A stretch of 64,000 nt of DNA from NCBI GenBank assembly GCA_964409875.1, contig CAYPEN010000001.1, forward strand, positions 1,313 through 65,312. The letters run 5' to 3'. The stretch is from an uncultured Gammaproteobacteria bacterium. Its GTDB lineage: Bacteria > Patescibacteriota > Microgenomatia > Levybacterales > GWA1-39-11. The notes under the pieces are model-generated. The model saw nothing but the letters and a program-made list of their open reading frames with translations. It ran no database searches and was not told the origin of the DNA. Positions 1 to 64,000 of this stretch are shown piece by piece (positions within the stretch are counted from its first letter, which is position 1; every line of letters begins with the position of its first letter). Both the position numbers and the translations under genes were made by a program.

Positions 1-3000
1 TTGCAGCCGGTACCAATCCGACAGCATCAGTCAGTGCAACTTCAGGTTCAAATAATGGAAACGGAATTGTTATCGCCGGTGACGGTTCAATACAGTCCTT
101 AAGGAATAACACGTTAACACTTGGAGGTAATACAACAGGCAACATCACCATCAGCCCACAAAATGGAGCTGGAACGGTCACGGTCAATGGCACACTTGCA
201 GCAAAGACGAGTGGGGGTGCAACAATTGTCGTTGCTGCAAGCAACTCCTCGGCAAAAGGTAAAGCACAGGCTGACTATGTAGCAACAGGTACAAATGATG
301 ATGTAACTATCGAGTCGGCAATAGCCGCTCTCCCTGCAACTGGGGGGTCCGTGGTGTTATTGGATGGTACATACAATATCGGCAATGCTGCAGGAGACGG
401 AATTGATATTACTAAGTCGAACGTCTCAATCATAGGGTCTGGTAAGGCTACGATTCTGAAAAGACAAGGAGATACGGCTACAAATGATGGCGTTATTGCC
501 GCCACCTCAGTTTCACGTATAGCAATTGCTGATCTTGCGATAGACGGAACCAAGGCAACCTATACGGGCACACAAAATAGAGGTATTTATTTCAGTTCGG
601 CTGTTACTAATTCCCAAATCAGAAATACATACATTCACGACAATGACGGGACCGGTATTTATGTAGATTCATCAAGTAACAATAATACATTCAAAGATAA
701 TGACCTACAGTCTAACGGCGAGTACGGCGGTATTGTAATTGTCTCTTCAAATAGCAATATTATTTCGGGAAACAACCTGCAGTCCAATACTACGTATGGT
801 ATCTGGCTAGTCGCTTCAACAAATAACACGGTTACGGGTAATAATGTACAGTCAAACACCGGAACAGGTATCGAGATGTTCAACGGCGCCAACAATAACA
901 TCGTGACAGGGAATACATTGCAATCCAATACTCAAATCGGTATCTCTATTGATACAGCCAACAACAACAGCATAACGGGGAATAAGCTTTATGACAACAC
1001 CGGTAGCGGATCCAATTCATCAATCGTTCTTGCTACTGCCGACGCAAATACTATTGCTAATAACGACATTACGGATACAGCAGGAACGGGATATGCAATA
1101 AATATCTCAAACTCAGCAAGCGACAATAACTATGTGACAGGGAACCGTTATTCGGGGACAGGTGCGGCCAATATTTCAGATTCGGGTACAGGAACAATGT
1201 TAGCTTCGCAGCTTGCAAACAGCGGTAATGACCTTATTCTAAATGCAGCCCGGTATTTGGGTATTGGAACCGCAACACCCACCTCCGTTTTGAGTGTAGT
1301 GGGGGGCACTATGGGTGGTAATGCAGCTGTAATTCTCAACCAAACTGGTTCTTCCACTAATGATATTTTTGCCGCATCTTCATCGGGTACGACCAAATTC
1401 GTCATCAAAAATGATGGGACTGCTTCAACATCAGGAAATCTAGTTATCAATTCAACAGGTTCACTTCAAACCACAAATAACCAAACACTTACCCTTGGAG
1501 GGAGTTCCACAGGTGATATCGTTCTTAAGCCACGGAATGGGAGCGGTTTTGTGGGAATTGGTAATGCAAGTCCTGCCTATCCATTGGACCTTCTCTCTAC
1601 CACCAATCCGCAAGTCCGCTTCGGATATGATACTTCAAATTACATGACGCTGCAGATAGGTTCAAGCGGAGTAACAACCTTTGATGCGGTCGGGAGCGGA
1701 GCGGCATTCAACTTCAAAGATACGGTTTCGTTGGGTGTGTCAGGAGCTTCAAATGGGATTTTGCAATTTAATAATAGTGCTGGTGGAACAGCAGCAAGTA
1801 TTACTACTAACGCTTCAGGCGACTTAATTTTGCAGTCTTCAGGAGGAATTGTGAATTTGGGAGTAGGTTCGGGAGATATTACTATTGATCCCGGCACTAA
1901 TAATATAGTAGCCAATCTTACGTCAGGTAATTTCTATGGGCAGAAAAATGGAACAAGCCTTATCTCACTTTCTACATCAGGGACTCTTCCAGTTGCCTCC
2001 TTCTCCGGGACAACTTCTTTTGCAGGATTATTGGTTGATAACAGTGGGGTAGGCAATCTCTTCACCGCCTCAACCTCGGGTCTTACGAGGTTTACAATCA
2101 CTAATAATGGGACTGCTTCTTCATCAGCAGGGTTTACTATCGACGGAAATGGGGGAAATATTCAGTCAACACGAAACCAAAGTCTGACAATTGGTGGCGG
2201 CTCGACCGGGGAATTGACTATCGGTAGGACCTCGCAAAGGGTTTTTCTTCCCGGCTTTGATTGTTCGGGTAGCGGCAACGGAGGAAAACTTACGACTACC
2301 GCAGGCGGAGTCCTTACTTGTGCTGCCGATGGCGGAAGTAGCGGAGCAGCAGGTACTTGGACCCTGGATGGAACGAACGGCATTCACACTCCTATAAATA
2401 ATACAGCTGACCTTCTCGTTGGAGGGACTTCAACGCAGTCAGCCATGTTTAGTGTTTTGGGAATTGCAGCTGGTACCAATCCATCAGCATCTGTATCGGC
2501 CATCAATGGTGCAAATGCTAATAAGGGTATCTATATGGCAGGAGACGGGAGTTTGCAGAGTGTCCGCAACAACTTCCTCACCCTTGGAGGAAATACAACA
2601 GGAGATATTTATCTCAAGCCGCTGAACGGCGCAGGAATGGTGAGAATTATCCATGGCACTACCGGAACAGGTGGACTTATGCTAGGTGATTCAGAGACCG
2701 ATGCCACACAAAAGGCAGCACGTTTGAAGTCAATTCCATATAACAGTGCTTCCTCTCTTCCAATCTCAATGCTTATTGCTATCAATTCATCGACAAATAA
2801 CGTACTTAATATTGGGGGAGGTTCAAGCTCTGAGTATGCAGTAACCGATGTATATATTAAAACAGCTACCACTCAGACCACTACAGTAGGAACGACAAGA
2901 TTTTATGTTGGAGGAGCAAGCGGTTTTGTAGGAATCGGTGATACAAATACTTCTCCTGTTGCAAGGCTTGATATTTTAGATAATGCGACCGATATCAATG

Positions 3001-6000
3001 GGGAAAAACTGGTACTCAGGAGAACCGGGGCAGGAGATGTCGGTCTGTCATTCCAGCAGAATGGTATATCAGCATTCGGAATTGTTAATAGAAGTGGTTC
3101 TGGTAACGGTCTTGCATTTGTTGATAATTATTATGAAGGAAGCAATGGAACAGAAATTGCACGGTTCTATGCTTCATCAGGTGTCGGTATTGGAACGCTT
3201 GGCAATACTCCTGTTGCAACACTTGACGTAAGAGGAGTTTTTGCCAATTCAGGTACTCAGCCCGTTGCTTCATTCTCCGGAACAACTTCATTTGCCGGGC
3301 TTATAGTGGATAATAGTGGGGTAGGAGACCTCTTTACTGCCTCAACTTCAGGGTTAACGCGGTTTGTGCTTCAGAGTAATGGGGTTGCTTCAGCCTCCGG
3401 AGGATTTACCATCAACAATGCAGGGAGTCTTCAAACAACCAAAGGTCAAACCCTGACAATCGGTGGAAATTCAACAGGTGACATCTCATTTAAACCAGGA
3501 AATTCTTCAACAAGTCTGTACCTTGCCTCAACAGGGGCTATTGGGGTAAATGGCTCATTTGGGGCACTTGGCCAATGTCTTCTCTCAAATGGGGCAGGGG
3601 CGGCTGCTTCATGGGGAGGATGCGCGGCCGGTGCTGCGGGAGGATGGTTCAACCTCATCTCGTCTCAAGGAACAATTGTCCCTGTCAATCAGACCCTTGA
3701 TCTTCTCTGGGGAGGAAACTCGACCGCTTCTGCGGGCTTTAGAATTTCTGGAGCAACGAAGAACTATGGCACTGTTGCAGCCGCTTCCGTAAGCGCTAAT
3801 ACCTCATTTGCCGGCATGGTTATTGATAACCGTGGAACCGGAGAGCTGTTGACTGCCTCCTCATCAGGTCAGACACGCTTCACTATATATAACAGCGGGA
3901 ATGTAGTTATCGGAAATGGAGGCGACTCAGGATTTAGGCTTGATGTGAAAGGCTCTGTAAGGATAGGCAATAACACGACAACTGACGATATCGTGAAAGA
4001 CAGCTCCGTTGACTTTACTCAGTCGGGATATGCAATTACCACAAATGATAGCGTTAATACTGTTTCGACTTCAGAAAATCAAATCAAGCTTGTTACCGAC
4101 CTTATCGGGGCCGGAGCGTCGCTTACAGCGCCTGCCGCTGACCAGACAACAGGCACCAATGTGACGACCGGGTCTGTAGCCTTCCAGAGACCGGATAAAA
4201 AATTCGTCGTCTTTGTCGGCGGAGCCGCAACAAGCAAAATGTATGATCCGACAACAGGTACGTGGATTGCAGGTCCAAGTACTGCCGGTGCGGTATCCAT
4301 GGGTGCCGGTGCAAGGGCATTCCAGAGACAAAACGGGTCATTCCTGGTAATTCACGGCGGAGCGGCTACTAGTACAACTGTTTATTCCTCGGGTGGTTCT
4401 GCCAATTTGGGAACTGCTATTGCAGGTCCGGCGACAACAGCAGCAGTGGGAGCAGGCTCACAGATAATAAGGCGTCCCGATGGAAAAATTCTCGTTATCC
4501 ATGGAAATACCAGTACAACCTCTAGCGTTCATGACCCGGTTACCGCTACGGGTACGACTTCTTTAATTGGCACCTTTATTACAGGACCTGCAACAACGGG
4601 CAATGTGGTTGCTGGCTCATTTGTTTTCCAGCGGCCTGACGGAAAATGGATTTTGGGGCTTGGAGGAAGTACAACAACCAACCTCTATGACCCCTCTTCC
4701 TCAGGGGTCGGTGGTGGAGGCGCATTTTCAGCAGGGCCATCTCTTTCTGCAGGTGCTCCTGCAGCAGGAACACATGTTATTCAGCTTCCCGATGGTCGGT
4801 TCATGGTTCTTGTGGGTGGAAGCACGGCGACCCAGATATATGACTGGAAGTCTAATTCTTTCTCTGCCGGTAGTACGATGACTGTGACAATTGGTGCCGG
4901 CGCTCATTCTTTCCAGAGGTCTGACGGTAAGTGGGTTGTCGTAGCAGGAGGAAATTCGACAAGCCTTATGCTCTATGACCCAACGAGCGGAGCGGATGGA
5001 ACTTTCAGCAACTTAGCAAGCGGTTTGTCGGCAGCGGCAGGTGCGGGTGCTCTTACCTTCCAAAGACCGGACGGAAAATACATTGTAGTTCACGGAAATA
5101 CTGTCCAAACAACAACTCTCTATGATGCGGGGTGGAATACCACAGGAACTTGGACATCGGAGGACATTCTCAACACAAAGATTTCTACCTATTCGGCGAT
5201 GATTTGGTCGGCAAATCCACAGTCTGCGAATAACAATGCCCGGCTCGATTCTGAAACTATCAATATAGCCGTCAAGACAGGAGACACGCTTACTTCTCTT
5301 GGTAACAATCCATACAGGACTCTTCAGGATAGTGGTGACCTTATTAAGGCGTATGGAAACTCACAATACGCAAAGATTCAGGTTACGTTCACTGTCCCAA
5401 TTCGCTCATATCCCGGAGGAGCAACGGCCTATTTAGCTCAATCAAACATTTGGGACGGCGAGGGAGGTACTTTCCTTCGAAGAAGCTTTATTCAACCAAC
5501 AGTATTTAGTATGCGGATTCAAAATCCTCTTGTGAGTTATGGTGATCCGTCAGGTCAAGGAGATCCTGCTTTTGGAAGAAATTTTGCAACAGCCTCAGCT
5601 CAACTTGAGGGGGTGGGAACGGATAATTCAAACCGCTTGACACTTTTGACCCTCAGAAATCAACCAACCTCGACTGCCTCAGCAGGCATCATTATCGCCT
5701 CTGCATCGGCAAATCTTGGCGGAAATGCGGGTGCCGGTGCTCACACCATAGAGCGCAATAACGGGCAATTCCTTACGATACTTGGCGGCGGCACGACTAC
5801 AACACGCACATATGACTCTGATACGAATACTTGGTCGGCGGGACCCGATTTGCCGAATGCAGCAGGTGCCGGGGCCCATTCCTTCCTCCTTCCTGATGGA
5901 AGATTCTTCGTTGTATTGGGGAACACAACCAATAAGACTGCTATCTTTGACCCCCAGACAAGCCTGTTCTTAGCAGGACCAAACCTCTTTGGAAACGTAG

Positions 6001-8606
6001 GGACTGGTGCTAATTCATTCCAGAGACCCGATGGGTACTTCGTCATTCTCAATGGAGGAGCCACTCCGGCCACTAATATTTTAGATCCGTTCACGATGAC
6101 TGTGACCCAGGGGCCATTTACGGCTGGTGCAACCCCAAATGTAGGCGCAGGCGCCTTGAATATAAAGCGGTCTGATGGAAGAGTTACGATAATTTTAGGA
6201 AATGGTAATGCTATAGCTACAGGAACGAACGTGTACGATCCGGCTTCAAATTCGTTTGCAGCGGGACCGGCGCTTGTTGGAGGGACGGTTAATACCGGAG
6301 GCAGTGCAATACAAATTAATACGGGAAGAATTCTTCTCTTTAAGTCCACAGCTACCTCAAACTGGTATGATCCCGTCCTAAATACATTCGCCGCAGGTCC
6401 GACACCGACTGCTAATGGCGCCGGCGCATTTGTGATTCCTCGTTCTGACGGAAAGATATTCAAGGCGAACGGAGGAAACGCGGCTACAACAAATATTATC
6501 GACCCTCAGTCAGGCGTCGCAGTAACGGCCACCAGTGCTCCAACGCTTCCATGCAACATCAATACGGGTGCCCATACATTCCAGCGTCCAACGGGGGAGT
6601 ACGTTGTCATCTGTGGAGGCAGTACTGCAAATACTCTTGTTATCGATGCGGGTTGGAATTTGGGCGGAACTTATACTACGGAGCAAATCCAGGTCCCCAA
6701 CCTCAGCAGTACGAGCTCATTATTCTGGAAGAATGTAGGACAAGGGTCAATTACTGTAAAGTACAGAACTGCCGCTTCACAGCAGGCATTAGGAGTATCT
6801 TCATGGAAGGATTTACCTAAAAGCGGGTCTTATATTTCGCCAGCTGCTGGGGATACATGGATTCAAGCGAGGTTTGATTTGCAGGGAGTATTGCAGGATT
6901 TGCCGGGTGCAAAAACAAGAGTATGGAACGGGTCTGATGCGGGTGGTGGAATGGTCTATTACCGCTCAGTTCAGGCGCCAATACTTGAGTATTGGAAACT
7001 CATCAATATACAAGACCCGACGCTTTTGACTCTTTCAAGCGGTGGAGATAATGTGTTCCGTTTCTCCTCGGACGGTCAAGCATATACCTCTGACAATGGA
7101 GCATGGAATTCAGGAGGCGCCGACCTTGCAGAGCGCTATCAATCCCAAGATAGCCTTGTTGCAGGTGAAGTTGTATCTCTTGACAGGTTCCATCCGCAGA
7201 ACACCCGTCGCGCAACTACAGCTTATGACCAGAATGCCATGGGGGTTGTTTCGACTCAGCCCGGATTTGTTGCAGGTGCTTACACCGAGAATTCGTACCC
7301 AATTGCGCTTGTCGGACGTGTGCCTGTCAAGGTAAGCAATGAAAATGGAGAAATTCACGCGGGTGACTACCTCACTTCAGCCTCAATTCCAGGATATGCG
7401 ATGAAAGCAACCGTTGCAGGTCGGGTCATAGGTCAGGCGATGGAATCCTTCGACTCCGCTCAGGACCATGGGACTTCCAACCTGCAGGATTGTCCTAAAT
7501 TCGGTGCCGGAAATCTGACGGCAACACGATGCGGAACCATAACAGTATTTGTGAACCTGACCTCCTACAATGGCGAATCCGTAGACGTTGCCATGAAAGA
7601 GAATGGGTACGCCCTCAAAGAGGAGGAGTTACCCGCAATTTCCGGGATGGACTTTTCTGAAGGAACGGATGCAAGGCGCCAACAAGAAGTGCTCGGGTTC
7701 CTAAAGACCCAAAAAGATAACGGGCAAAGTATCTATACGGATAGAATTGCTGCAACGCAGGAGGTTATAAGTCCGCAGATTGTGACCGACCTTTTGGTCG
7801 CAAAGAAGATAAAGGCCGAGTCTATCGAAGGGCTTGAAATCATCACTAACTCAATTGAGAGGCTAACAGACCAGGTTGGAACAGGTAGTGCTATCCAGAA
7901 TTTCTCAGATAGGCTTACGATGTTAAGCCTTACTCAGAAAGACTTTGAAACTCAGGTTTCATCATTATCTGCAAAACTTGACAAGATAAGCTCACTTAAC
8001 CTCCTAAGCTTTATTGCCCAGGGCTCGACAAGCGGAGAGCTAACCATGGTCAACAATTTTGCTTCCTACGGCACGACAACGCTCTCAGAGGCCTCTGTAA
8101 TGAACACAATAACAATTGGTACGGGTTCTACCCTCAACCTTTCAAATAACTCACTGTACACGCTTGGAGACGACCTTTCTATACAGCCATTCAGACAGGG
8201 CGGCGTCAACTTCCTCGGTGGACTCATCAGCTTCGACACAGATGGGAAAGCGGTATTTAAAGAGGACGTTACCTTTGAAAAGAATGTGGGCGTTGCTGGT
8301 GTTCTTTCGGCCAAAACCGTTGCCTCAACTGAGCTTCAACTCGGCCAGGGAACAACGACCGTTATCTCAGATACGGAAGTAACGGCTACCGCCGCTGCAG
8401 GCCTTGTTACTTTGAAGAAGAACACAGACCACGTCAAGGTCAACAATCCGCTCGTACGTGACAATTCGTTCATATTCATAACTCCAAAGACCAAGACTGT
8501 CCTGCAACTGTTCTTGCTCGACCAAGCTGAGGGTACATCATTCACCGTCGGAGTAGACGGCAAATCCACAGAAGACATCAAGTTCAATTACCTCATCGTC
8601 AACTGA
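1..8606 (+). CDS. giant secreted/cell-surface repeat protein, 5' end outside window (>2860 aa): right-handed parallel beta-helix repeats, ~130-aa tandem modules, ~20 Kelch-like propeller blades, tail-fibre-like C-terminal region with coiled coil
   Basis: Frame 3 is open from nt 3 to the stop at 8604-8606. The ORF track starts at 351 only because it needs a start codon. Residues encoded at 3-350 (LRNNTLTLGGNTTGNITISPQNGAG) repeat the internal module seen later (VRNNFLTLGGNTTGDIYLKPLNGAG), so the gene starts upstream. N-terminal part: NosD/pectate-lyase-like repeats (GNNLQSNTTYGIWL, GNNVQSNTGTGIEM, GNTLQSNTQIGISI). nt about 4040-6540: about 20 tandem ~48-aa units with FQRPDGK...GG...YDP, a Kelch-type blade signature. 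C-terminal part: SGGADLAERY block, then heptad-like coiled coil and a final beta-rich domain. Confidence 0.8.
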   Translation, partial: AAGTNPTASVSATSGSNNGNGIVIAGDGSIQSLRNNTLTLGGNTTGNITISPQNGAGTVTVNGTLAAKTSGGATIVVAASNSSAKGKAQADYVATGTNDDVTIESAIAALPATGGSVVLLDGTYNIGNAAGDGIDITKSNVSIIGSGKATILKRQGDTATNDGVIAATSVSRIAIADLAIDGTKATYTGTQNRGIYFSSAVTNSQIRNTYIHDNDGTGIYVDSSSNNNTFKDNDLQSNGEYGGIVIVSSNSNIISGNNLQSNTTYGIWLVASTNNTVTGNNVQSNTGTGIEMFNGANNNIVTGNTLQSNTQIGISIDTANNNSITGNKLYDNTGSGSNSSIVLATADANTIANNDITDTAGTGYAINISNSASDNNYVTGNRYSGTGAANISDSGTGTMLASQLANSGNDLILNAARYLGIGTATPTSVLSVVGGTMGGNAAVILNQTGSSTNDIFAASSSGTTKFVIKNDGTASTSGNLVINSTGSLQTTNNQTLTLGGSSTGDIVLKPRNGSGFVGIGNASPAYPLDLLSTTNPQVRFGYDTSNYMTLQIGSSGVTTFDAVGSGAAFNFKDTVSLGVSGASNGILQFNNSAGGTAASITTNASGDLILQSSGGIVNLGVGSGDITIDPGTNNIVANLTSGNFYGQKNGTSLISLSTSGTLPVASFSGTTSFAGLLVDNSGVGNLFTASTSGLTRFTITNNGTASSSAGFTIDGNGGNIQSTRNQSLTIGGGSTGELTIGRTSQRVFLPGFDCSGSGNGGKLTTTAGGVLTCAADGGSSGAAGTWTLDGTNGIHTPINNTADLLVGGTSTQSAMFSVLGIAAGTNPSASVSAINGANANKGIYMAGDGSLQSVRNNFLTLGGNTTGDIYLKPLNGAGMVRIIHGTTGTGGLMLGDSETDATQKAARLKSIPYNSASSLPISMLIAINSSTNNVLNIGGGSSSEYAVTDVYIKTATTQTTTVGTTRFYVGGASGFVGIGDTNTSPVARLDILDNATDINGEKLVLRRTGAGDVGLSFQQNGISAFGIVNRSGSGNGLAFVDNYYEGSNGTEIARFYASSGVGIGTLGNTPVATLDVRGVFANSGTQPVASFSGTTSFAGLIVDNSGVGDLFTASTSGLTRFVLQSNGVASASGGFTINNAGSLQTTKGQTLTIGGNSTGDISFKPGNSSTSLYLASTGAIGVNGSFGALGQCLLSNGAGAAASWGGCAAGAAGGWFNLISSQGTIVPVNQTLDLLWGGNSTASAGFRISGATKNYGTVAAASVSANTSFAGMVIDNRGTGELLTASSSGQTRFTIYNSGNVVIGNGGDSGFRLDVKGSVRIGNNTTTDDIVKDSSVDFTQSGYAITTNDSVNTVSTSENQIKLVTDLIGAGASLTAPAADQTTGTNVTTGSVAFQRPDKKFVVFVGGAATSKMYDPTTGTWIAGPSTAGAVSMGAGARAFQRQNGSFLVIHGGAATSTTVYSSGGSANLGTAIAGPATTAAVGAGSQIIRRPDGKILVIHGNTSTTSSVHDPVTATGTTSLIGTFITGPATTGNVVAGSFVFQRPDGKWILGLGGSTTTNLYDPSSSGVGGGGAFSAGPSLSAGAPAAGTHVIQLPDGRFMVLVGGSTATQIYDWKSNSFSAGSTMTVTIGAGAHSFQRSDGKWVVVAGGNSTSLMLYDPTSGADGTFSNLASGLSAAAGAGALTFQRPDGKYIVVHGNTVQTTTLYDAGWNTTGTWTSEDILNTKISTYSAMIWSANPQSANNNARLDSETINIAVKTGDTLTSLGNNPYRTLQDSGDLIKAYGNSQYAKIQVTFTVPIRSYPGGATAYLAQSNIWDGEGGTFLRRSFIQPTVFSMRIQNPLVSYGDPSGQGDPAFGRNFATASAQLEGVGTDNSNRLTLLTLRNQPTSTASAGIIIASASANLGGNAGAGAHTIERNNGQFLTILGGGTTTTRTYDSDTNTWSAGPDLPNAAGAGAHSFLLPDGRFFVVLGNTTNKTAIFDPQTSLFLAGPNLFGNVGTGANSFQRPDGYFVILNGGATPATNILDPFTMTVTQGPFTAGATPNVGAGALNIKRSDGRVTIILGNGNAIATGTNVYDPASNSFAAGPALVGGTVNTGGSAIQINTGRILLFKSTATSNWYDPVLNTFAAGPTPTANGAGAFVIPRSDGKIFKANGGNAATTNIIDPQSGVAVTATSAPTLPCNINTGAHTFQRPTGEYVVICGGSTANTLVIDAGWNLGGTYTTEQIQVPNLSSTSSLFWKNVGQGSITVKYRTAASQQALGVSSWKDLPKSGSYISPAAGDTWIQARFDLQGVLQDLPGAKTRVWNGSDAGGGMVYYRSVQAPILEYWKLINIQDPTLLTLSSGGDNVFRFSSDGQAYTSDNGAWNSGGADLAERYQSQDSLVAGEVVSLDRFHPQNTRRATTAYDQNAMGVVSTQPGFVAGAYTENSYPIALVGRVPVKVSNENGEIHAGDYLTSASIPGYAMKATVAGRVIGQAMESFDSAQDHGTSNLQDCPKFGAGNLTATRCGTITVFVNLTSYNGESVDVAMKENGYALKEEELPAISGMDFSEGTDARRQQEVLGFLKTQKDNGQSIYTDRIAATQEVISPQIVTDLLVAKKIKAESIEGLEIITNSIERLTDQVGTGSAIQNFSDRLTMLSLTQKDFETQVSSLSAKLDKISSLNLLSFIAQGSTSGELTMVNNFASYGTTTLSEASVMNTITIGTGSTLNLSNNSLYTLGDDLSIQPFRQGGVNFLGGLISFDTDGKAVFKEDVTFEKNVGVAGVLSAKTVASTELQLGQGTTTVISDTEVTATAAAGLVTLKKNTDHVKVNNPLVRDNSFIFITPKTKTVLQLFLLDQAEGTSFTVGVDGKSTEDIKFNYLIVN

Positions 8607-8629
8607 CGATGAGATTCAATTTTTAAGCT

Positions 8630-9070
8630 CAAATTTTTAATTTTTAAACAAATAAAAATGACAAAAGTAGAAAAAAGATACGACTTAGAAGAAAGAACGG
8701 CAGTTTTTGCAGAAAATGTTATAGCGCTTTGTAAAAGAGTGAAAAAAGACGTTGTTTTACCGCCTCTTATAAGTCAATTAGTACGTTCTGCAACAAGCAT
8801 TGGAGCAAATTACTGTGAGGCAAATGGAGCATCTTCTAAGAAAGATTTCACAAATAAAATCCATATCTGCAAAAAAGAAGCAAAAGAAACAATGTATTGG
8901 CTGAGGATTTTGGGTTCTAGCACTGAAGACCAAAAAGAAGAATGTAGGATTTTATGGAAAGAATCACATGAACTAGCACTCATCTTTGGAAAAATAGCAA
9001 CCAATTCAAAGCAAACAGGTTTAGAGCTTAGAAATTGAAATTTGATTAAAAATTTTAAATTAAAAATTTG
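8630..9070. repeat. AT-rich cassette bounded by imperfect terminal inverted repeats, carrying the four-helix-bundle gene
   Basis: Left end caaatttttaatttttaaa (8630-8648). Its reverse complement tttaaaaattaaaaatttg matches the right end ttttaaattaaaaatttg (9053-9070) with a 2-nt indel. Related cargo-less AT-rich copies lie at 50449-50565 and 52335-52440. Confidence 0.3.
8658..9038 (+). CDS. four-helix-bundle protein (23S rRNA intervening-sequence protein family)
   Basis: 126 aa. Family hallmarks are FAENVIALCKRV, QLVRSATSIGANYCEANGASSKKDFTNKIHICKKEAKETMYWLRIL and a C-terminal helix. Typical size for the TIGR02436-like family. Confidence 0.8.
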   Translation: MTKVEKRYDLEERTAVFAENVIALCKRVKKDVVLPPLISQLVRSATSIGANYCEANGASSKKDFTNKIHICKKEAKETMYWLRILGSSTEDQKEECRILWKESHELALIFGKIATNSKQTGLELRN

Positions 9071-9765
9071 AATTTGAACAAGATTATGAACAAATTAATC
9101 AATATGAAACAAGTTATTTTTAGCTATTTTTCCTCGCCATAGGCGAGAGGAAGGAGGTGAAGATATGTGGCACAAAAAGCATTAAAGAAAGTACGAAAAC
9201 AAGTGAAGCTTTTCGTGTATTTCTTGTCAGCATCATACGCCAATTAAATTAGTAGCTAGAAGCTAGAAGTTAGTAGTTAGCAGAAAGAAGAGTATATAAA
9301 GCCTCAAATTTCTTCAACAACTACAAGAAAACTTCAGTTACTGCCAGTTTTCTTTTTGTTAAAAACTAATAACTAGCGACTAATAACTAATAACTATTGT
9401 TATGAAAGACTGCCCAGAAATCGAAGAGCTTTTGCTCAGAGTCATCGGAGACGATGTCGTGGGTTTTTTTGAGAGAAAAGCCTCAACATCAGAACAGGAA
9501 GTGAGGGTATTCACGCCTGTATACAGCAGTACAAAGTCGCAAGGCTTGGTCAATTAACGCAGAGCAAAAGCAAACCATAACTCCGGTTAGCCCCAGCCTC
9601 GCGTAGACAACGAGTCTAGGCGGGCCGGTTTGCTTTTGGGGAAGCGTTTTCGATCCGATGATAGAGTAAAGTGAGTTTTTTAAGCTTCGATTTGGAGGGT
9701 AGGTATTCCTGTAGAAAGAGCGAATTGACTTCCATTTCACTATCTACTATATTCTGGCTATTGCC

Positions 9766-10758
9766 ATGGTAAGAATAATTATTATTGTACTAATATCTCT
9801 TGGAATTGGTTTTGTTTTGGGTAAATATGTATTCACTGCCAAGAGTTCATCGGTGCAAGCTCTTCCGGAAAAAGATCTGCGGGAGGTAAGAGAAAGTGGA
9901 TATAAGTTCATTAGCCCCCTATTGGAATGTGAAACCGGAAAGGATTATTACAAGCTCAACGGGCTTGATTCCCTGCAAAAAGAAGTAGAGGATTTCGTAA
10001 CCAAAGAGAAAAGTGTTGGAACTATTACCGACGCTGCGGTTTATTTTCGTGATCTTAATAACGGGCCATGGTTTGGGGTAAATGAGCATGTAGCATTCTC
10101 ACCTGCGAGCCTTCTGAAGCTTCCTGTGATGATGGCTTATTATAAGAAAGCAGAATCCGATCCAGAATTCTTAAAAAAGAAGGTTACATATGAGGCAAAA
10201 GATGCACTTCTAGGTCAAAATATTGCTCCTAAAGAGTCATTGCAAATAGGAAAATCCTATACTTTCGAAGAATTACTCGAGAGGATGATGGTATATTCGG
10301 ATAATGCTGCATTAACTCTTCTCGAGGATAATATCGATCCAAAGCTTATTGATAAAGTAACTCTTGATCTTGGGGTTGAGACAGCAAATGAAACTACACC
10401 TGTTAATTTTATGAGCGTGAAGGGGTACGCTGGACTTTTCCGAATACTTTATAATGCCTCATATCTTGAAAAAGAATTTTCAGAGAAGACACTTCAGATT
10501 TTGAGCAATTCAGAATTTATGAATGGAATTGTAGCCGGTGTGCCGAAAGACGTGGTTGTTTCACACAAATTTGGGGAACGGCAGCTGGAGGAAAATTCAT
10601 TCCAGCTTCATGACTGCGGAATTGTATATTACTCAAAGGGCCCATACCTAATATGCATTATGTCTCGAGGAAATTCAATGCAAAATCTCGAGCAATTTAT
10701 AAGTAAAATTTCGGAAATTACCTATAACGGCATTCAAAAGCGGAGAGATTCAAAGTAG
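9766..10758 (+). CDS. class A beta-lactamase-like serine hydrolase, N-terminal membrane anchor
   Basis: 330 aa. N-terminal TM helix. SxxK motif (FSPASLLKLP), SDN motif (YSDNAALTL), KTG-like HKFGE. Confidence 0.7.
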   Translation: MVRIIIIVLISLGIGFVLGKYVFTAKSSSVQALPEKDLREVRESGYKFISPLLECETGKDYYKLNGLDSLQKEVEDFVTKEKSVGTITDAAVYFRDLNNGPWFGVNEHVAFSPASLLKLPVMMAYYKKAESDPEFLKKKVTYEAKDALLGQNIAPKESLQIGKSYTFEELLERMMVYSDNAALTLLEDNIDPKLIDKVTLDLGVETANETTPVNFMSVKGYAGLFRILYNASYLEKEFSEKTLQILSNSEFMNGIVAGVPKDVVVSHKFGERQLEENSFQLHDCGIVYYSKGPYLICIMSRGNSMQNLEQFISKISEITYNGIQKRRDSK

Positions 10759-10806
10759 CCGGAAAATCTAATTGACAGCCAATAGGCGCGGGAATATATT
10801 GTAAGA

Positions 10807-11766
10807 ATGCACCGGTTCTTGACAATAGGTTCTGTTGTCGTTTTTATTACGAGTCTTGCAATTAACGCTTATTTTTTTAACTCCTATGTAAAAACCCTGG
10901 GGCTTGTGAAAAGCCAGAAAAATTACGAGGAAAATCTTCAGAAATATCCGTTTCTTGCATCCCGTACGCTCATGGATAAGCATGGAGATTTTTTGCTTAA
11001 TTTCCTTGATTTGAGGGAAAAGTTACACCAAATGGCAGACCCCTTGGGGGACAAAATTGAACTTTATTTTGAGTATCTTCCTACAGGCACTTCAATTGGC
11101 ATTAATTCAGGCAACAATTTCTTTGCTGCCTCGCTTTTCAAACTTCCGGTGGTGATGGCATACTTCAGGCATAAAGAGAAGGTGACATCAGCGCAAGATT
11201 ATAAAGTAAAACTTACGAAAGATATGCTTGACAACCGGTTTGGGGATTTATGGCAGAAGGGGGAAGGGTATGAGCTTGACTTAAATGAAGCAGCACGTCT
11301 TGCTCTTGAAAAATCGGACAACACGGCCGCAAAAGCGCTTGGAACAGTTATAACTCAGGACGATTTTGATGATGTATATTTGGGGGTTGATGTTGACCTT
11401 CAGATTGCAAGCGAAGGAGCGGTCATGACTACAAAGAAATATTCCTCAATCCTCAAGGCGTTATACTTTTCTGCAGTTCTCACCAGGGAGGATTCCCAGA
11501 CAATTCTTGATTATCTTTCCCACTCCGAATTTAACGATAAGCTTGTCGCAGGTATACCAAAAGATGTTACTGTGGCGCACAAAATAGGTGTTATTGATGA
11601 AAAGTCTTATATGGATTGCGGAATAGTATATGTGCCCTATAGACCTTATATGCTGTGCATGGTATCAAGCGGAACAGAGGAAGAAGCACGTGTGCGCATG
11701 AGCAGGATTTCCAAAACCATCTATGAATATGTCGTCAGTGCAAAAAGTCCGGCTCCGGAAAATTAG
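10807..11766 (+). CDS. class A beta-lactamase-like serine hydrolase (tandem paralog)
   Basis: 319 aa. Same architecture: TM helix, AASLFKLPVVMAYF (SxxK), EKSDNTAAKAL (SDN), AHKIGV (KTG-like). Collinear with the upstream paralog. Confidence 0.7.
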   Translation: MHRFLTIGSVVVFITSLAINAYFFNSYVKTLGLVKSQKNYEENLQKYPFLASRTLMDKHGDFLLNFLDLREKLHQMADPLGDKIELYFEYLPTGTSIGINSGNNFFAASLFKLPVVMAYFRHKEKVTSAQDYKVKLTKDMLDNRFGDLWQKGEGYELDLNEAARLALEKSDNTAAKALGTVITQDDFDDVYLGVDVDLQIASEGAVMTTKKYSSILKALYFSAVLTREDSQTILDYLSHSEFNDKLVAGIPKDVTVAHKIGVIDEKSYMDCGIVYVPYRPYMLCMVSSGTEEEARVRMSRISKTIYEYVVSAKSPAPEN

Positions 11767-11772
11767 GAATTC

Positions 11773-11802
11773 TTGACAGGTAACTTCTCCTTTTTCTATA
11801 GT
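11773..11802 (+). promoter_or_regulatory. sigma70-like promoter (TTGACA-18-TATAGT) for the first LytR_C gene
   Basis: TTGACA at 11773-11778, 18-nt spacer, TATAGT at 11797-11802. ATG at 11812 gives a very short leader. Confidence 0.45.
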
Positions 11803-11811
11803 AGAACTACC

Positions 11812-12570
11812 ATGAAAAAGCCTGCCCTTAAGAAGAGCTCCAAAGAAAAAGAAGATATTTCCAAAATTGTTTCAGAAATTGTTGAGGAGAACGAGAAAGA
11901 AGAGAGGGAAGATGAGGTTGCAGAAATTCCTGTGGAGCTTGATGAGAGTGAAAAGGAGACCGAGGTAACAGAGGAAAATAAGGAAGGAGTCGGTGAGCCG
12001 GAGAATGAAGAACAAGCCGATGAAGTAACTAGGAGATCTTCATTTTACGAGAAGGTGATGGGGGAGAAGCCTCCTGAACGGCGGGATGAGGTGAAAGAGG
12101 AAAAAAAAGAGCGGTCAATTAACACAAAGCTATTCCTGCTTGGTGCTTTTGTTTTTGTTCTCACCGTTCTTATTGCTTCAATGGCGGGATTGGCAATACT
12201 CAATAAAGACATGCTTTTTACCCAGCTTTCAAAGAAAACTGTAAAGCCTACGCCAACCGCCGCACTACCTACCCCTACGCCATTTGCAATCCAACGCGAC
12301 AAATGGCAATTTGAAGTTCTGAACGGAAGTGATACACCAGGAGTGGCGGCAAAAGGTTCAGAAAAAGTAAAAGCATTAGGTTACAAAGTTACTAAAGTAG
12401 GGAATACCGATGCAACAGTAGATGCTGCACAAATTTCTTTCTCAAAAGACGCAAATGAGGAAGAAAAGAATGCAATTTTAAAAGACCTAAAGCCCGAATT
12501 CGGGGATGTTGCAGTAGGCGAAGCGCTTTCTGATACGGAAAAGACAGTCCGTCTAATCCTTATAAAATAA
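11812..12570 (+). CDS. membrane protein with acidic low-complexity N-region and C-terminal LytR_C domain
   Basis: Preferred start MKKPALKK at 11812 (ORF track 11773) because of the promoter spacing. E/K-rich region, one TM helix (LFLLGAFVFVLTVLIASMAGLAIL). C-terminus WQFEVLNGSDTPGVAAKGSEKVKALGYKVTKVGNTD...VRLILIK matches the LytR_C pattern. Confidence 0.6.
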   Translation: MKKPALKKSSKEKEDISKIVSEIVEENEKEEREDEVAEIPVELDESEKETEVTEENKEGVGEPENEEQADEVTRRSSFYEKVMGEKPPERRDEVKEEKKERSINTKLFLLGAFVFVLTVLIASMAGLAILNKDMLFTQLSKKTVKPTPTAALPTPTPFAIQRDKWQFEVLNGSDTPGVAAKGSEKVKALGYKVTKVGNTDATVDAAQISFSKDANEEEKNAILKDLKPEFGDVAVGEALSDTEKTVRLILIK

Positions 12571-12624
12571 GCTTCTTTTGCTCTTACGCATTCAGCGGCA
12601 AGTGAACAAGTGTAACTCTTTTCC

Positions 12625-12654
12625 TTGACAGTATCCTTTTTCAACGGGTATTAT
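12625..12654 (+). promoter_or_regulatory. sigma70-like promoter (TTGACA-18-TATTAT) for the second LytR_C gene
   Basis: TTGACA at 12625-12630, 18-nt spacer, TATTAT at 12649-12654. ATG at 12664. Same architecture as the promoter at 11773. Confidence 0.45.
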
Positions 12655-12663
12655 TATCAAGCC

Positions 12664-13581
12664 ATGAAAAAAGCTGCCCGCAAGAAGAAGGAATCTTTTT
12701 TTGAGTCCACTTCGACGAAGCATGGGTACGGCGAGAAAGTTGAAGAACAAATTGCAGAAGTTGTCGTTCCACAGGAGGAAAAAAAGATGAAAGGCACGTT
12801 TTTTGGCCGGTTTTCAAGCAAGCGTTTTCAAATAGGCGCATTTCTCCTACTCTCATTTATCATCGTTGCAGTGCTGGTAGGATATAACTGGCTGCAAAAT
12901 GGAAAACAGACTGTCGGAACAGATGGAAAATTAAATTCGGCTGCTGTTAAGGCTCTGATTGACGAAGTAGCAGATAAAATGGAACTTCCTCAAAATGAAA
13001 CTCCTACTATTGCAACCGTTACCGATGTTACAAAACTTGCCGACCAGCCGTTTTTCAGAAATGCAAAAAATGGCGACAAGGTGATGATTTATGGTTCGAC
13101 AAAGGAAGCAATTCTGTACCGCCCCTCTAATCACAAAATTATCGCGGTTGCACCCATCAATGCAACTGCAAATCCTACCGGTACACCTGTAGCCCAAGCA
13201 ACAAATGTGACCGGTACCCCTACTGTTTCTGTTACACCCTCAGTTTCAGTTACCCCAACTCCCACAAAAGAGGCTGAAAAATTGAAAGTTGTGGTGCTTA
13301 ATAGTACTAAAACAGCGGGTCTTGCCAAAAAAGCTGCTGATATGCTGGATAAGGAGAAATTCAATGTATTAAGTACCTCAAATGCCCAAGGAGAATATAA
13401 AACAACCAGCGTTTCAAGCGTTTCAAAAGACAAGAAGGTTACCGATTCGGACCTTAAATCAATTGCAGCGACATTTTCCAAAGTAAAAGCAAACGTTTCG
13501 TCACTTCCATCTGGCGAAGCTGCACCTGCAGGTGCTGATGTGGTTGTAATTGTGGGTAGTGACTTCTCCGATTCATATTAA
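12664..13581 (+). CDS. membrane protein with C-terminal LytR_C domain (tandem paralog)
   Basis: Start MKKAARKKK at 12664 (ORF track 12625). TM helix IGAFLLLSFIIVAVLVGY. T/P/V-rich linker. C-terminus KLKVVVLNSTKTAGLAKKAADMLDKEKFNVLSTSNAQ...VVVIVGSDFS is LytR_C-like. Confidence 0.6.
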   Translation: MKKAARKKKESFFESTSTKHGYGEKVEEQIAEVVVPQEEKKMKGTFFGRFSSKRFQIGAFLLLSFIIVAVLVGYNWLQNGKQTVGTDGKLNSAAVKALIDEVADKMELPQNETPTIATVTDVTKLADQPFFRNAKNGDKVMIYGSTKEAILYRPSNHKIIAVAPINATANPTGTPVAQATNVTGTPTVSVTPSVSVTPTPTKEAEKLKVVVLNSTKTAGLAKKAADMLDKEKFNVLSTSNAQGEYKTTSVSSVSKDKKVTDSDLKSIAATFSKVKANVSSLPSGEAAPAGADVVVIVGSDFSDSY

Positions 13582-13637
13582 CCGTATTAACCCTCATTGA
13601 ATCGAACCTAATTTTCTTCTAGAATGAGATTAGCTTC

Positions 13638-14033
13638 ATGAATTTTTTTAAGGAAAATTACCGAGTTTTTGTTGTTTTTGGGATTCCACTGGCCGTACTT
13701 TTCATTGTTATTGTTCTTCACAAAGACAAACCCGTCAAAAAAGATGTAGCTACATCATTCAAGGAAGCAGTTACTTTTCCAAATAATCCCGAATTGATAA
13801 AAAAAAGTATCTCTGATGTCAGCAATCTTGTGGAGATTCCCGACGAGAGTCAGGCAAAAGTCTTTGAGGTTGTTGATGTCAAATCACTTCGTGTAAGGAG
13901 CCCGATTTTTAAGAAAGCTTATCCTCATGATTTTGTTGTTCTTCTGCCTGATAAAACTATAATATATGACCCTTCGACTAAGACCGTGAGGGATATTTCG
14001 AGTAAAGTATTCTATGATGAATTTTCAAATTGA
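13638..14033 (+). CDS. hypothetical small membrane-anchored protein
   Basis: 131 aa with an N-terminal TM helix (VFVVFGIPLAVLFIVIVL). No recognisable motif. Confidence 0.45.
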   Translation: MNFFKENYRVFVVFGIPLAVLFIVIVLHKDKPVKKDVATSFKEAVTFPNNPELIKKSISDVSNLVEIPDESQAKVFEVVDVKSLRVRSPIFKKAYPHDFVVLLPDKTIIYDPSTKTVRDISSKVFYDEFSN

Positions 14034-14061
14034 TAAAACAACAATCTTTGTAATAAGAACG

Positions 14062-15876
14062 ATGGGAGGATTGAGACTTTTAACAATAGTGTCTTTTGTC
14101 TTCTGTCTATTGTTTTTTTTCCCTTCAAAAGCTCATGCTGCTGTCAAGACATGGAATCCAACAGGCTGTGCTAGTTCGAGTTGGAATGTGGCAGGTAACT
14201 GGTCGGGAGGATTACCGGGGACTGCAGATGTTGCGACATTTGACGGGGCGACAAGTAACTGTCCTGTAACCGTTAATGCTTCTATTGATGTTGGCGGAAT
14301 TAATATTACCGGCGGGTATACAGGCACAATTACTCAAGGAAATGGAAACAGTATCAATATCAGAGCATCAGGATTTACTCAGAATGCATCGTCAAGCACA
14401 TTTATTGGTGGTGATGCGACGAGCAATATAACTCTTGACAGTAATGGTGGAGATTTTACGCTCACAGCGGGCACTTTTACAGCCAGCGGCGGAACTTTTC
14501 TATTTCATGATAACTTTACAATCAATGGGGGTACTTTTAACAGTAATTCAGGGAAGGTAGAGGAGCTGGCAAGTGCGGACAGTACGGCAACAATTACAGG
14601 TTCTGCTTCATTTTACGATTTTCAATTGGATAATGACGGAGGAAATGAAACAGTAACTTTTGCAGCCGGAACAACTATAACTGTTACCCATACCCTTTAT
14701 TTGAATGATACAACAGGAGGGTTTGGAGGGACTTATATTACCGGAAGCGGAGGAATAACAGCTCTTGGGGATATTTCAACGACAGATGGTTCTTCCTCTG
14801 CCGATGCCGGGGGAATCGGAGGGGATGCGACTGTAACTATAAGAGGAACGGGCAATCAAAATTTAATTGGAATGAATACCGGAAGAGGAAGGTTTCCTTC
14901 TCTTGTGATCAACAAACCATCAGGAACACTCAATATAACAGGAAATTTTTATGGTGGAAATTTTACCTATACAGCTGGGTCGTACAATATAAATACAAGC
15001 TCTTTTAATCTCCAAGGAAGCGTTGGTATCACTGGTTCTTTTACTTTTTACGACTTGGATATCGATAACGGTCAATGTACGAATGATACTATGACTGTCG
15101 CAAGCGGAACGACAATAACAGTCACCCACAAACTGTATCTTGATGATGATAGTACGGGTTGTGGAGGATTGTCGCTTAATGGGCCTGGCGTTTTTGTTGT
15201 TACGGGAGATATAGACACAAATACGACTGATGGGATAGGCGGGGATATTGCCATTACACTAAGTGGTGGAGCTGACCAAACGATAAAACAAGGATCATCA
15301 GGTAGTTTTCCTTCCGGAACTTTTACCATAAATAAATCAGCAGGAACTGTGACGCTTGTTTCTCCACTTGTCCTTAATTCTTCCGGTCAGGATATGGTTA
15401 TTTCTGCAGGTATTTTCAATGTCTCAAGTTACAATCTCACAATAAACGATATCTTGACTATTTCCGGGCAGCTGATTCAAACGACGGGGAATTTGACTAC
15501 CGGGAGTGTCTCTGTCGGTTCAAAAGGGGTATGGCAGAATAATTCTTCAGGCAGTATCACCTTAGGAGGAAATGTCTCAAATTCCGGATACATTCATCTT
15601 GATGGAGGAGGGTCTGCATGTGGTGACAGCGACCCGCTTCAAATCCTTTCAAGCTCAAATGGGGTACAAAGGACTTGGTCAGGAGCCGGGACATTTGTTT
15701 TGGACGATTTGAATGTGAAGGATCAGGGAGGAACAATAACTGCATACAGCAGCACATCTGTGAGCGGGAATGGGTGGACTTTTAATTCAGGCTGTCCGGC
15801 GTATTCCAATAGGACTGATGTAAAGGTAAGTGGTGGGACAAAGATAACGGGCGGTACAAAATTGAAAAGTCTTTAG
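14062..15876 (+). CDS. secreted beta-strand-repeat surface protein (PATR-like motif)
   Basis: Start at MGGLRLL (14062) preferred over 14014, which overlaps the upstream gene. Signal peptide ending SKAHA-AV. Then WNPTGCASSSWNVAGNWSGGLPGTADVATFDG, the WxxGG...NWS...P...D.A.F signature of passenger-associated transport repeats. Rest is G/T/N-rich beta-helix-like sequence. Confidence 0.65.
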   Translation: MGGLRLLTIVSFVFCLLFFFPSKAHAAVKTWNPTGCASSSWNVAGNWSGGLPGTADVATFDGATSNCPVTVNASIDVGGINITGGYTGTITQGNGNSINIRASGFTQNASSSTFIGGDATSNITLDSNGGDFTLTAGTFTASGGTFLFHDNFTINGGTFNSNSGKVEELASADSTATITGSASFYDFQLDNDGGNETVTFAAGTTITVTHTLYLNDTTGGFGGTYITGSGGITALGDISTTDGSSSADAGGIGGDATVTIRGTGNQNLIGMNTGRGRFPSLVINKPSGTLNITGNFYGGNFTYTAGSYNINTSSFNLQGSVGITGSFTFYDLDIDNGQCTNDTMTVASGTTITVTHKLYLDDDSTGCGGLSLNGPGVFVVTGDIDTNTTDGIGGDIAITLSGGADQTIKQGSSGSFPSGTFTINKSAGTVTLVSPLVLNSSGQDMVISAGIFNVSSYNLTINDILTISGQLIQTTGNLTTGSVSVGSKGVWQNNSSGSITLGGNVSNSGYIHLDGGGSACGDSDPLQILSSSNGVQRTWSGAGTFVLDDLNVKDQGGTITAYSSTSVSGNGWTFNSGCPAYSNRTDVKVSGGTKITGGTKLKSL

Positions 15877-18635
15877 CTTCTTGTTGCCCGGGCATTTGCC
15901 GCCCAGAGGAAGATATTGATAAGTGAAATTACAATAAAGGGGAGTACTTTTAACCACCCAAATTCAAGGACAAAAAGGAATTCAACGGCCATTGTCAAAA
16001 AGAGAAATGTTTCAAAGAGGGTGCCTGAAATGTAACTTATGTACCAATAAAGCACTTCAAACCCGAATCCTTTTGGCTTATTCAGTTGAGAAAGTTGTAC
16101 CTCAATTTTGTTATCCAACTTTTCCTTACCGATACTAAGCACGGTATTGCGGAAGCCTTTTTTAGAAACAGTTACCTTTACTGTCGTTGCATCTTGTATG
16201 TTGGTGAAAAACTCACCGTCCGAATTGGTTGTTGTGTGTGTTATTACTTTTCCGTTAGGGTGCGAAATGTAAAGTAGTGCTCCGGGTATCACTTCCCCTC
16301 CCGGTGTGAGGACTGTCCCATGAAGCGGATACGTATGGGTGGATTTTCCGATAATTCGTCCTACAAAATATAGGCAAAAATATGGCAATTTAGTTAAGGG
16401 AACGCTCAATTTCCGGGCAGTGGAAATGGTGAGGAGTCCAACTAAAAGGAGTGCAGTGGAGAAAGCTAGAAAATCAAAAAAACGGATAGATTTTCTGAGG
16501 GTGTGAATGTACTCTTTAATAAGCGTTGCCACATCAACGACCGTTGCGGTCGTGTATTTGGCATACGCTAACACACTGAAAGGGAGAGGTTTTAGCTCAA
16601 CTGTCGGATAATTTGAAGATGTTGCATTTATCTCAAAATCAACCGTTTTATCCTCAAACCCTATGGCTGTTACCTCCGCTCTGTATTTGCCCGTTGGCAA
16701 AACGCTTGCAACAGTTCCATCAACGTCAGAATAATTTGGATTCTTCACAGGAGTAATATCTGAAGTGAGCTTGTCATATATTTTGAGGCGAGTGTTATAG
16801 AAAGAGAATGTTACTTTTGCACGTTCAATTGGGTCTTTAGAAGCAGCGTTGATAACACGGAAAGAGGGGACTGTTTGAATTGTGGAGAGGGTTTCCTCCG
16901 TTATATTCCCGTTGAAGTCCTGAATTTGTATGACGAGGTGGTACGTCCCCGGTTCAACATTGGATTGCAGTTTGCCGATATATTCACCCGGAGCAATTTC
17001 CGTAATTTCGACAAAATCGTTGCTGGCATATGCTTGAAAAGAGGCAAGCCCCAACACTTTATCGTTTCTGATAATTGCTTTTATCGACTTTATTTTCTCA
17101 TATGATGCGACCGAGAATTTGAATGAATATGTAGTGTTGCGGGGAATTATAACAATAGGTCTTGTGGTTACTGCTCTTAATGGGTCTGTTAATACTACGT
17201 CATTGCTGGTCAAAATAAGTGAATTGGCCAAAATTTGAGGTGGCGTAGACGGGAGGGCAGTATCAATCACGTAAAAATCGGACACTGTATTTTTGCCGTC
17301 TTTATCTACGACCGTTACTTTATAGTAGTAACGTGTTGCAGGGGAAAGAGCAGAGAGGTGAATAATGTGCTCGGTAGAGAGAGTGTTTGAAGCGGCAGTT
17401 TTTGAAAGCGATTTTAGTGATGTCCCGTATTGAATTTTTGCAGTCGTGTTTTTATCTGTCACGACTAAGATTGCCGCCTCAGATGAGCTTACCGTCCGAA
17501 GCTGAATGTCATTGATAACAGGAGCTTTTGTGGGTGATGACGCTTGAGTTGGAGTGGGAGTGGGCGTTGAAGTTGCAGATGTTGCAGTCGAAGAGCTTGA
17601 ACTTGAGGAAGATGTAGACCCCGGAGTGGGGGTTGGTGTTACGGGCGTACTATATTGAAAGGTGGAAGTTACCGTCGAATCGGCTGTAACTGTGCCGGGT
17701 CCGTAGGTCCGGCCATTAACGGTAAAAGTGACGGGTAAGGCTCCAGTATAGGAGGCGTTGGTTTTTAGCTTAAAACTTACCGTTTGATCCGTTGTTAAAC
17801 CCGGAATAGCCGAAATTGTCCAATCTATTTTACGGTTAACGCTATCAACAACGGGAGGAGAACTGTTGTAGCCATTTGTTGCGCTCCCAACTACATAATC
17901 GAGAAGGTCAACGGTTGGCGTTGCTCCTCCCTGTACCGTGCCCAAATCCCAACTGGCCTCAACCGTAATGTCGGCCGGATAGGTAAGAAGATTTCCGTAT
18001 GTTAACGAGTAGGTAAGTGTGGTGTTTTGAGCGAAGGTGGCATTCGTCGGGTCTGAAAGCGCGAGGTCTGCGGAAAAGTCAGTAGGATTAGCGGCTACTG
18101 TTGCCGTAACACTTATGGAGTCATTGGTAACAATAGGAATACCATATGCATGGTAGTCGACCACCTGGTTTGACACATTCATAGTGCGTAGAATTCCTAC
18201 GTACGTGCCTGTTGAGGAGGGTGTGGTCAACGTGTTATTTGAGGCAAAATTGAAGCAGTATTCAGTCCCAGTAGACAAGTCATTTATGGGAAATGTGACA
18301 ATCTGACCAGAAACAGTCGTGGCAGTTGTGATGCCGGGCATGGCAACTGCGCCTGATGGGAGATTTGAGGTAGTGACAGTCCAATTTGAAGCAGTTTGGT
18401 TAACCGTAAAGCCGGTTGGAAAAACAACCTGTATCTGTGTTTCGGCTCCTGCAGTTTCAGGAGTGGCGCAAACCAACCCACCTGTTGAGCGTGAAATAGC
18501 AGTTCTATCAAGCCTCACAAGCGTACCTAAATCGCCAGCATACACCTCCCCCGTGAGTAGAGGAATAATAAATGAAACCAGGGTAAGTCCCAGAAAAAAA
18601 AGGGCAGACTTTTTCACCTTCCTTAATAATAGCAT
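15873..18635 (-). CDS. secreted multidomain cell-surface protein with C-terminal membrane anchor (FN3-like and carboxypeptidase-regulatory-like domains)
   Basis: 920 aa. N-terminal signal/anchor (LFFLGLTLVSFIIPLLTGEVYA). S/T/P-rich linker (TPVTPTPTPGSTSSSSSSSSTATSATSTPTPTPT). FN3-like block (IQLRTVSSSEAAILVVTDKNTTAKIQYGTS...TRYYYKVTVVDKDGKN). CarboxypepD_reg-like block (GTVLTPGGEVIPGALLYISHPNGKVITHTTTNSDGEFF). Two C-terminal hydrophobic helices. Confidence 0.7.
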   Translation of the reverse strand: MLLLRKVKKSALFFLGLTLVSFIIPLLTGEVYAGDLGTLVRLDRTAISRSTGGLVCATPETAGAETQIQVVFPTGFTVNQTASNWTVTTSNLPSGAVAMPGITTATTVSGQIVTFPINDLSTGTEYCFNFASNNTLTTPSSTGTYVGILRTMNVSNQVVDYHAYGIPIVTNDSISVTATVAANPTDFSADLALSDPTNATFAQNTTLTYSLTYGNLLTYPADITVEASWDLGTVQGGATPTVDLLDYVVGSATNGYNSSPPVVDSVNRKIDWTISAIPGLTTDQTVSFKLKTNASYTGALPVTFTVNGRTYGPGTVTADSTVTSTFQYSTPVTPTPTPGSTSSSSSSSSTATSATSTPTPTPTQASSPTKAPVINDIQLRTVSSSEAAILVVTDKNTTAKIQYGTSLKSLSKTAASNTLSTEHIIHLSALSPATRYYYKVTVVDKDGKNTVSDFYVIDTALPSTPPQILANSLILTSNDVVLTDPLRAVTTRPIVIIPRNTTYSFKFSVASYEKIKSIKAIIRNDKVLGLASFQAYASNDFVEITEIAPGEYIGKLQSNVEPGTYHLVIQIQDFNGNITEETLSTIQTVPSFRVINAASKDPIERAKVTFSFYNTRLKIYDKLTSDITPVKNPNYSDVDGTVASVLPTGKYRAEVTAIGFEDKTVDFEINATSSNYPTVELKPLPFSVLAYAKYTTATVVDVATLIKEYIHTLRKSIRFFDFLAFSTALLLVGLLTISTARKLSVPLTKLPYFCLYFVGRIIGKSTHTYPLHGTVLTPGGEVIPGALLYISHPNGKVITHTTTNSDGEFFTNIQDATTVKVTVSKKGFRNTVLSIGKEKLDNKIEVQLSQLNKPKGFGFEVLYWYISYISGTLFETFLFLTMAVEFLFVLEFGWLKVLPFIVISLINIFLWAANARATRS

Positions 18636-18653
18636 TTATAATCTTCTTACTCT

Positions 18654-18680
18654 AATTTGCAGCTTTCAATGCTGCAAATT
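18654..18680. promoter_or_regulatory. 10-bp perfect palindrome in a divergent intergenic region
   Basis: AATTTGCAGC (18654-18663), TTTCAAT, GCTGCAAATT (18671-18680). It lies between the divergent starts of 15873..18635 (-) and 18776..19453 (+). Confidence 0.3.
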
Positions 18681-18739
18681 AAGTCTAGAAGAGTCAATAC
18701 CCGACTGATTTATGTATAAAAAGGGTATATGGGTGTTTT

Positions 18740-18769
18740 CTTGACAAGTTTTTTTGAATTTGAGCATAA
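18740..18769 (+). promoter_or_regulatory. sigma70-like promoter (TTGACA-18-CATAAT)
   Basis: TTGACA at 18740-18745, 18-nt spacer, CATAAT at 18764-18769. ATG of the next gene at 18776. Confidence 0.4.
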
Positions 18770-18775
18770 TGGGAC

Positions 18776-19453
18776 ATGACGAGAAAAGATGAGGGTTCTT
18801 TCTTCTTCGAGAACACGCTTGAGAAAGAAAAAGAAGAGCTCCAGAAATTAGAGAAAAAAGGAGCTAAAAAGGTACTTCGCTGGTACGATTTCGGTGCCTC
18901 AAAGCTTCGCGATGAGATAAAAAAGCATCCTGCCCAGTACTTTTTCCTTTTCATTTCTACCTTTTTAGGGTCTGTTGTGACCTCAAGTCTTGCATTTCTA
19001 GGGTTCACGGGCAATCTTTTGACACTTTTTGTGCCAAAGTCATCTACTCCAAAAGTTCAGGCTGTACAGGAATTGCAAATTTCCCAAAAGTCTGTTGAAA
19101 GCAATAAGTACGACCCACTACTTTTAGCTTCAAAACTCCGTAAGAATGAGGCTGATATAGAGATTGTTGATATACGAAGTGGTGCGGAGTTTCAGAAAGG
19201 ACATATTCTTCATGCTCAGAACGTGCCTGTGTACGACACTGCGCTTATCACAAAAACCGGAGGGGTAGACCAAGAAGGAATAAAAAAAGCGTTTAAAGAC
19301 TTTATGGGGACGCCGAAATTACTCATTGTATATGCTCACAGTTCGTATTCCACGCTGCCTTCCGATATTGCCGCAATTTTAAATAGTGATGCCAAAAAAG
19401 TGAAGGCTTTGGCTGTTGGATGGGAAGAGTGGCTGCAACTTCAAGGTAAATGA
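18776..19453 (+). CDS. membrane-anchored rhodanese-like domain protein, probably catalytically inactive
   Basis: 225 aa. TM helix FFLFISTFLGSVVTSSLAFLGF. Rhodanese fold signature IVDIRSGAEFQKGHILHAQNVP. The active-site loop position reads YAHSSYS, with no Cys. Confidence 0.6.
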   Translation: MTRKDEGSFFFENTLEKEKEELQKLEKKGAKKVLRWYDFGASKLRDEIKKHPAQYFFLFISTFLGSVVTSSLAFLGFTGNLLTLFVPKSSTPKVQAVQELQISQKSVESNKYDPLLLASKLRKNEADIEIVDIRSGAEFQKGHILHAQNVPVYDTALITKTGGVDQEGIKKAFKDFMGTPKLLIVYAHSSYSTLPSDIAAILNSDAKKVKALAVGWEEWLQLQGK

Positions 19454-19661
19454 TCCCCGGTCAGTAAATTTCAGTGGCTTAAATCGCATTTTTTTCTGTT
19501 TTGAGCTCAAATCTGGTAAAGTGTCTCATAATATTATCGTATATCTCATAATATGATTTATACACACGATATCCACAGTCCTGGAGTAAATCTTACTGTT
19601 AGATTCAAAAGATTATTACGGGATTATTGAATTATTTTTTTAACACAATATAATTTCTTTT

Positions 19662-20327
19662 ATGGCATATCCTGAGAACGAAGGACACGATATCCGACTT
19701 GGTGAAGGGAGAAACGCTGCATTTTATCGTCTGCGTGGGAGGTATGCTGAAGAAATGGAATCCATTTTACATAGCTCTTTTGGAGAAAATCTCATCACTG
19801 CAGAACGTATTTTTTCGATGTTCTTAAAGCGCGGCCATGTACCTCACCCAACACATCTTCTTAATGAAGAGGGAAAAGTTGAGCCAGAGTTATCATTTGG
19901 AATTGCCCTTCTTGCTTCAAAAGAGCTGGTCGGGAATAGGTTGGCGGCAATTGGAAGGGTTTTGGAGGCTGGTGTTGAAGAGCCCATTGCTTTACCTGTT
20001 ACCGATGATTTGCCTCAATTTACGACTCTTATGAGAAGCATGTTTCCGCCTGAAGCAGATGCCCAGGTAATGGGTATTTGCCAAAATGGGCTGCAAGACG
20101 GATGGAATACTGTTCTAAATCTTTTGGGGAGCCAAGACGTTCCATTGGCAATGTTTCCGAAGTCTTTAGGGCAACATTTAAAGAGGAAAACTGAGGAATT
20201 ATATCCTCACACCAGTGGCATCGTGCTTCCCACTGCAATTTCCGGGGTGCAGGCTCATTATGAATATAATTCGGAATTTGCTCTTCCCTATGTCTCGCTT
20301 ACTATCGAACCATCTAAAGCCGCCTGA
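19662..20327 (+). CDS. hypothetical protein
   Basis: 221-aa ORF with balanced composition. No recognisable motif. Confidence 0.45.
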   Translation: MAYPENEGHDIRLGEGRNAAFYRLRGRYAEEMESILHSSFGENLITAERIFSMFLKRGHVPHPTHLLNEEGKVEPELSFGIALLASKELVGNRLAAIGRVLEAGVEEPIALPVTDDLPQFTTLMRSMFPPEADAQVMGICQNGLQDGWNTVLNLLGSQDVPLAMFPKSLGQHLKRKTEELYPHTSGIVLPTAISGVQAHYEYNSEFALPYVSLTIEPSKAA

Positions 20328-20391
20328 ACTTAAAAATTAGAAATACGGTTCATATGACGAGAATGGCGCGTTCGCTTGTCCGCTATGCAGG

Positions 20392-20469
20392 TAAACAAGT
20401 TTGTTCTCGTCCCAAATTTACTTTGTAAATTTATGCCGAAAATAAAACAAGTTTGTTCTCGTCCCAAAA
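20392..20469. repeat. direct repeat aacaagtttgttctcgtcccaaa x2
   Basis: Two copies of a ~23-nt sequence about 55 nt apart, immediately 3' of tRNA-Tyr on the minus strand. Confidence 0.5.
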
Positions 20470-20484
20470 AACTACGTTTTTTGT

Positions 20485-20569
20485 GCCGAGAATAGGATTC
20501 GAACCTATGTAGCCCAAACGGGCGACAGATTTACAGTCTGTTACGATTGACCGCTCCGTCATCTCGGCA
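20485..20569 (-). tRNA. tRNA-Tyr (anticodon GTA), long variable arm
   Basis: Reverse complement GCCGAGA-TG-ACGG-AGCGGTCAAT-TCGT-A-ACAGA-CTGTAAA-TCTGT-CGCCCGTTTGGGCTACAT-ATAGG-TTCGAAT-CCTAT-TCTCGGC-A. 7-bp acceptor stem, GTA at positions 34-36, canonical TTCGAAT T-loop. 85 nt, CCA not encoded. Confidence 0.85.
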
Positions 20570-20705
20570 CTAACTCTTTGTTTTCGACGATTGATGGTTC
20601 TGCAAGGCAGAAGCATATGATTTGCTCATTTTAAACTATATTTCTACAATCAAACAAATCATACCGCATTAATCATCTCGGCACGTTTATATTTTACTAT
20701 AAATT

Positions 20706-20768
20706 TGAGCCCCGAGTGGGAATCACCGCTCAATTGTTAAATTGACGCACCCACGGCCTCGTTCTTAC
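20706..20768 (-). pseudogene. partial copy of the tRNA-Thr 3' half (anticodon loop to 3' end) with a 24-nt insertion in the T-loop
   Basis: gagccccgagtgggaatc + accgctcaattgttaaattgacgc + acccacggcctcgttcttac. Identical to the intact tRNA-Thr at 20830-20874 except that the 24-nt insert replaces gg. Similarity stops in the anticodon loop. Confidence 0.5.
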
Positions 20769-20829
20769 GATTGACGAAGTCAAACGCAAGAGAGAAACGA
20801 CTCATTAAAGTTATCTCATATTCTATTTG

Positions 20830-20901
20830 AGCCCCGAGTGGGAATCGGACCCACGGCCTCGTTCTTACCAAGAACGCGCTCTACCACTGAGCCATCAGGG
20901 C
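20830..20901 (-). tRNA. tRNA-Thr (anticodon GGT)
   Basis: Reverse complement GCCCTGA-TG-GCTC-AGTGGTA-GAGC-G-CGTTC-TTGGTAA-GAACG-AGGCC-GTGGG-TCCGATT-CCCAC-TCGGGGC-T. 72 nt. One G-U in the acceptor stem. The T-loop reads TCCGATT (C at position 55), which is atypical. Confidence 0.75.
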
Positions 20902-20936
20902 AAACTATAACGATGGTGAAAGTGGCAAGGTTTCCT

Positions 20937-21002
20937 TACCACTGAGCCATCAGGGCAAACGCAATGGATCAGTGTAGTGATCACTGAGCCATCAGGGCTA
21001 AC
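20937..21002 (-). repeat. two extra copies of the tRNA-Thr 5' end (acceptor strand plus D-arm start), each preceded by GTTT/GTTA
   Basis: taccactgagccatcagggcaaac (20937-20960) and cactgagccatcagggctaac (20982-21002) repeat the ccactgagccatcagggca of the intact gene (20883-20901). They lie 5' of it on the coding strand. Confidence 0.5.
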
Positions 21003-21119
21003 TACAAACAATTCTGTTTGAATTGAAATTTTACCAAGAAGAACCATTTTTTTAAAGTGGTTATACGTATTTCAACCAACGTATTGATAAATTTGAGCGT
21101 ATAATTTATAATTGACAAC

Positions 21120-21299
21120 ATGGCAAAAAAATCTAAAGGAACACGACTTACACTCGGGCTGCAATGTACCGTTTGCAAGAATGTGAATTACATAACGGAG
21201 AGAAATAAGCTCAATACGCCGGAAAAATTAAATCTCAAGAAGTTCTGTAATTTCTGTAAGAAAATTCAGGTACATAAAGAAAGAGAAAAACTTAAATAG
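21120..21299 (+). CDS. rpmG: 50S ribosomal protein L33
   Basis: 59 aa, not in the ORF track because it is under the length cutoff. MAKKSKGTRLTLGLQCTVCKNVNYITERNKLNTPEKLNLKKFCNFCKKIQVHKEREKLK, with two CxxC pairs and the conserved NTPE(K/R)L(E/N)LKK(F/Y)C core. Confidence 0.85.
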   Translation: MAKKSKGTRLTLGLQCTVCKNVNYITERNKLNTPEKLNLKKFCNFCKKIQVHKEREKLK

Positions 21300-21310
21300 T
21301 CCTCGACTTG

Positions 21311-21412
21311 AGCTTGAAGTCTTCGTTTCACTCGACTATAAGCAAGCTTGAAGTCTTCGTTTCACTCGACTATAAGCAAGCTTGAAGTCTTCGTTTCACT
21401 CGACTATAAGCT
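21311..21412. repeat. 34-nt perfect tandem repeat x3 (agcttgaagtcttcgtttcactcgactataagca)
   Basis: Three head-to-tail copies read directly from the sequence, immediately downstream of rpmG. Confidence 0.85.
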
Positions 21413-21536
21413 CAACACACCTGAGAAATTAAATTTGAAGAAGTTCTGCAATTTTTTGCAAAAAGATACAGACTCACAAAGAAAGAGAAAAGTTAAAGTG
21501 AGTCGTTTCTTCACTCCCATTCGGTCCTTACGCTAA
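21413..21536 (+). pseudogene. degraded duplicate of the rpmG 3' half
   Basis: Encodes LNTPEKLNLKKFCNFLQKDTDSQRKRKVK versus LNTPEKLNLKKFCNFCKKIQVHKEREKLK of the intact gene. The second Cys of the CxxC pair is lost. It is fused in frame to repeat-derived sequence (ORF 21348..21536). Confidence 0.5.
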
Positions 21537-21561
21537 GTCATTACTCATTATCATATGCGGA

Positions 21562-21585
21562 AGTTTTTTTAAAAAAACTTCCTGA
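21562..21585. terminator. stem-loop GGAAGTTTTTTT/AAAAAAACTTCC, member of a hairpin family
   Basis: Perfect palindrome followed by tgaaaagaggaagaatgtcttgg. Closely similar elements lie at 63470-63492 (with the same tail aaaagaggaagaaagtcatgg) and 43163-43183. Confidence 0.45.
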
Positions 21586-21645
21586 AAAGAGGAAGAATGT
21601 CTTGGCTCCGCTCCTATTCAGTCGCTTCGCTAGTCTTTCTTTGTT

Positions 21646-22434
21646 TTAAAATTCCAAAACATCCAACACCTCAACATACGGTCCTACTACATGGTCCATT
21701 TTAAATGGAGCATATACATCAAGAATTCCGAGGATAAATCCTCTTTTTCCACTATCAACCAAATTGCCAATAGCAGTACTTGCATTTGCCAATTCCGGTT
21801 CGCTTTCCAACATTTGCTCTTGAAATACGGCAGAATTAGTTTTGAACCTTATTTGAACCTCTTTCAATAATGGGTCAGAGTAATTGGCCACCATTCTTTC
21901 AGTAAGTGCTTTAGGGGTAATGGGAGTTTTGAGGATGCCCGGCTGTGTTGCGACCAATATGTTGTACTTCATGTCACTATTTTTCCGCGCGTCTCTATCG
22001 GTAATGAGGCTTTTGAAATAGGTGGCAACTGCATGTTCATTGGATGGAGGCAATTCAAGTCCCACGTGTTGATATTGGTTGGCAAGTAGATTTACTCCGA
22101 ATACGGCGCCATTCATATATTGAGCGCTTTGTTCTTCTGAAAGGTGTATTTCATTACGCAACTTACTCATGTGCTCTAAATAAGAAAATAGAGCGTTGTC
22201 ATTTCTTTGTTGTTTGTCTTTTTCTACCTCAAAATAATATGGTGAGCGTGATGTTACATAGGTGTACCAGTCAATAGAATCGCGGACTGCCTTCTCAGAA
22301 ATAGGAAATGTAAACATGTGTTGTAACTCAGGGGTTGGAAAACCTTGCTCAGACTCTATGCTCATGGTAAATAGTGTAGAGCATGTTAGGATTTTTTCAA
22401 GAGTTACCATTTTGTATCTTCTTTTGTATGTCAA
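21646..22434 (-). CDS. hypothetical protein
   Basis: 262-aa ORF. An alternative start MVTLEKIL at 22410 would shorten the overlap with glpX. No recognisable motif. Confidence 0.5.
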   Translation of the reverse strand: MTYKRRYKMVTLEKILTCSTLFTMSIESEQGFPTPELQHMFTFPISEKAVRDSIDWYTYVTSRSPYYFEVEKDKQQRNDNALFSYLEHMSKLRNEIHLSEEQSAQYMNGAVFGVNLLANQYQHVGLELPPSNEHAVATYFKSLITDRDARKNSDMKYNILVATQPGILKTPITPKALTERMVANYSDPLLKEVQIRFKTNSAVFQEQMLESEPELANASTAIGNLVDSGKRGFILGILDVYAPFKMDHVVGPYVEVLDVLEF

Positions 22435-22501
22435 ACTGACAAGCTCTTTCTGTCAGGATTCCGTCAAGATTGTAAGAAAACCTTCGCTTAAGATAACTTT
22501 T

Positions 22502-23584
22502 ATGGGCAGCGAACTAAAAGATAGAACGTCCTACGACTTTACGGGTCTTCACCCCGAACTTTACCCTCAGCCAGAACTCGTCAGACAGCATATGGTGGGA
22601 GTAACGCTTGAGGCAGGAGTAGCCGTTGCCGAGGCGATTTCACAGTTTATTCCCGTTCCCGAAGGAGAAAGTCTTTCAAAGAGAAATAAAGATATCAGGG
22701 TTGAACTTCTTGATACTTTGGCGGCAGCCCGGTTTGAAGATAATCTCAAAAATGTTCCTTTTAGAGTCCTTTCTGTTGCAAGTGAAGGAGAAAAAGAATG
22801 GGAAAAGATGGGACGTGGCATGCCAACCGTACTTGGCGAACATGGTATGGGAGATAGGATGATAAGCATTGCAAATGATGTTGTTGAAGGAACAACTGCC
22901 GCATCACACAACAGGCCGGGAGCAATTTCGGTGCTTGCGGCTAGCACATATGGAGGAATTATGCCGACACCAAAAGGCGTAAAGTATATGGAGAAATTCT
23001 TTGCTCCGCCTGAGACAAAAGAGTATGTTGATATCCGGTATCCGCTTGGTCACAATCTTGATATGGTAAGAATGGTATATGGAGTGCCTGCTCATGAGAT
23101 AAACGTAGTGTCTATGAACAGAAAGACAAATGCCAGAATTCACGAAGAAACTCGGAAGTTTGGGGCGAATCTGCATCTTATTGAGGCAGGTGACTTAATG
23201 CCTTCATTGCTAGCAATAACAAGTCCGCATGAAAATGGGAGAGGAATTTATTTGGTTGCAGGTAGGGGTGGCATGGAAGAGGGAATTATTGCGGCTGTGG
23301 GTGCAAAGGCGCTCGACGCACACGCTCAAGGAAGAGAATGGCGAGAATCGCCGGAAAATAAAGATTTTCCTATCCCTGGCGGAAGAGTCATAAATCTTGA
23401 CGAGCTTGTCAGGGGACGACGGGAGCAGTCATTGGTGACCTTCACGCCTATAACCGACGATCCATGGTTTGATTTCCCGGGTGTTAAATTTACGAATGGC
23501 TCACTTGATGCGAAGGCAGTATTGCTGGACATGAATGGATTTCAGGTTATTCCGCACCACAAAGAATTGGGAATAGCTGCTTGA
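22502..23584 (+). CDS. glpX: class II fructose-1,6-bisphosphatase (GlpX-like)
   Basis: Start at MGSELKD (22502) rather than 22262, which overlaps the upstream gene. The block SIANDVVEGTTAASHNRPGAISVLAASTYGGIMPTPKGVKYMEKFFAPP aligns with E. coli GlpX [47 protein letters not shown]. Downstream glycine-rich LVAGRGGMEEGIIAA block also matches. Confidence 0.75.
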   Translation: MGSELKDRTSYDFTGLHPELYPQPELVRQHMVGVTLEAGVAVAEAISQFIPVPEGESLSKRNKDIRVELLDTLAAARFEDNLKNVPFRVLSVASEGEKEWEKMGRGMPTVLGEHGMGDRMISIANDVVEGTTAASHNRPGAISVLAASTYGGIMPTPKGVKYMEKFFAPPETKEYVDIRYPLGHNLDMVRMVYGVPAHEINVVSMNRKTNARIHEETRKFGANLHLIEAGDLMPSLLAITSPHENGRGIYLVAGRGGMEEGIIAAVGAKALDAHAQGREWRESPENKDFPIPGGRVINLDELVRGRREQSLVTFTPITDDPWFDFPGVKFTNGSLDAKAVLLDMNGFQVIPHHKELGIAA

Positions 23585-23587
23585 GCA

Positions 23588-24268
23588 TTACAAAACCAAA
23601 AGAGAGAAGAGGGCAAACGAGGCTCCCAGTAGCATTCCTCCGATAACATCGGTTGTCCAGTGTTCTCCAAGACTAATTCTTGAAACGAGCATAAGAAACA
23701 TATATATAAGTACAACTCCTATTAAACCATATCGCAAATATGCGGGTAGTCTTTTAGTTTTATATAAAAGAGATATGATTATAATGCTCAAAAAAATTAC
23801 ACGTAACGAATGTCCCGATGGATAGCTATCATTGGCATCAATATAAAAGCCAGGGAACTCTTTTGAGAGAGTTGTAGTACGCAGGAACATGTGTGGCGGT
23901 GGTGGTTGGTTGAGATAATTCTTGCCGATTATCTCAATGATATGTCCCAGACCGAAAAGGCCAACGGATAAAAGGCCCAAGAGTTTTCTATGCAGCAAAA
24001 GCGCTACAAGAAGGATAACAATTGAGGTTTCAAATCTACCTGAAACCGATAGAAACGAGAAAAGATCATCAAACCTGACCGGAATATGCGCCTGAAGTCT
24101 GACTGTTGTGTCAAAGTCGAAATGCCGCAACACATCCTTTTTTACGACAATTGTGAATATTGCAAAGAGAAGCGAAAAGAACGCTCCTGCACAAAAGAAG
24201 AATATAAGGTGATGATTTTGGAATGATGGTTTAAGATTGCGTTTCAAATGATGGGCAGCTTTTTCCAT
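23588..24268 (-). CDS. PAP2-family membrane phosphatase
   Basis: Multiple TM helices. PAP2 motifs SYPSGHS and SRISLGEHWTTDVIGG. Confidence 0.7.
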   Translation of the reverse strand: MEKAAHHLKRNLKPSFQNHHLIFFFCAGAFFSLLFAIFTIVVKKDVLRHFDFDTTVRLQAHIPVRFDDLFSFLSVSGRFETSIVILLVALLLHRKLLGLLSVGLFGLGHIIEIIGKNYLNQPPPPHMFLRTTTLSKEFPGFYIDANDSYPSGHSLRVIFLSIIIISLLYKTKRLPAYLRYGLIGVVLIYMFLMLVSRISLGEHWTTDVIGGMLLGASFALFSLLVL

Positions 24269-24330
24269 GGTAGTGACTATGATAACAGAATTTACGCTCG
24301 AAAAGAAATAAGTTCCGGCAATTCTTGGCG

Positions 24331-24900
24331 CTATTGTTTGGCTTGCTGCAAAACTAACGGGAACGCTTGATTCAATTCTTTTGAAATGAGAGATACCTTG
24401 ATTGTATTATTGGTATTGGTGATGAGTGCATTTTGTGATGAAAACTGACTCTCAACTAACGTTATATTCATAAGTTCTTTGACATCTCCTTGCATGAGTA
24501 GTGAACCTAAGTTAACCGAATTGTTGATGGCTTTATTTTTAGTGTCAATTCCTATTATTTGAACCAGATTTGGAAATTTTATATTGTAATTGAAAAAAGT
24601 TGAGTCAAGCGCATTGGAAGGTTTAAAGTCTACGAAATGAAGCTTTGCTGGATTGTAGTTAAAGGTTAGTTTTACGCCCGTGAGACTTCGCCCGCTTGTA
24701 CTGATTTGTAAGTTCAAAATATGTAAGTCCCCTTGATTTTTTGTAGCTTTGCGGGAATTTGTATACTGAGGAGTGGCTTGATCAGGCACATTTAGTGACT
24801 TTTTCCCGGTATCCAACAAAAGGGATGCAAAAGTTATAGCAACGGTTAAAAGTATTACAAAAGCAATTAACAGTAATGTTTTTTTATCGGATAGATTCAT
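24331..24900 (-). CDS. hypothetical secreted/membrane-anchored protein
   Basis: 189 aa with an N-terminal signal anchor (LLLIAFVILLTVAITFASLLL). A 3-nt gap to the upstream gene suggests an operon. Confidence 0.5.
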   Translation of the reverse strand: MNLSDKKTLLLIAFVILLTVAITFASLLLDTGKKSLNVPDQATPQYTNSRKATKNQGDLHILNLQISTSGRSLTGVKLTFNYNPAKLHFVDFKPSNALDSTFFNYNIKFPNLVQIIGIDTKNKAINNSVNLGSLLMQGDVKELMNITLVESQFSSQNALITNTNNTIKVSLISKELNQAFPLVLQQAKQ

Positions 24901-24903
24901 ATT

Positions 24904-25947
24904 TTATAATGCGTTTTTTCTCCAAATCAGGTAATCCGACAAGTCAGCTTTGCCATCCGAATTGAAATCAGCATTTTGTGGTCTTTGACTTGCCGTTTCT
25001 GTTTTCCAAACATTAAGGTCTGAAATATTTGTCTTACCGTCACAATTGGCATCACCTTGTGCTTTTGTTGTGCAACTGACAACGCTTGTTGGAGCCTGTT
25101 GAGTTGGCTGCGTTTGCTTCGTTTGTGGTGATTGTGGCGCAGTCGTAGGGTTTGGTGTCGTTTGTTGGGTATGGGTGGGGTTACTTGTGGGTGTAGGTGA
25201 TTTTTTAAAGAAATTCCAAAATGATGAATTTCCCGAAGAGTTATTTTGCTGGTTACTTGAGGAAGAATCTGGTTTATTTTGTGTGGTACCAGATGATGTA
25301 GTCGTAGGTTCTACTTTTGTTGCAGGTTGAGAGGTAACTACAGGTATAGAAGTTGGTGATGCAGGATTTTGAACGATAATGTTGGTAGATGAAGAAGTGA
25401 TGGAGCCTTGTGTTGGGTCGATAATTTCTACCGTATTTCTTGTCTCATGAGATAAAGGGTACATGGTTGTATCAGAACCGAAGGATGCATCAGATATTGT
25501 TATGTCTGCAATTCCAGGTTGGACTCCGCGAAAGTAAAGCGTTCCGATTGTTCTTTTGCCACTTATGGATTCTCCTAATGTATCAAGTGCTAAAAACCTA
25601 AATGTACCGTGTGACTCCGTATCTTGTGTCGGCTCGTTGGGAGTAAGTTCGTTGTCAAATATGCTTTGAGGGATAAATGACACAAGCTTGAGGCTTTTGG
25701 GATTATAAGAGACAGTAAAGTCTAATAATGCAGCATTTACGCTTTTGCTATCAAGAATTACGGTTACAGGAAATAGCAATCCTATGCCTGCTTTTGTTAA
25801 ATTATTTTGAAGCGAAAGTGAAGCGGATTCTATGTCTGCTCGTGAACGCGTGTCCTGAATACTTTTCAATGCAAAAATAACAAGAGGAAGTGCTAAAAGC
25901 ATGAAGAAAAATAGAAATAATGTTTTTTTTGAATTCAATTTTTTCAT
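24904..25947 (-). CDS. secreted protein with T/P/Q-rich linker and C-terminal dockerin-like double repeat
   Basis: Signal anchor. Linker PTSNPTHTQQTTPNPTTAPQSPQTKQTQPTQQAPTS. C-terminus KAQGDANCDGKTNISDLNVWKTE...ADFNSDGKADLSDYLIW has two D-x-N/D-x-DGK-x-x-x-x-DL calcium-loop-like repeats. Confidence 0.55.
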   Translation of the reverse strand: MKKLNSKKTLFLFFFMLLALPLVIFALKSIQDTRSRADIESASLSLQNNLTKAGIGLLFPVTVILDSKSVNAALLDFTVSYNPKSLKLVSFIPQSIFDNELTPNEPTQDTESHGTFRFLALDTLGESISGKRTIGTLYFRGVQPGIADITISDASFGSDTTMYPLSHETRNTVEIIDPTQGSITSSSTNIIVQNPASPTSIPVVTSQPATKVEPTTTSSGTTQNKPDSSSSNQQNNSSGNSSFWNFFKKSPTPTSNPTHTQQTTPNPTTAPQSPQTKQTQPTQQAPTSVVSCTTKAQGDANCDGKTNISDLNVWKTETASQRPQNADFNSDGKADLSDYLIWRKNAL

Positions 25948-25948
25948 A

Positions 25949-28900
25949 TCAATTTATCGGAATATAATTGTCCAAATCCTCTAAAGATACTTTCCCATCG
26001 TTATTAAAGTCAGCAGTCTTACCATTCCCGCTCAACTTTTCAGAACGCCATATCAAAAGGTCTGAATTGTTGACCTTATTATCACAGTTAGCATCTCCTT
26101 GAGCTTTCAGTGGGCACGATTGGGCGGTTTGAGCACCCTGTACACTGCTATATGCCGTGTTTTGTTTTTTCGCACAAACAACGCATCTGTCATCAAATAT
26201 CTTACATGCGGTACCTTTGTCCGGACAACTTCTGAATTCAGAAGAAGCTACACCTGATTCTACATCTATTCTTCTTTTCTCCATTTTGTCTCCGTTGCAT
26301 GTCCAGTAGTCATATTTCACGCCTGCAAAAGCTGCCGATACAAAAGTTTTTGTGGCATCATACACAAGTGCTACATCAGCAGGACTTATGATATATGTAG
26401 CAGTTCCAAAAATATGTTCAGAAACTTGTTGAGCAATTATTTTGTTAACTCCTTTTGATGCTAAACGTTCTTCTAGCTCATAACCCACCAACTGGGTATA
26501 CTGACCGTGGGAATAGCTAATTATGTCTTGTCTTGATGCTTCTTCAAAATCCCTATTAACAATTAGTTCGGCATAGCTTACACCAGTTTTATCTTTGATA
26601 TATTGGTATGCCGTATCAATGATTAAGTTTTTCAAACTGAATGGCATAGGGATATTCGTTCCATCACCGCAATAGAGATGTTCAATGGTCGTGTTATCAA
26701 CTACAATAGGATCTGCACATTTAACCTTTTGATCTATCTCAGTACACACTTTGTTTTCTTTCCCGCAGTCTTCTTCTTTTATGAATGGACCGGACAATAT
26801 ATTGTTTCTGCATGCGGCTGAACCCTTAGGATACCATCCGTCCTTATCGGCTATCATATTAACATAGTTCTTTCCATTTTCGCCCTGATTAATTCCGCTT
26901 GATGGGTCATCTGCGCGATTCGTTGGGGGATGGACAGTAACGTTTTCAAGAGGCCGGTCATTACATATTGCGACAAGACCCACTTGGGTACATACCTTGC
27001 CTTCTGCAGCACAATCTTTTAAAAATTTATTAAAGGTCCATTCTGTTTTTGGATTACCCGACGAATCTTTTTCACCTGTTTCAATAATTCCAAGGTTATA
27101 TATTTTGTTGCTATCATTTCCTGTCCCGCAATGATTTGTAGCATTTTCCCTTTCATCAATGTTTTTCTTATCATTCGTACTATTGTCAAGGCAAGTATAT
27201 GATTCGAAATTTCCTGCGCCGACCACCTTACACTCTTGCCCTTTTGCTTTACAGTCAATGGCATTAGGATCCAGTCTTGGTGGGTTGAGGAAATTAAATT
27301 TTTGGGTTGGGTCGTATTTAGCATTCCCAGAAGAGAGATTAAAAATAACATTATCAACGCAGGTCCAACCTTCGGATTTGAAGTAAATATATTGTTTTTC
27401 CGAGGGACCTGAAGCACCGGGAATTATGGGTTTTGGAACACAACACAACTGTGACGTTGTTGCGCAGCTAGTGGTTCCGGTGGTATAGACTTCCTCCGTA
27501 TCACTGCAACTTTGACTCAAGCCGTTAATACATCTTCCACCTTTTGACGAGCAGTCGATAGGAGCAGCTGCCTTGCAACATGCCACATCAAATCCTGAAG
27601 AATCAGAGCAATTTGTCCCTACCGTATTTTGCTGTGTTCCGGTGGTGCATGCATTAGCTAAGGTAGTAAGGCATTCATATCCGGTCCCGTATTTTTGGGC
27701 GCAAGTCGTCGAAGGGTTGGTTTGTGAAGTGGTAGATGCATTTGTCGCAGTAACTTGAGTATTACCTGCTTTACAGCACATCATTTGAAAACCTCCTGAA
27801 TTATCACAGTCGGTTCCGGTCGGGTCCTTTTGAATCCCTGCCTTGCATTCATCGGTTGATGCTATCACACATTGGTATCCACTACCGTATTTTTGAGCGC
27901 AGGTTGATGTTGGACTAGATTGGGAGGTCGTTGAAGTGTTCGAAGAAGAATTTGAAGGAGCTACTGTTGGTGCGGCTGCTTTACAGCATGCCATATCAAA
28001 TCCAGCTGTATCCGAGCAATCTGTTCCCACAGTATTTTGTTGTATACCAGATTGGCATTCAGTTGATGAAGTCGTAAGACATTGGTATCCAGCACCGTAT
28101 TTTTGGTCACAAGAGAGTAATGAGGTTGTCGGTGTTGGGGTTGGTTGGGAATAGGGTGTTGGTGTGGGTGCGGCAGCTTTGCAGCATGCTACATCAAATC
28201 CTGCTGTATCCGAGCAATTTGTCCCTACTGTGTTTTGTCGTGTGCCGGACTGGCATTCGGTAGCGGAAGTTGTCAGACATTGATATCCATATCCATATTT
28301 CTGGTCACAGGAGAGTAATGTATTTGCCGGAGTTGGAGTGGATTGATAATAAGGGGTTGGTGTCGGGGTCGCAGCCTTGCAACACGCGACCTGAAACCCT
28401 GAAGAATCAGAGCAATCTGTACCTACCGTGCTTTGTTTTATTCCCGACTGGCATTCGGTAGCGGAAGTTGTAAGACATTGGTATCCTGCACCGTATTTTT
28501 GGTCACAGGATGAAGTGACAGGCGGCGCACAGGATTCACCGGTACTGATAGGTCCAAAATATCCGTTGGGGTCAAGCGTACACCCCTGTGCATTACAGGC
28601 TTCTACATCATAGAAAATACTTAAATTAGGTGCAAAACCTGAAATCGAGAAATTGGGTTGTGAGGAGGAAATCTGTTGCTGCCCGTTGGTATAACTTCCC
28701 CAGCCGTAAATTAAATGATAAGAGGTAGCATTTGGAACGGGAGCTGCAGAGAAGGAAATTGAAATTTGATTATTAGAACAAGTTCTGTTGGCACCCATAA
28801 CTCTTGGTCCTTGTGGAGGTCCTGCAACAACTTTGCAGCACGCATATGCACCTCCTGTATTGCATGTTGTTCCTATGGCAGACTGTTGTAGGTTGGGTGG

Positions 28901-29362
28901 TGCGCAGGTAGATGAGAAAGCGTCAACACATTGGTACCCTGCACCGTATTTTTGGTCACACGTTTGAGAGGACATTTGGGGAGTTGGGGTGGGTGCATCA
29001 GGAGCAAAACAACACATTGATTCTTGTCCAATCCATTGAGTGCATGCTGCATCCCCGTCCGGAGATGAGTAATGGGTTGAACCTGCAGGACATTGCGAAA
29101 AGTAGGAGAGAGGAACACAACTATTTGTGCCTCCCGTCGGATAATTGGGACAGCCGCTTTCTGCCGCATGCTGGCGGATATCAACCTGTTGCTTGAGTAC
29201 AAAAACCGTAACCGGAATAGAAAGCGCTGCTATAGCCACCAGAACCAATATGGGGATGAAGCCTTTTGAATTAAAATTAAATAATTTCGCTTGTGATATA
29301 TTTCTCACAAAAAATGATAGCCCGGTTATCAATATAGTAGCAGTGTTTAGTGTGCTTGACAA
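25949..29362 (-). CDS. large secreted protein with seven or more tandem 6-Cys ~40-aa repeats and a C-terminal dockerin-like module
   Basis: 1137 aa. Signal anchor. Repeats CDQKYGAGYQCLTTSATECQSG(I/T)(K/Q)QNTVGT(D/N)CSD(S/T)(S/A)GF(Q/D)VACCKAA, separated by AAPTPTPY linkers. C-terminus KAQGDANCDNKVNNSDLLIWRSEK...ADFNNDGKVSLEDLDNY, the same module as the neighbouring gene. A 2-nt gap to that gene. Confidence 0.65.
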   Translation of the reverse strand: MSSTLNTATILITGLSFFVRNISQAKLFNFNSKGFIPILVLVAIAALSIPVTVFVLKQQVDIRQHAAESGCPNYPTGGTNSCVPLSYFSQCPAGSTHYSSPDGDAACTQWIGQESMCCFAPDAPTPTPQMSSQTCDQKYGAGYQCVDAFSSTCAPPNLQQSAIGTTCNTGGAYACCKVVAGPPQGPRVMGANRTCSNNQISISFSAAPVPNATSYHLIYGWGSYTNGQQQISSSQPNFSISGFAPNLSIFYDVEACNAQGCTLDPNGYFGPISTGESCAPPVTSSCDQKYGAGYQCLTTSATECQSGIKQSTVGTDCSDSSGFQVACCKAATPTPTPYYQSTPTPANTLLSCDQKYGYGYQCLTTSATECQSGTRQNTVGTNCSDTAGFDVACCKAAAPTPTPYSQPTPTPTTSLLSCDQKYGAGYQCLTTSSTECQSGIQQNTVGTDCSDTAGFDMACCKAAAPTVAPSNSSSNTSTTSQSSPTSTCAQKYGSGYQCVIASTDECKAGIQKDPTGTDCDNSGGFQMMCCKAGNTQVTATNASTTSQTNPSTTCAQKYGTGYECLTTLANACTTGTQQNTVGTNCSDSSGFDVACCKAAAPIDCSSKGGRCINGLSQSCSDTEEVYTTGTTSCATTSQLCCVPKPIIPGASGPSEKQYIYFKSEGWTCVDNVIFNLSSGNAKYDPTQKFNFLNPPRLDPNAIDCKAKGQECKVVGAGNFESYTCLDNSTNDKKNIDERENATNHCGTGNDSNKIYNLGIIETGEKDSSGNPKTEWTFNKFLKDCAAEGKVCTQVGLVAICNDRPLENVTVHPPTNRADDPSSGINQGENGKNYVNMIADKDGWYPKGSAACRNNILSGPFIKEEDCGKENKVCTEIDQKVKCADPIVVDNTTIEHLYCGDGTNIPMPFSLKNLIIDTAYQYIKDKTGVSYAELIVNRDFEEASRQDIISYSHGQYTQLVGYELEERLASKGVNKIIAQQVSEHIFGTATYIISPADVALVYDATKTFVSAAFAGVKYDYWTCNGDKMEKRRIDVESGVASSEFRSCPDKGTACKIFDDRCVVCAKKQNTAYSSVQGAQTAQSCPLKAQGDANCDNKVNNSDLLIWRSEKLSGNGKTADFNNDGKVSLEDLDNYIPIN

Positions 29363-29390
29363 TCAATAGGGCTATTTATAGACTAATTCT

Positions 29391-30077
29391 ATGGAAATTC
29401 AAAATGAGAATAGTAAAGTGAATGCAGGAAACGAAAAAAAAGGATATGTACCTGAAACAACGGATGAGATTTTAGAGGATCTTACACCCACGCCTGAGAA
29501 AACTGATAGTTCTTTATTAAATTTTTTGAAATCCCGCACAATTAAATTGGCTCCATTAGCCTTGTTGGGAGCCGCAGTTTTTGGGGGTGCGAAAGTATAT
29601 GAGAATTCGCAGAATGGGAGTAGTGGGCAAGAAACTGCCGAAATTACTATGCAAGATCAAAAATTAATAGAAGGTTTTCAGCAGGGGGAGGGAATGATAC
29701 TTAAAGACTTGGCAAAAAGTCCGGAAGCATTTATGAATACTTACAAAAAAGGCGAAGTTATAGGGAGGGACGAGCATGGGAAGCCGGTTGAAACGGGGTA
29801 TGTTGATGTGAAAAATTATCCTGCAGATAAATTTCCGAATGGAGCTCCTGTGGAAGTAATTGCAAAACTGCCTGTTGGAACAAAAATCGAAAACCTAGCC
29901 ATAATTTCACCACAAGATAAGAAAGATGCTTCGGTGGGTGATAATTACATTTCATTTTCCTGCGAGTCAGTGAAAGGGGAATTTCATGATGCAAAAGAAG
30001 TTGAAAAGGTTATCGATCTTGGGAATGGAACTGTTTGTGTGGTCCCATGGGTAAATATTTACGGACAGGCTAGATAA
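29391..30077 (+). CDS. hypothetical membrane-anchored protein
   Basis: 228 aa with one predicted TM helix (LAPLALLGAAVFGGAKV). Confidence 0.45.
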   Translation: MEIQNENSKVNAGNEKKGYVPETTDEILEDLTPTPEKTDSSLLNFLKSRTIKLAPLALLGAAVFGGAKVYENSQNGSSGQETAEITMQDQKLIEGFQQGEGMILKDLAKSPEAFMNTYKKGEVIGRDEHGKPVETGYVDVKNYPADKFPNGAPVEVIAKLPVGTKIENLAIISPQDKKDASVGDNYISFSCESVKGEFHDAKEVEKVIDLGNGTVCVVPWVNIYGQAR

Positions 30078-30078
30078 A

Positions 30079-30477
30079 CTAGATACTGTCTTCTGTTTCA
30101 GTCTTTGCAAGTCTTAGCGCTTCATCTATTTTGCCGTTTCTTACTAGCTCAATGACTCCCCGTATTACTTCAGACTCTTCTTTTTTATCAAGTTTTCCCC
30201 ATTCTTCGATTTCATTTGATTTAAAAAGAGGCCATTTTTGAGACAACTTTTTATAAAGTAAGGGGATATCAAGTTCGCTTTGTGCGGCTTGCAAAAAATC
30301 GTATGTTATCCGGGCAATTTCTTTCCCTTCATCATCGGTAATTTTTTTCTTCTCCAATAAATACATCAGTATTTTAAGAACTGTTTCGGCGTGTACATTC
30401 TTCTGTATTTCGCTCAGCATAAATATGTACAAGAATGGTAGCAAACAGACCCTATTAACTGCAACATGAAAATGCAT
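30079..30477 (-). CDS. hypothetical protein
   Basis: 132-aa ORF. Alternative start MLSEIQ at 30420. No motif. Confidence 0.4.
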   Translation of the reverse strand: MHFHVAVNRVCLLPFLYIFMLSEIQKNVHAETVLKILMYLLEKKKITDDEGKEIARITYDFLQAAQSELDIPLLYKKLSQKWPLFKSNEIEEWGKLDKKEESEVIRGVIELVRNGKIDEALRLAKTETEDSI

Positions 30478-30526
30478 TTGGCGTCAATTTACTTAAGATG
30501 ATAGATGGAATATAATTAAGCCTCAA

Positions 30527-30597
30527 AGGGCTGTGATGAAATGGTATCATAGAGGTCTCCAAAACCTCTTTTCAGAGTTCGAATCTCTGCGGCCCTG
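30527..30597 (+). tRNA. tRNA-Trp (anticodon CCA)
   Basis: AGGGCTG-TG-ATGA-AATGGTA-TCAT-A-GAGGT-CTCCAAA-ACCTC-TTTT-CAGAG-TTCGAAT-CTCTG-CGGCCCT-G. 71 nt. Anticodon loop CTCCAAA. One G-U in the acceptor stem. Confidence 0.8.
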
Positions 30598-30636
30598 CAG
30601 CGATTTTAGCCTCAAAAAATCTGTTATAATTTACGA

Positions 30637-30963
30637 ATGGAAGATTTTTATTGTGAAGAGGTATTGAGCGGTAAAACGTTCGTTGAGAAGGTTTTAGAAA
30701 CAGACAACGTGCTTGCCTTCTACCACACAAAACCATACTGGCCTGTACATATTGTAGTTACCCCGAAAAAACATATAAGCTCGCTTCTTACAATTACACA
30801 AGAAGAGAACGATATTTTATTGGAGTTAATAAGTACTATTAAGCAAGTTGCCACAAAAGTTACCGATGAAAATGGAGCTTCTCGTATCCTGACCAACTTA
30901 GGAAAATATCAAGACTCAAAACATCTCCATTTTCATGTTTCCTACGGCGAACCGAATAAATAG
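30637..30963 (+). CDS. HIT-family (histidine triad) hydrolase
   Basis: 108 aa with the C-terminal histidine triad HLHFHV. Confidence 0.8.
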   Translation: MEDFYCEEVLSGKTFVEKVLETDNVLAFYHTKPYWPVHIVVTPKKHISSLLTITQEENDILLELISTIKQVATKVTDENGASRILTNLGKYQDSKHLHFHVSYGEPNK

Positions 30964-31014
30964 TAGTCCTTTACAACCCCAAGTGATTCGAACTACTTTG
31001 ATATAATTGATTTT

Positions 31015-31896
31015 ATGACAACGGAGCATAAAACACCAAACGAAGCGCTCGTCCTTAGTGAAGGATTTAATTCGGCGATAAATGCGGCTATTGCTGCAAG
31101 CGAGCCAATTCTCGCTTATTGGCCAGGTCCTTCAAATCAACTCTTCGATCGTGAACAAGTCATGCAAATCATTGAAAAAGATCACGGAACTGGTAATTAC
31201 GCAACAGTTGCTGATATTGAGTCAGAGGAAGTTATTAAAGATGTTATTCAGAAAAATCCTCTTTTTTCTTTTCATACCATCGTTGGAGAAGAGTCTGATA
31301 GAGTCGAAGGTTCATCTGAGTGGCAATGGATTATTGATCCCATCGATGGAACACAAGCTTTCAGACACGGTCTTCCGGATTTTGGAATAAATGTAGCCCT
31401 AGTTAAAGGCCAAGATCCAGTAATTGGGGTTATAGCAATGCCTGCGTTAAAACAACTAATAGCAGCCCAAAAAGGAAAAGGAGCATTTTTGTACGATTAT
31501 GATGGCAATGTTCTTTCTGATCTTCACAAAAATCAGGTAGAGAGAAATGAGAGTTTTGACAAAATACTGGTAGGGTTTGATACGGGATATGTGGGAAGAG
31601 GAAAGCAAATGACAGAATATGTAGCAAAATTGGCAGATAAAATCGGGTATCCGGTGTCATACGCATCATCAGCAACGGCAAATTTTAGACTTGCACAAGG
31701 AAGTCTAGCAGCTTATTTTCTTCAAACGCCCACTACTATGGATATAGCTGCACCAGCTGCGATTATTACAGAGGTGGGTGGAAAAGTAAGTGATATGAAT
31801 GGGAATCCAATTGATTGGAATGCTGATTCTAGATCCTATCTTGCTGCACGTAATGAAAAAATACATTCGCAAATTTTAGAAATATTTAATAGTTAA
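31015..31896 (+). CDS. inositol monophosphatase-family phosphatase (SuhB/CysQ-like)
   Basis: WQWIIDPIDGTQAF (DPIDGT metal-binding motif), EES at the N-terminus, WD near the C-terminus. Confidence 0.8.
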   Translation: MTTEHKTPNEALVLSEGFNSAINAAIAASEPILAYWPGPSNQLFDREQVMQIIEKDHGTGNYATVADIESEEVIKDVIQKNPLFSFHTIVGEESDRVEGSSEWQWIIDPIDGTQAFRHGLPDFGINVALVKGQDPVIGVIAMPALKQLIAAQKGKGAFLYDYDGNVLSDLHKNQVERNESFDKILVGFDTGYVGRGKQMTEYVAKLADKIGYPVSYASSATANFRLAQGSLAAYFLQTPTTMDIAAPAAIITEVGGKVSDMNGNPIDWNADSRSYLAARNEKIHSQILEIFNS

Positions 31897-32007
31897 ATTT
31901 GATTTTGTAAAATAGTAGTTCCTAACATAATCGCTCAAGCCCTGCAGCGAGTTCTGCCTTAAAATTGGATATAAGAGGAGCTTGAATCACTCAGATATAA
32001 TTTCTGC

Positions 32008-33003
32008 ATGACTATTGAATCGAGAAGTGTAAATCCAGAAAATTTGCCTCCTCTTCCCTTTGTGTATCGGCGGGTCGATTTGCCTGAAGAAGCGGAGTTT
32101 CGGATGCGAAGAATAAGTTCTGCAAGAATTGTTGGGCAAACAAATGAGCCTTATACAGACGAGCGAATACTTGCCCAGATAGAAAGGAGAAAAAAAGAAC
32201 AGGAATGGTTTTACCAAGATTACTGGAGAGAAAAAGGGTTAGCTTCAGAACAAATTGAATTTGATGCCGATGGTAATCCAATAACTCTCTATAATTTTGA
32301 TAGACCAAATCCCTTCGGCGACGATAGGTTACGAAGCCTCACAAATGCTATGAAGCAATTGGGATTGCATTTCCCGCAGGCTCTTCACAAACTCAGATGG
32401 ATTTTGATTGACGACACGCAGCAGGCAAGTATTTATGGGGATATACAAAAGTTCCCGACAAATGGGCAGGTTGTGCATGGCACAAATGCATTCAGATTCT
32501 TTCCTCGTGGGGCAAGAATAGATATTCCACATAGAATACCTACCGCCAATAACTTGGAAGGAACCTTCGTCCATGAAACAGCCCATTTGATTCAAGACGG
32601 ATTCCGAGATAGATGGAGTGAAAATTTTCAATGGGATATGTGCGATGAGCATCTTGACAAGTTTGAATATAGAGGTACACCAATGGGAGGGAGCCAATAT
32701 CCTTTCAATAAGCGAACAGATGAAATGATGCCCCAATTTCAGTTCCCTAGGCAGCCGGAGAACTGTGTGAATTATTATGCGAAGCTGAGTTTGGAAGAGG
32801 ACATTGCAGAAAGCCTGACGGCGTATGTATATAGCCCAGATGTATTGCAAAGTGTTTCCACTGAAAAGTTTGAGATTTTGGCAGGACACGATGCCAATAG
32901 ATCGGTAGTTGAAATAACTGCAAGAAGAGCAAATGCTGTGACAATGCCTGATCTTGGGCCAACGGAAATTACGTACTTCATCCAGGAGCCGGCAAACAGT
33001 TAA
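32008..33003 (+). CDS. hypothetical protein with HExxH motif (possible zinc metallohydrolase)
   Basis: 331 aa. FVHETAHLIQDG contains HETAH. Otherwise unrecognised. Confidence 0.45.
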   Translation: MTIESRSVNPENLPPLPFVYRRVDLPEEAEFRMRRISSARIVGQTNEPYTDERILAQIERRKKEQEWFYQDYWREKGLASEQIEFDADGNPITLYNFDRPNPFGDDRLRSLTNAMKQLGLHFPQALHKLRWILIDDTQQASIYGDIQKFPTNGQVVHGTNAFRFFPRGARIDIPHRIPTANNLEGTFVHETAHLIQDGFRDRWSENFQWDMCDEHLDKFEYRGTPMGGSQYPFNKRTDEMMPQFQFPRQPENCVNYYAKLSLEEDIAESLTAYVYSPDVLQSVSTEKFEILAGHDANRSVVEITARRANAVTMPDLGPTEITYFIQEPANS

Positions 33004-33099
33004 AATAGTAGCTCATGATATACATGTAAATACTAATCCCCAAAGTATTGGCTCAAGCCATGTAACAACTATAGCCTGAGGCTTTGCTATAATTGCCAC

Positions 33100-33912
33100 A
33101 TGACCAAAAAAAAGATTCATCGTAGAATCAGAATAGGAAAGCAATTTATATTCCTTTCAACGGTTTTAGTTTTGGCATTTGTTGCAATCGGGATATTGTA
33201 TGATGTGTCTACCTTCCCGAGTGCAAAACACACATTTGATATCACGCCGAGGCCAACTCTTGCGCCTCGTATAACGATTAGTTACCCAACCCCTACGCCA
33301 CCGGAAGGTTTTGTTGAGGTAAAAAATTTCAAAGCTCGGCAATATGACCCAAAAAGCATGCTGATAGATTACTCGGAAAAGGTAAAATATCCCCAGGAAT
33401 TACTTGATAGTAACGAGAGTGATTTAACGCCTCTTTCATGTACTAGAACTTATTTAAATACAATTGGAAATTGGGGCAGCTTTGTTACGTATCAAGATCA
33501 AGACGGAGGAACAAAAAAATACTTTTTAATTGATCCTCAATTATTGAGATACATTGATTATTTAGAAAAAAAATATTCATCTAAACGTCTTATGATGATA
33601 AATGCCTGTAGTACAAAAGATGATAAAACTTTTATTTTTTATGGAATGAGTCTGGGTGGAGGTGGAGATTATTGGGGAAAGCCCTATATTGGAATTGATA
33701 AAGGAAAAGGCATAGATGAAACAATTGATGGGATACCATTAGGCGGATGTTCTGTTTTACAACTTTTGAAAAATGAATTTTTATATATAAAATGCTCCAT
33801 GCATGAAGGCGGCGGAGGGATTGACGCGATTTACCAAGTCAATTTGAGTAATAAGTCTGTTAATCAACTGCTTTATTGTTTGATTGAGGGCACAAAGACA
33901 ACCTGCAAATAA
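33100..33912 (+). CDS. hypothetical secreted/membrane-anchored protein
   Basis: 270 aa. N-terminal TM helix FIFLSTVLVLAFVAIGILY. G-rich GGGGDYWG stretch. Confidence 0.45.
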   Translation: MTKKKIHRRIRIGKQFIFLSTVLVLAFVAIGILYDVSTFPSAKHTFDITPRPTLAPRITISYPTPTPPEGFVEVKNFKARQYDPKSMLIDYSEKVKYPQELLDSNESDLTPLSCTRTYLNTIGNWGSFVTYQDQDGGTKKYFLIDPQLLRYIDYLEKKYSSKRLMMINACSTKDDKTFIFYGMSLGGGGDYWGKPYIGIDKGKGIDETIDGIPLGGCSVLQLLKNEFLYIKCSMHEGGGGIDAIYQVNLSNKSVNQLLYCLIEGTKTTCK

Positions 33913-33939
33913 CACACGTCAAATTCATTCCTTCTCCAA

Positions 33940-34845
33940 TTGAACCTATCCCATAGTTATTGTATAATGCAACCTATGGGTTCGCCTGAATTTTCAGAAG
34001 AAAGAGAAAAAGAATTATTCGAAGATTCCCAGCTGCAGCTGGAGTATTTAAAGAAAGCAAGAAAAGGCAATGAGCTGATTGCACTTGCTGATTTTTTGCA
34101 TGTGATTGCCGAAACTTTTACGGGTAACATGAAAAGAAGTTTGGCATTGGTTGGGTCTATGGCAGCTATAATCGGACTGCAGTATTTGGTTGATAATCAT
34201 GAAGTAACCATGTATTCAACATTAGCCGTAAATACTATTGGTGGTACGTTATTGGGAGATGCAATTAGGCCAATTTCTCGAATTTCCGAATCAACAGGAA
34301 AATATCAAGCGAGAAAAAATTTTGAAAAACCCGAATATGTTCAAACAGATAATGAGCGACTTTATGAAGTTAGGAATAAATTGGTAGACACGCTTGTCCA
34401 CGAGGAAGGAATTGTTCCGCCCGAAGAGATTAGAATGTGGCTTGAGAGTAATGCACTGCATGCAGATTGGAAAAATGGAAACCAGTTCACACTTGCCCAT
34501 ATGACCGATGCCAAACTTGGACTAGGTGATAACCTTACACAAGAGGACACGGTATTGCTATTCTTGGAATCCCAGAGAGAAGCACAAATTCATAAGCAGG
34601 CTTTATGGCGCTTGAGTATGATTGGCACGAATAAGACTTTGGATATAGTTGCTGGAAATGCAATGTTGTGGGCAGGTTGGGCAGGTGTTAGAAATTTTGC
34701 AGGAGAAAACTATGCGCTTTTGACCAGTATTGCTGATGATATTACGGCTGTTGGTATCGCTGTTGTTACAACTCCTGTCAAAACGCTTCTTGATGCTGAT
34801 TTTATTAGGGAGGGACGAGATAAAATTAAAAACCTCTTTAATTAA
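33940..34845 (+). CDS. hypothetical protein
   Basis: 301-aa ORF. No motif. Confidence 0.45.
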   Translation: MNLSHSYCIMQPMGSPEFSEEREKELFEDSQLQLEYLKKARKGNELIALADFLHVIAETFTGNMKRSLALVGSMAAIIGLQYLVDNHEVTMYSTLAVNTIGGTLLGDAIRPISRISESTGKYQARKNFEKPEYVQTDNERLYEVRNKLVDTLVHEEGIVPPEEIRMWLESNALHADWKNGNQFTLAHMTDAKLGLGDNLTQEDTVLLFLESQREAQIHKQALWRLSMIGTNKTLDIVAGNAMLWAGWAGVRNFAGENYALLTSIADDITAVGIAVVTTPVKTLLDADFIREGRDKIKNLFN

Positions 34846-34859
34846 CCGTTTTTTTCAAA

Positions 34860-35096
34860 TCACTTTCTTTCAACCGTTATCGTACACTCCGCAACAAGAG
34901 CCGCAATAGCACCAACTGCCGCCAGAACCGGGGCTATAGCTGCGCCCACAACACCTATTGTGAGTGGGAATTCTATGAGAGTAGTCCCTTTTTTGTCCTT
35001 TATCGTGATTTTCCTGATATTCCCCTCATGAATGAGTTCTTTCACTTTTTTTAAAAGCTCATGCCCCTCAACTTTAAATGATTCTTCTTTTGCCAT
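34860..35096 (-). CDS. DUF4342-like small protein
   Basis: 78 aa. MAKEESFKVEGHELLKKVKELIHEGNIRKITIKDKKGTTLIEFPLTIGVVGAAIAPVLAAVGAIAALVAECTITVERK fits the conserved DUF4342 pattern: K..ELI.EGN.R.I.IKD..G.TL.E.PLT.G plus a hydrophobic A/V/G segment. Confidence 0.65.
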   Translation of the reverse strand: MAKEESFKVEGHELLKKVKELIHEGNIRKITIKDKKGTTLIEFPLTIGVVGAAIAPVLAAVGAIAALVAECTITVERK

Positions 35097-35192
35097 TTTA
35101 TCTATTGTAACACAGTCTAATAATCACGTTTTGGCATGAGAGCACTGCAAAAACTCTTTACATAACAATATTTTTTTTGCTACACTATTTCC

Positions 35193-35492
35193 ATGCCAAG
35201 AAAAAAAGCAGCACCCAAAAAGACACAAAGAAACGACTTTAACACCGTAACTACTTTATCAAAGCTTCTCGCATTTTTTATGTTCATTACCTTCCCATTC
35301 ATAGGGTTTTATTTGGGGATGAATTTTCAGAAAGAATTAGACAGGCCATTCATAGACGAGGTGACTTCACGTCAATTTGAAGAAGAGCAAAAAAGGTCCT
35401 GCACAATGGAGGCAAAACAATGCCCTGATGGATCGTATGTTGCCCGTACAGGACCCAATTGCACCTTCGAAAAATGTCCGGGAGAAAAATAG
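35193..35492 (+). CDS. hypothetical small membrane protein with C-terminal Cys cluster
   Basis: 99 aa. TM helix LLAFFMFITFPFIGFYLG. C-terminus CTMEAKQCPDGSYVARTGPNCTFEKCPG has four Cys. Confidence 0.4.
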   Translation: MPRKKAAPKKTQRNDFNTVTTLSKLLAFFMFITFPFIGFYLGMNFQKELDRPFIDEVTSRQFEEEQKRSCTMEAKQCPDGSYVARTGPNCTFEKCPGEK

Positions 35493-35547
35493 ACTTCTTA
35501 TATCTTCGCGATTGATATTTCTTGCTCATTTATTCTAAACTGGTTAG

Positions 35548-36957
35548 GTGAAGTACATCTTTATTTCTTTTTCCGGTCTTGGTCTCCCAATAGCCTACAA
35601 ACTCATCCAGGAGGGGTGTGAGGTAAAGGTAGGTATGATTGATGACATCAAAGAATACTGCATGGAGGAAGAGGTAGCAACGGCAACTGAGTCGGAGTTT
35701 GATAAAAAGCGGCGCACGTCACAATTTCAGAACGTCATGCCCATACAGGAAGCGAATAAAGTCATCGAGTGGGCAAAAACTCTTAAAAACCCTCATGAAT
35801 ATTTCTTCTTTTTTGACGAGAACAATTTATACCGGTGGGCTGACAAAGTGCGCGATCTGGGGTTTGAGGGGACATTTCCGACTCGTGAGGATTATCTTTT
35901 TGAAGTCGACAGGGAAATGGCCAAGAAATTTGTCGCGACCCATTACTCAAAGCTTTATACACCCGAGGTAAAAGAGTTCGATAAAGTTGAAGACGCAATT
36001 CCCTTTCTTGAAAAGACGCAGGAATTGTGGGTTTTGAAAGGAAAGCATGATAGTGCAAAGACTTTTGTTCCCGATATTCACGACCCACAATTTGCCAACC
36101 AGCAAGTCGTTGAAATGCTCAAAAATTACCCGGAGCATTACGAGCAATTAGGGTTCATTTTAGAACTTTTCATCCCCTCAATTATTGAGATGACACCTGA
36201 GAAATTTTATTACGACGGGGTGCCCATAGGTACGTCAATTGATTTTGAGAACAAGAGCTTCGGGTCGGGTAATTTATCAGTGCAGACCGGATGCGCCGAG
36301 GACTTGGTGTTCCCGACCAATATGGAGGATAGGATAAATCAGATTTCTTTTCCACCAATAGTTGATGAGATGGCACGAAAGCACAAAGGGCTTTTTATTT
36401 GGGATGCATCCATTCTTATCAACAAAAAAGACGGGAAAATGTATTTTGGAGAGTTTTGCTCTAATAGATTTGGGTACAATTCTGTGTTTACCGAGCTTGC
36501 TCAGTCAAAATCAGTTGATGATTTTTTCACCAAAATGGTGCACAAGCAAAATCCATATACTGTTGGAACAGTAGCTGCATCAGTCAGGATTTTTAATATG
36601 AATAGGGATGAACAAACAGAACAGGTAGCGGAGAACATGGCGCTCAATTTTTTGCCTGAGGTAGAACGCGATTTATGGTTGTGGGATGTCAAGAGAAAAG
36701 CAGATGGGCAATTTTTAACGGTTGGGACTGACTGGAATTTGGCTGTAATGACTGGGAGTGGAAAATCTATAGAGGAAGCGGTTGGGAATCTATATAAAAA
36801 TATTGAAGGTCTGGCATTTGTGGGAGGGTATTTTAGGCCCAAAGATGATTATTTATCTCTTGACTACCCCACATCAATATTAAATAGGGTAAATTATGGA
36901 ATGGAACGTGGCCTTTATAAAATACCGTTTAATGTAAAAATAGGAGATATAGTATAG
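35548..36957 (+). CDS. ATP-grasp enzyme, PurD (GAR synthetase)-like
   Basis: N-terminus MKYIFISFSGLGLPIAYKL resembles the PurD N-domain MKVLVIGSGGREHALAWKL. LWVLKGKHDSAKTFV matches the ATP-grasp K-loop. KMYFGEFCSNRFGYNS aligns with PurD KVIEFNCRFGDPE. Confidence 0.5.
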   Translation: MKYIFISFSGLGLPIAYKLIQEGCEVKVGMIDDIKEYCMEEEVATATESEFDKKRRTSQFQNVMPIQEANKVIEWAKTLKNPHEYFFFFDENNLYRWADKVRDLGFEGTFPTREDYLFEVDREMAKKFVATHYSKLYTPEVKEFDKVEDAIPFLEKTQELWVLKGKHDSAKTFVPDIHDPQFANQQVVEMLKNYPEHYEQLGFILELFIPSIIEMTPEKFYYDGVPIGTSIDFENKSFGSGNLSVQTGCAEDLVFPTNMEDRINQISFPPIVDEMARKHKGLFIWDASILINKKDGKMYFGEFCSNRFGYNSVFTELAQSKSVDDFFTKMVHKQNPYTVGTVAASVRIFNMNRDEQTEQVAENMALNFLPEVERDLWLWDVKRKADGQFLTVGTDWNLAVMTGSGKSIEEAVGNLYKNIEGLAFVGGYFRPKDDYLSLDYPTSILNRVNYGMERGLYKIPFNVKIGDIV

Positions 36958-36991
36958 GGATTAGTTTCTAGGCTTTCGCATTTCGTTATCA

Positions 36992-37480
36992 ATGAAGAAC
37001 AGGCTTTTAGATTTAAAAAAACTCAAATTCGAGGTAAGAGACATCATGCGGTATGATGATGTAGGAGACTATTTTGGAGATACAATTGTTGCGTATGACT
37101 TTAAAGATGACGTCATAACGAATGCAATTTTTTTGCACGAATTTATAGAATATACATTGGTCAAATCCGCAGGTATTGATCCATCTCTTATTGACCAATT
37201 TGACACCGATAAAAGTGCGCCCGCAAAGTATCCTGAGGAATTTATGCAGTACGGGAAATTTCACGATCTTGCCAATTTGGTAGAGCGGCAGTTTATAGAA
37301 AATTTGGGGCTCAATTGGGAGGAGCATGATAGAGTTATCAATACTGCAAAAGTAAATGTTGCGGTTGAAGTCATTTCTGAAGAGCTTCATAAAGAGAATC
37401 CATCAGAGAGTGTAATCGAACAAGCGAAGGAAGAAGTAAAAGATGAGATAAAGGACAGCCTCGAAAGTATAGCAGAATAG
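36992..37480 (+). CDS. hypothetical acidic protein
   Basis: 162-aa ORF. No motif. Confidence 0.45.
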   Translation: MKNRLLDLKKLKFEVRDIMRYDDVGDYFGDTIVAYDFKDDVITNAIFLHEFIEYTLVKSAGIDPSLIDQFDTDKSAPAKYPEEFMQYGKFHDLANLVERQFIENLGLNWEEHDRVINTAKVNVAVEVISEELHKENPSESVIEQAKEEVKDEIKDSLESIAE

Positions 37481-37494
37481 CGTATACTTAAAAT

Positions 37495-38130
37495 ATGAAA
37501 GCTCTTCCGGATTTTGCTCTTGAAAAACCCCTCTGGGACAAAGGATTTAGTGTCATGGGAATCGATGAAGTGGGGAGAGGAGCTTTTGCAGGCCCGGTAG
37601 GGATAGGTGGGGTGATTTTTGACCCAAAAATGAGTGAAAAAGATAAAAAATTCCTTTTGAACTTAGGACTCGATGACAGTAAAAAGTTGACTCCTCTCAA
37701 ACGCAAATCATTTGCATCTGTTATCAAAGAATATGCTATGGCCTATGCAGTCGAATTTATCGATGTTCCGGTAATTGAAAGTGTCGGCATTGGAAAAGCT
37801 ACTTTTTTAGGAATGAAAAAAGTTGCAGATTCGCTTTCAAAAAAGGTCAGCAACCTGCATCTTCTTATCGATGCTTTCGAAATTCCGGATATATTCTATC
37901 CTCAGCGAGGCATACTACACGGTGATAGCCTTAGTATTTCAATAGCTGCCGCGTCTATTGTGGCAAAGGTTGAGAGGGATATGCTTATGGAACAGTTGGC
38001 GCGGGAGTTCACTTGCTACGATTGGGAGAACAATAAGGGGTATGGTACACTAAGACATAGAAGAGCGGTTTCGGAGTTTGGCGTAACAAAGTTCCATCGA
38101 AGACAATTTTGCAGAAATGTAACAGGGTAA
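37495..38130 (+). CDS. rnhB: ribonuclease HII
   Basis: GIDEVGRGAFAGPV and DDSKKLTPLKR are the RNase HII catalytic motifs. About 210 aa. Confidence 0.85.
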   Translation: MKALPDFALEKPLWDKGFSVMGIDEVGRGAFAGPVGIGGVIFDPKMSEKDKKFLLNLGLDDSKKLTPLKRKSFASVIKEYAMAYAVEFIDVPVIESVGIGKATFLGMKKVADSLSKKVSNLHLLIDAFEIPDIFYPQRGILHGDSLSISIAAASIVAKVERDMLMEQLAREFTCYDWENNKGYGTLRHRRAVSEFGVTKFHRRQFCRNVTG

Positions 38131-38166
38131 CTTGTTGTTTTGGTCTCATTTTAGTACAATATAGCC

Positions 38167-38949
38167 TTGAATTATAAAAATATGTTTGGCAAAAAGAGCT
38201 CCGGCAAAACAGTTTGGGAAAAATTCCCCGAACTAAAAAATATACCTGAAGAGAAATTCCCAAAACATTTACTTCTCATTCCTGATGGAAACGGAAGGTG
38301 GGCAAAAATGTATCATAAGAATATCACCGAGGGGCACAAGGCGGGGGCCGAGGTCATCAAAAACATCTACAATGACCTTTGGCAGCTCCCTATAAAATTT
38401 ATAACGATTTGGGGTTTTTCGGCAGATAATTGGTCCCGGACAAAAGAAGAAGCAGATGGCATTATGCGCGTTATTGATGAAACGTTGAAGGTGCTCCTTC
38501 CCCAAGCGTTGGAGAGAAATGAACGGATAGTTCATATTGGGAGGAAAGACCGCATTCCTGCTTTTTTGAGGGAAGCATTTGAGAATGCTGAGAAATTGAC
38601 AGAAAAGAATACTGGTACTGTTTTGTCGCTGGCAGTTGATTATGCGGGGCAAGATCAGGAGGTACGGATGTTTAAGAAAATGATAGCGGATGGAGTGAAA
38701 AATATTACCAATGATTCAATTGTTAAATACCGTGATGGAGGAGGAATAGTTCCTCCTGCCGACCTTGTCATAAGAACTTCTGGTGAAAAAAGAACCTCTG
38801 ACTTAGGGTGGCTTTCAACAAATTCTGAACTTGCCTTTATTTCAAAGCTTCTCCCCAACACCGGTTCAAAGGATATAGTTGAGGCTATCATTGATTTTAC
38901 AAAAAGAGAGCGCCGCTTTGGAGGAAGGCCGGCCCCTGCTTCCGCTTGA
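38167..38949 (+). CDS. uppS: isoprenyl transferase (undecaprenyl diphosphate synthase)
   Basis: LLLIPDGNGRWA, ITIWGFSADNWSR and the C-terminal RERRFGG are UppS hallmarks. Confidence 0.85.
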   Translation: MNYKNMFGKKSSGKTVWEKFPELKNIPEEKFPKHLLLIPDGNGRWAKMYHKNITEGHKAGAEVIKNIYNDLWQLPIKFITIWGFSADNWSRTKEEADGIMRVIDETLKVLLPQALERNERIVHIGRKDRIPAFLREAFENAEKLTEKNTGTVLSLAVDYAGQDQEVRMFKKMIADGVKNITNDSIVKYRDGGGIVPPADLVIRTSGEKRTSDLGWLSTNSELAFISKLLPNTGSKDIVEAIIDFTKRERRFGGRPAPASA

Positions 38950-38982
38950 ATACGTACCAAATTTATCCTATAATATTCTTCT

Positions 38983-39696
38983 ATGAATCCTGAGTTTGGT
39001 TTTGAGGGTGTCCCACCGAAAGGGACAGATTGGAAAAAAATCATAAAGTCGGAATTTATCTCCCCGCTTGGGTTTGATTTTGAAATGCCAATTAACAGCG
39101 GCGGAATAACAGTTGCAACGACAGTTGAGGGTGAATCTTTGTATGGTTTAATGTCACACTTCGATGAGGATACAAAAATAAATATTGAGAGATTATGTGG
39201 CCAGAATGGCCAACGAAAAGAAGCATTCGGAAGTATTCTTCAAGAAATTCAGCCTTATGCTTGGGTAACTCCCGATTCAGTAACCTTTATAGTTTCACAA
39301 ACCCCTGTTCTTACCATATCTGAATCTAACGGGGTTGTCTTTGATACTCATACACTGACCGAAGACGGTTCCATTATAGGAAAAAATTTTGACGTTGGAA
39401 AAAGTAACCCAGCACGTCCTACTACAGGCTCACCGTATTACCGTTTTGAAGTAAAAACAGTTCAGGATGAACCCGTACTTGTAGAGAAAAATGTAGAATA
39501 TTGTGCCGAGCTTACTGCAGGAATTAAAATCCGGACACTTGATATTGAGCAAATATATAGAATAATTACAATGATGAGAAAGACGTCATGTATGACATCT
39601 GATAATATGCAAAAAATTGTTAATCCATATTTTAGTATTGATTTAATGCCTTATCGCGAGGTACTGAATGAAAAAACAAGAATGGAGGGATATTAA
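38983..39696 (+). CDS. hypothetical protein
   Basis: 237-aa ORF. No motif. Confidence 0.45.
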   Translation: MNPEFGFEGVPPKGTDWKKIIKSEFISPLGFDFEMPINSGGITVATTVEGESLYGLMSHFDEDTKINIERLCGQNGQRKEAFGSILQEIQPYAWVTPDSVTFIVSQTPVLTISESNGVVFDTHTLTEDGSIIGKNFDVGKSNPARPTTGSPYYRFEVKTVQDEPVLVEKNVEYCAELTAGIKIRTLDIEQIYRIITMMRKTSCMTSDNMQKIVNPYFSIDLMPYREVLNEKTRMEGY

Positions 39697-39699
39697 TGT

Positions 39700-40542
39700 A
39701 TGAAATCAGGAACGGTAGCCCTTGTGGGACGGCCTAATGCAGGCAAATCTACGCTTCTCAATGCCCTTTTGGGAACTAAAGTATCTATTACTTCCCCAAA
39801 GCCGCAGACGACGCAATTTTCAGTAGAAGCTATTTATGATGATCCTAAAAGAGGGCAAATAATTTTTGTCGATACGCCGGGAATATTTGCTAAGACTGAT
39901 AATCCGAAGGCTCATGATATCAATTTTTCAGCAGAACACGCTCTGAAAGAAGGTGTAAATGTCGTGGTGTATGTGGTAGATAAAACACGTGAGCGGGGAA
40001 TAGAAGAAAATAAAGTTTTGGGAATAATAAGAAAGGTCGATATTCCAAAAATTCTCGTTATTAACAAGGTAGATAAAAGAAAACCTGATTTTATTGAGCA
40101 GTATATGTTTTTGAAAGACGAATTTGATGCTTATATTGAGCTGTCAGCTCGCACTCATACCAATTTGAATGTTCTGGTAGACACGATATTTGCATTCTTA
40201 CCCGAAGGAGAAAGCTTGGTCGAAACGAAAGAGCTCCCTACCCCAATTCTTAATATGGATTCAAAACTTTTCTTGGAAGAGATGATAAGGGAGAAGGCAT
40301 TTTTGAGACTTCGCCGTGAGGTACCTTATTCGATACGGGTAGTTGTTGACAGCATCACCGAAAAACCACATAAAAATATGTCGGTTATAAAGGCCCGGAT
40401 TGTATGCCCCCTTCGCTACAAAAAAATGATTATTGGAGCAGGTGGCTCAAAGATAAAAGAAATCGGTATGATGACAAGAAGGGAACTGGAGCTTGCCACC
40501 AATCGTAAAATTTTTCTCGAGCTAACTGTTGAGGAAGAATAG
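39700..40542 (+). CDS. era: GTPase Era
   Basis: G1 motif GRPNAGKST, G3 motif DTPG, NKVD. C-terminal KH-like region (VPYSIRVVVD). 280 aa. Confidence 0.85.
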   Translation: MKSGTVALVGRPNAGKSTLLNALLGTKVSITSPKPQTTQFSVEAIYDDPKRGQIIFVDTPGIFAKTDNPKAHDINFSAEHALKEGVNVVVYVVDKTRERGIEENKVLGIIRKVDIPKILVINKVDKRKPDFIEQYMFLKDEFDAYIELSARTHTNLNVLVDTIFAFLPEGESLVETKELPTPILNMDSKLFLEEMIREKAFLRLRREVPYSIRVVVDSITEKPHKNMSVIKARIVCPLRYKKMIIGAGGSKIKEIGMMTRRELELATNRKIFLELTVEEE

Positions 40543-40544
40543 CT

Positions 40545-41345
40545 TCATTTTGCCGTTGCGATAACAACAGTTTTGGAAGTGCCTACATAGCTGAAAATGT
40601 AAGGTGATTGCCCTTCGTTCTTGAATTGTAGTTCTCGATAGTAAGTATCCCCTCCAAGCATATGGTGCATGAAGTAAGAACCAAGATTTGTGGCAATAGA
40701 TCCAGCGCTTGCCTGCCCAACATATGACATTTGAACTTTCGATACGTCTACATTTAAAGAATTCTTGCCGTAATTAACAACTTCAATATTCACTTTTATA
40801 TCTCTTGATGTTTTTTCAACAGATATCAGCCGCATTTTTAAATCCGTATCAACGATAACGAGTGTGCTTGGGCTGACGGTTAAAAATGGGGTGAGAGTCG
40901 GAGTTGCCCTTTGGGTGGGGGGAACCAATCTTACTTCATGAACCTCAGGCTCCGTTGTGGCAGAAAATTTTAGACAATCGTACCCTTTCGCGTGATTATT
41001 TTTAGTCACTACATATCGGTTTGAGGGATCATCGGTGCTGTCGGATGAGAACGTAGTACACAGCTTGTACGAAGTATCACTTATTATTTCATAATCAAAC
41101 GTTTTTTTTGTTTTAATGTCGGTCTTTATTGTTTCTGGGAAAGAATTCAAATTATCCGGCAGTTTCTTATTCTTTTCATAATAAGACTGAATCTTAAGGC
41201 TTAATGATGTCATAGATCCAACCCGCAGTTGGTCATATATCTGCCCTTGTTTTGAGGTTGGTGTCCCGACCAACTTGAAACCAAGACCGATGAGTACCAT
41301 GCAAAATAACCCAAGAAATATAATAAATGCATAATATTTACTCAT
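40545..41345 (-). CDS. hypothetical membrane-anchored/secreted protein
   Basis: 266 aa with an N-terminal TM helix. It overlaps the upstream gene by 4 nt, which suggests an operon. Confidence 0.5.
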   Translation of the reverse strand: MSKYYAFIIFLGLFCMVLIGLGFKLVGTPTSKQGQIYDQLRVGSMTSLSLKIQSYYEKNKKLPDNLNSFPETIKTDIKTKKTFDYEIISDTSYKLCTTFSSDSTDDPSNRYVVTKNNHAKGYDCLKFSATTEPEVHEVRLVPPTQRATPTLTPFLTVSPSTLVIVDTDLKMRLISVEKTSRDIKVNIEVVNYGKNSLNVDVSKVQMSYVGQASAGSIATNLGSYFMHHMLGGDTYYRELQFKNEGQSPYIFSYVGTSKTVVIATAK

Positions 41346-42007
41346 GGTAATTTTTTTATAATTTGGTCATGTCGTACTTCGTTCAAAAAATAAGAAAATA
41401 TTGAGCCCGACACACTTACGGTTACAAAAAAATGAAGGACAGAATTAAACAAAATAAAACCATTGAGTATTTGAAAAACTAAGAAAATCAGATGACATAG
41501 GGTGATTATAAAAGTAATGATGAGCGTGAAATAAATAAAAACCTTCCTTAATTCAAGTTTGACAATTTCCGGAACTTCCATTTTCCTTTTGTTGATGGAG
41601 ATAAAAAAGTATGAAAAAAATGGGTACGAAACAATCAACGAGGCAGATAAGCCTGAAATCAGCGCCCGATTTGCTGTTTCTTGAACATTTCCATACAAAC
41701 CTATTAAGGGCATACCCAAATGCCAATAATCAATGTAATAATTAAGAAATATTGTTATGGTAGTAGCCATTATATAAAGGCTAATAAACATTAATATGTG
41801 CTGGAACGAATCCCACATGCCCAACTCTGAGGATACTTCGGTTGAAGGTTTTGGGGGAATGATACCATTCAGGGAATTGGAAGAATGAAGGTAGGGTTGA
41901 ATTTGATCCAGTCTCCATCCTTGTTCAAGGAGAGTTTTGACAATTTCTTCATCAGTGGCATTGCTGGCACGGGCCCGTCCAACAAATTCTTTAATTTTAT
42001 TCTCCAT
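41342..42007 (-). CDS. hypothetical polytopic membrane protein
   Basis: 221 aa. Several hydrophobic helices after a soluble N-domain. Confidence 0.5.
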   Translation of the reverse strand: MENKIKEFVGRARASNATDEEIVKTLLEQGWRLDQIQPYLHSSNSLNGIIPPKPSTEVSSELGMWDSFQHILMFISLYIMATTITIFLNYYIDYWHLGMPLIGLYGNVQETANRALISGLSASLIVSYPFFSYFFISINKRKMEVPEIVKLELRKVFIYFTLIITFIITLCHLIFLVFQILNGFILFNSVLHFFVTVSVSGSIFSYFLNEVRHDQIIKKLP

Positions 42008-42039
42008 AGCCTAAGCATAGCTAGAGAGAATTCAGACTG

Positions 42040-42204
42040 TCAATACGTAATTAGAATACGTGCATCAACCTTAGCACTAAGAGTACTACCAATATTAATA
42101 CAATTGCGCCTCCGGCGGTTCTTGGAATAGGTATGAGTGCCCAAAAAAGATTTACCAAGAATAAAAAAATTAATACTCCGAAAATGAGTTCTAAAATGCC
42201 CATA
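42040..42204 (-). CDS. small hydrophobic membrane protein (54 aa)
   Basis: Not in the ORF track because it is short. MGILELIFGVLIFLFLVNLFWALIPIPRTAGGAIVLILVVLLVLRLMHRILITY. A strong Shine-Dalgarno AAGGAGGTG lies 6 nt upstream of the ATG on the minus strand. Confidence 0.5.
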   Translation of the reverse strand, partial: YGHFRTHFRSINFFILGKSFLGTHTYSKNRRRRNCINIGSTLSAKVDARILITY

Positions 42205-42329
42205 TACCACCTCCTTTCACCTTATTAAGCGTATGAATTGGTGGTTATAAAACAATATGAAGCGGGTAAGAAACGGGAAAGAGGAGGAAAGGTATTGACA
42301 AACAATTGTTGATACTATAATCTTGTCGC

Positions 42330-43079
42330 ATGGCAACAACAAAAACTGCAAAGAAGACTCTTGTCAAATCTTCAAAAGTAACTACAAAAAAAGCACCTGC
42401 AAAAGTTTTCCGCGCAAGAACTTCCGTTTCGTCAATGAAAGTTGCACCACAAAAGAAAAGTGCAACCGTTACAGACCTTCGCAATAAAGTATTAGACCCA
42501 AAAAATAGACGCTCACTCATTCTGGCAATTGTTGTTATTGTGTTGGCGCTTGTTGTGTTTTTCGGGAAAAGCCTTGTTGTTGCTGCAACCGTTAATGGAC
42601 AACCGATTTCACGGTTGGCAATAATTAAGGATTTGGAAACTCAAAGCGGTAAAGCGACGCTTGATTCAGTAATCACACGCACATTAGTGTATCAGGAGGC
42701 AAGCAAGAAAAATATATCGGTTACTGAGAAAGATATAGACAATGAAGTATCAAAAATCCAAAAACAATTCCAAGCACAAGGTCAGAACCTTGATGCATTG
42801 TTGGCAACACAGGGTCTAACAAAAGAAAGATTTCGGGATGAGGTAAAAGTTCAATTGTTGGTCACAAAAATTTTGGGAGACCAGGCAAAAGTAACCGATA
42901 AGGAATTTAACGATTTTCTTGAGAAAAATAAAGACCTCGTTGCCAACGAAAAAGACCAAGAAGCAGCAAAGAAAAGTCTTCGACAACAAATGGAACAACA
43001 AAAATTGGCCCAAAAATATCAAGAATGGATAGCAAACGTTAAGAAAAACGCTAAAATCAACTACTTCGTCAATTATTAG
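42330..43079 (+). CDS. SurA N-terminal-domain-like periplasmic chaperone-like protein (no PPIase domain)
   Basis: 249 aa. TM helix, then ATVNGQPISRLAIIKDLETQSGKATLDSVITRTLVYQEASKKNISVTEKDIDNEVSKIQKQF, a SurA_N-like pattern (NG..I........Q........L..LI...L..QEA.K..I.V). Confidence 0.55.
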   Translation: MATTKTAKKTLVKSSKVTTKKAPAKVFRARTSVSSMKVAPQKKSATVTDLRNKVLDPKNRRSLILAIVVIVLALVVFFGKSLVVAATVNGQPISRLAIIKDLETQSGKATLDSVITRTLVYQEASKKNISVTEKDIDNEVSKIQKQFQAQGQNLDALLATQGLTKERFRDEVKVQLLVTKILGDQAKVTDKEFNDFLEKNKDLVANEKDQEAAKKSLRQQMEQQKLAQKYQEWIANVKKNAKINYFVNY

Positions 43080-43082
43080 ATT

Positions 43083-43110
43083 GACGAAGCAAGCTCCGCT
43101 TACTTTGTGA
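43083..43110. repeat. 25-nt repeat acgaagcaagctccgcttactttgt with an internal hairpin (copy 1)
   Basis: First of three copies. The other two are tandem at 43283-43335. AAGCAAGC-TCC-GCTTACTT is a near-palindrome. Confidence 0.5.
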
Positions 43111-43162
43111 ACTATTGAAACGAACGAATGTGAGTGGAAAAAGCTTCTATACCTCTGTTCAG

Positions 43163-43183
43163 GAAGTTTTTCCAAAACTTCCG
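43163..43183. terminator. stem-loop GGAAGTTTT-TCC-AAAACTTCC after the 42330..43079 gene
   Basis: Perfect 9-bp stem. The stem sequence is the same as the hairpins at 21562 and 63470. Confidence 0.4.
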
Positions 43184-43282
43184 CATTCCATATTTTCAAG
43201 CTTACTAGATTAACAAAGCAAGGCAGAAATCCTCAGTTTCTACATCTTTCAAATAATTAAAATTCTGACTTACTTTGTCATT

Positions 43283-43335
43283 CACGAAGCAAGCTCCGCT
43301 TACTTTGTCATTCACGAAGCAAGCTCCGCTTACTT
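43283..43335. repeat. two tandem copies of the 25-nt repeat tcacgaagcaagctccgcttactttgt
   Basis: Read directly from the sequence. Confidence 0.6.
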
Positions 43336-43405
43336 TGTTGTTTGATAATCTATTCACAAAGCAAGACTGAACACCTTCTTTAAATTTACCACCTTGTATC
43401 AACTG

Positions 43406-44053
43406 TCAAAATGTAATGATATGTACCCTTGCGTTCTCGAGGTTAGTGCGCGCCTGAAGCTGGGTTTTCATCTGGACAATGTAGAGCTTGCTCCCTTTAT
43501 CAAGCTTTATCGCTTCAGAAATGAGTAGCTTTGGTGTTCCTCCGTCAATTCTTACCTCCGAATTCCAAACCGGATGTTTGTCTGTGATATTGTAGAGCCG
43601 TGCGTAGGCCGTTTGGTTAGCTGTAGGAGTATAAAGAGATACTTCAAAAGTTACTGTTTTTATTGATGGATAGGAAGTGGTGTCAATGTATGCCTGTGCT
43701 CCGGGTACGTCTTCCCAATCGGAAGACGTACTGCTCCCCGAGCCGAGCGGTATGAAAAATTCCTTAATAGAGGAAGTAGTGTTGCTATTGGTAGCGGGGT
43801 TTTGATTAAGCTTTGCATCGGCAACAGCTTTTGCAATTTCCTCTTTGCAGGCTTTGGAGCATGTGTCATTTGTGATAGTAGGGGTTTTTGAGGGAATAGT
43901 TGTAGTAGTAAGCGATTTTTCTTTCGTGTGTGAGTTATTCCAGAATAAAGCTACATCAATAATAAATAGGTTGCCAAGAATTATTATTAAGAAAAGGAAC
44001 AGTAGAGACCAGGGAGAAAAAAATATCAGTCTGTGATTTAATTCTTCGTCCAT
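43406..44053 (-). CDS. hypothetical secreted/membrane-anchored protein
   Basis: Start at MDEELNHRL (44053) preferred over 44101, which runs into the upstream hairpin. TM helix LLFLFLIIILGNLFIIDVALF. Confidence 0.5.
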   Translation of the reverse strand: MDEELNHRLIFFSPWSLLFLFLIIILGNLFIIDVALFWNNSHTKEKSLTTTTIPSKTPTITNDTCSKACKEEIAKAVADAKLNQNPATNSNTTSSIKEFFIPLGSGSSTSSDWEDVPGAQAYIDTTSYPSIKTVTFEVSLYTPTANQTAYARLYNITDKHPVWNSEVRIDGGTPKLLISEAIKLDKGSKLYIVQMKTQLQARTNLENARVHIITF

Positions 44054-44148
44054 ATTTTTATTGTAGCAAATACGAAAAGGCACCCTTTTTCGCACGGCCA
44101 CTGTGGGCTTGTGCCCCCCCGCTAAGCGGGGGGAAGGGTGCCTTGAAC

Positions 44149-44409
44149 TTAGGTTATCGTGTCGTTTGAGTCGCCTCCTTTCGTATCCCGCGATGCGAGA
44201 AGCACCGTTTCCGGAACGCTGCTTCTCCCAGAAGCACGTCCTGTGTCATTGTATGGAGCATGGGCGAGGTATTGTCGCGCCATGTCTTGGGTGTACTTGC
44301 GGTCCCGCTCCTTCTTGCGCTTCTCCCTCCAAAGCGGGAGGAAGGCAAAGAGCATGATAAGGGTGAGGACCACAACGCTGAAGGCAGCTCTACCTAGGAC
44401 ACCTTCCAT
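44149..44409 (-). CDS. island-1 small membrane protein (about 86 aa)
   Basis: Start MEGVLGRAAFSVVVLTLIMLFAFLPLWREKRKK, with GGAGGAAAAGAGG immediately upstream of the ATG. One TM helix. The longer 171-aa form of the ORF track has an R/S-rich, implausible N-terminus. Confidence 0.45.
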   Translation of the reverse strand: MEGVLGRAAFSVVVLTLIMLFAFLPLWREKRKKERDRKYTQDMARQYLAHAPYNDTGRASGRSSVPETVLLASRDTKGGDSNDTIT

Positions 44410-44458
44410 CCTCTTTTCCTCCGTAGGGAAGATCTTGTACGGCTGGTGCCGTATGGGT

Positions 44459-44737
44459 TTACCCAGCCGGACTGGGAACCAGTGAGGACTCGGATGGGTC
44501 CAACGGCGAGATGTCGACGTGCAGATGACGCACATCTTCGAAGTTGAGCGCGATGACCTTTTCGAGGGCAACGCGATCTTCTTTGCTCCGGGCTGACCCG
44601 GCGTTGAAGCGGATGCTTGCGCGCAGGTTGGCCTCAAGCGACGGGTCGCTTGTAGGGATGTCACATTGGACGCGGATGGTCCCCCAGGAGAGCCTGATGT
44701 TTTCGTCGATGTGGATGAGGTCGTTGCTGCTGCTCAT
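44459..44737 (-). CDS. island-1 hypothetical protein (about 92 aa)
   Basis: Start MSSSNDLIHIDENIRLSWGT. Its ATG overlaps the stop of the upstream gene (ATGA-type coupling). No motif. Confidence 0.4.
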   Translation of the reverse strand: MSSSNDLIHIDENIRLSWGTIRVQCDIPTSDPSLEANLRASIRFNAGSARSKEDRVALEKVIALNFEDVRHLHVDISPLDPSESSLVPSPAG

Positions 44738-45201
44738 GCGAGGCCACCTGCGTGTGCAAGCCGGAAATCCTCGCTCCAATCTGTAGCCACGGGATGTACT
44801 CTCCGTGCCTCTTCTTGGCCGCGGGCGTGTGCTCTGGCCATCCGTCGCCGGAGAGCCTCCGTTAGAGTGTCGCTGTTGTTGAGCAGCTCGCGAAACGCAG
44901 CAATAGCGTCCGGCGTTTTGAAGACGACCGAAAGGCCATCCTCATACAGGTCGGTGAGCTTGTGGGCATTGCGCTTCATAAGCGCCACCCGGACTCCAGA
45001 CGCGACCCGGCCGGTCGCCTCGATGTGTTCCCGTCCGAGCTGGAATACGAATCCGCCGGCGAGGGCAAAATGGGTTGTGTCCCGGATCCAGAGCCGTTCA
45101 GGCTCGAAGCCGCTCTTTCTGAGAAGCGACCCGAACCATTCTGCGGTGGAAGCCTCTTTGTGCTCCCGGTCTTTCCAAAGTGACATTGACTGCTCCGCCA
45201 T
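44734..45201 (-). CDS. island-1 hypothetical protein (about 155 aa), possible C-terminal Rx4H (HEPN-like) motif
   Basis: Start MAEQSMSLWKDREHKE at 45201. The upstream part of the 214-aa ORF lies in AT-rich sequence and reads as low-complexity FFVFYKFF. C-terminus ALRRRMARAHARGQEEARR contains R-x4-H. Confidence 0.4.
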   Translation of the reverse strand: MAEQSMSLWKDREHKEASTAEWFGSLLRKSGFEPERLWIRDTTHFALAGGFVFQLGREHIEATGRVASGVRVALMKRNAHKLTDLYEDGLSVVFKTPDAIAAFRELLNNSDTLTEALRRRMARAHARGQEEARRVHPVATDWSEDFRLAHAGGLA

Positions 45202-45524
45202 ATTATTTTTCAAACTGATGTCTTGTTCAGCTTGAAGATGGCTTTTCGGCTGCAGTCTCTCAACAACCAAAAAGCCACCTTCAAAAATCCCAGCAAAATA
45301 AGGGAAATTTCCGAACAAGTGATAACCTAAATTTTCAAAGAACTTGTAAAAGACAAAAAATGGCACGCAAAAAGCCAAATGTTTTTTACAAAAACCAGTT
45401 ATTATACACGCTTAAAGCGGAAATGTTCAAGTAACATGTGAGTTGACAAAGAGTCTCATTTTTTTGGCTGTCTGTGATTGTTATACTTGACTGACTTTGC
45501 CATTCTCCTGTACTCTTAAAAAGT

Positions 45525-46883
45525 ATGATTTTTCAGAGTGTTTCAGAATTGGACCAGAACCTTGCAGATGTGGTACGCATGAATGACGAGGATATCTCGA
45601 TTAAGGACGAAGGAAAACTTCAGGAATTTGGTATCGATTACCTTATTTATTCAGCAGTGTTGTCCGATGACTCACAGGTTAGGCATTTATCCCGCGTCTA
45701 TATCAGAAAATTAGCCCGCAACCTTGGGATTTTTCCTGCTTCTATTTTTCCTCTGTACCAAGCGTATGGGGAGAAGAAAGTGAATGGGTTTACGGTTCCC
45801 GCAATGAATACACGGGCTTTGACGTATGATTTTGCCCGGGAAGTATTTAAGAAAGCAATTGTTCATGAAGCGCAAGCTTTTATTTTTGAGATATCCAGAA
45901 GCGAGATGGTATATACAAAACAGAATCAGGACGAGGTTGCTGTGTGTGTTTTGGCTGCTGCAATAAAAGAAGGATACCGGGGGCCTGTTTTTCTACAAGG
46001 AGACCATTACCAGTTCAATACCGGAAAGTTCAAGGAATATCCCCAGGGTCAAATAGACGAAATAGAACTTTCCATCAAAGACGCGTTGTCTGCAGGATTT
46101 TACAATATTGACATCGATGCATCGACATTAGTTGACCTTTCGCTTCCTACAAAAGACGAGCAACAAAAAGACAATTTTGAGATGACTGCACTCTTGACCA
46201 AATTCATCCGCAGTATGCAACCTGCAGGAGTGACCGTTGCTATAGGGGGCGAAATTGGACACATTGGGGAGAAGAATTCGGACGTTGGAGATTTTGAGGC
46301 GTTCATGAGCGGATATTTAGATAGGCTTGCAAATGAAAATCTCAATATTATTTCAAAAGTAAGTGTTCAGACGGGAACAAGCCATGGTGGAGTTCCTAAT
46401 CCAGACGGAACCCTAAAAGAAGTCAATGTGGATTTTGAAGTTCTAAAAAGTATCGGGGAAGTAGCAAGGGACAAATATGGCCTTGCGGGTCCGGTACAAC
46501 ACGGCGCGTCTACATTGCCAAATGAACTCTTTGATAAATTTCCCGAAGCGGGAACTGTTGAAATCCATTTGGCTACCGGGTTTTTAAGTATTATTTTCGA
46601 TACGATGCCTGATGCTTTACGGCAAAAAATGTATGAATATGTGACAACTACTCTTCAAAATGAACGCGAGGAGGGGTGGACTGACGAACAATTCCTATAT
46701 AAATTGAGGAAAAAAGCTGTTGGACCTTTCAAAAAAGATATGTGGCTTATGACCGAGGAGGAGAAAAATGTCATCCGTCAAAAGCTTTCTGACCAACTTG
46801 AAATATTATTCCAAAAATTAAATATTGTAGGAACCTCGCACACAGTGCATCAATATATCACAGAATCCTCCCTTCTGATATGA
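45525..46883 (+). CDS. fba: class II fructose-bisphosphate aldolase family protein
   Basis: VQTGTSHGGVP matches the class II aldolase signature IGTSHGAYK. Other conserved-looking blocks: FTVPAMNT near the N-terminus, QGDHYQF, VQHGAS. Confidence 0.7.
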   Translation: MIFQSVSELDQNLADVVRMNDEDISIKDEGKLQEFGIDYLIYSAVLSDDSQVRHLSRVYIRKLARNLGIFPASIFPLYQAYGEKKVNGFTVPAMNTRALTYDFAREVFKKAIVHEAQAFIFEISRSEMVYTKQNQDEVAVCVLAAAIKEGYRGPVFLQGDHYQFNTGKFKEYPQGQIDEIELSIKDALSAGFYNIDIDASTLVDLSLPTKDEQQKDNFEMTALLTKFIRSMQPAGVTVAIGGEIGHIGEKNSDVGDFEAFMSGYLDRLANENLNIISKVSVQTGTSHGGVPNPDGTLKEVNVDFEVLKSIGEVARDKYGLAGPVQHGASTLPNELFDKFPEAGTVEIHLATGFLSIIFDTMPDALRQKMYEYVTTTLQNEREEGWTDEQFLYKLRKKAVGPFKKDMWLMTEEEKNVIRQKLSDQLEILFQKLNIVGTSHTVHQYITESSLLI

Positions 46884-48064
46884 TAATCTACATAGACAAG
46901 GCGCATATCAAGCACAAGAGAGTGCTTTTGAGGGTTGATTTCAATGTCTCAATGAAAGGCAACCGGATCACTGATGACGAGCGCATCCGTTCAACGCTTC
47001 CGACAATATCAAAACTTCTCAAAGACGGGAATAAGATTATCCTTGTTTCACATTTAGGACGTCCTGAAGGATGGGATGACAAATTAGTCTTGCGTCCTAT
47101 CGCCAAAAGGCTTCATAAATATCTTCCACACGTTTCCCTTACCGTGGTTGATGATTTTATGTCCGAGGGGGCACAAAAAATTTTTGAAGAACAGAAATAT
47201 GGAGAAATCGTATTTCTTGAAAATATTCGCTTTTACGAAGAGGAAGAGGATCCTTCTACAAGTTCAGGACAAGAATTTGCGAGAAAATTAGCGTCCCTTG
47301 CTGATGTGTATGTCAACGATGCGTTTGGGGTTTCCCACAGGGAATGCGTATCCGTTACCGAAGTTCCTAAATTATTGCCGCATTATGGGGGGCTTCTTAT
47401 GGAACGTGAGGTTGAAACCATCGGGCACGCGCTCAAGCATCCCAAGCACCCGTTTGTAGCAATAATTGGAGGCGCAAAAGTCTCAACAAAATTAAAATTA
47501 TTATTCCGTCTTACAGAAATTGCAGATTATTTGGTTCTCGGGGGAGGACTTGCAAACACTTTGTTATTCGCTTTGGGTTATCCTGTTGGGAAAAGTTTGT
47601 GCGAAAAAGAGATGGTTGATGATGTCAAGAGGATAGTCAGGCACGCAAAAGAGACAAAAACGAAAATTCTCCTTCCTAGGGATGTTGTGGTGGGAAGCAA
47701 AGAAGGGAATGATAGTATCGTCAAAAAGATTTCAGAAGTGCAGCATAATGACATGATTCTGGATATCGGACCTGAGGCACAAGCAGACTACGCAAAAGCA
47801 ATACTTTCTTCAAAAACATTAATTTGGAATGGGCCTGTTGGGTATATGGAGAACCCGGAGTATGGCCGTGGTACGGATTTTTTGTACTACACAATTGCAC
47901 AAAACAAAGGATTGATATCAATTGTCGGAGGAGGAGATACATTGGCGGCAATTTCAAAAAAAGAATATTTGGACACAATCACCCATATCTCAACGGGTGG
48001 TGGGGCAATGCTTGAGTATATTGAAAATGGGACGCTCCCCGGAATTGAGGCATTAAAACAATAA
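46880..48064 (+). CDS. pgk: phosphoglycerate kinase
   Basis: KRVLLRVDFNVSM is the PGK N-terminal signature. IIGGAKVSTKL is the ATP-binding region. GGG near the C-terminus. 4-nt overlap with fba. Confidence 0.85.
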   Translation: MIIYIDKAHIKHKRVLLRVDFNVSMKGNRITDDERIRSTLPTISKLLKDGNKIILVSHLGRPEGWDDKLVLRPIAKRLHKYLPHVSLTVVDDFMSEGAQKIFEEQKYGEIVFLENIRFYEEEEDPSTSSGQEFARKLASLADVYVNDAFGVSHRECVSVTEVPKLLPHYGGLLMEREVETIGHALKHPKHPFVAIIGGAKVSTKLKLLFRLTEIADYLVLGGGLANTLLFALGYPVGKSLCEKEMVDDVKRIVRHAKETKTKILLPRDVVVGSKEGNDSIVKKISEVQHNDMILDIGPEAQADYAKAILSSKTLIWNGPVGYMENPEYGRGTDFLYYTIAQNKGLISIVGGGDTLAAISKKEYLDTITHISTGGGAMLEYIENGTLPGIEALKQ

Positions 48065-48132
48065 TCTTTGTAGGGTTCCCCCCGGGAACCCAAAGTAGGG
48101 TCCCCGAGGGGAGGAAAAGATCAGCGGAAGAG

Positions 48133-48324
48133 CTACACATGAGTGGCATTGCTGCCACCCATGCTTTTGACTGCGTGAAGCAGCCCTTTTCCAGCGAGGA
48201 AAACCAGCAAGTAGGCAACTGCTACCAGACTCCACATCAGAAGTTCTACCCACCAGCCGGTGCTGTTGGGGTTGGTGAACTCCTCAGGAGGGTAGGTGCC
48301 CGTGAAGGCATATGCTTTCTTCAT
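48133..48324 (-). CDS. island-2 small membrane protein (about 63 aa)
   Basis: MKKAYAFTGTYPPEEFTNPNSTGWWVELLMWSLVAVAYLLVFLAGKGLLHAVK has a C-terminal TM helix. Confidence 0.4.
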   Translation of the reverse strand: MKKAYAFTGTYPPEEFTNPNSTGWWVELLMWSLVAVAYLLVFLAGKGLLHAVKSMGGSNATHV

Positions 48325-48368
48325 CTGCGTTTTTCCAATGAGGGAGGTGAGACGTTGATGACGGGGCT

Positions 48369-48596
48369 TTACGCCCATTCTTTGCCTTCCGGCAGAAGCT
48401 TGGCTTCTCCTGAAAGGATGTCGGCGATGGTAGTTGATGTAGGATGGGTGTCACTGAGCGGGTTTTTTTCGAGAGCCGCTAGGTTGAATCCAAGCGCTCC
48501 TCTTTCGCACCAGCTTCCACAGTAGGTGAAACGAAGAACGTCTTTGGGGACCTTCGTCTCATCGTAGCGTTTTTTACAACGTTGGCACACTCTCAC
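48369..48596 (-). CDS. island-2 zinc-ribbon-like small protein (75 aa)
   Basis: GTG start. CQRCKK...YCGSWC gives four Cys in a CxxC-(21)-CxxxC arrangement. Confidence 0.4.
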   Translation of the reverse strand: MRVCQRCKKRYDETKVPKDVLRFTYCGSWCERGALGFNLAALEKNPLSDTHPTSTTIADILSGEAKLLPEGKEWA

Positions 48597-48597
48597 G

Positions 48598-48735
48598 TCA
48601 ATTCTCTGTTGGGTTGGGGCCGACTATCAAGCCGACGATGATGGTTGAGATGATGAGCGCGATGGCTGCAATGAGGGTCGCTGCGACGCATCCCTTTGGA
48701 AGAGGCTCTACCGAGTCATGCGACGTATCGTTCAT
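48598..48735 (-). CDS. island-2 small membrane peptide (45 aa)
   Basis: MNDTSHDSVEPLPKGCVAATLIAAIALIISTIIVGLIVGPNPTEN. Its stop is 1 nt from the GTG of the zinc-ribbon gene, which suggests coupling. Confidence 0.35.
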   Translation of the reverse strand: MNDTSHDSVEPLPKGCVAATLIAAIALIISTIIVGLIVGPNPTEN

Positions 48736-48866
48736 GTATTTCCTTTCTGACCTTTTTCAATGTGCAAGGAGGGGATGCCCCTCCACGCCGTTGAGGAAGG
48801 GGTCCAAACCTCACGCAGGCAATTATAGGCCTTCGAAATTAAAAAAACAATGGAAAGTGGACGAGG

Positions 48867-49529
48867 TTATACCTTAAATTTAAGGAAATATTCCTTCTTT
48901 GGGAGTTTTTCAAGGACGCTTAAAATCGTATCGCAATCATGTTTTTGACTTCTATGAGCACGCATTGCTTTTACTTTCGTTTCCCAAACAGTTTCAACAG
49001 AGACCTCCCAATCGGTTTGTTCTTTTACATATCCTTCAGGGAAGTAAATAAAATAATCACCCTGTTGCCGCCTGCGCTCCTCTTTTAGTATGCAGTAATA
49101 ATACAAATCCTTTATACTTTTCATGTGACTCACAACGTAGGTTACTACAAAACTCACCGTAATGTGGTCGATGTGCCCTGAGATGCCGCGTGGTTCAAAA
49201 GTTATAACCATATGGGGCTTTAATGCTTTGAATTTGCTTTTGAGCTTTTTAGCGATAGCGTGATATACACTATTAGAAAGGGTGCCGTCAACAAAGCCCA
49301 GACAGTATACTTTTTTGATCCCGAGTGTTTTGGCCGATTCTAAAAGTTCACTTTTCCGAATATTAGATAGCTTGTTTTCGGGATGTTTGATGCTATTTTT
49401 TCCGGCTTCTCCACCTGTAACACATATTAAATAAACATCGTGGGTTTTTGCCAATATGGCCAGAGTGCCAGCAGGGCCGAAGGCTTCGTCATCAGGATGG
49501 GCAAAAACAGCAACTACTGTTTTTCTCAT
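48867..49529 (-). CDS. PIG-L/LmbE-family N-acetylglucosaminyl deacetylase
   Basis: AHPDDE motif (VFAHPDDEAFGPAG). HxxH/D-containing GISGHIDH. Confidence 0.75.
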   Translation of the reverse strand: MRKTVVAVFAHPDDEAFGPAGTLAILAKTHDVYLICVTGGEAGKNSIKHPENKLSNIRKSELLESAKTLGIKKVYCLGFVDGTLSNSVYHAIAKKLKSKFKALKPHMVITFEPRGISGHIDHITVSFVVTYVVSHMKSIKDLYYYCILKEERRRQQGDYFIYFPEGYVKEQTDWEVSVETVWETKVKAMRAHRSQKHDCDTILSVLEKLPKKEYFLKFKV

Positions 49530-49560
49530 GTACCGGAATTATACACCAAGAATGCAAGAA

Positions 49561-50448
49561 TTAGAGGCTGAGGCGGAGCCCTGGGCTCATGGTAGACTTA
49601 AGCGTCACGGATGAGATTTTTTCGTTACCAACGCTTGAAAGAAAAGTTTTTATATTATCTTTGAGCTTGTTATCCTCAAAGCTTACTTTTCCGACAATGG
49701 CATGAATTATTGGGGCTTCACTTTCGGTTTTGAAACTGATTTGTCCGCCTGAAAGCTTTTTTACCGCTTCTTCAGGGTTTTCCGCAATTGTCCCATTTTT
49801 TGGATTTGGCATGAGCCCGCGGGGACCGAGAATCTTTGCGACCCGGGCAAGCTGCGGCATCATTTGGGGAGTTGCAACAAGCACATCAAAATTTATTTTT
49901 CCTTTGGCAACTTCAGCTAGTATTGCATCATCAGCGATTTTTATAACCAAAGTTTTTCCGGTCCCGTGTGGAAGGACAACTTGACCGCTGATTCCTTTTT
50001 CGCGGGTATTGATATGAAGCTCTACAGTTTCATCAAATTTTGATTTTTTGAACTTTTTAAGAGCTTCTAGCGCTTGGTCGAGTGAATAAGACTGAGTTTT
50101 TGAAACGAGCGTCTGGTTTTCTTTGTGTCTTTTTGATTCAACTTTGGCGTTAGCCTTTGCGAATTTTTCTTTTTTTGCTTTTTTCACCGGCTTTTCATCA
50201 ACAGGTTGGGCATCGGATTGTTTTTCTTCTTTTGCTTCTGCTGCATCTACTTTTGAAAGGTCCTCTGTTGCCTCAAGTTGTGCTTCAACAGCATCTTTTG
50301 CGACCGGTTCTTCAACCGTTTCCATTTCACCCTTTTCAGCCTTTTTTGCAGCCATCTTTTCAGCCTTTTTTGCTTCCCGTTTTGCTTTCAGTTTTGCCTC
50401 TTCCTCAGGGGAAGTTTCATCAAATGATTTAACTCTTATTTTACCCAT
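49561..50448 (-). CDS. rplA: 50S ribosomal protein L1 with about 110-aa K/E/A-rich N-terminal extension
   Basis: Core VELHINTREKG...LPHGTGKT...GPRGLMPNPKNGTI matches L1. The N-terminal region is low-complexity KKAEK/AKKEK. Confidence 0.85.
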   Translation of the reverse strand: MGKIRVKSFDETSPEEEAKLKAKREAKKAEKMAAKKAEKGEMETVEEPVAKDAVEAQLEATEDLSKVDAAEAKEEKQSDAQPVDEKPVKKAKKEKFAKANAKVESKRHKENQTLVSKTQSYSLDQALEALKKFKKSKFDETVELHINTREKGISGQVVLPHGTGKTLVIKIADDAILAEVAKGKINFDVLVATPQMMPQLARVAKILGPRGLMPNPKNGTIAENPEEAVKKLSGGQISFKTESEAPIIHAIVGKVSFEDNKLKDNIKTFLSSVGNEKISSVTLKSTMSPGLRLSL

Positions 50449-50565
50449 AATATTTAAAATTTTTAATTTTTAATTCTTAATTTATAATGAATGTTTCAAT
50501 TCTTTAATTTTAAAATTTAATCATTTGAATTTGATTTTAAATTTAAAATTTGAATTTAAAAATTC
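50449..50565. repeat. AT-rich element related to both flanks of the four-helix-bundle cassette, with no cargo
   Basis: aaaatttttaatttttaa matches the left flank 8631-8648. catttgaatttgattttaaatttaaaatttgaatttaaaaatt matches the right flank 9041-9080. They are in the same order but only about 40 nt apart. Confidence 0.35.
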
Positions 50566-50575
50566 TATTCTTGGT

Positions 50576-50626
50576 AAAGAACAAGCTCTGCTTATTCTTG
50601 ACTAAGAACAAGCTCTGCTTATTCTT
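50576..50626. repeat. tandem duplication of a hairpin-forming unit aagaacaagctctgcttattcttg in the rplK-rplA intergenic region
   Basis: Two adjacent copies. Each can fold as AAGAACAAGC-TCT-GCTTATTCTT with one mismatch. Confidence 0.6.
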
Positions 50627-51044
50627 GTACCTTTATACCCATCGAGCGGGCGGTCCCCTTTACGATTCTCGATGCCATTTCATCGTCTTTTGTATTCAAA
50701 TCGTCCATTTTCTTTCTTGCAACATTCAGAATTTGTTCCTTTGTGAGAGTTGCTGCAACCTCCCGGCCTGGTTTTTGTGAACCTTTCTCAATTTTCAGCT
50801 CCATTTTGATAAGTTCTGACATCGGCGGTTTTTTGACGATGAATGAAAATGTTCTATCTTCATATACCGAAATAACAACAGGGAGTAGAATCCCTTTTTG
50901 ATCTGAGGTTTTGTCATTGAAAGCCTTCACGAATTCCATGATTGGAAGTCCGTGGGGACCAAGAGCGGTACCAACAGGTGGTGCGGGAGTAGCCTCGCCA
51001 CCCTTGATAGCCAATTTTATGTATGTTTTTACCTTTTTTGCCAT
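50619..51044 (-). CDS. rplK: 50S ribosomal protein L11
   Basis: MAKKVKTYIKLAIKGGEATPAPPVGTALGPHGL is the L11 N-domain with the PPVGPALG signature. Confidence 0.85.
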   Translation of the reverse strand: MAKKVKTYIKLAIKGGEATPAPPVGTALGPHGLPIMEFVKAFNDKTSDQKGILLPVVISVYEDRTFSFIVKKPPMSELIKMELKIEKGSQKPGREVAATLTKEQILNVARKKMDDLNTKDDEMASRIVKGTARSMGIKVQE

Positions 51045-51165
51045 ATGTAGCTTATGTAATAAGCGAAATAAAGACTGGCTTCCTTAAAGTTTTGTTTGCG
51101 AAGCAAACTAAACTGAATCTTAATAAGGTGCCTGTGCTTATAAAGTCCTTTTAAAGTTTCAGTGA

Positions 51166-52059
51166 TTATATCTTCGAAACCTGAAGGAAGTCAAGCTCAA
51201 CGGGTGTTTCCCGTCCAAAAATTGAGACAAGTACTTTGACTTTCCCTTTTGCCTCATCAATTGACTCGACAGTTCCCAAAAAGTCTGAGAATGGTCCGTC
51301 TGTGATTTTGACTGCTTCTCCTTGAGTGAATTGCGCTTTGTAAACCGGTTCTTTTTGGCCTACGAATGCGACAATTGCCTGGACTTCATCATCTCTAATA
51401 GGAGTTGGTTTGTTCTGTGCACCTACAAATGAAGTAACACCTGGAGTGGTTCTCACCAAGACCCACGCTTCATCTGACAAATCCATGTTGACCAAAATGT
51501 ATCCGGGGAAGATTTTCTCCTTGATTGTTTCTTTTTTACCTCCACGGACTCGGATAGTGTCTCTCGTTGGAACAAGCGCGTCAAAAATTCTCTCTTCAAA
51601 TCCCATCGCCTGGACTCTTTGCATCAAGGTCTTTGCAACCTTGTTCTCGTGCCCGGAGTAGGTGTGGACGATATACCATTTTCCTCTATATTCTTTTTTG
51701 GGCGTAACGGGTGCTGGTGCGGGAGTTGCCTCTTCTTTGGCCGGCTCTTCCGCAGCTGCTTCCTCTATCATGTCCGTTGCATCTTCGGAAGTTTCCTCTG
51801 CACTTTCTTCGTTTGGGGCGGGGTCGACTACTTCGCTTTCTTCAATAGGCGCCTCAGGCGAATCCTGAATTTCATCAGCTACCGTTTCTTCAGCTTGATT
51901 TTCCTGAGTATCATCAGCCGGTACAGCTGATGCCAGTCCATCTTGCGATTCCGTGTCATCAGCTGGAACAGCTGATGCCATCATGTCATCCAGTGACATT
52001 TCGTCTGTATTATTTTGGTCTAATGTTTCCTCTTGTTTTAATTCGTCTTGTGTGTCCAT
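51166..52059 (-). CDS. nusG: transcription antiterminator NusG with about 120-aa acidic repeat-containing N-terminal extension
   Basis: NGN domain KWYIVHTYSGHENKV. KOW domain GEAVKITDGPFSDFLGTVESID. N-extension has a duplicated ASAVPADDT(E/Q) unit. Confidence 0.85.
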   Translation of the reverse strand: MDTQDELKQEETLDQNNTDEMSLDDMMASAVPADDTESQDGLASAVPADDTQENQAEETVADEIQDSPEAPIEESEVVDPAPNEESAEETSEDATDMIEEAAAEEPAKEEATPAPAPVTPKKEYRGKWYIVHTYSGHENKVAKTLMQRVQAMGFEERIFDALVPTRDTIRVRGGKKETIKEKIFPGYILVNMDLSDEAWVLVRTTPGVTSFVGAQNKPTPIRDDEVQAIVAFVGQKEPVYKAQFTQGEAVKITDGPFSDFLGTVESIDEAKGKVKVLVSIFGRETPVELDFLQVSKI

Positions 52060-52097
52060 AGATTAGTTGTTAGCTATTATCTATTAGCTATTAAATA

Positions 52098-52271
52098 TTA
52101 GCTAATGAGTAATTTTAGGAGTTGGGTGAAGAGCATATCCAAGCCCCCCAAGTAGAGCCCGACACCAACTGAAATTGCAATTACGATAATTGTCAATCGA
52201 ATTGTTTCCGGTCGGGTAGGCCAAGTAACTTTTGCCAACTCAGTCCTTACCTCCTTAATAAAGGTGAACAT
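52098..52271 (-). CDS. secE: preprotein translocase subunit SecE
   Basis: 57 aa, below the ORF-track cutoff. MFTFIKEVRTELAKVTWPTRPETIRLTIIVIAISVGVGLYLGGLDMLFTQLLKLLIS has the typical SecE amphipathic start and single TM. It is directly upstream of nusG, as in most bacteria. Confidence 0.7.
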   Translation of the reverse strand: MFTFIKEVRTELAKVTWPTRPETIRLTIIVIAISVGVGLYLGGLDMLFTQLLKLLIS

Positions 52272-52334
52272 AGCTTTCGATTATACATAAATAAGCTCAA
52301 TATGTAAAGTGTTTGACAATTCACAGTAAGCAAT

Positions 52335-52440
52335 TTAGACTTTACATATAGTAATTTTCAATTTTTAATTTTAAATTTTTAAATAAAACATTTTAATATC
52401 ATTGAAAATTATAAATTTAGAATTTAAAATTAGTTGATAT
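52335..52440. repeat. AT-rich element, third copy, with no cargo
   Basis: ttcaatttttaattttaaatttttaaataaaa resembles ttcaatttttaagctcaaatttttaatttttaaacaaataaaa at 8616-8657. aaatttagaatttaaaatt resembles the right-flank motif. It sits in the secE/galU divergent region. Confidence 0.35.
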
Positions 52441-53337
52441 ATGGCAAAGATTAGAAAAGCTGTAATCCCTGCCGCCGGTTTTGGAACCCGGTTCCTCCCC
52501 CAAACAAAAGCGATGCCTAAAGAAATGCTTCCTATTGTCGATAAGCCGATTGTCCAATATATTGTCGAAGAGCTTGTTGATGCCGGAATTGAGGACATCA
52601 TCATCGTTACGGGTTCCCACAAGAGGACAATTGAAGACCATTTCGACAGGCCTTCGATGGAGTTGGTTGAGAACTTACGGATGGGTGGGGAGAAAAAAAT
52701 GAAATTTTTGGAAGAGGCAGAACGCATCGCGTCGATGGCCAACTTTATTTATGTAAGGCAAAAAGGTCCGTATGGGAATGGAACGCCACTTATGAATGTA
52801 AAATCAATCGTTGGCAACGAACCATTTATCTATACGTGGAGTGATGATTTCATCAAGGCAGAGCCCAAATCCCGCTTCCAACAGATGATTGAGGTATACG
52901 AGAAATATAATTGTTCGGTGCTTGCATCTGTTAAGGCGAAAAGCGATGAGGATTATGACCGTTATGGATTTGCAGGAGGAGAACAAATAGAGGATGGTCT
53001 TATTGATGCTAAAACCATTATTGAAAAGCCAGGAAAGCAAAATGCTCCCTCAGACTTGGCCACGGTAAGCGGTTTCTTGTTAACTCCTGACATATTTGGC
53101 TACTTGGAGCAAGCGCTTAACAATCTTCGTGAAGGTGATGAGTTGTATTACAACGATGCACTAAAACTTATGTTGGGCGATGGGAAGCGGGTTTTGGCGT
53201 ATGAAATAAAAGATGGAAAATACTATGATACGGGTAACAAAATAGAATACATGAAGACAATTGTAGAATTTGCGCTTGCTCATCCGGGGATTAATGGGGA
53301 ATTCAGACAGTTTCTCAAAAGTCTCTCTCTAGACTAA
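52441..53337 (+). CDS. galU: UTP--glucose-1-phosphate uridylyltransferase
   Basis: MAKIRKAVIPAAGFGTRFLPQTKAMPKEMLPIVDKP is the canonical GalU N-terminus. Confidence 0.85.
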   Translation: MAKIRKAVIPAAGFGTRFLPQTKAMPKEMLPIVDKPIVQYIVEELVDAGIEDIIIVTGSHKRTIEDHFDRPSMELVENLRMGGEKKMKFLEEAERIASMANFIYVRQKGPYGNGTPLMNVKSIVGNEPFIYTWSDDFIKAEPKSRFQQMIEVYEKYNCSVLASVKAKSDEDYDRYGFAGGEQIEDGLIDAKTIIEKPGKQNAPSDLATVSGFLLTPDIFGYLEQALNNLREGDELYYNDALKLMLGDGKRVLAYEIKDGKYYDTGNKIEYMKTIVEFALAHPGINGEFRQFLKSLSLD

Positions 53338-53583
53338 GTGCGCAACCATCACTTCCCGCTCTTTTTCTGCTGCAATTCTGTGGGCGACATTCACTGCTAA
53401 AGCTTGTGCGATCCAATCTGTAGCGCTCGAAAGCTCAATGGTCGCGCTAATTACTTCAGGAAGAATATCTTTTACTTCGGGATGAAGACGCTTTGCATCA
53501 AATGCCGCTTTTCGTGCGAAGGGCACCGGGTCTTTCTCCAAGACCTGAATAGGCTCGCAATTATGAGGGAGGAGTTCTTGCAT
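53329..53583 (-). CDS. hypothetical small protein (84 aa)
   Basis: ORF with a plausible upstream promoter on the minus strand: TTGACA-17-TATTAT, 14 nt before the ATG. A palindrome CCTGCT...AGCAGG spans the -35. It overlaps the galU 3' end by 9 nt. No motif. Confidence 0.35.
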   Translation of the reverse strand: MQELLPHNCEPIQVLEKDPVPFARKAAFDAKRLHPEVKDILPEVISATIELSSATDWIAQALAVNVAHRIAAEKEREVMVAHLV

Positions 53584-53685
53584 GACCTTAATGCAATAAT
53601 ATTCCTGCTATTTGAACCTGTCAAGCAGGAAATATAGAAGATAATTATTGATAAAATGTGAGTTTGTTTGTAACATATCTCACAT

Positions 53686-54717
53686 ATGTCAGTAGTCTCC
53701 GAGCTTGGTGTTTCCCATGAATTGCCTTCAAGCTCACCGGAGGGTGTGTGGATATTTCCGGCGCAAGGAGACCTCAAGCCCGGAATCGGAAAAGAAGAAT
53801 ATATGACTTCCCCTGCTTTTCGCGCGCTCGTTGATACGGCTGACGAAATCATCGGAGGGGAGAGAAAATTTTCAGAGACAATTTTCGATGACCCCGATGG
53901 GGTTCTTGCTTCCCCTCCCAATGCGCATTTAGCACTCACAATAATTACTCTTGCAAAGCTTGAAATGGGAGTTGAGCAAGGAAAAATAACTGCTGCACCT
54001 ACTTCTATTATCAGTAACAGCGCTGGTGAAGTTGCTGCATTGTACGCTGCCGGCGTCACAAAAACGCTTGAACAAACTCTAAGAATTGCCAAAAAAAGAG
54101 GGGAGCTGACTGAAGAGGCAAGCCGGGGACATGATGTTCTGATGACAACTCTTTTAGCAACGAATGCAAATGTGAACATTTTGGAAAAAGCACAACTCGT
54201 TGTTGATGCTCTTACCGGGCGGGAGCAGGAAAATGAAGGGAAAGATACGGTTGTAATAAGCGGCATCAACTCACCGGTTTCAATTGGCCTTACCGGAGAC
54301 AGAAGGTTGGTGGAAGAAGCAAAGGCTCATTTGAAAGATATATCAAGAAAGCAAAATGATATGGATATGATAAAAATCGCATCCCACTGCGGAATAATGG
54401 AGGATGCTTCAAAAAAGTTTGGGGAATTTCTAAAAGGTGAGGAATTGAACGACCCACTGGTTGAGATGAATATGAATGGGGTAACGGCAAAAACATTAGA
54501 TGAAGTTTTGGAGAGGCTTGAGAAAGGGTTGGTAGAGCCTGTAGATTTTGTATCTTCTGTTGGAAATGTCACGACTGACGGTCAAGCGCCGACATTGTAC
54601 GAATTGTCGACCAAGCAAGTTGACCCTGTAAAAGGTGAAATTACCTCCGTCTGGGGAAGATTTGCGAATGACACGTTAAAGGCACAAGAAAAAGAATTGA
54701 AAGTAGTTGTTATATAG
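53686..54717 (+). CDS. FabD-like acyltransferase (ACP S-malonyltransferase family), divergent
   Basis: FPAQGDLKPGIG versus FabD FPGQGSQ. The nucleophile region ISNSAGEVAALYAAGV aligns with GHSLGEYSALVCAGV, with the Ser kept and His replaced by Asn. The downstream RGEL...EA block is conserved. Confidence 0.55.
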   Translation: MSVVSELGVSHELPSSSPEGVWIFPAQGDLKPGIGKEEYMTSPAFRALVDTADEIIGGERKFSETIFDDPDGVLASPPNAHLALTIITLAKLEMGVEQGKITAAPTSIISNSAGEVAALYAAGVTKTLEQTLRIAKKRGELTEEASRGHDVLMTTLLATNANVNILEKAQLVVDALTGREQENEGKDTVVISGINSPVSIGLTGDRRLVEEAKAHLKDISRKQNDMDMIKIASHCGIMEDASKKFGEFLKGEELNDPLVEMNMNGVTAKTLDEVLERLEKGLVEPVDFVSSVGNVTTDGQAPTLYELSTKQVDPVKGEITSVWGRFANDTLKAQEKELKVVVI

Positions 54718-55534
54718 TATTAACCGTTTTGTGGGGCAGGTACGTTGGTGGGACGATTTTTGTAAATTCATCAAATACGAACCTGTCTATGTTTCCCATC
54801 CCATCAACTTCAAGCTTATTTTTTGCCGCGTGTTCTGAAGACTTCTCAAGTGCCTCACTGAGTGTGAATGTGGGGCCATGATACACATCATAACTTCTGA
54901 AAAAATTAAATCCCTTCCGTTCGCCATAGTCTTCGGTTCCCGGTATACCAAAGGACATCAAATGGATGCCAATATTTGGAGTTTTTCTTGCAGCAATTCT
55001 GAGCAGCCCATTCACACTATCTTCCCCTTGATATTCAAGAGTGGCACGCCTCGTTGCCTGGGGAGCCATGATAACGACTTCGCCGCTTTCAAGGGCTCTC
55101 GTGGCGGCTTTTATATATGGGAGACTTCCGCTACCGACCCGAAGGTCACAGGGTATGCCTTTATCCAGTTCTTTTTGAATTGTTGCCGGGGTAACAACTG
55201 GATACATGTCAACACCCATCCGCTTTCCGACTGGAGGCACCATGCCTCGCACCGTCTGGTGCTTTGCAATTGGTCCGGTTATCTTCGTGTTTTTGAAAAC
55301 TTTTGACCTCATGAACGTATCCATTGCTTGCTCAGGGTCGCGTCTTGAAAAATGAGTGATAAGTGCTAATATTCCATATCCTTCCTGATGCAGTTCTTCA
55401 GCCCGTTGCATGCCATTGGTAACATGGATATTTTCACTAGGTAAAAACCATGGTTCCAGAACTCTTCTTGCAACTTGACGCGCAGCTTTCTGGGAAAAGT
55501 TTATTTCTTGTTGGGGGTTCTCAGGATGAGTCAT
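54710..55534 (-). CDS. lysophospholipid/glycerol-phosphate acyltransferase family protein (PlsC-like)
   Basis: HxxxxD motif in ITHFSRRDP. Size and position next to the FabD-like gene fit a lipid-metabolism role. Confidence 0.55.
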   Translation of the reverse strand: MTHPENPQQEINFSQKAARQVARRVLEPWFLPSENIHVTNGMQRAEELHQEGYGILALITHFSRRDPEQAMDTFMRSKVFKNTKITGPIAKHQTVRGMVPPVGKRMGVDMYPVVTPATIQKELDKGIPCDLRVGSGSLPYIKAATRALESGEVVIMAPQATRRATLEYQGEDSVNGLLRIAARKTPNIGIHLMSFGIPGTEDYGERKGFNFFRSYDVYHGPTFTLSEALEKSSEHAAKNKLEVDGMGNIDRFVFDEFTKIVPPTYLPHKTVNTI

Positions 55535-55806
55535 TAAGTTGTGATTGTATCACATTATAATTACGAGTAAAGAAAATGGAAATATTCAAACTATATAATC
55601 TCATAGTAATTGCGTTTTCCTTCAAAAATTAGTATAATTTGCAGGTTTTGAAATACTCAAACGGTTTGCATGTTTGGGATATTTCACTGCACATTTACAA
55701 CTTGGTTGCTTAAAACAATTTGTAGTCCTATACGGGAATGAAGTATTTTCGTTACCGGACAGGACTACAAAAAAATCGGTGGAATACCGAATGAAAGGAA
55801 AAAAAG

Positions 55807-56121
55807 TTGGAACCTGATCCTGCTCAAGTATTGCTTGAGTGGAAGAGGCTCGTCAGTGAGGGTAGGCTTCAAGCCGCAGACAAGATGGTCTGGGGATATG
55901 ACTCAGGCACCATTTCCGCAGTAGCGGATCTGTGTTTTGGGGTGGCCTCTGTAAATCCTAAGCTGCGGGACATGTACCAGTGGCTTGGACAGGAAATGCG
56001 CCGGAAGGCGTCTCTCAAGATAAAAGAGGAAAACGGCAAGACCGTGCGCATAAGCACGGCAGAGTACGCCGCGTACCTCCGGATGACTGACACTTCAGGG
56101 ACTCGTTTCGACAAGCCCTAG
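55807..56121 (+). CDS. island-3 hypothetical protein (104 aa)
   Basis: TTG start per the ORF track. No motif. Confidence 0.35.
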   Translation: MEPDPAQVLLEWKRLVSEGRLQAADKMVWGYDSGTISAVADLCFGVASVNPKLRDMYQWLGQEMRRKASLKIKEENGKTVRISTAEYAAYLRMTDTSGTRFDKP

Positions 56122-56180
56122 AGGCAAGCCTCCGCTTCATGCGGAGAGAAACATTCGACCCTCAAAGGGAGGTAAACGAG

Positions 56181-56288
56181 ATGAAATTCTTCGTACTACT
56201 GGTGGCCTGCACGCTTGGTCTCATCCTGCTCATGCGGGAGAAAGACGACGATGGTTACTACCGCGGAGGACCATCTGTTCTCGACTAG
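56181..56288 (+). CDS. island-3 small hydrophobic peptide (35 aa)
   Basis: MKFFVLLVACTLGLILLMREKDDDGYYRGGPSVLD. AGGGAGG Shine-Dalgarno 8 nt upstream. Not in the ORF track. Confidence 0.35.
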   Translation: MKFFVLLVACTLGLILLMREKDDDGYYRGGPSVLD

Positions 56289-56340
56289 CCCCGTGCACCG
56301 CGCGGGAGAAACATTCGACCTAAGCTCACGGGGAGGTATC

Positions 56341-56676
56341 GTGTCAGACAAAACCAACAGTCAACGGCTCGCACAGCGGGCGGTTGACCTTCGTTTCCGA
56401 CAGGCTCTCATCGAGCATGGAGCGTTCCGGTACGGAGTAACCGTACTTGAGTACGGAAGCGTAGAGCTCTCGGAGCAATACGTGACAAGAGAGGGTGCAC
56501 GTCGTGCCCTCAGGGTTGCTATCGTCAGCGACAAGGTATCTATACACGCCTACAATGGCCTGCGCGTCGTGCCGGTCGAGGATGAAAGCGGCCATCAGCC
56601 GGCCCAGACGATGGGCATCACCGGGGAGGTCGACTTTGACCTTAGCGTTCACTCAGTGCGGTTTGCAACCCACTAA
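56341..56676 (+). CDS. island-3 hypothetical protein (about 111 aa)
   Basis: GTG start preceded by GGGGAGGT. The ORF-track form starting at 56215 would run through the upstream peptide gene region. Confidence 0.4.
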   Translation: MSDKTNSQRLAQRAVDLRFRQALIEHGAFRYGVTVLEYGSVELSEQYVTREGARRALRVAIVSDKVSIHAYNGLRVVPVEDESGHQPAQTMGITGEVDFDLSVHSVRFATH

Positions 56677-56773
56677 CAGCAACCAAGTCCAGGGGGCGCG
56701 ACTCATTCGCGCCCCCGCCATCACTTCTACATCCTTCTTGAGTTCAAGACCTCATTCGTTTAAACTTACACAT

Positions 56774-58504
56774 ATGAATATTGTTAATGAGATTGGCAGT
56801 GAATTAGTTCATATAGCGCGAGAAATTTGCGGTGACGGATTGGAATTTGATGTTTCCTTTACATCAGATCTTTCGAAAGGAGATATAGCTTCAAATATTG
56901 CCCTTATCCATTTTAAAAAACTTGGGTTTCAAAACCCTAGAGAGGCAGCCGAAAAAATTAAAGGAATATATGAGGAAATGGGTGATCCTTGTATTAAAAA
57001 GATAGAAGTTGCAGGCCCAGGCTTTATTAATTTCTTTTTGAGCTCAAAATACCTCTCGCAAATGCTTCAAGAAATTGTTCAGAGTAACGGGTTGCAGGAA
57101 AGTTTGAATAAAAATAATCCGCAAAAAGTTATCGTCGAATTCGGCGACCCAAATCCATTCAAAGAAATCCACATAGGGCATTTGAGAAACTTTTCTATTG
57201 GGGAGAGTTTTTCAAGACTCCTTGAGGCACATGGTAACACTGTGATAAGAGCAAATTATCAGGGGGACGTTGGTCTTCATGTTGCAAAGGCAATGTGGGG
57301 ACTTTTGAAGCGCGAAGAGAAATTCTTGGACGAAAGTTTGGGTGAGGAAGAAAAGGTAAAAATTTTGGCCGAATCGTATGTTGAGGGGGCAACGGAGTTT
57401 GAAAATAATGAAGAGGCAAAGAAGGAAATTATCGAAATCAACAAGAAAATATATAGTGATGATGAAAGTTTGCATGCTCTTTGGGAAGAAGGGAGAAAAG
57501 TCAGTCTTGAGCATTTTGAAGAATTGTACAAAAGAATTGGTATAAGCTACGACAAGTATTATTTCGAGTCGGTTACGGCAAAAAAAGGGAAGGAAGTTGT
57601 TCTGTCCCACATTGAGGATGGAGTTTTTGAAAAAGACGACGGGGCGGTTATTTATCGGGGTGAAAAGGATGGACTTCACACAAGAGTCTTTCTGACCTCC
57701 CAAGACTACGCAACTTATGAGGGGAAAGACTTGGCTTTGGCAATTCTTAAAAACGAAGATGAACCGTGTGATGAATCCGTCATTTTGACAGGTAACGAGC
57801 AATTAGAATATTTTCAGGTGATGCTCGCAGCACTTAAGAGAATTGCGCCTGAATTGGCTCAGAAAACCAGGCATTTAACTTTCGGGCATGTAAGGCTCAA
57901 AGAAGGGAAAATGTCTTCAAGAACCGGGGACGTCATAACCGCTTCTTGGCTGCTGGATGAGGCTGTTTCACAAGTCAAGAAAGCATTTCCGGAGATGGAT
58001 GAAGGAACCGCTGAAAAGGTTGGGGTAGGGGCGGTTAAATATTCAATGTTGAGGTTTTCCATCCCTTCTGACATTCACTTTTCTTTCGAGGAGTCCATAT
58101 CTTTGGAGGGGAATTCGGGTCCATATTTGCAGTATTCTTATGTGAGGACACAAAGTGTTCTTGCTAAAGCAAATGCTCAATGGCCAATAGCTAATAGCCA
58201 AAATGATCTGGAAAATTTTAGCTATCAACTATCAGCTATAAGTTATAATGATGAAGAAAGTCAGCTGCTTCGATATCTTGCTCAGTTTCCTTTCCACTTG
58301 GAGCAGGCGGCAAATGAATTTGCACCGAATTTGATATGCAATTATCTCTTTGAGCTTGCCCAGAAATTCAACCTTTTTTATCAGAAGCACAAAATAATAG
58401 GAAGCGAAAATGAAGCATTTAGACTTTCTCTTACAAAGGCAGTAGGACAAGTTCTTCAAAACGGCCTCAAAATCCTCGGAATTGAAACGGTTGAGAGGAT
58501 GTAG
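56774..58504 (+). CDS. argS: arginine--tRNA ligase
   Basis: Start MNIVNEIG at 56774. The ORF-track start at 56495 lies in the GC-rich island and gives an R/S-rich N-terminus. HIGH motif (EIHIGHLRN). MSSR is KMSKS-like. C-terminal DALR-type ending ...IETVERM. Confidence 0.85.
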   Translation: MNIVNEIGSELVHIAREICGDGLEFDVSFTSDLSKGDIASNIALIHFKKLGFQNPREAAEKIKGIYEEMGDPCIKKIEVAGPGFINFFLSSKYLSQMLQEIVQSNGLQESLNKNNPQKVIVEFGDPNPFKEIHIGHLRNFSIGESFSRLLEAHGNTVIRANYQGDVGLHVAKAMWGLLKREEKFLDESLGEEEKVKILAESYVEGATEFENNEEAKKEIIEINKKIYSDDESLHALWEEGRKVSLEHFEELYKRIGISYDKYYFESVTAKKGKEVVLSHIEDGVFEKDDGAVIYRGEKDGLHTRVFLTSQDYATYEGKDLALAILKNEDEPCDESVILTGNEQLEYFQVMLAALKRIAPELAQKTRHLTFGHVRLKEGKMSSRTGDVITASWLLDEAVSQVKKAFPEMDEGTAEKVGVGAVKYSMLRFSIPSDIHFSFEESISLEGNSGPYLQYSYVRTQSVLAKANAQWPIANSQNDLENFSYQLSAISYNDEESQLLRYLAQFPFHLEQAANEFAPNLICNYLFELAQKFNLFYQKHKIIGSENEAFRLSLTKAVGQVLQNGLKILGIETVERM

Positions 58505-58505
58505 C

Positions 58506-60212
58506 TTATTTAGCGCTTGAGCTGTTTTTTTCTTCAATTCCAGCCGCTGCAAATGCCTCATCTACCAGTCGATAAATCTCTTTCACTTCGGTTCTGGTAA
58601 GACCATGGCGATATTTGTTCATGATATCTGCTGCAACAGCTTCTTTTTGAGTGTAGTCCGGGTGGTGATCTTTACCGCTTGAGCCTGGTTTTAAGAAGTT
58701 TTTTTCTTGCAAATTGATGATATTTCGAGTACTCACCCTTAAGATCGCGCTTAGTTGTAGATGCCCGATTCTCTGCAGCCCTGTATCCAATACTGTCTTT
58801 ATAGATTTATCTATTTCATTCCGGATATCAGGGACCCTTTTTTCAATATTTAGAACTTTTGGTTCACGTACTGGTTGCTCAACAGGCAGTGGGGTGCTTG
58901 ATAAAAGTATCGTTTCCTCTTCGTTTTTAGCTTCATATTCGGCTTCGTCTGTCATTTCAGAAACTGTTTCAGTCTCAATTTCTTCAACCAGTGAGGAAGA
59001 CACTTCCTTAACGGATGTATCTTCAGAAATTTTTACCTCAACATCTTCTGACAGTTGTTCAAGTGTCTCTTCTCTTTCATCTACTTGTTCTTTAGCTTCT
59101 TTTTGCTTAAGTTGAATTTCAAAAAAGTCAGCAAGGGTTTTTTGAACACTCTCGTAGGTTTGTCTGTCCTCACCTGGGAACTTTTCTTTCATTTTATCCC
59201 ATAATGCGAGCTCAATGTCAGAAATATTTTTTGTTCCTTTTCTCTTTATTCGTACAAAAAAGAATTGTGTTGCATTCCTCAATGCAGCCCAGGCTTGGCC
59301 TCTGTGATAGGGTCTTCCGTTTTTCATCAACCCAAGTCCATCAATAATTTCCTTTTGGATTAGGGCCCCATCCATAATGAGTCCAATAGCACTAGCATTC
59401 CTGTCTGATATTGGATGCTTGAGTGGAGATTCTTTTTTCGGTTTTTCCTCTGCTTCACTTTTCGGGGATTGTTCAACCGTGACTATTGTAATTTTTATCG
59501 GTTCTTTGTCCGACTTTGTACGCTCAATTCTTTCGTCATCTTTCAGTGGTAACTGAGTGAGATTTGCGGAAATTTTTGCTCGTGAATCACGATCATCAAC
59601 TCCATAAATCGATAATGCTGCTTCAGCGTAAGTAAATGAACCTGATCTTAAAAGATCATAAATTTCTTGTCTGTATGTTTTCTTTTTTGGCTGACTTTCA
59701 CCTTGAGCTGCTTCAATTATTATTGACTGTTCTTGCACAGGAACGACAGTTGAGGTTAATTCTTCTTGTATAGAGGTTTCAGATGGTTGTTCTGTTTCCG
59801 TTACTGCTTGAACGGTAGTTCTTGACTTAAGATTATGCAATTGGCTTTGTGCGATAGTAAGGGCTTCTTTCGTCGGTAAAAACCCTTTTTCATCAAGTGT
59901 CTGAAGCTGCACAACCTTTCGCTCGAGAACTTCTACGCGGTTGGTTATTTCACTCTCTACTTCCTCGTTTTGTTGTTGTAGAGTAGGGATAGCATTTTCT
60001 GATAAAGCCTGTTTGATTTGACCTATTCGAAGCGCATTATCGACAAAATCAGGGTCGGTTGCATCTGAAATGTCCAATGCGTGACTTACGGGAGCAAATT
60101 CGGCCGTCCCAATGGTCTCAAAAACCCTTTGTGCTTTTACAAGGTGTCCTTGCGACTTTGCTGCGTGTTCTTGAAGCTCGTCTACATTCATTACTGATAA
60201 TTCTTTATTCAT
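58506..60212 (-). CDS. hypothetical coiled-coil protein
   Basis: Start MNKELSVMNVDELQ at 60212 preferred, to avoid overlap with the upstream gene. Long acidic coiled-coil regions. Confidence 0.45.
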   Translation of the reverse strand: MNKELSVMNVDELQEHAAKSQGHLVKAQRVFETIGTAEFAPVSHALDISDATDPDFVDNALRIGQIKQALSENAIPTLQQQNEEVESEITNRVEVLERKVVQLQTLDEKGFLPTKEALTIAQSQLHNLKSRTTVQAVTETEQPSETSIQEELTSTVVPVQEQSIIIEAAQGESQPKKKTYRQEIYDLLRSGSFTYAEAALSIYGVDDRDSRAKISANLTQLPLKDDERIERTKSDKEPIKITIVTVEQSPKSEAEEKPKKESPLKHPISDRNASAIGLIMDGALIQKEIIDGLGLMKNGRPYHRGQAWAALRNATQFFFVRIKRKGTKNISDIELALWDKMKEKFPGEDRQTYESVQKTLADFFEIQLKQKEAKEQVDEREETLEQLSEDVEVKISEDTSVKEVSSSLVEEIETETVSEMTDEAEYEAKNEEETILLSSTPLPVEQPVREPKVLNIEKRVPDIRNEIDKSIKTVLDTGLQRIGHLQLSAILRVSTRNIINLQEKNFLKPGSSGKDHHPDYTQKEAVAADIMNKYRHGLTRTEVKEIYRLVDEAFAAAGIEEKNSSSAK

Positions 60213-60280
60213 AGTGGCGGATATTATACAAAAAGTATCCTGTAGTGTCAATATTAAGAAGAAAAAGTGCCGGAAATTAT

Positions 60281-61534
60281 TTACTTGGCGGAAGGAAGCG
60301 GGTGCTCCTTTTCCCATTCATCAACCCTCTGAAGAATTGCAAGCATTATCTCTTCCCTCTGTTGCTTGTTCAATCTTTTATTTTTCAGTATAGCTGTCGT
60401 AAGTCCATCAGCAAAGGTAAACATCATATGGTGGTCATTTGATGACGGTTCAAGTTTTAATGTTCCGTCATGTTGAAGCCTGTCGCTATCGTCGCTATGA
60501 AACCCGAATGCTTCATTAGCAGCGTTTGGTTTGAATCTCTGCCGCATGTCAATGACACGGTTTTTGGCAATGTACTTTGCAATTTCAGCGTCAACAATTG
60601 CTAAAGCATCGAACTCTCTTTTCGGCGCTCTTTCTCTGGTTATTGGTGCAGGTTTTGGTGTAGCAGCCGTAGGTTGGAATTCCTCAGGATGGAAAAAATC
60701 ATAAATTTTTTCACGGAATTCATTTCTCATCTGTCGGGACCCATTTGCGGTTGTAGCTCCTCTTATAAATGACCAGGCATCCACTTCTGCTGCACTTGCA
60801 TCTCCTTCCGTAATCTTTGAATATAATTTTGTGAATAACGCATTTATTAACCGTTCTGCATCTGTTTCTGAAAACGGATAGCGAGCAGTTTGATTTAACG
60901 CGTCTAAAACCCCCTCAATTGTTCCCCCATTTGCTATAAGTTGGAGAGCATGAAGCTTACTTGAATCGATGCCAGGTTCCTGTAGTATTTGGGTTTCAGC
61001 AGGCACGTGAGGTGTCTCAACAGGAGGAACTACCGCATGTTCCGGTGGGTTCTTTTCTGGTTGGTCGGCCGATGGTAAGACTGAGGGATGGAGTTCTTCG
61101 TCTATTTTTCTCAACGCTTCCTCTACCATTCCAATTACACTTTGGTTGGTCAAAGCACCTTTGCCTTCAAGTTCTCTCAATTCATGCAGATTCATGGTGT
61201 ATTCCGCAGCATCTGAGAGTAATTGTTGGCGGTCTGCAATTTTTTCCTTGAGCGAGCGCTGCAATTCCTCAAGTGCCGGTAGGGACCTATGCATTATGGC
61301 ATCGTTCACCCGGGAACTTGCGAGTGTTGTCGCAATTAGCTCTTTCAAGTAATTTGGGTGGTCGGGGGTAGGGGGAATGTATTTCTCAGGACCTTGAAAA
61401 TCGGGTGTTCCAATTGTTGCAGAAATGTGCTCAAGTTTGGTAGCTGCTGTGGCGAATTTATCAGCACGTTCTTGAAGCTGCGCTATTTCCGGAGGGGTTT
61501 GTCCTCTGTCTTCCATATAAAAATATTGTAGCAA
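60281..61534 (-). CDS. hypothetical coiled-coil protein, possible paralog of the downstream gene
   Basis: 417 aa. Its N-terminal region is loosely similar to the neighbour: ATIGTPDFQGP versus ETIGTAEFAPV. Confidence 0.45.
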   Translation of the reverse strand: MLQYFYMEDRGQTPPEIAQLQERADKFATAATKLEHISATIGTPDFQGPEKYIPPTPDHPNYLKELIATTLASSRVNDAIMHRSLPALEELQRSLKEKIADRQQLLSDAAEYTMNLHELRELEGKGALTNQSVIGMVEEALRKIDEELHPSVLPSADQPEKNPPEHAVVPPVETPHVPAETQILQEPGIDSSKLHALQLIANGGTIEGVLDALNQTARYPFSETDAERLINALFTKLYSKITEGDASAAEVDAWSFIRGATTANGSRQMRNEFREKIYDFFHPEEFQPTAATPKPAPITRERAPKREFDALAIVDAEIAKYIAKNRVIDMRQRFKPNAANEAFGFHSDDSDRLQHDGTLKLEPSSNDHHMMFTFADGLTTAILKNKRLNKQQREEIMLAILQRVDEWEKEHPLPSAK

Positions 61535-61559
61535 AAAGAAAAAGTGCCGGAAGGGAAGG

Positions 61560-62000
61560 TTTGGAACCTACAAAACACTCAGATAAGCTCTGAGTTGCCT
61601 TCCGGCCAAAGTCGGTTACTACACTGCGGGAGTGGGGCCTAGCGCGCCTGCGCTTGGGAGACCGTTAGCCGTTGGGCAGGGACACGGTCGTTGTTGTTGA
61701 GCTTGAAGCTCTCATCGCGTTGCCGTTTCTTGGCAGCTTTTCGAGCTTCGTCGCGTTGCCGGGCTGCAGACCGGGCGGCTTTCACGAAGAGACCCCGACA
61801 GGCTGCAGCTTCGTGGCCGCAAACCTACCAGAGACGGAAGCGGTGAGGGTCCTTGTTGTGGACCCTCCGGGCGTAGGGCCTTGTTGGGCCTTCCGCGCCA
61901 TGCGCCTGTTCTTGGAAGCTTTCTGCCTCCATGGTTCTCTCGCTTTGCTCAAGTTGCCTCTCCTGATTGTGTTGTGCCCCTAACCGCAGTGTTGTTCCCA
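61560..62000. other. GC-rich island 4 (about 60% GC, about 440 bp)
   Basis: Composition shift between two AT-rich intergenic stretches. G/C hairpin AGCGC-GCCT-GCGCT at 61641-61654. Only short ORFs. A minus-strand 35-aa ORF (MEAESFQEQ...FRLW) is followed in frame, after a TAG, by a basic segment KAARSAARQRDEARKAAKKRQRDESFKL. Confidence 0.5.
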
Positions 62001-62177
62001 ATGAATTTAACATAGAACCAAATAACCTCTACCATGGGAAACCCAGGGATTCAGTTAAGCTTAGTCCGCTGTTACTAATAGTATACTGCTATATTGCAAA
62101 AAAGTAAGTGTTTTGTATGGAATAAGAAAGAATTAATTTGGTTTGCAATTTGACTTTAGACCCGTATAATTTAGTGT

Positions 62178-63449
62178 ATGCGATTTCATAGAAGCGTTCT
62201 TTCGAATGGGGTAAGAGTCATTGTTGTTCCTGTTGCAGGAGTTGAGTCGGCGACGACTTTAGTCATGTACGGAGCAGGCAGTAGATACGAGGAAAAGAAG
62301 AACAACGGTATTTCCCACTTTTTAGAGCACATGGCCTTTAAAGGTACCACCAATAGACCATCAGCCCGTGAAATTTCTGCGCTCATTGACGGGATCGGCG
62401 CAGAATTTAATGCTTTTACCGGTAAGGAATACACTGGTTACTACATAAAATCAGCCACAACGCATGTCAATTTATGCCTTGATGTGCTTTCCGATATGCT
62501 TAAGAATTTACTTCTCGACCCTGCAGAAATTGAGCGGGAAAAGGGAGTAATAATAGAAGAAATCAATCTTTATGAAGATACTCCGATGCGAAACATAGGA
62601 GATATTTATGAACGGCTTTTGTACGGAGATACGCCTCTGGGATGGGATACGGCTGGAACTCCGGACATTATAAAAAGCTTAAATCGTGATGACTTCGTAA
62701 ATTATATGGGCAGACTTTACAGCGCCCACAACATGACGGTTGTTGTTGCGGGAAATGTTCATCTGGAGACAATTCACAAAGAAATTGAAAAGTATTTTGG
62801 TGATGTTCCCAGATTTGACGTCGAGAAATTTTTGCCAATTCATGAAAAACAACATAAATACGAAGTTGCAATAAAACACAAAAGGACTGAGCAGGCGCAT
62901 TTTGCATTGGGAGTCAGGACCGTTGGAATTCATGACAAGAAAGACAGATATCCTTTGGAAATTTTGGCCTCAATTTTGGGAGGAGGCATGTCATCGAGGC
63001 TTTTTTATGAGGTACGTGAACGGCGCGGGTTGTCGTATTATGTGAGAACATCCTCGGACCATTATATAGATGCCGGCTACATGGCAACATATGTCGGGGC
63101 AGATCCAAAGAGAATTGATGAGGCAATACAAGTTGTTGCCGAAGAATATGTAAAGGTAAGTGAGAAAGGGGAGATAACCGAGGATGAGCTGAAAAAGGCA
63201 AAGGAGTACACAAAGGGGCATTTTGTTTTGGAGCTGGAGGACACGAGAAGTGCCGCGATAATGTATGCATCCCAAGAAATTTTGCAGCATGAGTTACATA
63301 ATCCGCACGAAGTTATTGAAAGAATAGAAAAAGTGAGCGTGGATGACGTTCACCGCGTTGCAAAAGAATATCTGGATACAAAATTATTGTCGTTAGCGGT
63401 TATTGGTAATTTTGAGGATAAAGACCGCTTTGAAAGGTTGCTAAGATAA
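62178..63449 (+). CDS. M16-family zinc peptidase (pitrilysin/insulinase-like)
   Basis: HxxEH inverted zinc motif in GISHFLEHMAFKGT. E at the expected distance (GVIIEEI). 423 aa. Confidence 0.8.
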   Translation: MRFHRSVLSNGVRVIVVPVAGVESATTLVMYGAGSRYEEKKNNGISHFLEHMAFKGTTNRPSAREISALIDGIGAEFNAFTGKEYTGYYIKSATTHVNLCLDVLSDMLKNLLLDPAEIEREKGVIIEEINLYEDTPMRNIGDIYERLLYGDTPLGWDTAGTPDIIKSLNRDDFVNYMGRLYSAHNMTVVVAGNVHLETIHKEIEKYFGDVPRFDVEKFLPIHEKQHKYEVAIKHKRTEQAHFALGVRTVGIHDKKDRYPLEILASILGGGMSSRLFYEVRERRGLSYYVRTSSDHYIDAGYMATYVGADPKRIDEAIQVVAEEYVKVSEKGEITEDELKKAKEYTKGHFVLELEDTRSAAIMYASQEILQHELHNPHEVIERIEKVSVDDVHRVAKEYLDTKLLSLAVIGNFEDKDRFERLLR

Positions 63450-63469
63450 GCCTTTCCTCTGTATGGTAT

Positions 63470-63492
63470 GCGGAAGTTTTGTTTCAAAACTT
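63470..63492. terminator. stem-loop GGAAGTTTTG-TTTC-AAAACTTTC, member of the hairpin family
   Basis: One-mismatch stem. The flanks tatgcggaagtttt...aaaagaggaagaaagtcatgg are almost identical to the element at 21555-21606. Confidence 0.45.
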
Positions 63493-63566
63493 TCTAAAAA
63501 GAGGAAGAAAGTCATGGATCCGCTAAAGATAGGTTTGAAAAGCTTTTAAAGTGATATACTTCGATT

Positions 63567-64000
63567 ATGGACTCAGCAGGAGAACAAGAAAAAGCACCAC
63601 AGCCCTCAATAGAACAAGCCCCAAACACACCCGAAGTTCATGCAAGTGAAAGTCTTGCGGAAAAATATCCTCTTCAGACGATGGAGTTTGGAAAATTGGG
63701 AACTGTGAGTTTCCGTGATATTGCTCCCGAAATGCCCCGTCCCGGGGGGGAGGTTCCAATGGTGATGATGACAGGATGGGCCATGAATCAGGATGTCATT
63801 GGAAATACTACTCAAGCACTCGTGGAGGCGGGACAGCGTGTAGTTCCATTTGATATTAAAGGCGGAGGAAAAGGAGTTGAGGGAGTAGGAGATACGTCCG
63901 CAGAAATCAACAGACAGGGTGAACTTTTGAAAAAATGGATTGAGCAGAGTGGGAACGAAAAATTGCACCTTGTCGGCCAATCAATGTCTGCTTTGGTTCT
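63567..64000 (+). CDS. alpha/beta-hydrolase-fold protein, 3' end outside window
   Basis: The frame is open from ATG 63567 to the window end. GQSMSA is a GxSxG nucleophile elbow, preceded by the LHLVG beta-strand. Confidence 0.5.
   Translation, partial: MDSAGEQEKAPQPSIEQAPNTPEVHASESLAEKYPLQTMEFGKLGTVSFRDIAPEMPRPGGEVPMVMMTGWAMNQDVIGNTTQALVEAGQRVVPFDIKGGGKGVEGVGDTSAEINRQGELLKKWIEQSGNEKLHLVGQSMSALV

Follow-up and report, generated by a model that had tools for sequence, protein, structure and literature searches.

A giant protein with a tailspike-like plan from a probable CPR bacterium, and its candidate relative of the phi29 gp12 self-cleaving domain

The phi29 fibre protein gp12 ends in a domain, D4, that belongs to the peptidase G2 family (MEROPS G2; PF11962) and serves as a self-cleaving assembly domain. 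Domain D4 of the marine podovirus tailspike Dpo31 (PDB 28nb) is also cleaved off, and its crystal structure is traced from Asp664 (PMC13317679). Moreover, a relation between the beta-tulip fold and 3SUC has been noted (PMC7602432). Tailspikes such as those of Sf6 and Pam1 carry a beta-sandwich at the C-terminus. CPR/Patescibacteria live attached to other cells, by means that are largely unknown. Here we describe a gene which indicates that the giant surface proteins of the CPR are laid out on the plan of phage tailspikes, down to a relative of the gp12 self-cleaving assembly domain.

Architecture of the giant protein

The window is a stretch of 64,000 nucleotides, most likely from an uncultured, probably ultra-small bacterium of the CPR (Levybacteria/Microgenomates-like). 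On translation, one frame is open and free of stops from base 3 to a TGA at 8604-8606, giving 2,867 codons. The ORF of more than 2,860 aa reported in the initial annotation is therefore real, and it runs off the 5′ end of the window. Judging by homologues, the full-length protein is probably ~3,300-3,500 aa. We sought the missing 5′ end by exact-protein look-up of the downstream 126-aa gene, which returned no record, by look-up of the next downstream gene, which returned a Logan contig beginning only past the giant gene, and by an exact 54-nt search of metagenome contigs, which gave 0 matches. The sole close genomic relative, L002, lies on a contig that is also cut within the giant gene, and related metagenome loci are fragments of only 30-60% identity. 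The features of the gene are as follows.

3..8606, + strand: giant ORF, 3′ part; 2,867 codons plus TGA, 5′ end outside the window
3..272, + strand: incomplete copy (aa 1-90) of the fibre module 'AAGTNPxASVSA...LTLGGNTTG', truncated where the window starts
285..1202, + strand: right-handed parallel beta-helix (aa ~95-400), with Pfam match
1203..4097, + strand: diverged fibre-module array (aa 401-1365, ~960 aa) with internal repeats
4140..5135, + strand: Kelch-type propeller 1, 7-bladed (aa 1380-1711); seven FQRPDGK-type blades
5136..5687, + strand: beta-sandwich insert 1 and low-confidence linker (aa 1712-1895)
5688..6656, + strand: Kelch-type propeller 2, 7-bladed (aa 1896-2218); seven blades
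6657..7022, + strand: beta-sandwich insert 2 (aa 2219-2340), homologous to insert 1, with beta strands in the AF2 model
7068..7715, + strand: peptidase-G2-like domain (phi29 gp12 D4-like, beta-tulip type; aa 2356-2571)
7122..7133, + strand: D2374-L-A-E2377 motif, with self-cleavage predicted between A2373 and D2374
7716..8342, + strand: linker/stalk (aa 2572-2780) with a conserved 'ISPQIVTDLLVAKKIKAESIEGLEI' motif and a short heptad stretch
7905-7997, + strand: heptad stretch (aa 2635-2665), the only place where a heptad scan finds one
8343..8603, + strand: tailspike-type (K1-lyase_C / H-lectin-like) beta-sandwich (aa 2781-2867, the last 87 aa)

The pectate-lyase-like beta-helix proposed initially is borne out by two Pfam models that both exceed their cut-offs at aa ~184-395, Beta_helix (2.2e-17, 63.6 bits against 25.9) and NosD (5.3e-16, 59.1 bits against 23.6); weak PDB sequence matches of this region are to AlgG C5-epimerase and NosD. 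The fibre modules had been called novel, and the ~960 aa of the array indeed match nothing in Pfam or in a PDB sequence search. Windowed BLAST finds internal module matches of 40-67% aa identity across 55-150 aa at aa ~400-1365, where a self-BLAST of the whole protein gave the identity match only. The motifs 'vGIGT..P...LDV', 'SFSGTTSFAGLxVDN' and 'LTxGGxSTGDI' recur along the array, and the partial module at aa 1-90 is 67% identical (aa) to aa 822-882. This region has 41 homologues, and those with source names are mostly CPR.

Kelch-type blades are present, as first described, but instead of about 20 there are two arrays of 7 (aa 1392-1711 and aa 1913-2218), 14 in all. They are supported by a Kelch_6 Pfam match at aa ~1921-1952 (1.9e-11, 43.9 bits against a cut-off of 25.3), by AF2 models (4-stranded blades with pLDDT mostly 70-93 in propeller 1; pLDDT 80-94 in propeller 2) and by Foldseek matches to galactose oxidase, BT4663 and double-propeller sensors; a PDB sequence search of the propeller region found nothing. 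Insert 1 is modelled as beta strands followed by a stretch with pLDDT below 50. Internal BLAST aligns aa 1651-1781 with aa 2159-2278 at 31% identity. Both units of propeller and beta-sandwich are likely to be ligand- or glycan-binding.

The G2-like domain is followed by 296 aa and is thus internal, not C-terminal as expected of a phage chaperone domain. Within the linker the AF2 model has helices at aa 2615-2626 and 2634-2663 and low pLDDT elsewhere, such that the coiled coil proposed for the C-terminal region is reduced to a heptad or helical stretch of ~4 heptads at aa 2635-2665. The terminal beta-sandwich is modelled with confidence (pLDDT 84-96), and its Foldseek matches are the tailspike C-terminal domains of Pam1, K64-1 S2-4, Sf6 and K1-lyase, together with AP22 gp53 and the R2 pyocin fibre. 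Pfam K1-lyase_C is weak here (E 0.013, below cut-off) and reaches 1.3e-9 in a homologue (P0079). The resemblance to tailspikes in overall plan is therefore upheld: the protein has a beta-helix, and its C-terminal beta-sandwich is akin to the ones in the Pam1, Sf6 and K1-lyase tailspikes.

An Avd-like gene lies directly downstream of the giant gene, at 8658-9038. It raised the idea that the giant gene is the target of a diversity-generating retroelement (DGR). We rejected this for want of a template/variable repeat pair, as the 3′ end of the gene has no repeat of ≥45 nt in common with any other part of the window. The downstream genes scanned include no reverse transcriptase.

The peptidase-G2-like domain and its relatives

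Both C-terminal motifs quoted in the initial annotation can be located in the protein (SGGADLAERYQSQ at aa 2370, YPIALVGRVPVKV at aa 2432), and the ADxAE-type motif had been taken as reminiscent of peptidase-G2/S74-type domains. The window sequence itself gives no Pfam match to either. PF11962 (Peptidase_G2; gathering cut-off 25 bits) does not match the C-terminus even at E<=10, and PF13884 (Peptidase S74) matches neither the whole protein nor its C-terminal pieces. Searches with the C-terminal 567 aa and a 200-aa piece returned only sub-threshold noise (5_nucleotid_C, Cupin_3), and phmmer of the C-terminus against the PDB gave nothing meaningful. A few relatives that share modules bear PF13884 instead (P0144, P0160 and P0161).

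The link to gp12 emerged only with a family profile. Built from 39 sequences, this profile matches phi29 gp12 (6qz9, E 1.3e-4; 3gqh, E 1.6e-4) as well as D4, the chaperone domain of Dpo31 (E 1.4e-3). In the profile alignment D2374-L-A-E2377 falls on the gp12 cleavage site S691|D692-F-A-E695; the cleaved-fragment chain 3gqh begins at the aligned Asp, and 3suc has Q at the Glu position. PF11962 matches 22 of the 39 relatives at E<=0.1 (best E 9.4e-7). Where relatives match this model, the match extends over no more than roughly the first 80 of its 228 positions. Two relatives with 43-44% identity to the window domain (P0074 and P0087) just reach its cut-off, at 25.0-25.5 bits. Thus, in the window protein and those closely related to it the Pfam G2 model either fails to pick up the domain or only just attains its cut-off, which amounts to an annotation gap.

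Structural comparison gave a similar result. The AF2 monomer model is confident over aa ~2371-2570 (pLDDT 85-98), and Foldseek aligns it with 3suc (E 6.2e-4) and 3gqh (E 1.5e-3, TMt 0.54) in the PDB and with 'preneck appendage protein' models in BFVD (E ~1e-10, TMt 0.58-0.65). The best PDB matches are cement/decoration proteins of Borrelia phage BB1, Pam3 and TW1. Taken together, profile and model support the window domain as a distant homologue of the peptidase-G2 chaperone domain, with modest PDB E-values (1e-4 to 1e-3). The G2 half of the original guess therefore survives as distant homology and the S74 half, for which there is no signal, does not.

The motif is nearly invariant. Of 107 homologues, 99% keep the D, 99% the A and 100% the E, and of 302 domain copies among the top library matches, 284 have DxAE. 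P0074 has a second, cement-like copy without DxAE, so the fold does not need the motif. A profile search places at least 32,000 clusters (50% identity) in the domain family, which is very large and mostly unannotated, and proteins carrying the domain reach 6,814 aa. Many members have tandem copies (2-3), all with DxAE. The tail after the domain is either 9-21 aa or 150-540 aa long (median among the top library matches, 250 aa), and the tip domains found there vary among relatives (H-type lectin, SH3b, K1-lyase_C). Where homologues are complete at the N-terminus, a signal peptide comes first and then a conserved domain; one of 1,367 aa (P0127) has this N-terminus together with the G2-like and C-terminal block seen here.

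Proposed mechanism and competing readings

We consider it probable that the protein is a Sec-exported surface fibre of tailspike plan, in which the G2-like domain trimerises and cuts itself. Because the N-terminus is missing, export is inferred from homologues only; by their example a signal peptide and a conserved 'GINxxINFQGK' N-domain would lie outside the window. Fibre modules, the beta-helix, more fibre modules and two propellers each with a beta-sandwich would follow, and then the gp12 D4 autochaperone homologue, a short helical stalk and a distal lectin-like beta-sandwich. The beta-tulip domain would form a trimer and nucleate C-to-N folding of the fibre, whereupon the Asp2374/Glu2377 pair would cleave it between A2373 and D2374 in the manner of gp12. 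The resulting 494-aa C-terminal fragment may be shed as in phage, or held non-covalently as an adhesive tip; the fibre could act as an adhesin or an enzyme. Homologues with signal peptides, cellular neighbours and the position of DxAE on a known cleavage site count for this reading, and the missing Pfam G2 match in the window, the partial profile cover and the modest PDB E-values count against it. An internal position before varied tip domains would be odd for a disposable chaperone. Moreover, tandem DxAE copies would mean multiple cuts, or a non-catalytic role of the motif. Xiang et al. in 2009 are said to have found that release of gp12 D4 needs ATP. To our knowledge ATP is not available outside the cell, and the two together are a point against gp12-like cleavage here.

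It is extremely unlikely that part of the long frame arose in assembly, whether as a chimera or through collapse or expansion of a repeat array. Many homologues are contig-truncated fragments, and both the window start and the L002 contig end lie inside a repeated module: nt 1-31 of the window are 87% identical to nt 2464-2494, and L002 ends at the equivalent of this second copy. Assembly breaks thus seem to fall at the 'AAGTNPxASVSA...LTLGGNTTG' module instead of the blades. However, L002, an orthologue of 89.7% identity from a separate assembly, is colinear across 2,059 aa, interrupted by only four indels (1-6 aa), so the blade array is not collapsed; P0310 is colinear over 1,290 aa. Nor are there long identical DNA repeats. 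The blades had been described as near-identical at the DNA level and as a recombination and assembly hotspot; in fact, compared pairwise, they have a median identity of 57%, with 70% as the highest value (nt; median 40% in aa), the longest exact repeat within the gene measures 14 nt, the direct repeats are short with 60-87% identity, and TRF finds no arrays in the repeat regions and just three 15-20-nt microrepeats, two of them 3′ of the stop codon. With blades so diverged and exact repeats so short, a hotspot is implausible and the idea of the array as an assembly hazard needs correcting. The initial annotation thus holds for the frame, beta-helix, modules, Kelch blades and motifs, and fails on blade count and DNA near-identity. 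Phage or prophage ancestry, with the gene as a genuine CPR-phage tail fibre or tailspike, is also very unlikely. The architecture and both C-terminal domains are structurally closest to phage proteins, and jumbo-phage virion proteins share the G2-like domain at ~40% identity. Yet PHROGs gave no match to the whole protein, homologues bear Sec signal peptides, which virion proteins lack, and on the downstream side no phage genes are seen. There, two beta-lactamase-family genes, two LytR_C genes and one rhodanese gene are followed by tRNAs and housekeeping genes (argS and pgk among the neighbours), and the first part of this synteny is kept in three assemblies. The prophage idea was rejected on this cellular context.

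Two further readings concern the domain itself. It may, with less probability than self-cleavage, be a beta-tulip trimerisation knot, in which case the protein would stay whole, its working end would be the distal lectin-like beta-sandwich, and DxAE would be structural, as an ion or strand-capping network. Such a non-cleaving joint fits the top Foldseek PDB matches, cement/decoration proteins that are trimeric without cleavage (PMC7602432), the Phage_cement_2 Pfam match in 6 of the 39 relatives, and a domain that is internal, often tandem and followed by diverse binding-type tips. Against it, DxAE coincides exactly in alignment with the gp12 motif for catalysis and cleavage, is retained in ~94-100% of copies and is missing from the cement-like copy in P0074. 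More speculatively, and rather improbably, the DxAE beta-tulip module could be a conserved self-cutting joint of a very large class of giant extracellular fibres, not a throw-away chaperone, with the nick following export and trimerisation and the pieces staying together afterwards. If so, episymbiotic CPR would possess a fibre with predetermined break or release points whose adhesive or lectin tip is shed or left on the host, and the module would be a functional analogue of the SEA or GAIN autoproteolytic domains of eukaryotic surface proteins. If cleavage is real, many 'giant proteins' predicted from metagenomes would be processed into several chains, and their size, assembly and function would need rereading.

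Comparison with known systems

The beta-helix fold is common to the window protein and polysaccharide-active enzymes such as AlgG. Galactose oxidase and GlxA, like the units described here, have a 7-blade Kelch propeller followed by a beta-sandwich (Foldseek E ~1e-12); the likeness is at fold level with identity of just 12-13%, and in the window protein the unit is duplicated and embedded in a fibre. Its last 87 aa have the fold of tailspike C-terminal sandwiches (K1-lyase_C PF24146; Sf6, Pam1, K64-1 S2-4) and of H-type lectin, whereas the phage K1-lyase_C-type domains directly follow the beta-helix and stay in the mature spike.

For the G2-like domain, the best structural matches in the PDB are beta-tulip cement/decoration proteins (Phage_cement_2; BB1, Pam3, TW1 gp56 and the lambda gpD group), which are trimeric (PMC7602432) but are small free-standing capsid proteins without DxAE and without cleavage. 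In Dpo31, DYAE aligns with DLAE, and D4 begins at that Asp, forms a trimer and is removed by cleavage in expressed protein; however, this is a phage protein whose domain is C-terminal, without a downstream stalk or lectin-like tip. Lastly, phi29 gp12 shares with the window protein a beta-helix fibre, a beta-tulip-type domain of similar fold and D-x-A-E at the cut position (S691|D692...E695). The likeness in sequence is seen only via the family profile and over about the first third of the Pfam model, and the helical insertion of gp12 D4, which sits between the two conserved beta segments, is far shorter in the window domain. Whereas D4 is terminal in gp12, the window domain is internal with 296 aa after it, often has tandem copies in relatives, and belongs to a cellular, presumably exported protein roughly four times longer.

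Architecture and assembly of the giant gene

The giant gene is open on the + strand in frame 3, from base 3 to a TGA at 8604-8606 (2,867 codons), and extends beyond the window on the 5′ side. G, T, S, A and N make up 54% of its residues and Cys just 0.3%, and amino-acid composition is the simplest explanation for its higher G+C (47.6% vs 42.4% for the window).

Features of the giant protein, in residue coordinates
aa 1-90, + strand: partial fibre module, 67% identity with aa 822-882
aa ~95-400, + strand: right-handed beta-helix (Pfam Beta_helix 2.2e-17, NosD 5.3e-16)
aa 401-1365, + strand: diverged fibre modules, mutual identity 40-67%
aa 1380-1711, + strand: first Kelch-type array, exactly 7 blades
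aa 1896-2218, + strand: second Kelch-type array, exactly 7 blades
aa 2356-2571, + strand: G2-like block holding the initially annotated motifs (profile and AlphaFold2 model)
aa 2572-2780, + strand: stalk, poorly modelled by AlphaFold2
aa 2781-2867, + strand: C-terminal beta-sandwich, confident AlphaFold2 model

The beta-helix region has weak PDB sequence matches to AlgG epimerase and NosD. The fibre modules at aa 401-1365 share the motifs vGIGT..P...LDV, SFSGTTSFAGLxVDN and LTxGGxSTGDI and have no sequence match in Pfam or PDB. The AlphaFold2 model of aa 1365-2340 (pLDDT mostly 80-93) contains two propellers with 4-stranded blades, and its Foldseek matches are double-propeller sensors (BT4663) and galactose oxidase. 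After each Kelch array comes a related beta-sandwich (31% identity between aa 1651-1781 and aa 2159-2278), the same order as in galactose oxidase, where a 7-blade Kelch propeller precedes a beta-sandwich.

Where fibre-module homologues keep their N-terminus, a signal peptide comes first (e.g. ...VFA followed by TAGINRTINFQGKV), then a conserved N-domain. The complete homologue P0127 (1,367 aa; 41.6% identity with aa 2348-2867 of the giant protein) carries that N-terminus and modules joined directly to the G2-like and C-terminal block. From these sequences the family plan runs from signal peptide through N-domain, modules and variable cargo to G2-like domain, stalk and tip, the cargo in the giant protein being the beta-helix and two propellers. 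Since the first module in homologues starts at about aa 390-620, some 400-600 aa are probably absent from the N-terminus here. Other proteins sharing the fibre modules (P0142, P0148, P0157 and P0145, P0154) have MerR/HTH_17 DNA-binding or phage-integrase SAM-like N-terminal domains and no signal peptide; such starts are odd for a fibre protein and may reflect either true fusions or errors of gene calling.

The initial annotation counted about 20 blades, near-identical at the DNA level, and raised the concern that the array had been collapsed or expanded by misassembly. We count 14 blades, with a median pairwise nucleotide identity of 57% (maximum 70%). TRF finds no arrays within the repeat regions of the gene, its direct repeats are short (60-87% identity) and the longest exact repeat is 14 nt. 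Moreover, the independently assembled orthologous locus L002 (CAZMSF010000007.1) is colinear with the giant protein across 2,059 residues at 89.7% identity, with four indels of 1-6 aa and shared downstream synteny, and the homologue P0310 is colinear across 1,290 aa. Therefore, the blade array is neither collapsed nor expanded. The weak point of the assembly seems to be a different repeat, the AAGTNPxASVSA module, copies of which are the site of both the window start and the L002 contig end. L002, the closest genome record (about 90% amino-acid identity, same synteny), is labelled 'uncultured Gammaproteobacteria bacterium' and the named homologues are nearly all Patescibacteria/CPR; its MAG label or binning looks doubtful.

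The G2-like domain and its relatives

Searched alone, the C-terminal block has no G2 or S74 match in Pfam and no PDB sequence match. A word-indexed search with this block returned 157 homologues; nearly every one that carries a source name belongs to Patescibacteria/CPR (Levybacteria, Moranbacteria, Pacebacteria, Saccharimonadales). Their common core is aa ~2368-2487, in which D2374, A2376 and E2377 show 99-100% conservation (n=107 sequences). A profile of 39 family sequences matches phi29 gp12 (6qz9, E 1.3e-4; cleaved fragment 3gqh, E 1.6e-4), as well as the E-to-Q mutant of gp12 (3suc), and the chaperone domain D4 of the tailspike Dpo31. In this alignment D-x-A-E falls on gp12 D692-F-A-E695, and chain 3gqh starts at exactly the aligned Asp. 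Among the relatives, 22/39 match PF11962 (best E 9.4e-7), P0074 and P0087 lying only just at the Pfam cut-off. The AlphaFold2 model is confident across aa 2371-2570 (pLDDT 85-98); its PDB structure matches are gp12 (3suc, 3gqh) and beta-tulip cement proteins, and it also matches BFVD models of phage 'preneck appendage protein' (E about 1e-10, TMt up to 0.65). Taken together, the profile, the PF11962 matches in relatives and the model matches show that the block is a G2-type domain by distant homology, as had been guessed, whereas the S74 half of that guess is without support. The relation between the beta-tulip and gp12 D4 has already been published (PMC7602432).

An exhaustive profile search with the domain recovered 32,278 cluster representatives at E<=1e-3 (26,254 at E<=1e-10), the longest proteins reaching 6,814 aa. 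The 148 best-scoring library matches (P0162-P0309), a set in which multi-copy proteins are over-represented since the scores of their copies are summed, contain two or three copies in tandem, separated by about 135 aa. DxAE is present in 284/302 copies, and the last copy is followed by a median of 250 aa. Copy spacing in these matches is very regular (gap about 126-144 aa, period about 265 aa), which points to a larger repeat composed of domain and stalk. In more distant relatives the domain lies at the very C-terminus with a tail of 9-21 aa, and jumbo phages such as PA5oct carry it in virion proteins (about 40% identity).

Genomic surroundings

Downstream of the giant gene are genes for an Avd-like 23S-rRNA-IVP protein, two beta-lactamase-family proteins, two LytR_C proteins, one CarboxypepD_reg protein and one rhodanese, and farther on tRNA genes and the housekeeping genes pgk and argS. 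Two other assemblies share the beginning of this gene order. No phage genes were seen in this context and a PHROGs search gives no match. The two tandem beta-lactamase-family (PF13354) and two LytR_C-domain genes (9766-13581, +) are kept in the window, L002 and a further related locus, L001, and may form a cell-envelope module tied to the fibre.

Adjoining the giant gene (8658-9038, +) is a 126-aa '23S rRNA-intervening sequence protein' (PF05635, E 2e-16), of a four-helix-bundle family that includes Avd accessory proteins of diversity-generating retroelements. It is missing at the same place in L002, and neither a reverse transcriptase nor a template/variable repeat was seen. The following ~730 nt before the first beta-lactamase-family gene (9039-9765) contain no + strand ORF of at least 80 aa and no Rfam match at gathering threshold; the matching gap in L002 is about 620 nt.

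A second large ORF (25949-29362, -; 1,137 aa) has no NCBIfam match and contains four copies, three of them tandem, of a 198-nt (66-aa) repeat at 27557-28558 (62-79% identity), with a related 85-nt core at 28910; possibly this ORF encodes a further surface protein built of repeats. Intergenic-looking repeats 42 kb apart (21529-21612 and 63442-63524; 74-81% identity; '...TATGCGGAAGTTTT...AAAAGAGGAAGAA.GTC.TGG.TCCGCT') and a nearby 49-nt pair (21205-21253 and 21406-21454; 86% identity) could be shared leader/promoter elements or small paralogous genes.

Proposed maturation of the fibre and comparison with known systems

The best-supported reading, which we consider reasonably probable, is that the giant protein is a trimeric, tailspike-like surface fibre matured by its G2-like module. 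The homology, the motif and the architecture are observed; export, trimerisation and cleavage are what we infer: the fibre would be exported to the cell surface, and the module would nucleate folding of the trimer, starting at the C-terminal side, and would then cut the chain between A2373 and D2374. The second domain copy of P0074 is cement-like and lacks DxAE; therefore the fold does not need the motif, which argues that DxAE is kept for a function. The main rival, which we think rather unlikely, takes the module for a beta-tulip trimerisation joint that stays uncut, with the distal beta-sandwich as a permanent tip. This would fit a module that is internal or tandem, and the diverse binding-type tips that follow it in relatives (H-type lectin or SH3b domains instead of the beta-sandwich). 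Moreover, release of phi29 gp12 D4 reportedly depends on ATP (Xiang et al. 2009, Mol Cell), and no ATP is present outside the cell. Between cleavage with release and no cleavage, the chain may also be cut and its pieces remain together.

Unlike the phage chaperone domains, the G2-like domain is not terminal, with 296 aa after it. The sole heptad-like stretch of the whole protein (aa 2635-2665) lies inside the stalk. The end beta-sandwich is similar to C-terminal domains that mature tailspikes and fibres keep (Pam1, K64-1 S2-4, Sf6, K1 lyase, AP22 gp53, the R2 pyocin fibre and H-type lectin). The phi29 gp12 paper reportedly already raised the idea that adhesins of bacteria could mature by a similar route. 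The individual domains of the giant protein are of known kinds. What appears undescribed, in a very large family of giant, largely CPR and putatively exported proteins mostly missed by Pfam, is a G2-like module placed inside the chain, often in tandem copies, with a stalk and tip after it.

Follow-up and report, generated by a model that had tools for sequence, protein, structure and literature searches.

To our knowledge, the intervening sequences (IVSs) of 23S rRNA and the S23p/IVP ORF within them have stayed unexplained since the early 1990s. The locus described here raises the question of why a gene of this family should lie between protein-coding genes, enclosed by inverted repeats, and what the gene-less recurrences of these repeats in a ribosomal-protein cluster represent. 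The whole stretch of 64,000 nucleotides, referred to below as the window, was analysed together with homologous loci of other genomes. We believe, with a probability of roughly 70%, that the segment 8615-9078 represents one resident copy of a cassette that is discrete, palindromic, and of the rRNA IVS type.

The four-helix-bundle gene and its arms

The four-helix-bundle (4HB) protein encoded in the cassette matched PF05635 with E = 2e-16 and 60.5 bits (Pfam cut-off 33.8) and TIGR02436 with 76.5 bits (cut-off 24), and scores above both curated cut-offs place it in the 23S-IVS family, as the preliminary description of this DNA had proposed. The AlphaFold model (pLDDT 89) showed four helices in an up-down bundle like those of 2RLD and 2GSC, and these two structures and Avd (4DWL) were the top Foldseek matches, with TM values of 0.74/0.85, 0.76/0.84, and 0.65-0.74, respectively.

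The gene lies in the loop between two inverted arms of roughly 40-45 nt each, which consist of tandem units of about 7 nt (Table 1), and the GC content of the cassette was 30%, compared with 42% for the host genome. The sequences caaatttttaatttttaaa (8630-8648) and ttttaaattaaaaatttg (9053-9070), said earlier to bracket the gene, were both found at these positions. The repeat finder agreed, giving inverted repeats of 39 nt with 74% complementarity (8615-8653/9040-9078), 24 nt with 88% (8618-8641/9045-9068), and 19 nt with 89% (8615-8633/9021-9039), the last of which reaches into the 3' end of the ORF. TRF detected a period of 7 at 8632-8647 in the left arm and at 9031-9078 in the right arm. 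The left arm stops 4 nt short of the ATG, no Shine-Dalgarno sequence was found before the gene, and the final 18 nt of the gene overlap the right arm. In the minimum free energy RNA fold of 8590-9100, a 16-bp stem (8615-8630/9023-9039) enclosed the whole ORF, with z = -3.3.

Table 1. Features of the cassette and of related repeats, in window positions
Feature	Position	Strand	Description
Left arm	8615-8653	+	AT-rich, 7-nt periodic AATTTTT units, inverted repeats; arm-profile match 8594-8665
Four-helix-bundle protein gene	8658-9038	+	126 aa, PF05635 / TIGR02436
Right arm	9021-9078	+	Approximate reverse complement of left arm; GAAATTT / ATTAAAA units, 7-nt periodic; arm-profile match 9020-9080, minus strand
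Second hairpin	9246-9396	+	7-nt periodic arms of other type (TTAGTAG/CTAGAAG ... CTAATAA), between two small conserved ORFs
ORF-less copy, rplK-rplA spacer	50449-50565		Left-type arm followed by right-type arm; about 115 nt; degenerate
Heptamer array	52062-52104		ATTAGCT x6, fills secE-nusG spacer (TRF)
ORF-less copy, secE/galU divergent region	52335-52440		Directly upstream of galU-like start codon (52441)

The 5' neighbour of the 4HB gene encodes a giant beta-helix/Kelch protein of 2751 aa, and small ORFs follow on the 3' side. No rRNA was found in the 64-kb window, where Rfam detected three tRNAs only; the PADLOC defence models gave no match, and the domain scan found no transposase, recombinase, or reverse transcriptase in or beside the cassette. 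The second hairpin downstream folded at -37.6 kcal/mol (z = -3.6), with TRF period 7 at 9249-9280 and 9360-9396, and probably represents a sister type of element without an ORF.

ORF-less copies, family-wide architecture and mobility

Both arm motifs recur without a gene at two places in the ribosomal-protein cluster, and the identities of the neighbours there were confirmed as rplA, rplK, nusG, secE, and a GalU-like NTP transferase. An nhmmer arm profile was built from 166 arms, namely the flanks of 83 homologous genes from other genomes only. In the rplK-rplA copy, it matched 50456-50522 on the plus strand and 50503-50581 on the minus strand (E = 6e-8), with TRF period 7 at 50458-50488 and 50534-50561. 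In the copy before galU, it matched 52346-52386 on the plus strand (weakly, E = 0.12) and 52372-52437 on the minus strand (E = 4e-4); this copy has an inverted repeat (52366-52397/52401-52432), TRF period 7, and the inner tcattgaaaatt motif of right arms. The earlier observation of an inverted-repeat-flanked 4HB gene with gene-less copies of its arms is confirmed. We consider it quite probable that the two are degenerate ORF-less derivatives of the 4HB cassette in which the arms and inner motifs were kept. They were 67% alike, against a background of 65% for such sequence. Folding of the flanks as RNA, which had been suggested as a check, gave the stem around the ORF of the 4HB cassette described above, and these two copies folded no better than shuffles (z = -0.1 to -1.3). 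The heptamer array in the secE-nusG spacer has no inverted partner, and the spacer is 3 nt long in the relative L177.

In CPR genomes, the inverted repeat between the two flanks exceeded the 95th percentile of shuffles in 88% of the 83 homologous units. The median arms lay at -48..-6 relative to the ATG and at +13..+54 past the stop codon, Watson-Crick pairing between them was 81.5%, and the arm autocorrelation at lag 7 was 0.57, compared with 0.27 in controls. The arm-pair score was 41.8 within units and 34.5 across units (p = 5e-8), which indicates that the arms co-vary within each unit. In 1.08 Mb, a census counted 26 ORF-less units (71-192 nt) and 76 larger ones (458-573 nt), of which 71 enclosed an ORF of 113-143 aa according to a greedy ORF picker; the full units were about 460-570 nt long and the ORF-less units about 110-150 nt. 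The element comes in two sizes only, and its ends are sharp, coinciding with the outer arm edges. Copies about 80-89% identical were found in unrelated genomic contexts; the units of L015 and L016, for example, were 89% identical over 484 nt and had no related flanks within 2.5 kb. In L054, the atpF/atpH/atpA spacers are taken up by three ORF-less copies, each about 115-125 nt long, in which the flanks of full copies are retained as far as the ATG and again from the stop codon onward. The ORF-less copies of other genomes folded as long hairpins (z = -3.3 to -5.9).

The upstream neighbour was co-directional in 76 of 82 cases and the downstream neighbour in 68 of 79 (adjacent-gene baseline 76%), with median gaps of 59.5 nt and 66 nt, respectively. 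The element occupies intergenic spacers, mostly of co-directional gene arrays, and no conserved rRNA motifs were found in the first 84 fetched loci, which were centred on the 4HB gene. The sequence type of the arms differed wholly between lineages (AATTTTC, TCAGGAG, GGGAAAA, TAGGGAG, TAGATCA) and the 4HB gene was retained, which leaves the 4HB protein as their constant partner. In cyanobacteria, inverted heptamer arrays stood on both sides of 8 of 10 4HB genes, and these arrays belonged to other sequence types; on cyanobacterial plasmids, 4HB genes were flanked by tandem 7-nt arrays of the STRR kind. Searches of the open-access literature on PF05635, S23 ribosomal protein, CPR MITEs, and STRR yielded no account of this arrangement. 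The unrelated contexts, the ORF-less versions, and the Coxiella-like architecture bear out the proposal that gene and repeats form a discrete unit outside rRNA; the interpretation given in the preliminary description holds in part. Neither the 7-nt period of the arms nor the family-wide occurrence of the arrangement had been noted there.

The relatives L175 and L176 encode an identical L11 protein and lack the rplK-rplA copy, with spacers of 14 nt and 11 nt, respectively, the latter bearing a GGAG Shine-Dalgarno motif. This comparison of orthologous spacers, proposed at the outset, places the true empty sites in these two relatives; the gene-less places of the window, which had been taken for empty sites, are ORF-less elements. 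In L179, the copy was replaced by other sequence, only one of 66 more distant relatives had an arm match in this spacer, and L114 carried there a full 4HB cassette of another arm type. The related Nostoc plasmids L165 and L171 had different 4HB cassettes at adjacent gene junctions, each site being empty in the other plasmid. Since related genomes differ in whether the same junction holds the element, it is mobile or once was. Near-identical copies were not seen within any one of the genomes, which are partial; the best reached 77-80% in L054, the only genome in which the similarity of ORF-less copies rose above background. Therefore, nothing pointed to recent bursts. When the exact sequences of the 4HB protein, GalU, and a 51-aa ORF were looked up, no matches were returned, and a beta-lactamase look-up gave the same genome only, so that neither the 4HB site nor the galU site gained a close relative from these look-ups.

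The 4HB copy behind the giant gene was conserved at orthologous loci of relatives with 75-77% protein identity. The gene had a pN of about 0.14, a pS of 0.67-0.94 (synonymous sites saturated), and a dN/dS below 0.1. Although synonymous sites were saturated, the arms were still about 88-92% identical between orthologous loci; the left arm was near-identical in L002 and L005, and the right arm agreed at 48/52 positions with L002 and 48/53 with L001. Judged by these substitution patterns, the copy in the window is old and constrained and not a recent insertion, and long-resident copies are under purifying selection on both ORF and arms.

Alternative readings of the arms

The conservation of the arms at about 90% with saturated synonymous sites would also suit a domesticated cis-regulatory module, in which the 4HB protein binds the heptamer arrays as operators or RNA sites, or the arrays serve as outward promoters or RNA-stability hairpins, and the ORF-less copies are a 4HB-controlled regulon in highly expressed operons and not selfish elements. 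We consider these two propositions, taken together, unlikely. In their favour, ORF-less copies lie exactly between ATP-synthase and ribosomal-protein cistrons and abut start codons, and the protein fold matches the nucleic-acid-binding Avd pentamer. Outward-facing sigma-70-like hexamers occurred in about half of the arms, including 45 of 83 right arms, where they clustered at +50..+68; in the window, a promoter-like TTGAAA-17-TAAAAT lies within the right arm just before galU (52402-52430), and TTGACA-17-TAGACT lies upstream of the same copy. However, the arms around the 4HB gene of the window contained no consensus promoter, the ORF-less copies there are degenerate, the relatives with identical L11 do without them in spacers of 11-14 nt, and the occupancy of the spacer is sporadic (1/66). 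Inward promoter-like sites were found in 33 of 83 units (21.7 expected). In the L015-L017 subgroup, the conserved unit has a consensus promoter with its -10 box inside the left arm, so that the unit's own transcript would lack most of that arm, a point against the IVS-type reading. Shine-Dalgarno motifs preceded 1 of 83 4HB genes and 14% of other genes, a comparison that is weak because such motifs are rare in these genomes (crude gene calls). We speculate that the arms may have a DNA-level regulatory role through their outward sigma-70-like hexamers, and promoter activity is kept only as a possible side function of the cassette.

Somewhat less probable again is a true MITE, that is, a terminal-inverted-repeat element acting at the DNA level, whose arms bind a transposase encoded elsewhere, with the 4HB gene as a passenger and RNA pairing irrelevant. 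The form agrees with this: 26 ORF-less arm pairs are small and have terminal inverted repeats, the ends are sharp, the contexts are unrelated, and insertion polymorphism at orthologous sites was seen both in L175/L176 and between L165 and L171. Tandem sub-repeats at both ends are typical of transposase-binding ends, and the arms co-vary within units with no G:U strand asymmetry. Against this, the 4HB ORF was the sole cargo between the arms, the 76 cargo-size arm pairs being joined by no other size class, and the full-length form encodes the 4HB protein only, with no transposase-encoding parent with the same ends. No target-site duplication was found at the ends of L015/L016; one Nostoc site had a possible 3-nt ATG duplication and the other had none, so that no consistent duplication was found among these sites. 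The wholly different arm sequences of lineages that share a constant 4HB gene, and the strong orientation bias relative to host transcription, also speak against a passenger gene, as does the purine-rich arm, which lay upstream of the ORF in 7 of 8 cyanobacterial inverted-repeat cases, the eighth being neutral. With no transposase and no clear target-site duplication, the earlier term "MITE-like mobile unit" suits the form of the cassette, not a demonstrated mechanism.

Very improbable is the explanation that the preliminary description had itself named as its refutation, namely that ordinary AT-rich promoter or UP-element sequence accounts for the motifs and that low-complexity DNA of 75% AT yields such matches by chance. 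The arms are of low complexity, some contain sigma-70-like hexamers, and the gene-less copies of the window fold like shuffles. However, with at most 3 mismatches, the left 19-mer had 7 matches in the window against 0.34 expected and the right 19-mer 8 against 0.22, all except one within the three named places. Runs of at least 12 nt of A/T only clustered in 4 of 41 intergenic regions of the window, namely both spacers flanking the 4HB gene, rplK-rplA, and secE-galU, and the other spacers held just five single short runs (12-16 nt). The arm profile matched three places only in the 64 kb (the 4HB flanks, rplK-rplA, and upstream of galU), and because it was built from other genomes, both chance and generic promoter sequence can be dismissed as the source of the motifs. 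On unselected rplK loci, it matched in 9 of 80, with plus/minus pairs in seven of these, and the relatives with identical L11 lack the rplK-rplA copy.

An Avd accessory gene of a diversity-generating retroelement (DGR) diversifying the upstream 2751-aa surface protein was rejected as the remotest reading of all: PF05635 proteins are homologous to Avd (PMC10053308), 4DWL is matched by Foldseek, and the gene lies directly behind the giant gene here and at orthologous loci, but the NCBIfam Avd model had no match, no reverse-transcriptase domain occurred in 18 scanned proteins of the window (among them the giant gene, four genes of the rplK cluster, and ten of those lying within about 17 kb downstream of the cassette, to about 26 kb), none was listed among the genes called beside the orthologues, and only 9 of 83 homologous cassettes follow a gene longer than 1000 aa, most following ordinary genes.

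Proposed mechanism and comparison with known systems

For the palindromic IVS-type cassette, we propose that the element is transcribed within a host transcription unit, and that both arms would pair in the host transcript as a long A/U-rich stem. Such a stem would be a substrate of the type that RNase III cuts mid-stem in the 23S IVSs of Coxiella and Leptospira, and this would permit the element inside operons and rRNA. The Avd-like, probably pentameric and nucleic-acid-binding 4HB protein would be the only product of the element and probably acts on the repeat arms. The RNA-stem and RNase III step, taken alone, we regard as plausible at somewhat less than even odds. In a comparison of RNA-level with DNA-level selection, mismatches of the arms on the sense strand were G:U in 105 cases and C:A in 91; with no excess of G:U, RNA-level selection was not demonstrated.

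A wider reading is offered here as a speculation with rather low odds as a whole. In it, PF05635 4HB genes would mark an unrecognised, phylum-spanning class of mobile cassettes with inverted heptanucleotide-array ends; the Avd-like protein would bind the heptamer arrays and perhaps help to copy or extend them; the element would insert precisely at cistron junctions and in loops of structured RNAs; and its ORF-less derivatives would explain the ORF-less IVS hairpins of rRNA and the cyanobacterial STRR repeats, the association of "23S rRNA IVP" with cas operons being explained too.

Several known repeat families share features with the cassette. Correia elements (NEMIS) of Neisseria and ERIC sequences of enterobacteria are co-transcribed MITE-like palindromes, and Correia hairpins are cut by RNase III. 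Like them, the ORF-less copies are imperfect palindromes of about 100-150 nt in operon spacers, are present or absent between strains, and can bear outward promoter-like hexamers. Unlike the 4HB cassette, Correia elements duplicate a TA target and their 26-bp ends show no heptamer period, and we know of no ORF-bearing full-length form in the Correia and ERIC families. In REPtrons, a RAYT gene is flanked by inverted REP sequences, and gene-less copies are scattered intergenically, which resembles the small gene between palindromic repeats found here. However, RAYT is an HUH/Y1 nuclease related to the IS200/IS605 TnpA, whereas the 4HB protein is a four-helix bundle without HUH/Y1 or any recognised catalytic motif, and REPs are short and GC-rich, unlike the arms of the cassette. 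With Avd of DGRs, the 4HB protein shares the fold and probably also a pentameric, basic, nucleic-acid-binding character; it differs in the unmatched Avd model and in having no reverse transcriptase among the scanned proteins. Heptanucleotide tandem repeats of the STRR kind were reportedly described in cyanobacteria by Mazel et al. in 1990, and STRR inserts in RNase P RNA reportedly by Vioque in 1997. STRRs are likewise tandem 7-nt units in non-coding DNA and also occur in helices of structured RNAs, but their repeat units are of other sequence, and searches of the open-access literature found no account of STRRs forming a pair of inverted arms on either side of a PF05635 gene.

Among the closest counterparts of the cassette is the rRNA IVS itself, of which ORF-less hairpins exist in other bacteria. 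The helix-45 IVS of Coxiella (S23p ORF) and the Leptospira IVS carry genes of the same PF05635 family, and terminal inverted repeats form a stem around the ORF there as here. The Coxiella IVS is 428 nt long with a 28-bp terminal stem, an ORF in the loop, and mid-stem cleavage by RNase III, and its GC content is about 36% in a genome of 42.5% (PMC4990558); the size is similar (428-444 nt there, about 465 nt here), and GC is below that of the host in both. In CPR bacteria, PF05635 ORFs were reported, as counts, in 22 rRNA insertions (PMC11270868). Unlike these, the cassette of the window lies outside 23S and 16S rRNA in spacers of protein-coding genes, its arms are arrays of 7-nt units, its ORF-less copies are dispersed in operon spacers, and its cleavage by RNase III is presumed. 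The idea of Ralph and McClelland (1993), in the form quoted in PMC4990558, was that the IVS ORF encodes a mobility factor. Both CPR bacteria and cyanobacteria commonly have the gene-in-palindrome unit at sites outside rRNA, where its ends are discrete, its arms are heptamer arrays, derivatives without the ORF occur, and close relatives differ in its insertions. In Nostoc or Picosynechococcus, natural cassettes are present in cmr2|cmr3, cas6|cas4, and nrdB|nrdA spacers. Such cassettes interrupt cas, atp, nrd, and ribosomal-protein operons and can yield false guilt-by-association signals, and their repeats may break metagenome assemblies. Since many natural filled and empty sites are now available, including those of genetically tractable cyanobacteria, the old question of the IVS has become testable.

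Cassette in the window and the test against chance

The four-helix-bundle (4HB) gene and its arms form a discrete palindromic cassette, which is insertion-polymorphic, carries the 4HB gene as its sole cargo, has ORF-less derivatives and is constrained when long resident. The GC content was 30% in the cassette and 42% in the window, which belongs to a Patescibacteria (CPR) genome. A confident four-helix bundle was predicted for the protein (pLDDT 89; alignment of 52 homologues), and the top structural matches of the predicted model were 2RLD, 2GSC and Avd, the accessory protein of diversity-generating retroelements (DGRs); the Avd model gave no match to the window protein. The nearest homologues belonged to Microgenomates-type and other CPR metagenome-assembled genomes, in a species-representative set that excludes the source genome. 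The sequence strings cited in the preliminary description were found in place, TRF gave period-7 arrays at every arm in the window, and a 16-bp stem closed the ORF in the minimum-free-energy RNA fold.

Features of the window, in order of position
Feature	Position	Description
Beta-helix/Kelch protein gene	351-8606	2751 aa; directly precedes the 4HB ORF
Terminator-like hairpin	8592-8613	9 bp, 5 G-C pairs; spans the stop codon of the 2751-aa gene
Arm-profile match (+)	8594-8665	
Inverted repeat	8615-8653/9040-9078	cassette flanks
Inverted repeat	8618-8641/9045-9068	cassette flanks; 88%
Inverted repeat	8615-8633/9021-9039	cassette flanks; 89%
4HB ORF	8658-9038	126 aa; PF05635 E = 2e-16; TIGR02436 'four helix bundle protein' 76.5 bits
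Arm-profile match (-)	9020-9080	
Small ORF	9132-9247	
Same small ORF, from its GTG	9167-9247	26 aa
Small ORF	9402-9557	51 aa
Perfect tandem repeat	21311-21411	34-nt unit x3.0, 100% identical; long intergenic region
Tandem repeat	27965-28507	198-nt unit x2.7, 78% identity; within 1137-aa minus-strand gene (25949-29362)
Perfect tandem repeat	43269-43338	30-nt unit x2.3, 100% identical; long intergenic region
L1 and NusG genes (given jointly)	49561-50448 and 51166-52059	
AT-rich element, rplK-rplA spacer	50456-50565	
Arm-profile matches, rplK-rplA	50456-50522 (+)/50503-50581 (-)	
27-nt repeat	50566-50627	caagaataagcagagcttgttcttNgt x2.3, directly 3' of the rplK stop
Element in nusG-rplK spacer	51045-51143	~100 nt, non-coding; ctttataagcac...gtttgcttcgcaaac...
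Arm-profile matches, secE-galU	52346-52386 (+)/52372-52437 (-)	

The preliminary description had named generic promoter or UP-element sequence, with chance matches, as the reading that could undo its own. With up to 3 mismatches allowed, the first 19-mer was matched 7 times (0.34 expected) and the second 8 times (0.22 expected); all matches except one lay within the three places it had pointed to. Long A/T-only runs clustered at 4 of 41 intergenic regions (both 4HB-flanking spacers, rplK-rplA and secE-galU), and five further spacers held a single short run. The strongest test against chance was an arm profile whose training set was limited to other genomes (166 arms flanking homologous genes), which matched the 64-kb window at the cassette and the two ORF-less copies and nowhere else. 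In 440 kb of rplK-centred loci, which were not chosen for 4HB genes, 9 of 80 loci matched, seven as +/- pairs. On these four results the generic promoter/UP-element reading was rejected; the motifs exceed chance.

The T-rich start of the left arm comes after the terminator-like hairpin, which is kept in the CPR relative L005. The 727-nt 'non-coding' stretch 3' of the cassette holds two small ORFs conserved in another relative, L001 (529-645 and 811-966 there). The 26-aa ORF, MAQKALKKVRKQVKLFVYFLSASYAN, has a strong GGAGG Shine-Dalgarno motif and is preceded by a GC-rich hairpin, cctcgccataggcgagagg; the 51-aa ORF had no Pfam match.

Arm architecture, size classes and spacer habit

A scan of species-representative genomes yielded 417 relatives of the 4HB protein, and the best 80 of these 417 loci all came from CPR-type genomes. 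Nearly every 4HB gene in the flank table was bracketed alike, by (AATTTTN)3-5 and then AAT[C/G]AATTT upstream, and by AAATTCA[T/A]TGAAAATT and then (NAAAATT)3-5 downstream, with the variable base N matched across the arms within a unit (C with G, A with T, G with C). Flank-to-flank complementarity was above the 95th percentile of shuffles in 88% of 83 units, and own arm pairs outscored cross-unit arm pairs (41.8 vs 34.5, p = 5e-8). The best inverted repeat had a median length of 42 nt, with 81.5% Watson-Crick pairing, at -48..-6 from the ATG and +13..+54 past the stop. The arms were clearly 7-nt periodic, with autocorrelation values of 0.57 (lag 7) and 0.49 (lag 14), compared with 0.27 in controls. 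In one CPR subgroup (L015, L016 and L017), the conserved unit has a leftward extension of about 30 nt, TTGTAGGTTATAAGCGGTTGACAAC (roughly -80 to -50 relative to the ATG), which gives a consensus TTGACA-17-TATCAT promoter with its -10 box inside the left arm; a built-in promoter is thus present in some cassettes.

Pairing of '+' and '-' arm-profile matches over 1.08 Mb gave two unit classes with none between: 76 long units (458-573 nt) and 26 that lack an ORF (71-192 nt, most of them 113-149 nt). A greedy ORF picker found an ORF of 113-143 aa in 71 of the 76 long units and listed none for the other five. Cross-genome nucleotide similarity ended at about -41..-51 and +50..+69, and several unit pairs 77-89% identical (L015/L016, L047/L084, L047/L072, L055/L065 and L027/L054) had no homologous flanks detectable within 2.5 kb. 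ORF-less copies retain both flanks of full copies, the left one as far as the ATG position and the right one starting at the stop. In the relative L054, three such copies (~115-125 nt each, with 77-80% similarity to one another) take up the whole of the atpF, atpH and atpA spacers between stop and start codon and fold as long hairpins (z = -3.3 to -5.9).

Twenty-one of the 26 ORF-less units lay within -33..+38 nt of neighbouring genes, and among the 23 whose two neighbours were both known, 19 stood between co-directional genes. Full units were co-directional with the upstream gene in 76 of 82 cases and with the downstream gene in 68 of 79, against an adjacent-gene baseline of 76% and a random value of 50%. 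With median gaps to the neighbours of 59.5 and 66 nt, the spacers are taken up by the arms.

On cyanobacterial plasmids, 4HB genes occupied the operon spacers cmr2-cmr3, cas6-cas4 (twice) and nrdB-nrdA. Inverted arrays of other heptamers (GGGAAAA, AGGAGAT, TAGGGAG x8, TCAGGAG and GGCAGAG) flanked 8 of 10 genes; one of the remaining two had direct heptamer arrays on both sides and one had none. Arm pairing, the 4HB gene and the 7-nt periodicity are conserved, unlike the sequence of the arms. The cas-operon cassettes (plasmid loci L166, L167 and L172) stand between cmr2 and cmr3 and, in two genera, between cas6 and cas4. Such insertion may explain why a figure legend lists '23S rRNA IVP' among CRISPR-associated domains in large-scale association screens (PMC10910872).

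Insertion, age and neighbouring small elements

Contigs whose L11 (rplK) protein is identical to that of the window had 80-95% nucleotide identity across the region, and their rplK-rplA spacers differed. The spacer was 170 nt in the window, AT-rich element included, 14 nt in L175, 11 nt with a GGAG Shine-Dalgarno motif in L176, and ~200 nt of other content in L179; the element was missing in all three relatives. Among 66 more distant relatives, this spacer was ~0-150 nt except in L114 (433 nt), where it accommodates a complete 4HB cassette with a different type of arm (TAGATCA; TIGR02436 E = 4e-32), and only L111 had an arm-profile match there. The Nostoc plasmids L165 and L171 share a gene block with 89-99.7% nucleotide identity. 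The gene 2/gene 3 junction contains a TCAGGAG-armed cassette of 419 nt in L171 and just 'gtt' in L165; the gene 3/gene 4 junction contains a GGGAAAA-armed cassette of 503 nt in L165 and a stop/start overlap (TAATG) in L171.

By contrast, the window 4HB copy is old. L001, L002-L004 and L005 (75-77% protein identity) also have a copy in this position behind the giant gene. The gene had a pS of 0.67-0.94 (synonymous sites saturated) and a pN of ~0.14, and the arms were ~88-92% identical (e.g. 48/52, 53/57), which indicates that both ORF and arms are under purifying selection.

Different small elements occupy different spacers of the secE-nusG-rplK-rplA operon in close relatives. The nusG-rplK element, which fills that spacer in the window, is missing in L175, L177 and L179 (spacer 28 nt), and an 82%-identical copy lies in the rplK-rplA spacer of L179 (about 745-885); it has the appearance of another small mobile intergenic element, unrelated to the cassette. 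The 27-nt repeat occurs x3 in L179 (about 672-760) and is missing in L175 and L176. Every unit forms a hairpin with the 3' end of rplK as its left half, and the repeat is this gene end, palindromised and tandemly duplicated. By eye, the nusG-rplK spacer of L176 (about 750-835) suggests putative inverted heptamer arms of a further type (TAGCGTT... / ...CTAAACC). Ribosomal protein L1 (295 aa) and NusG (297 aa) are longer than usual, with 9-12-nt periodic repeats in the 5' coding region and an acidic N-terminal extension of ~125 residues, respectively.

Probable mode of action and comparison with known systems

The cassettes lie in transcribed spacers. We inferred that the cassette is co-transcribed with its host unit, that the arms would pair within the host RNA by analogy with the Coxiella rRNA intervening sequence (IVS), and that the Avd-like 4HB protein probably acts on the arms. 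In the Coxiella IVS, the ORF lies in the loop of a 28-bp terminal stem, the middle of which is cut by RNase III (PMC4990558). The purine-rich arm was upstream of the ORF in 7 of the 8 cyanobacterial inverted-array cases, an orientation that favours a transcript-level role. A purely RNA-level reading of the arms is weakened by the lack of G:U asymmetry in arm mismatches, by the internal promoter of one subgroup, which would leave most of the left arm off its own transcript, and by outward promoter-like hexamers in about half of the arms.

No transposase or reverse transcriptase was found in or next to the palindromic cassette, nor any consistent target-site duplication. Identity with a DGR was rejected, the Avd model giving no match and the 18 window proteins scanned showing no reverse-transcriptase domain. 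The open-access literature gave no description of inverted heptamer arrays around PF05635 genes or of ORF-less derivatives, absence there being no proof; that the unit represents a new class of mobile element is unlikely but a genuine possibility. Since PF05635 ORFs have already been reported from 22 rRNA insertions in CPR bacteria (PMC11270868), it seems that the same elements colonise rRNA as well as mRNA spacers. The unit would resemble an IVS in its working, yet it sits outside rRNA, the location that defines an IVS; it looks similar to a MITE or a REPtron, but the cassette is without a transposase-type parent gene.

Follow-up and report, generated by a model that had tools for sequence, protein, structure and literature searches.

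Partial copies clustered around a tRNA-Thr gene in a Levybacteria-like CPR genome as probable remnants of local duplication and decay

The stretch of DNA analysed here, a window of 64,000 nucleotides (64 kb), carries on its minus strand an intact tRNA-Thr(GGT) gene (20829/30-20901; ARAGORN, and Rfam tRNA with 64.7 bits) that lies next to an intact tRNA-Tyr(GTA) gene (20483-20568, minus strand; ARAGORN, Rfam) and is divergent from an intact rpmG, encoding ribosomal protein L33 (21120-21299, plus strand). A tRNA-Trp gene is located further away (30527-30598, plus strand; ARAGORN, Rfam). The T loop of the tRNA-Thr has the sequence UCCGAUU, with a C at position 55, and the identical 73-nt tRNA-Thr is present at four of the related loci that we compared (designated L003, L004, L125 and L128). 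A promoter-like site for the tRNA operon is recognizable from the sequence at 21028-21056 on the minus strand (TTTAAA-17-TAAAAT with an extended TG), and a TGnTAAAAT motif is kept upstream of tRNA-Thr in L002, L003, L004, L125, L126, L128 and L136. The rpmG promoter, TTGATA-17-TATAAT, ends 8 nt upstream of the ATG. When the tRNA-Thr was compared by BLAST with the whole 64-kb window, four exact partial copies were found, each less than 200 nt from the gene, and all remaining matches were 10 nt or shorter. With E values of 3e-6, 2e-4, 3e-6 and 5e-5 across the window, the partial copies described in an earlier note on this DNA are genuine and significant.

Two of the four copies are located upstream of the gene and are exact matches to its 5'-end, as that note had reported together with their GTTT and GTTA leaders. 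Copy B consists of the GTTT leader and tRNA nt 1-20 (20937-20960, minus strand; BLAST, repeat finder), with the tRNA portion at 20956-20937 (E 3e-6), and including the leader it matches the gene at 24 of 24 positions in the repeat-finder alignment. Copy C consists of the GTTA leader and nt 1-17 (20982-21002, minus strand; BLAST, repeat finder), with the tRNA portion at 20998-20982 (E 2e-4), and the spacing from the promoter places copy C where the tRNA would be expected to start. Each copy is the sense arm of a predicted hairpin. The spacer between copy B and the gene (CCTTGCCACT...CCATCG; 20906-20936, minus strand), identified by folding and alignment, is complementary to copy B, and together they close a 16-bp hairpin (-21.3 kcal/mol, z -4.6, 0 of 200 shuffles); the final 9 nt of this spacer (TTATAGTTT) match the L002 leader. 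Copy C is followed by a loop and an antisense arm (20961-20981, minus strand), CTA-CACTGATCCAT at 20977-20964, which is recognizable by its match to the antisense of tRNA nt 8-21 (13 of 15 positions; 30 of 5000 shuffles) and pairs with the sense arm as an 11-bp hairpin (z -2.25). Under strict scoring, the complementary arm of copy B has no significant similarity to antisense tRNA (4089 of 5000 shuffles). A fold-back origin thus has support in the case of C but is not demonstrated for B, for which only the hairpin is significant.

Both hairpins have counterparts in relatives. A homologue of copy B with its hairpin is present in L125 at 217-236 (z -3.4), with the differences from the window confined to the loops. 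In L003, the B-like region has degenerated and the fold is not kept. Consensus folding of the B elements from the window, L125 and L003 gave a poor alignment and no convincing covariation. Copy C has an orthologue in L004 at 2053-2034, where the hairpin folds with z -3.6. In the alignment of the window with L004, column identity averages 76%, and within it the 30-nt hairpin C block is 100% identical; the two promoters are likewise conserved. At the base of the hairpin C stem, U-G and G-U pairs of the window correspond to U-A and A-U pairs in L004. As 18 nt of hairpin C do not occur in the tRNA, conversion from the gene cannot maintain them, and the conservation of this hairpin in the window and L004 is more in keeping with selection than with debris alone. 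When the precursor is folded in silico, the GCCCUGA in copy C is a competitor for the 3'-strand of the acceptor stem. Self-BLAST found no further copy of hairpin B, of hairpin C or of the 24-nt insert described below in the window. No Rfam family matches the fragments or the hairpins, even at E<=10, with two tRNAs the only hits to pass and all others far below threshold.

On the 3'-side of the gene there is a single interrupted copy of its 3'-part. Nucleotides 34-53, from the anticodon loop to the T stem, are repeated at 20 of 20 positions (20749-20768, minus strand; BLAST E 3e-6), followed by a 24-nt insert, GCGTCAATTTAACAATTGAGCGGT as read on the tRNA strand (20725-20748, minus strand), that replaces the T-loop CC at positions 55-56, and then by nt 56-73 with an AAAT trailer at 22 of 22 positions (20703-20724, minus strand; BLAST, repeat finder; nt 56-73 alone at 20724-20707, E 5e-5). 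The earlier note was correct in reporting this copy, which is exact, and the hairpin-forming nature of its insert, which holds a 6-bp TCAATT/AATTGA stem; the gap to the gene is 60 nt rather than 50 nt, and the copy ends at 20703. Degenerate remnants in L125 and L127 have longer inserts, of ~58 and ~47 nt, respectively, at the same T-loop position, although the homology of the inserts among these two loci and the window is only suggestive from their sequences, and consensus folding of the three remnants again gave a poor alignment without convincing covariation. An origin of the 24-nt insert by templating from nearby sequence was considered and rejected, the CGTCAAT common to insert and junction not being significant (550 of 5000 shuffles).

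At the 5'-junction of this fragment there is a string, GTCAATCGTAA (20765-20775, minus strand), that matches tRNA-Tyr nt 18-28 at 11 of 11 positions (BLAST) and has GTAA in common with the start of the Thr fragment, where the two overlap. The adjoining TTCGYMAATCGTA is common to the window and to L125, in which the remnant begins in the D loop, at nt 18 (GTAGAGCGC), after a shared TTCGYMAATC junction. Breakpoints in tRNA-Thr are concentrated in two loops, the D loop (nt 17-21) and the anticodon loop. The gap that separates tRNA-Thr from the 3'-fragment is filled mostly by an inverted vestige of the rpmG 3'-end and its downstream flank (20793-20818, minus strand), which matches 21484-21510 on the plus strand at 22 of 26 positions (0 of 2000 shuffles) and, less strongly, also matches the flank beside the intact rpmG.

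Partial copying also extends to both neighbouring genes. Downstream of rpmG, the repeat finder identified three tandem 34-nt repeats (21311-21412, plus strand), the unit of which is rpmG downstream flank joined to ATAAGC, a string internal to rpmG. These are followed by a direct partial copy of the 3'-half of rpmG that is ~80% identical (21406-21501, plus strand). In its first block all seven differing codons are synonymous; one frameshift follows, beyond which 14 of 15 residues and the stop codon are retained. With synonymous-only differences and a single frameshift, this copy thus represents what is left of a second rpmG that once functioned. A shorter orthologous rpmG vestige is present in L004, and no sampled relative has a sequence closer to the fragment than the window's own rpmG. 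On the other side of the locus, a 12-nt copy of the tRNA-Tyr 5'-end including 2 nt of leader (GTGCCGAGATGA) lies at 20673-20684 (minus strand; BLAST, repeat finder). This copy, the Tyr-like junction string and the two partial copies of the rpmG 3'-end had not featured in the earlier note. The direct repeat reported there on the 3'-side of tRNA-Tyr is present twice with 100% identity (20393-20416 and 20445-20468, minus strand; repeat finder), with a length of 24 nt rather than 23 nt, and the proximal repeat pairs with the tRNA-Tyr 3'-end and trailer (17-nt arms, 88% complementary).

The comparison set comprised about a dozen related loci, all of them metagenomic, and among these the gene neighbourhood is variable. 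Relative to rpmG on the plus strand, there are at least five orders or orientations of the three genes: Tyr+ Thr+ rpmG in L003 and L138, Tyr+ Thr- rpmG in L004, Tyr- Thr+ rpmG in L125, Tyr- Thr- rpmG in the window and L128, and Thr+ rpmG Tyr+ in L129-134. Small cargo genes that adjoin these tRNAs also vary among the relatives, and include PaaX-like, 23S_rRNA_IVP and Y1_Tnp genes, with the Y1_Tnp gene adjoining tRNA-Tyr in L129-134. Two tRNA-Thr(GGT) alleles, beginning GCCCTGA and GCCGGCG, alternate among relatives in which L33 clusters at >=90% identity, and the two share an identical 18-nt D arm (nt 8-25). In L004, the acceptor strand of copy C is GCCTTAA, unlike that of the neighbouring gene. 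The closest strain, L002, is 96-98% identical to the window and lacks exactly two blocks. The first, of 97 nt (20909-21005, minus strand), contains copies B and C with their spacers and is missing between imperfect direct repeats of ~28 nt, namely copy C and the 5'-end of the gene, with a 2-nt ambiguity in position. The second, of 306 nt (21329-21634, plus strand), contains the rpmG fragment and a hairpin element that is also present at 63447-63524, and its ends share an AGTCTT microhomology. A scan of metagenomes with GCCYTRATGGCTCAGTG returned 120 single-match loci, in which ARAGORN called only six tRNAs, two of them with the pattern; none is related to this locus, and the set is unsuited to serve as a control.

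Taken together, the tRNA and rpmG fragments are probably the decaying leftovers of local direct and inverted duplications, generated by template switching or microhomology. What is directly observed is the anatomy, its occurrence in relatives, the polymorphism and the lack of a mobile element, from which we infer an order of events and, on the anatomy only, a mutational mechanism. The tRNA-Tyr/tRNA-Thr/rpmG neighbourhood would have been remodelled repeatedly in this Levybacteria-like CPR lineage. Template switching, fold-back synthesis and microhomology-mediated joining, as errors of replication or repair, would have given rise to direct and inverted local duplications that were then presumably trimmed by deletions between short repeats. 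Gene conversion of the fragments from the adjacent intact gene would best account for their exact identity to it. Repeated recombination and template switching had both been listed as possible causes in the earlier note and are the readings that the complementary arms, the inverted rpmG copy and the junction microhomologies (GTA/GTAA at the start of the remnant, AGTCTT at the ends of the 306-nt indel) favour. With B in L125, and C and an rpmG vestige in L004, the modules are old and inherited. The fragments make no tRNA; their visible effects are that a long, strongly structured leader separates the promoter from the mature tRNA and that the direct repeats supplied by the copies drive further deletions, as in L002. 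A nested-gene model, in which an older tRNA received a whole tRNA cassette in its D loop, is compatible with copy B (nt 1-20) and with the L125 remnant, which begins at nt 18, but it could not be told apart from two independent partial tandem duplications and we do not assert it.

An alternative with a different starting point is that tRNA-Thr served as attB for one or more integrative elements, which crossed over in the anticodon or T loop, duplicated the 3'-part of the gene and were later almost wholly deleted, with the 3'-fragment and the T-loop insert left behind. The anticodon loop and T loop are said, after Williams in 2002, to be the two classic sublocations of integrase crossover, and the 3'-fragment begins inside the anticodon, is interrupted in the T loop and reaches the 3'-end with 4 nt of trailer, so that an ancient element-mediated step may have contributed. 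The cargo genes beside these tRNAs in relatives point the same way, and integration of an element with partial duplication of the tRNA is a documented, common source of tRNA gene fragments (PMC9897764). Against this, gene and fragment are just 60 nt apart, and what separates them derives from rpmG in inverted orientation rather than from an element; in L125, the orthologous remnant has its start in the D loop and not in the anticodon loop; and integration cannot produce the 5'-copies, the complementary arms or the rpmG and tRNA-Tyr 5'-copies. No integrase or transposase was hit by Pfam in about 40 ORFs across the window, BLAST found no further partial tRNA-Thr copy bounding an island in the window, and the 20-mer from the 3'-half occurs in 0 viral contigs, a set in which CPR phages are poorly sampled, with generic tRNA-Thr genes of 79-88% identity the only phage matches. 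The suggestion that the copies are scars of tyrosine-integrase insertion and excision consequently gains no positive support, with gaps of 25-60 nt and no element, integrase, island or viral match, and we consider the integrative-element reading quite unlikely; the accompanying caveat, that an integrase model alone leaves the 5'-copies and the T-loop insert unexplained, stands. Replacement in situ, by which a tRNA-Thr or rpmG allele from a related lineage entered by homology-facilitated illegitimate recombination, with conserved tRNA sequence as the anchor, and the displaced resident copies decayed, is distinctly improbable. It would accommodate the alternation of the two alleles within the L33 clusters, their identical D arm, the deviant copy C acceptor strand in L004 and the synonymous-only divergence of the rpmG fragment, as expected of a xenolog or an old paralog, yet that fragment has no closer match among the sampled relatives than the rpmG of the window itself, and the window's tRNA-Thr fragments show no foreign origin, being 100% identical to the resident gene. 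It also overlaps duplication and decay and does not exclude them.

Other readings concern what the fragments now do, or what kind of feature they are. Hairpins B and C could have begun as debris and now be kept by selection as co-opted leader elements, acting as a protein-binding palindrome at the divergent tRNA-Thr and rpmG promoters or as RNA that modulates the folding, processing or stability of the precursor. The promoter-like conservation of hairpin C in L004, its stem base, which is paired in both sequences, the restriction of window differences to the loops of hairpin B in L125, and the predicted competition of copy C for the acceptor strand all argue for such a role. But both hairpins are missing from the closest strain, L002, and from L128, and so are dispensable, the fold is lost in L003, no known RNA family matches, and the sequences are too few for covariation; co-option is thus unlikely though conceivable. 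That the hairpins constitute a selected cis-regulatory device, built from a tRNA 5'-segment and its complement and tuning tRNA-Thr maturation or rpmG expression, is very doubtful. Such a device could work through complementary arms and decoy 5'-ends that compete with the nascent tRNA-Thr for D-arm or acceptor pairing, or through palindromes recognized by a regulator that controls tRNA-Thr and rpmG from their divergent promoters; in a weaker variant, the tRNA-Thr D loop would be a hotspot of site-specific recombination at which tRNA genes are flipped in place. It is extremely unlikely that the locus encodes a split, permuted or intron-containing tRNA or is an artefact of assembly. The gene does lie between copy B (nt 1-20) and the remnant, which covers nt 34-73, and in the window the acceptor strands of the two are complementary to each other, but nt 21-33 are absent, leaving neither a D stem nor an anticodon stem, and hence a cloverleaf cannot be rebuilt. 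Nor do the halves pair in L125, where the alignment of GCCCTGA from copy B with CTTGGGC from the remnant has two mismatches in seven and one G-U wobble, and the fragmented or permuted tRNA mooted earlier fails for the same missing nucleotides, with no additional tRNA detected by ARAGORN or by Rfam, even at E<=10. An assembly error is unlikely, as the arrangement is identical in a second assembly (Logan assembly L001, from sample SRR11845619, 100% identical to the window over 3.2 kb) and the modules recur in other samples, in L125 and L004. Several further classes were considered and rejected. For REP/RAYT elements or MITEs, there are no dispersed hairpin copies by self-BLAST and no Y1_Tnp gene in the window, and the 221-aa ORF beside tRNA-Tyr in the window has no similarity to the 221-aa neighbour of tRNA-Tyr in L129. 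In place of a CRISPR array, there are three copies spaced by 42 and 55 nt, the repeat is the tRNA 5'-end, and there are no cas hits. An integron attC site is ruled out by the anatomy.

In kind the locus is ordinary, but in anatomy it is unusually rich. If duplication and decay is the correct reading, it provides a legible fossil record of the shuffling, duplication and erosion of tRNA and ribosomal-protein genes in a streamlined CPR genome, with duplication, inversion, probable gene conversion and repeat-mediated deletion all within 1 kb, and with one step, the L002 deletions, visible as a polymorphism in the population. It illustrates how tRNA genes turn over in Patescibacteria, allele swapping included, and is a caution for tRNA annotation and for island predictions that are based on partial tRNA repeats. 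Should the conserved leader hairpins prove functional, they would represent a new kind of tRNA leader element.

Three established systems come closest to the locus. With the attL/attR tRNA repeats of prophages, ICEs and genomic islands, it shares a downstream 3'-copy in direct orientation, a start in the anticodon loop and some trailer. It differs in having no element or integrase, in copies that are tens of bases rather than kilobases apart, in the additional 5'-copies with complementary arms, and in the partial copying of rpmG and tRNA-Tyr as well. Quasi-palindrome or template-switch mutations and fold-back duplications are replication and repair errors that are familiar from mutagenesis work in E. 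coli and yeast. With these, the locus has in common a sense copy beside an antisense or complementary copy that together form a hairpin, short junction microhomologies and inverted copies of neighbouring sequence, here the rpmG end, but the events are old and inherited across diverged lineages, and one hairpin is conserved beyond what neutral debris would suggest. Fragments of tRNA pseudogenes are also found at rearrangement endpoints in plastid genomes, and in prokaryotic islands that have then undergone inversion, where pairs of partial and full genes reveal the rearrangements (PMC9897764). As in those cases, the fragments here mark a region in which gene order and orientation differ among close relatives, whereas they are clustered within 300 nt of their parent and the tRNA genes appear to have been flipped in place among the relatives.

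The fragment copies of tRNA-Thr described in the earlier note are real, as confirmed by BLAST and by a repeat finder. BLAST of the intact tRNA-Thr(GGT) (20829-20901, minus strand) against the whole window identified four exact partial copies, all no more than 200 nt from the gene, and no match longer than 10 nt in the remainder of the 64 kb. Two correspond to the 5'-end, nt 1-20 (20956-20937, copy B) and nt 1-17 (20998-20982, copy C), and two form a 3' fragment, nt 34-53 (20768-20749) and nt 56-73 (20724-20707), in which a 24-nt insert stands in place of CC at T-loop positions 55-56. The copies reach into the flanks, with GTTT plus nt 1-20 matching at 24/24 and nt 56-73 plus AAAT at 22/22 positions (repeat finder). 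There is a gap between the gene and the 3' fragment, as had been reported, but it measures 60 nt rather than 50 nt. The direct repeat 3' of tRNA-Tyr(GTA) (20483-20568, minus strand) is also present, at 24 nt (repeat finder). The Logan assembly L001 is 100% identical to the window region over 3.2 kb. Position 55 of tRNAs is almost always U, as pseudouridine 55. The T loop of the intact tRNA-Thr (20846-20852) is UCCGAUU, with C at this position, as it is at the related loci L003, L004, L125, L128 and L129; this C is thus kept in several Levybacteria tRNA-Thr genes, and in the alternative allele of relatives this loop is the canonical UUCGAUU.

The two 5' copies do not stand alone; both sit in hairpins. 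In copy C, sense nt 1-17 are followed by a short loop and then by CTA-CACTGATCCAT, which is antisense to tRNA-Thr nt 8-21 (13/15 match, 30/5000 shuffles), and the arms are predicted to pair as an 11-bp hairpin. Copy B and the 31-nt spacer behind it form a 16-bp hairpin, -21.3 kcal/mol (z -4.6, 0/200 shuffles), but with strict scoring the complementary arm of copy B has no significant similarity to antisense tRNA. A fold-back origin is therefore only plausible for copy B; for copy C it is supported by comparison of the arms. Immediately upstream of copy C is a promoter-like site of the extended -10 type, TGnTAAAAT (21033-21028). In relatives without the copies, TGnTAAAAT directly precedes tRNA-Thr, so the promoter-proximal fragment holds the place at which the gene normally starts. 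The final 9 nt preceding tRNA-Thr (TTATAGTTT) match the leader in L002, the closest strain. Folded as a whole, the precursor (20825-21022, minus strand) has a predicted -77.1 kcal/mol and z -5.1, and in this model the acceptor 3' strand pairs with GCCCUGA of copy C, not with the tRNA's own 5' end.

Partial copies of tRNA-Tyr and rpmG, additional to those already noted, are also present. A 12-nt copy of the tRNA-Tyr 5'-end, including 2 nt of leader, is located at 20673-20684 (BLAST, repeat finder), and 11 nt at the junction before the tRNA-Thr 3' fragment match tRNA-Tyr nt 18-28 exactly (BLAST). The rpmG (L33) gene (21120-21299, plus strand) is divergent from tRNA-Thr. Behind it lie three tandem repeats of 34 nt derived from its flank (21311-21412) and then a second copy of its 3' half (21406-21501), with ~80% DNA identity to rpmG. 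In the first block of this copy all seven differing codons (7/7) are synonymous; there is one frameshift, after which it still reads CKKIQTHKEREKLK* where rpmG reads CKKIQVHKEREKLK*, with the stop codon in place. As the differences are synonymous at this DNA identity, with a single frameshift, the copy is, judged from its codons, what is left of a second L33 gene (a paralog or a xenolog) that long remained functional. A third, inverted rpmG vestige (rpmG end plus flank; 22/26 match, 0/2000 shuffles) takes up the greater part of the 60 nt that separate tRNA-Thr from its 3' fragment. Copies of the rpmG 3' end with its flank, in opposite orientations at 20793-20818 (minus) and 21484-21510 (plus), bracket the tRNA-Thr/rpmG block and could mediate its inversion. 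The rpmG promoter-like site, TTGATA-17-TATAAT (11/12; 21084-21120), ends 8 nt before the ATG and the L33 mRNA may therefore be leaderless. A ~78-nt element centred on a hairpin (GGAAGTTTTTTTAAAAAAACTTCC), with copies 80% identical after the rpmG fragment (21534-21612) and after an M16-type peptidase-like ORF (63447-63524), is possibly a bidirectional terminator family. Elsewhere, an ORF for a 1137-aa dockerin-containing protein (25949-29362, minus strand) has internal DNA repeats (27561-28510) that are 67-84% identical at offsets in multiples of ~200 nt, and three 29-nt repeats occur at 43080-43338.

The L33 homologues are from Levybacteria. In the loci retrieved with them, oriented relative to rpmG(+), there are at least five arrangements: Tyr+ ... 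Thr+ rpmG (L003, L138-144), Tyr+ ... Thr- rpmG (L004), Tyr- Thr+ ... rpmG (L125), Tyr- ... Thr- rpmG (window, L128) and Thr+ ... rpmG Tyr+ (L129-134). Two tRNA-Thr(GGT) alleles, with an identical 18-nt D arm where compared, alternate at the locus, GCCGGCG... (L138-L144, L137, L127) and GCCCTGA... (window, L003, L004, L125, L128), in relatives with L33 proteins that group together at ≥90% identity. This alternation suggests tRNA gene replacement between lineages, and the locus is a hotspot of rearrangement and gene turnover. An exact tRNA search returned two genomes, a Candidatus Levyibacteriota MAG (L004) and a MAG labelled Gammaproteobacteria (L003). The latter (CAZVGS010000006.1, 'uncultured Gammaproteobacteria') is probably taxonomically mis-assigned, as its tRNA-Thr and tRNA-Tyr are identical to those of the window and its L33 locus is Levybacteria-like. 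In the Levybacteria CG_4_10 MAGs (L129-L134), a Y1_Tnp gene (IS200/IS605-type or RAYT-like) directly follows tRNA-Tyr and the stretch from tRNA-Thr to rpmG holds a gene for a 23S_rRNA_IVP protein, so that the locus collects small genes of selfish appearance. In the window, genes of the usual rpmG-tRNA-Trp-secE-nusG-rplKA neighbourhood are scattered: tRNA-Trp (30527-30598) is 9 kb from rpmG, and nusG and rplA (49561-50448, 51166-52059) are on the opposite strand at a distance of 30 kb.

By these comparisons, the fragments in the window are modules passed on by descent. Copy B recurs in L125 (20/20), where its spacer is homologous and the hairpin is retained (z -3.4). Downstream, after the same TTCGYMAATC junction, L125 carries a degenerate tRNA-like remnant with a ~58-nt insert at the same T-loop position. 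This remnant starts at nt 18 (GTAGAGCGC), the one in the window at nt 34, a difference accounted for by a putative loss of 16 nt between two GTA repeats. A further degenerate 3' end, its T loop interrupted by a ~47-nt insert, occurs in L127. Copy C is present in L004; the 30 nt that span its hairpin match the window at 100%, in an alignment with a mean column identity of 76%. A short remnant of the second rpmG occurs in L004 as well. In L128 (217-290, minus strand), a degenerate copy of the 3' two-thirds of tRNA-Tyr, from anticodon stem to 3' end with the last 17 nt exact, lies ~45 nt behind tRNA-Tyr. L002, 96-98% identical to the window, lacks exactly two blocks, the 97 nt with copies B and C and the 306 nt that include the rpmG fragment. 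As copies B and C occur in far more distant relatives, L002 most parsimoniously lost both by deletion; one of its two deletions is between direct repeats, the other at an AGTCTT microhomology.

On balance we favour the view that the fragments are basically ordinary, pseudo-tRNA and pseudo-rpmG debris of local duplications at a CPR rearrangement hotspot. Template switching and microhomology-mediated events would have generated repeated local duplications, direct and inverted, and loss of DNA between short repeats would then have worn down the bigger duplicates, entire tRNA and rpmG copies among them. In tRNA-Thr the breakpoints concentrate in the D and anticodon loops. Relative to L125, copy B has 0 changes in 24 nt and its spacer ~5 in 27; perfect identity of the window fragments to the gene, while the spacers have diverged, suggests gene conversion, by which the intact tRNA-Thr would keep them identical. 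Conversion from the tRNA would not reach 18 nt of the copy C hairpin, which is conserved as strictly as the two promoters, and this, with retention of the copy B stems between the window and L125 and a predicted precursor fold in which copy C acts as a decoy 5' end and takes the acceptor 3' strand, is compatible with co-option of the hairpins as a leader or operator element. L002 and L128 lack both hairpins, however, and no usable covariation could be drawn from three sequences. Such co-option in general seems improbable to us, and we give very little credence to its specific form, a selected cis-regulatory device of tRNA 5' segment and complement that tunes tRNA-Thr maturation or rpmG expression.

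A split or permuted tRNA, as proposed in the earlier note, is very improbable, since the pieces lack nt 21-33, making a cloverleaf impossible; ARAGORN and Rfam call no tRNA at the fragments and, in L125, the 5' piece and the remnant do not pair. Copy number and anatomy rule out REP, MITE, CRISPR and integron attC elements. Scars of an integrase were also proposed, but ~40 ORFs across the window showed no integrase or transposase domain, BLAST finds no further tRNA-Thr piece in the window that could bound an island, no viral contig has a 20-mer of the tRNA-Thr 3' half, phage matches are generic tRNA-Thr genes, and the gaps between copies are far too short to hold an integrase element. Element integration is a documented source of tRNA fragments (PMC9897764). 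Its defining feature is an element between the repeats, and in this the window differs, but tRNA fragmentation of this type (PMC9897764) is the nearest described kind to the fragments present here.
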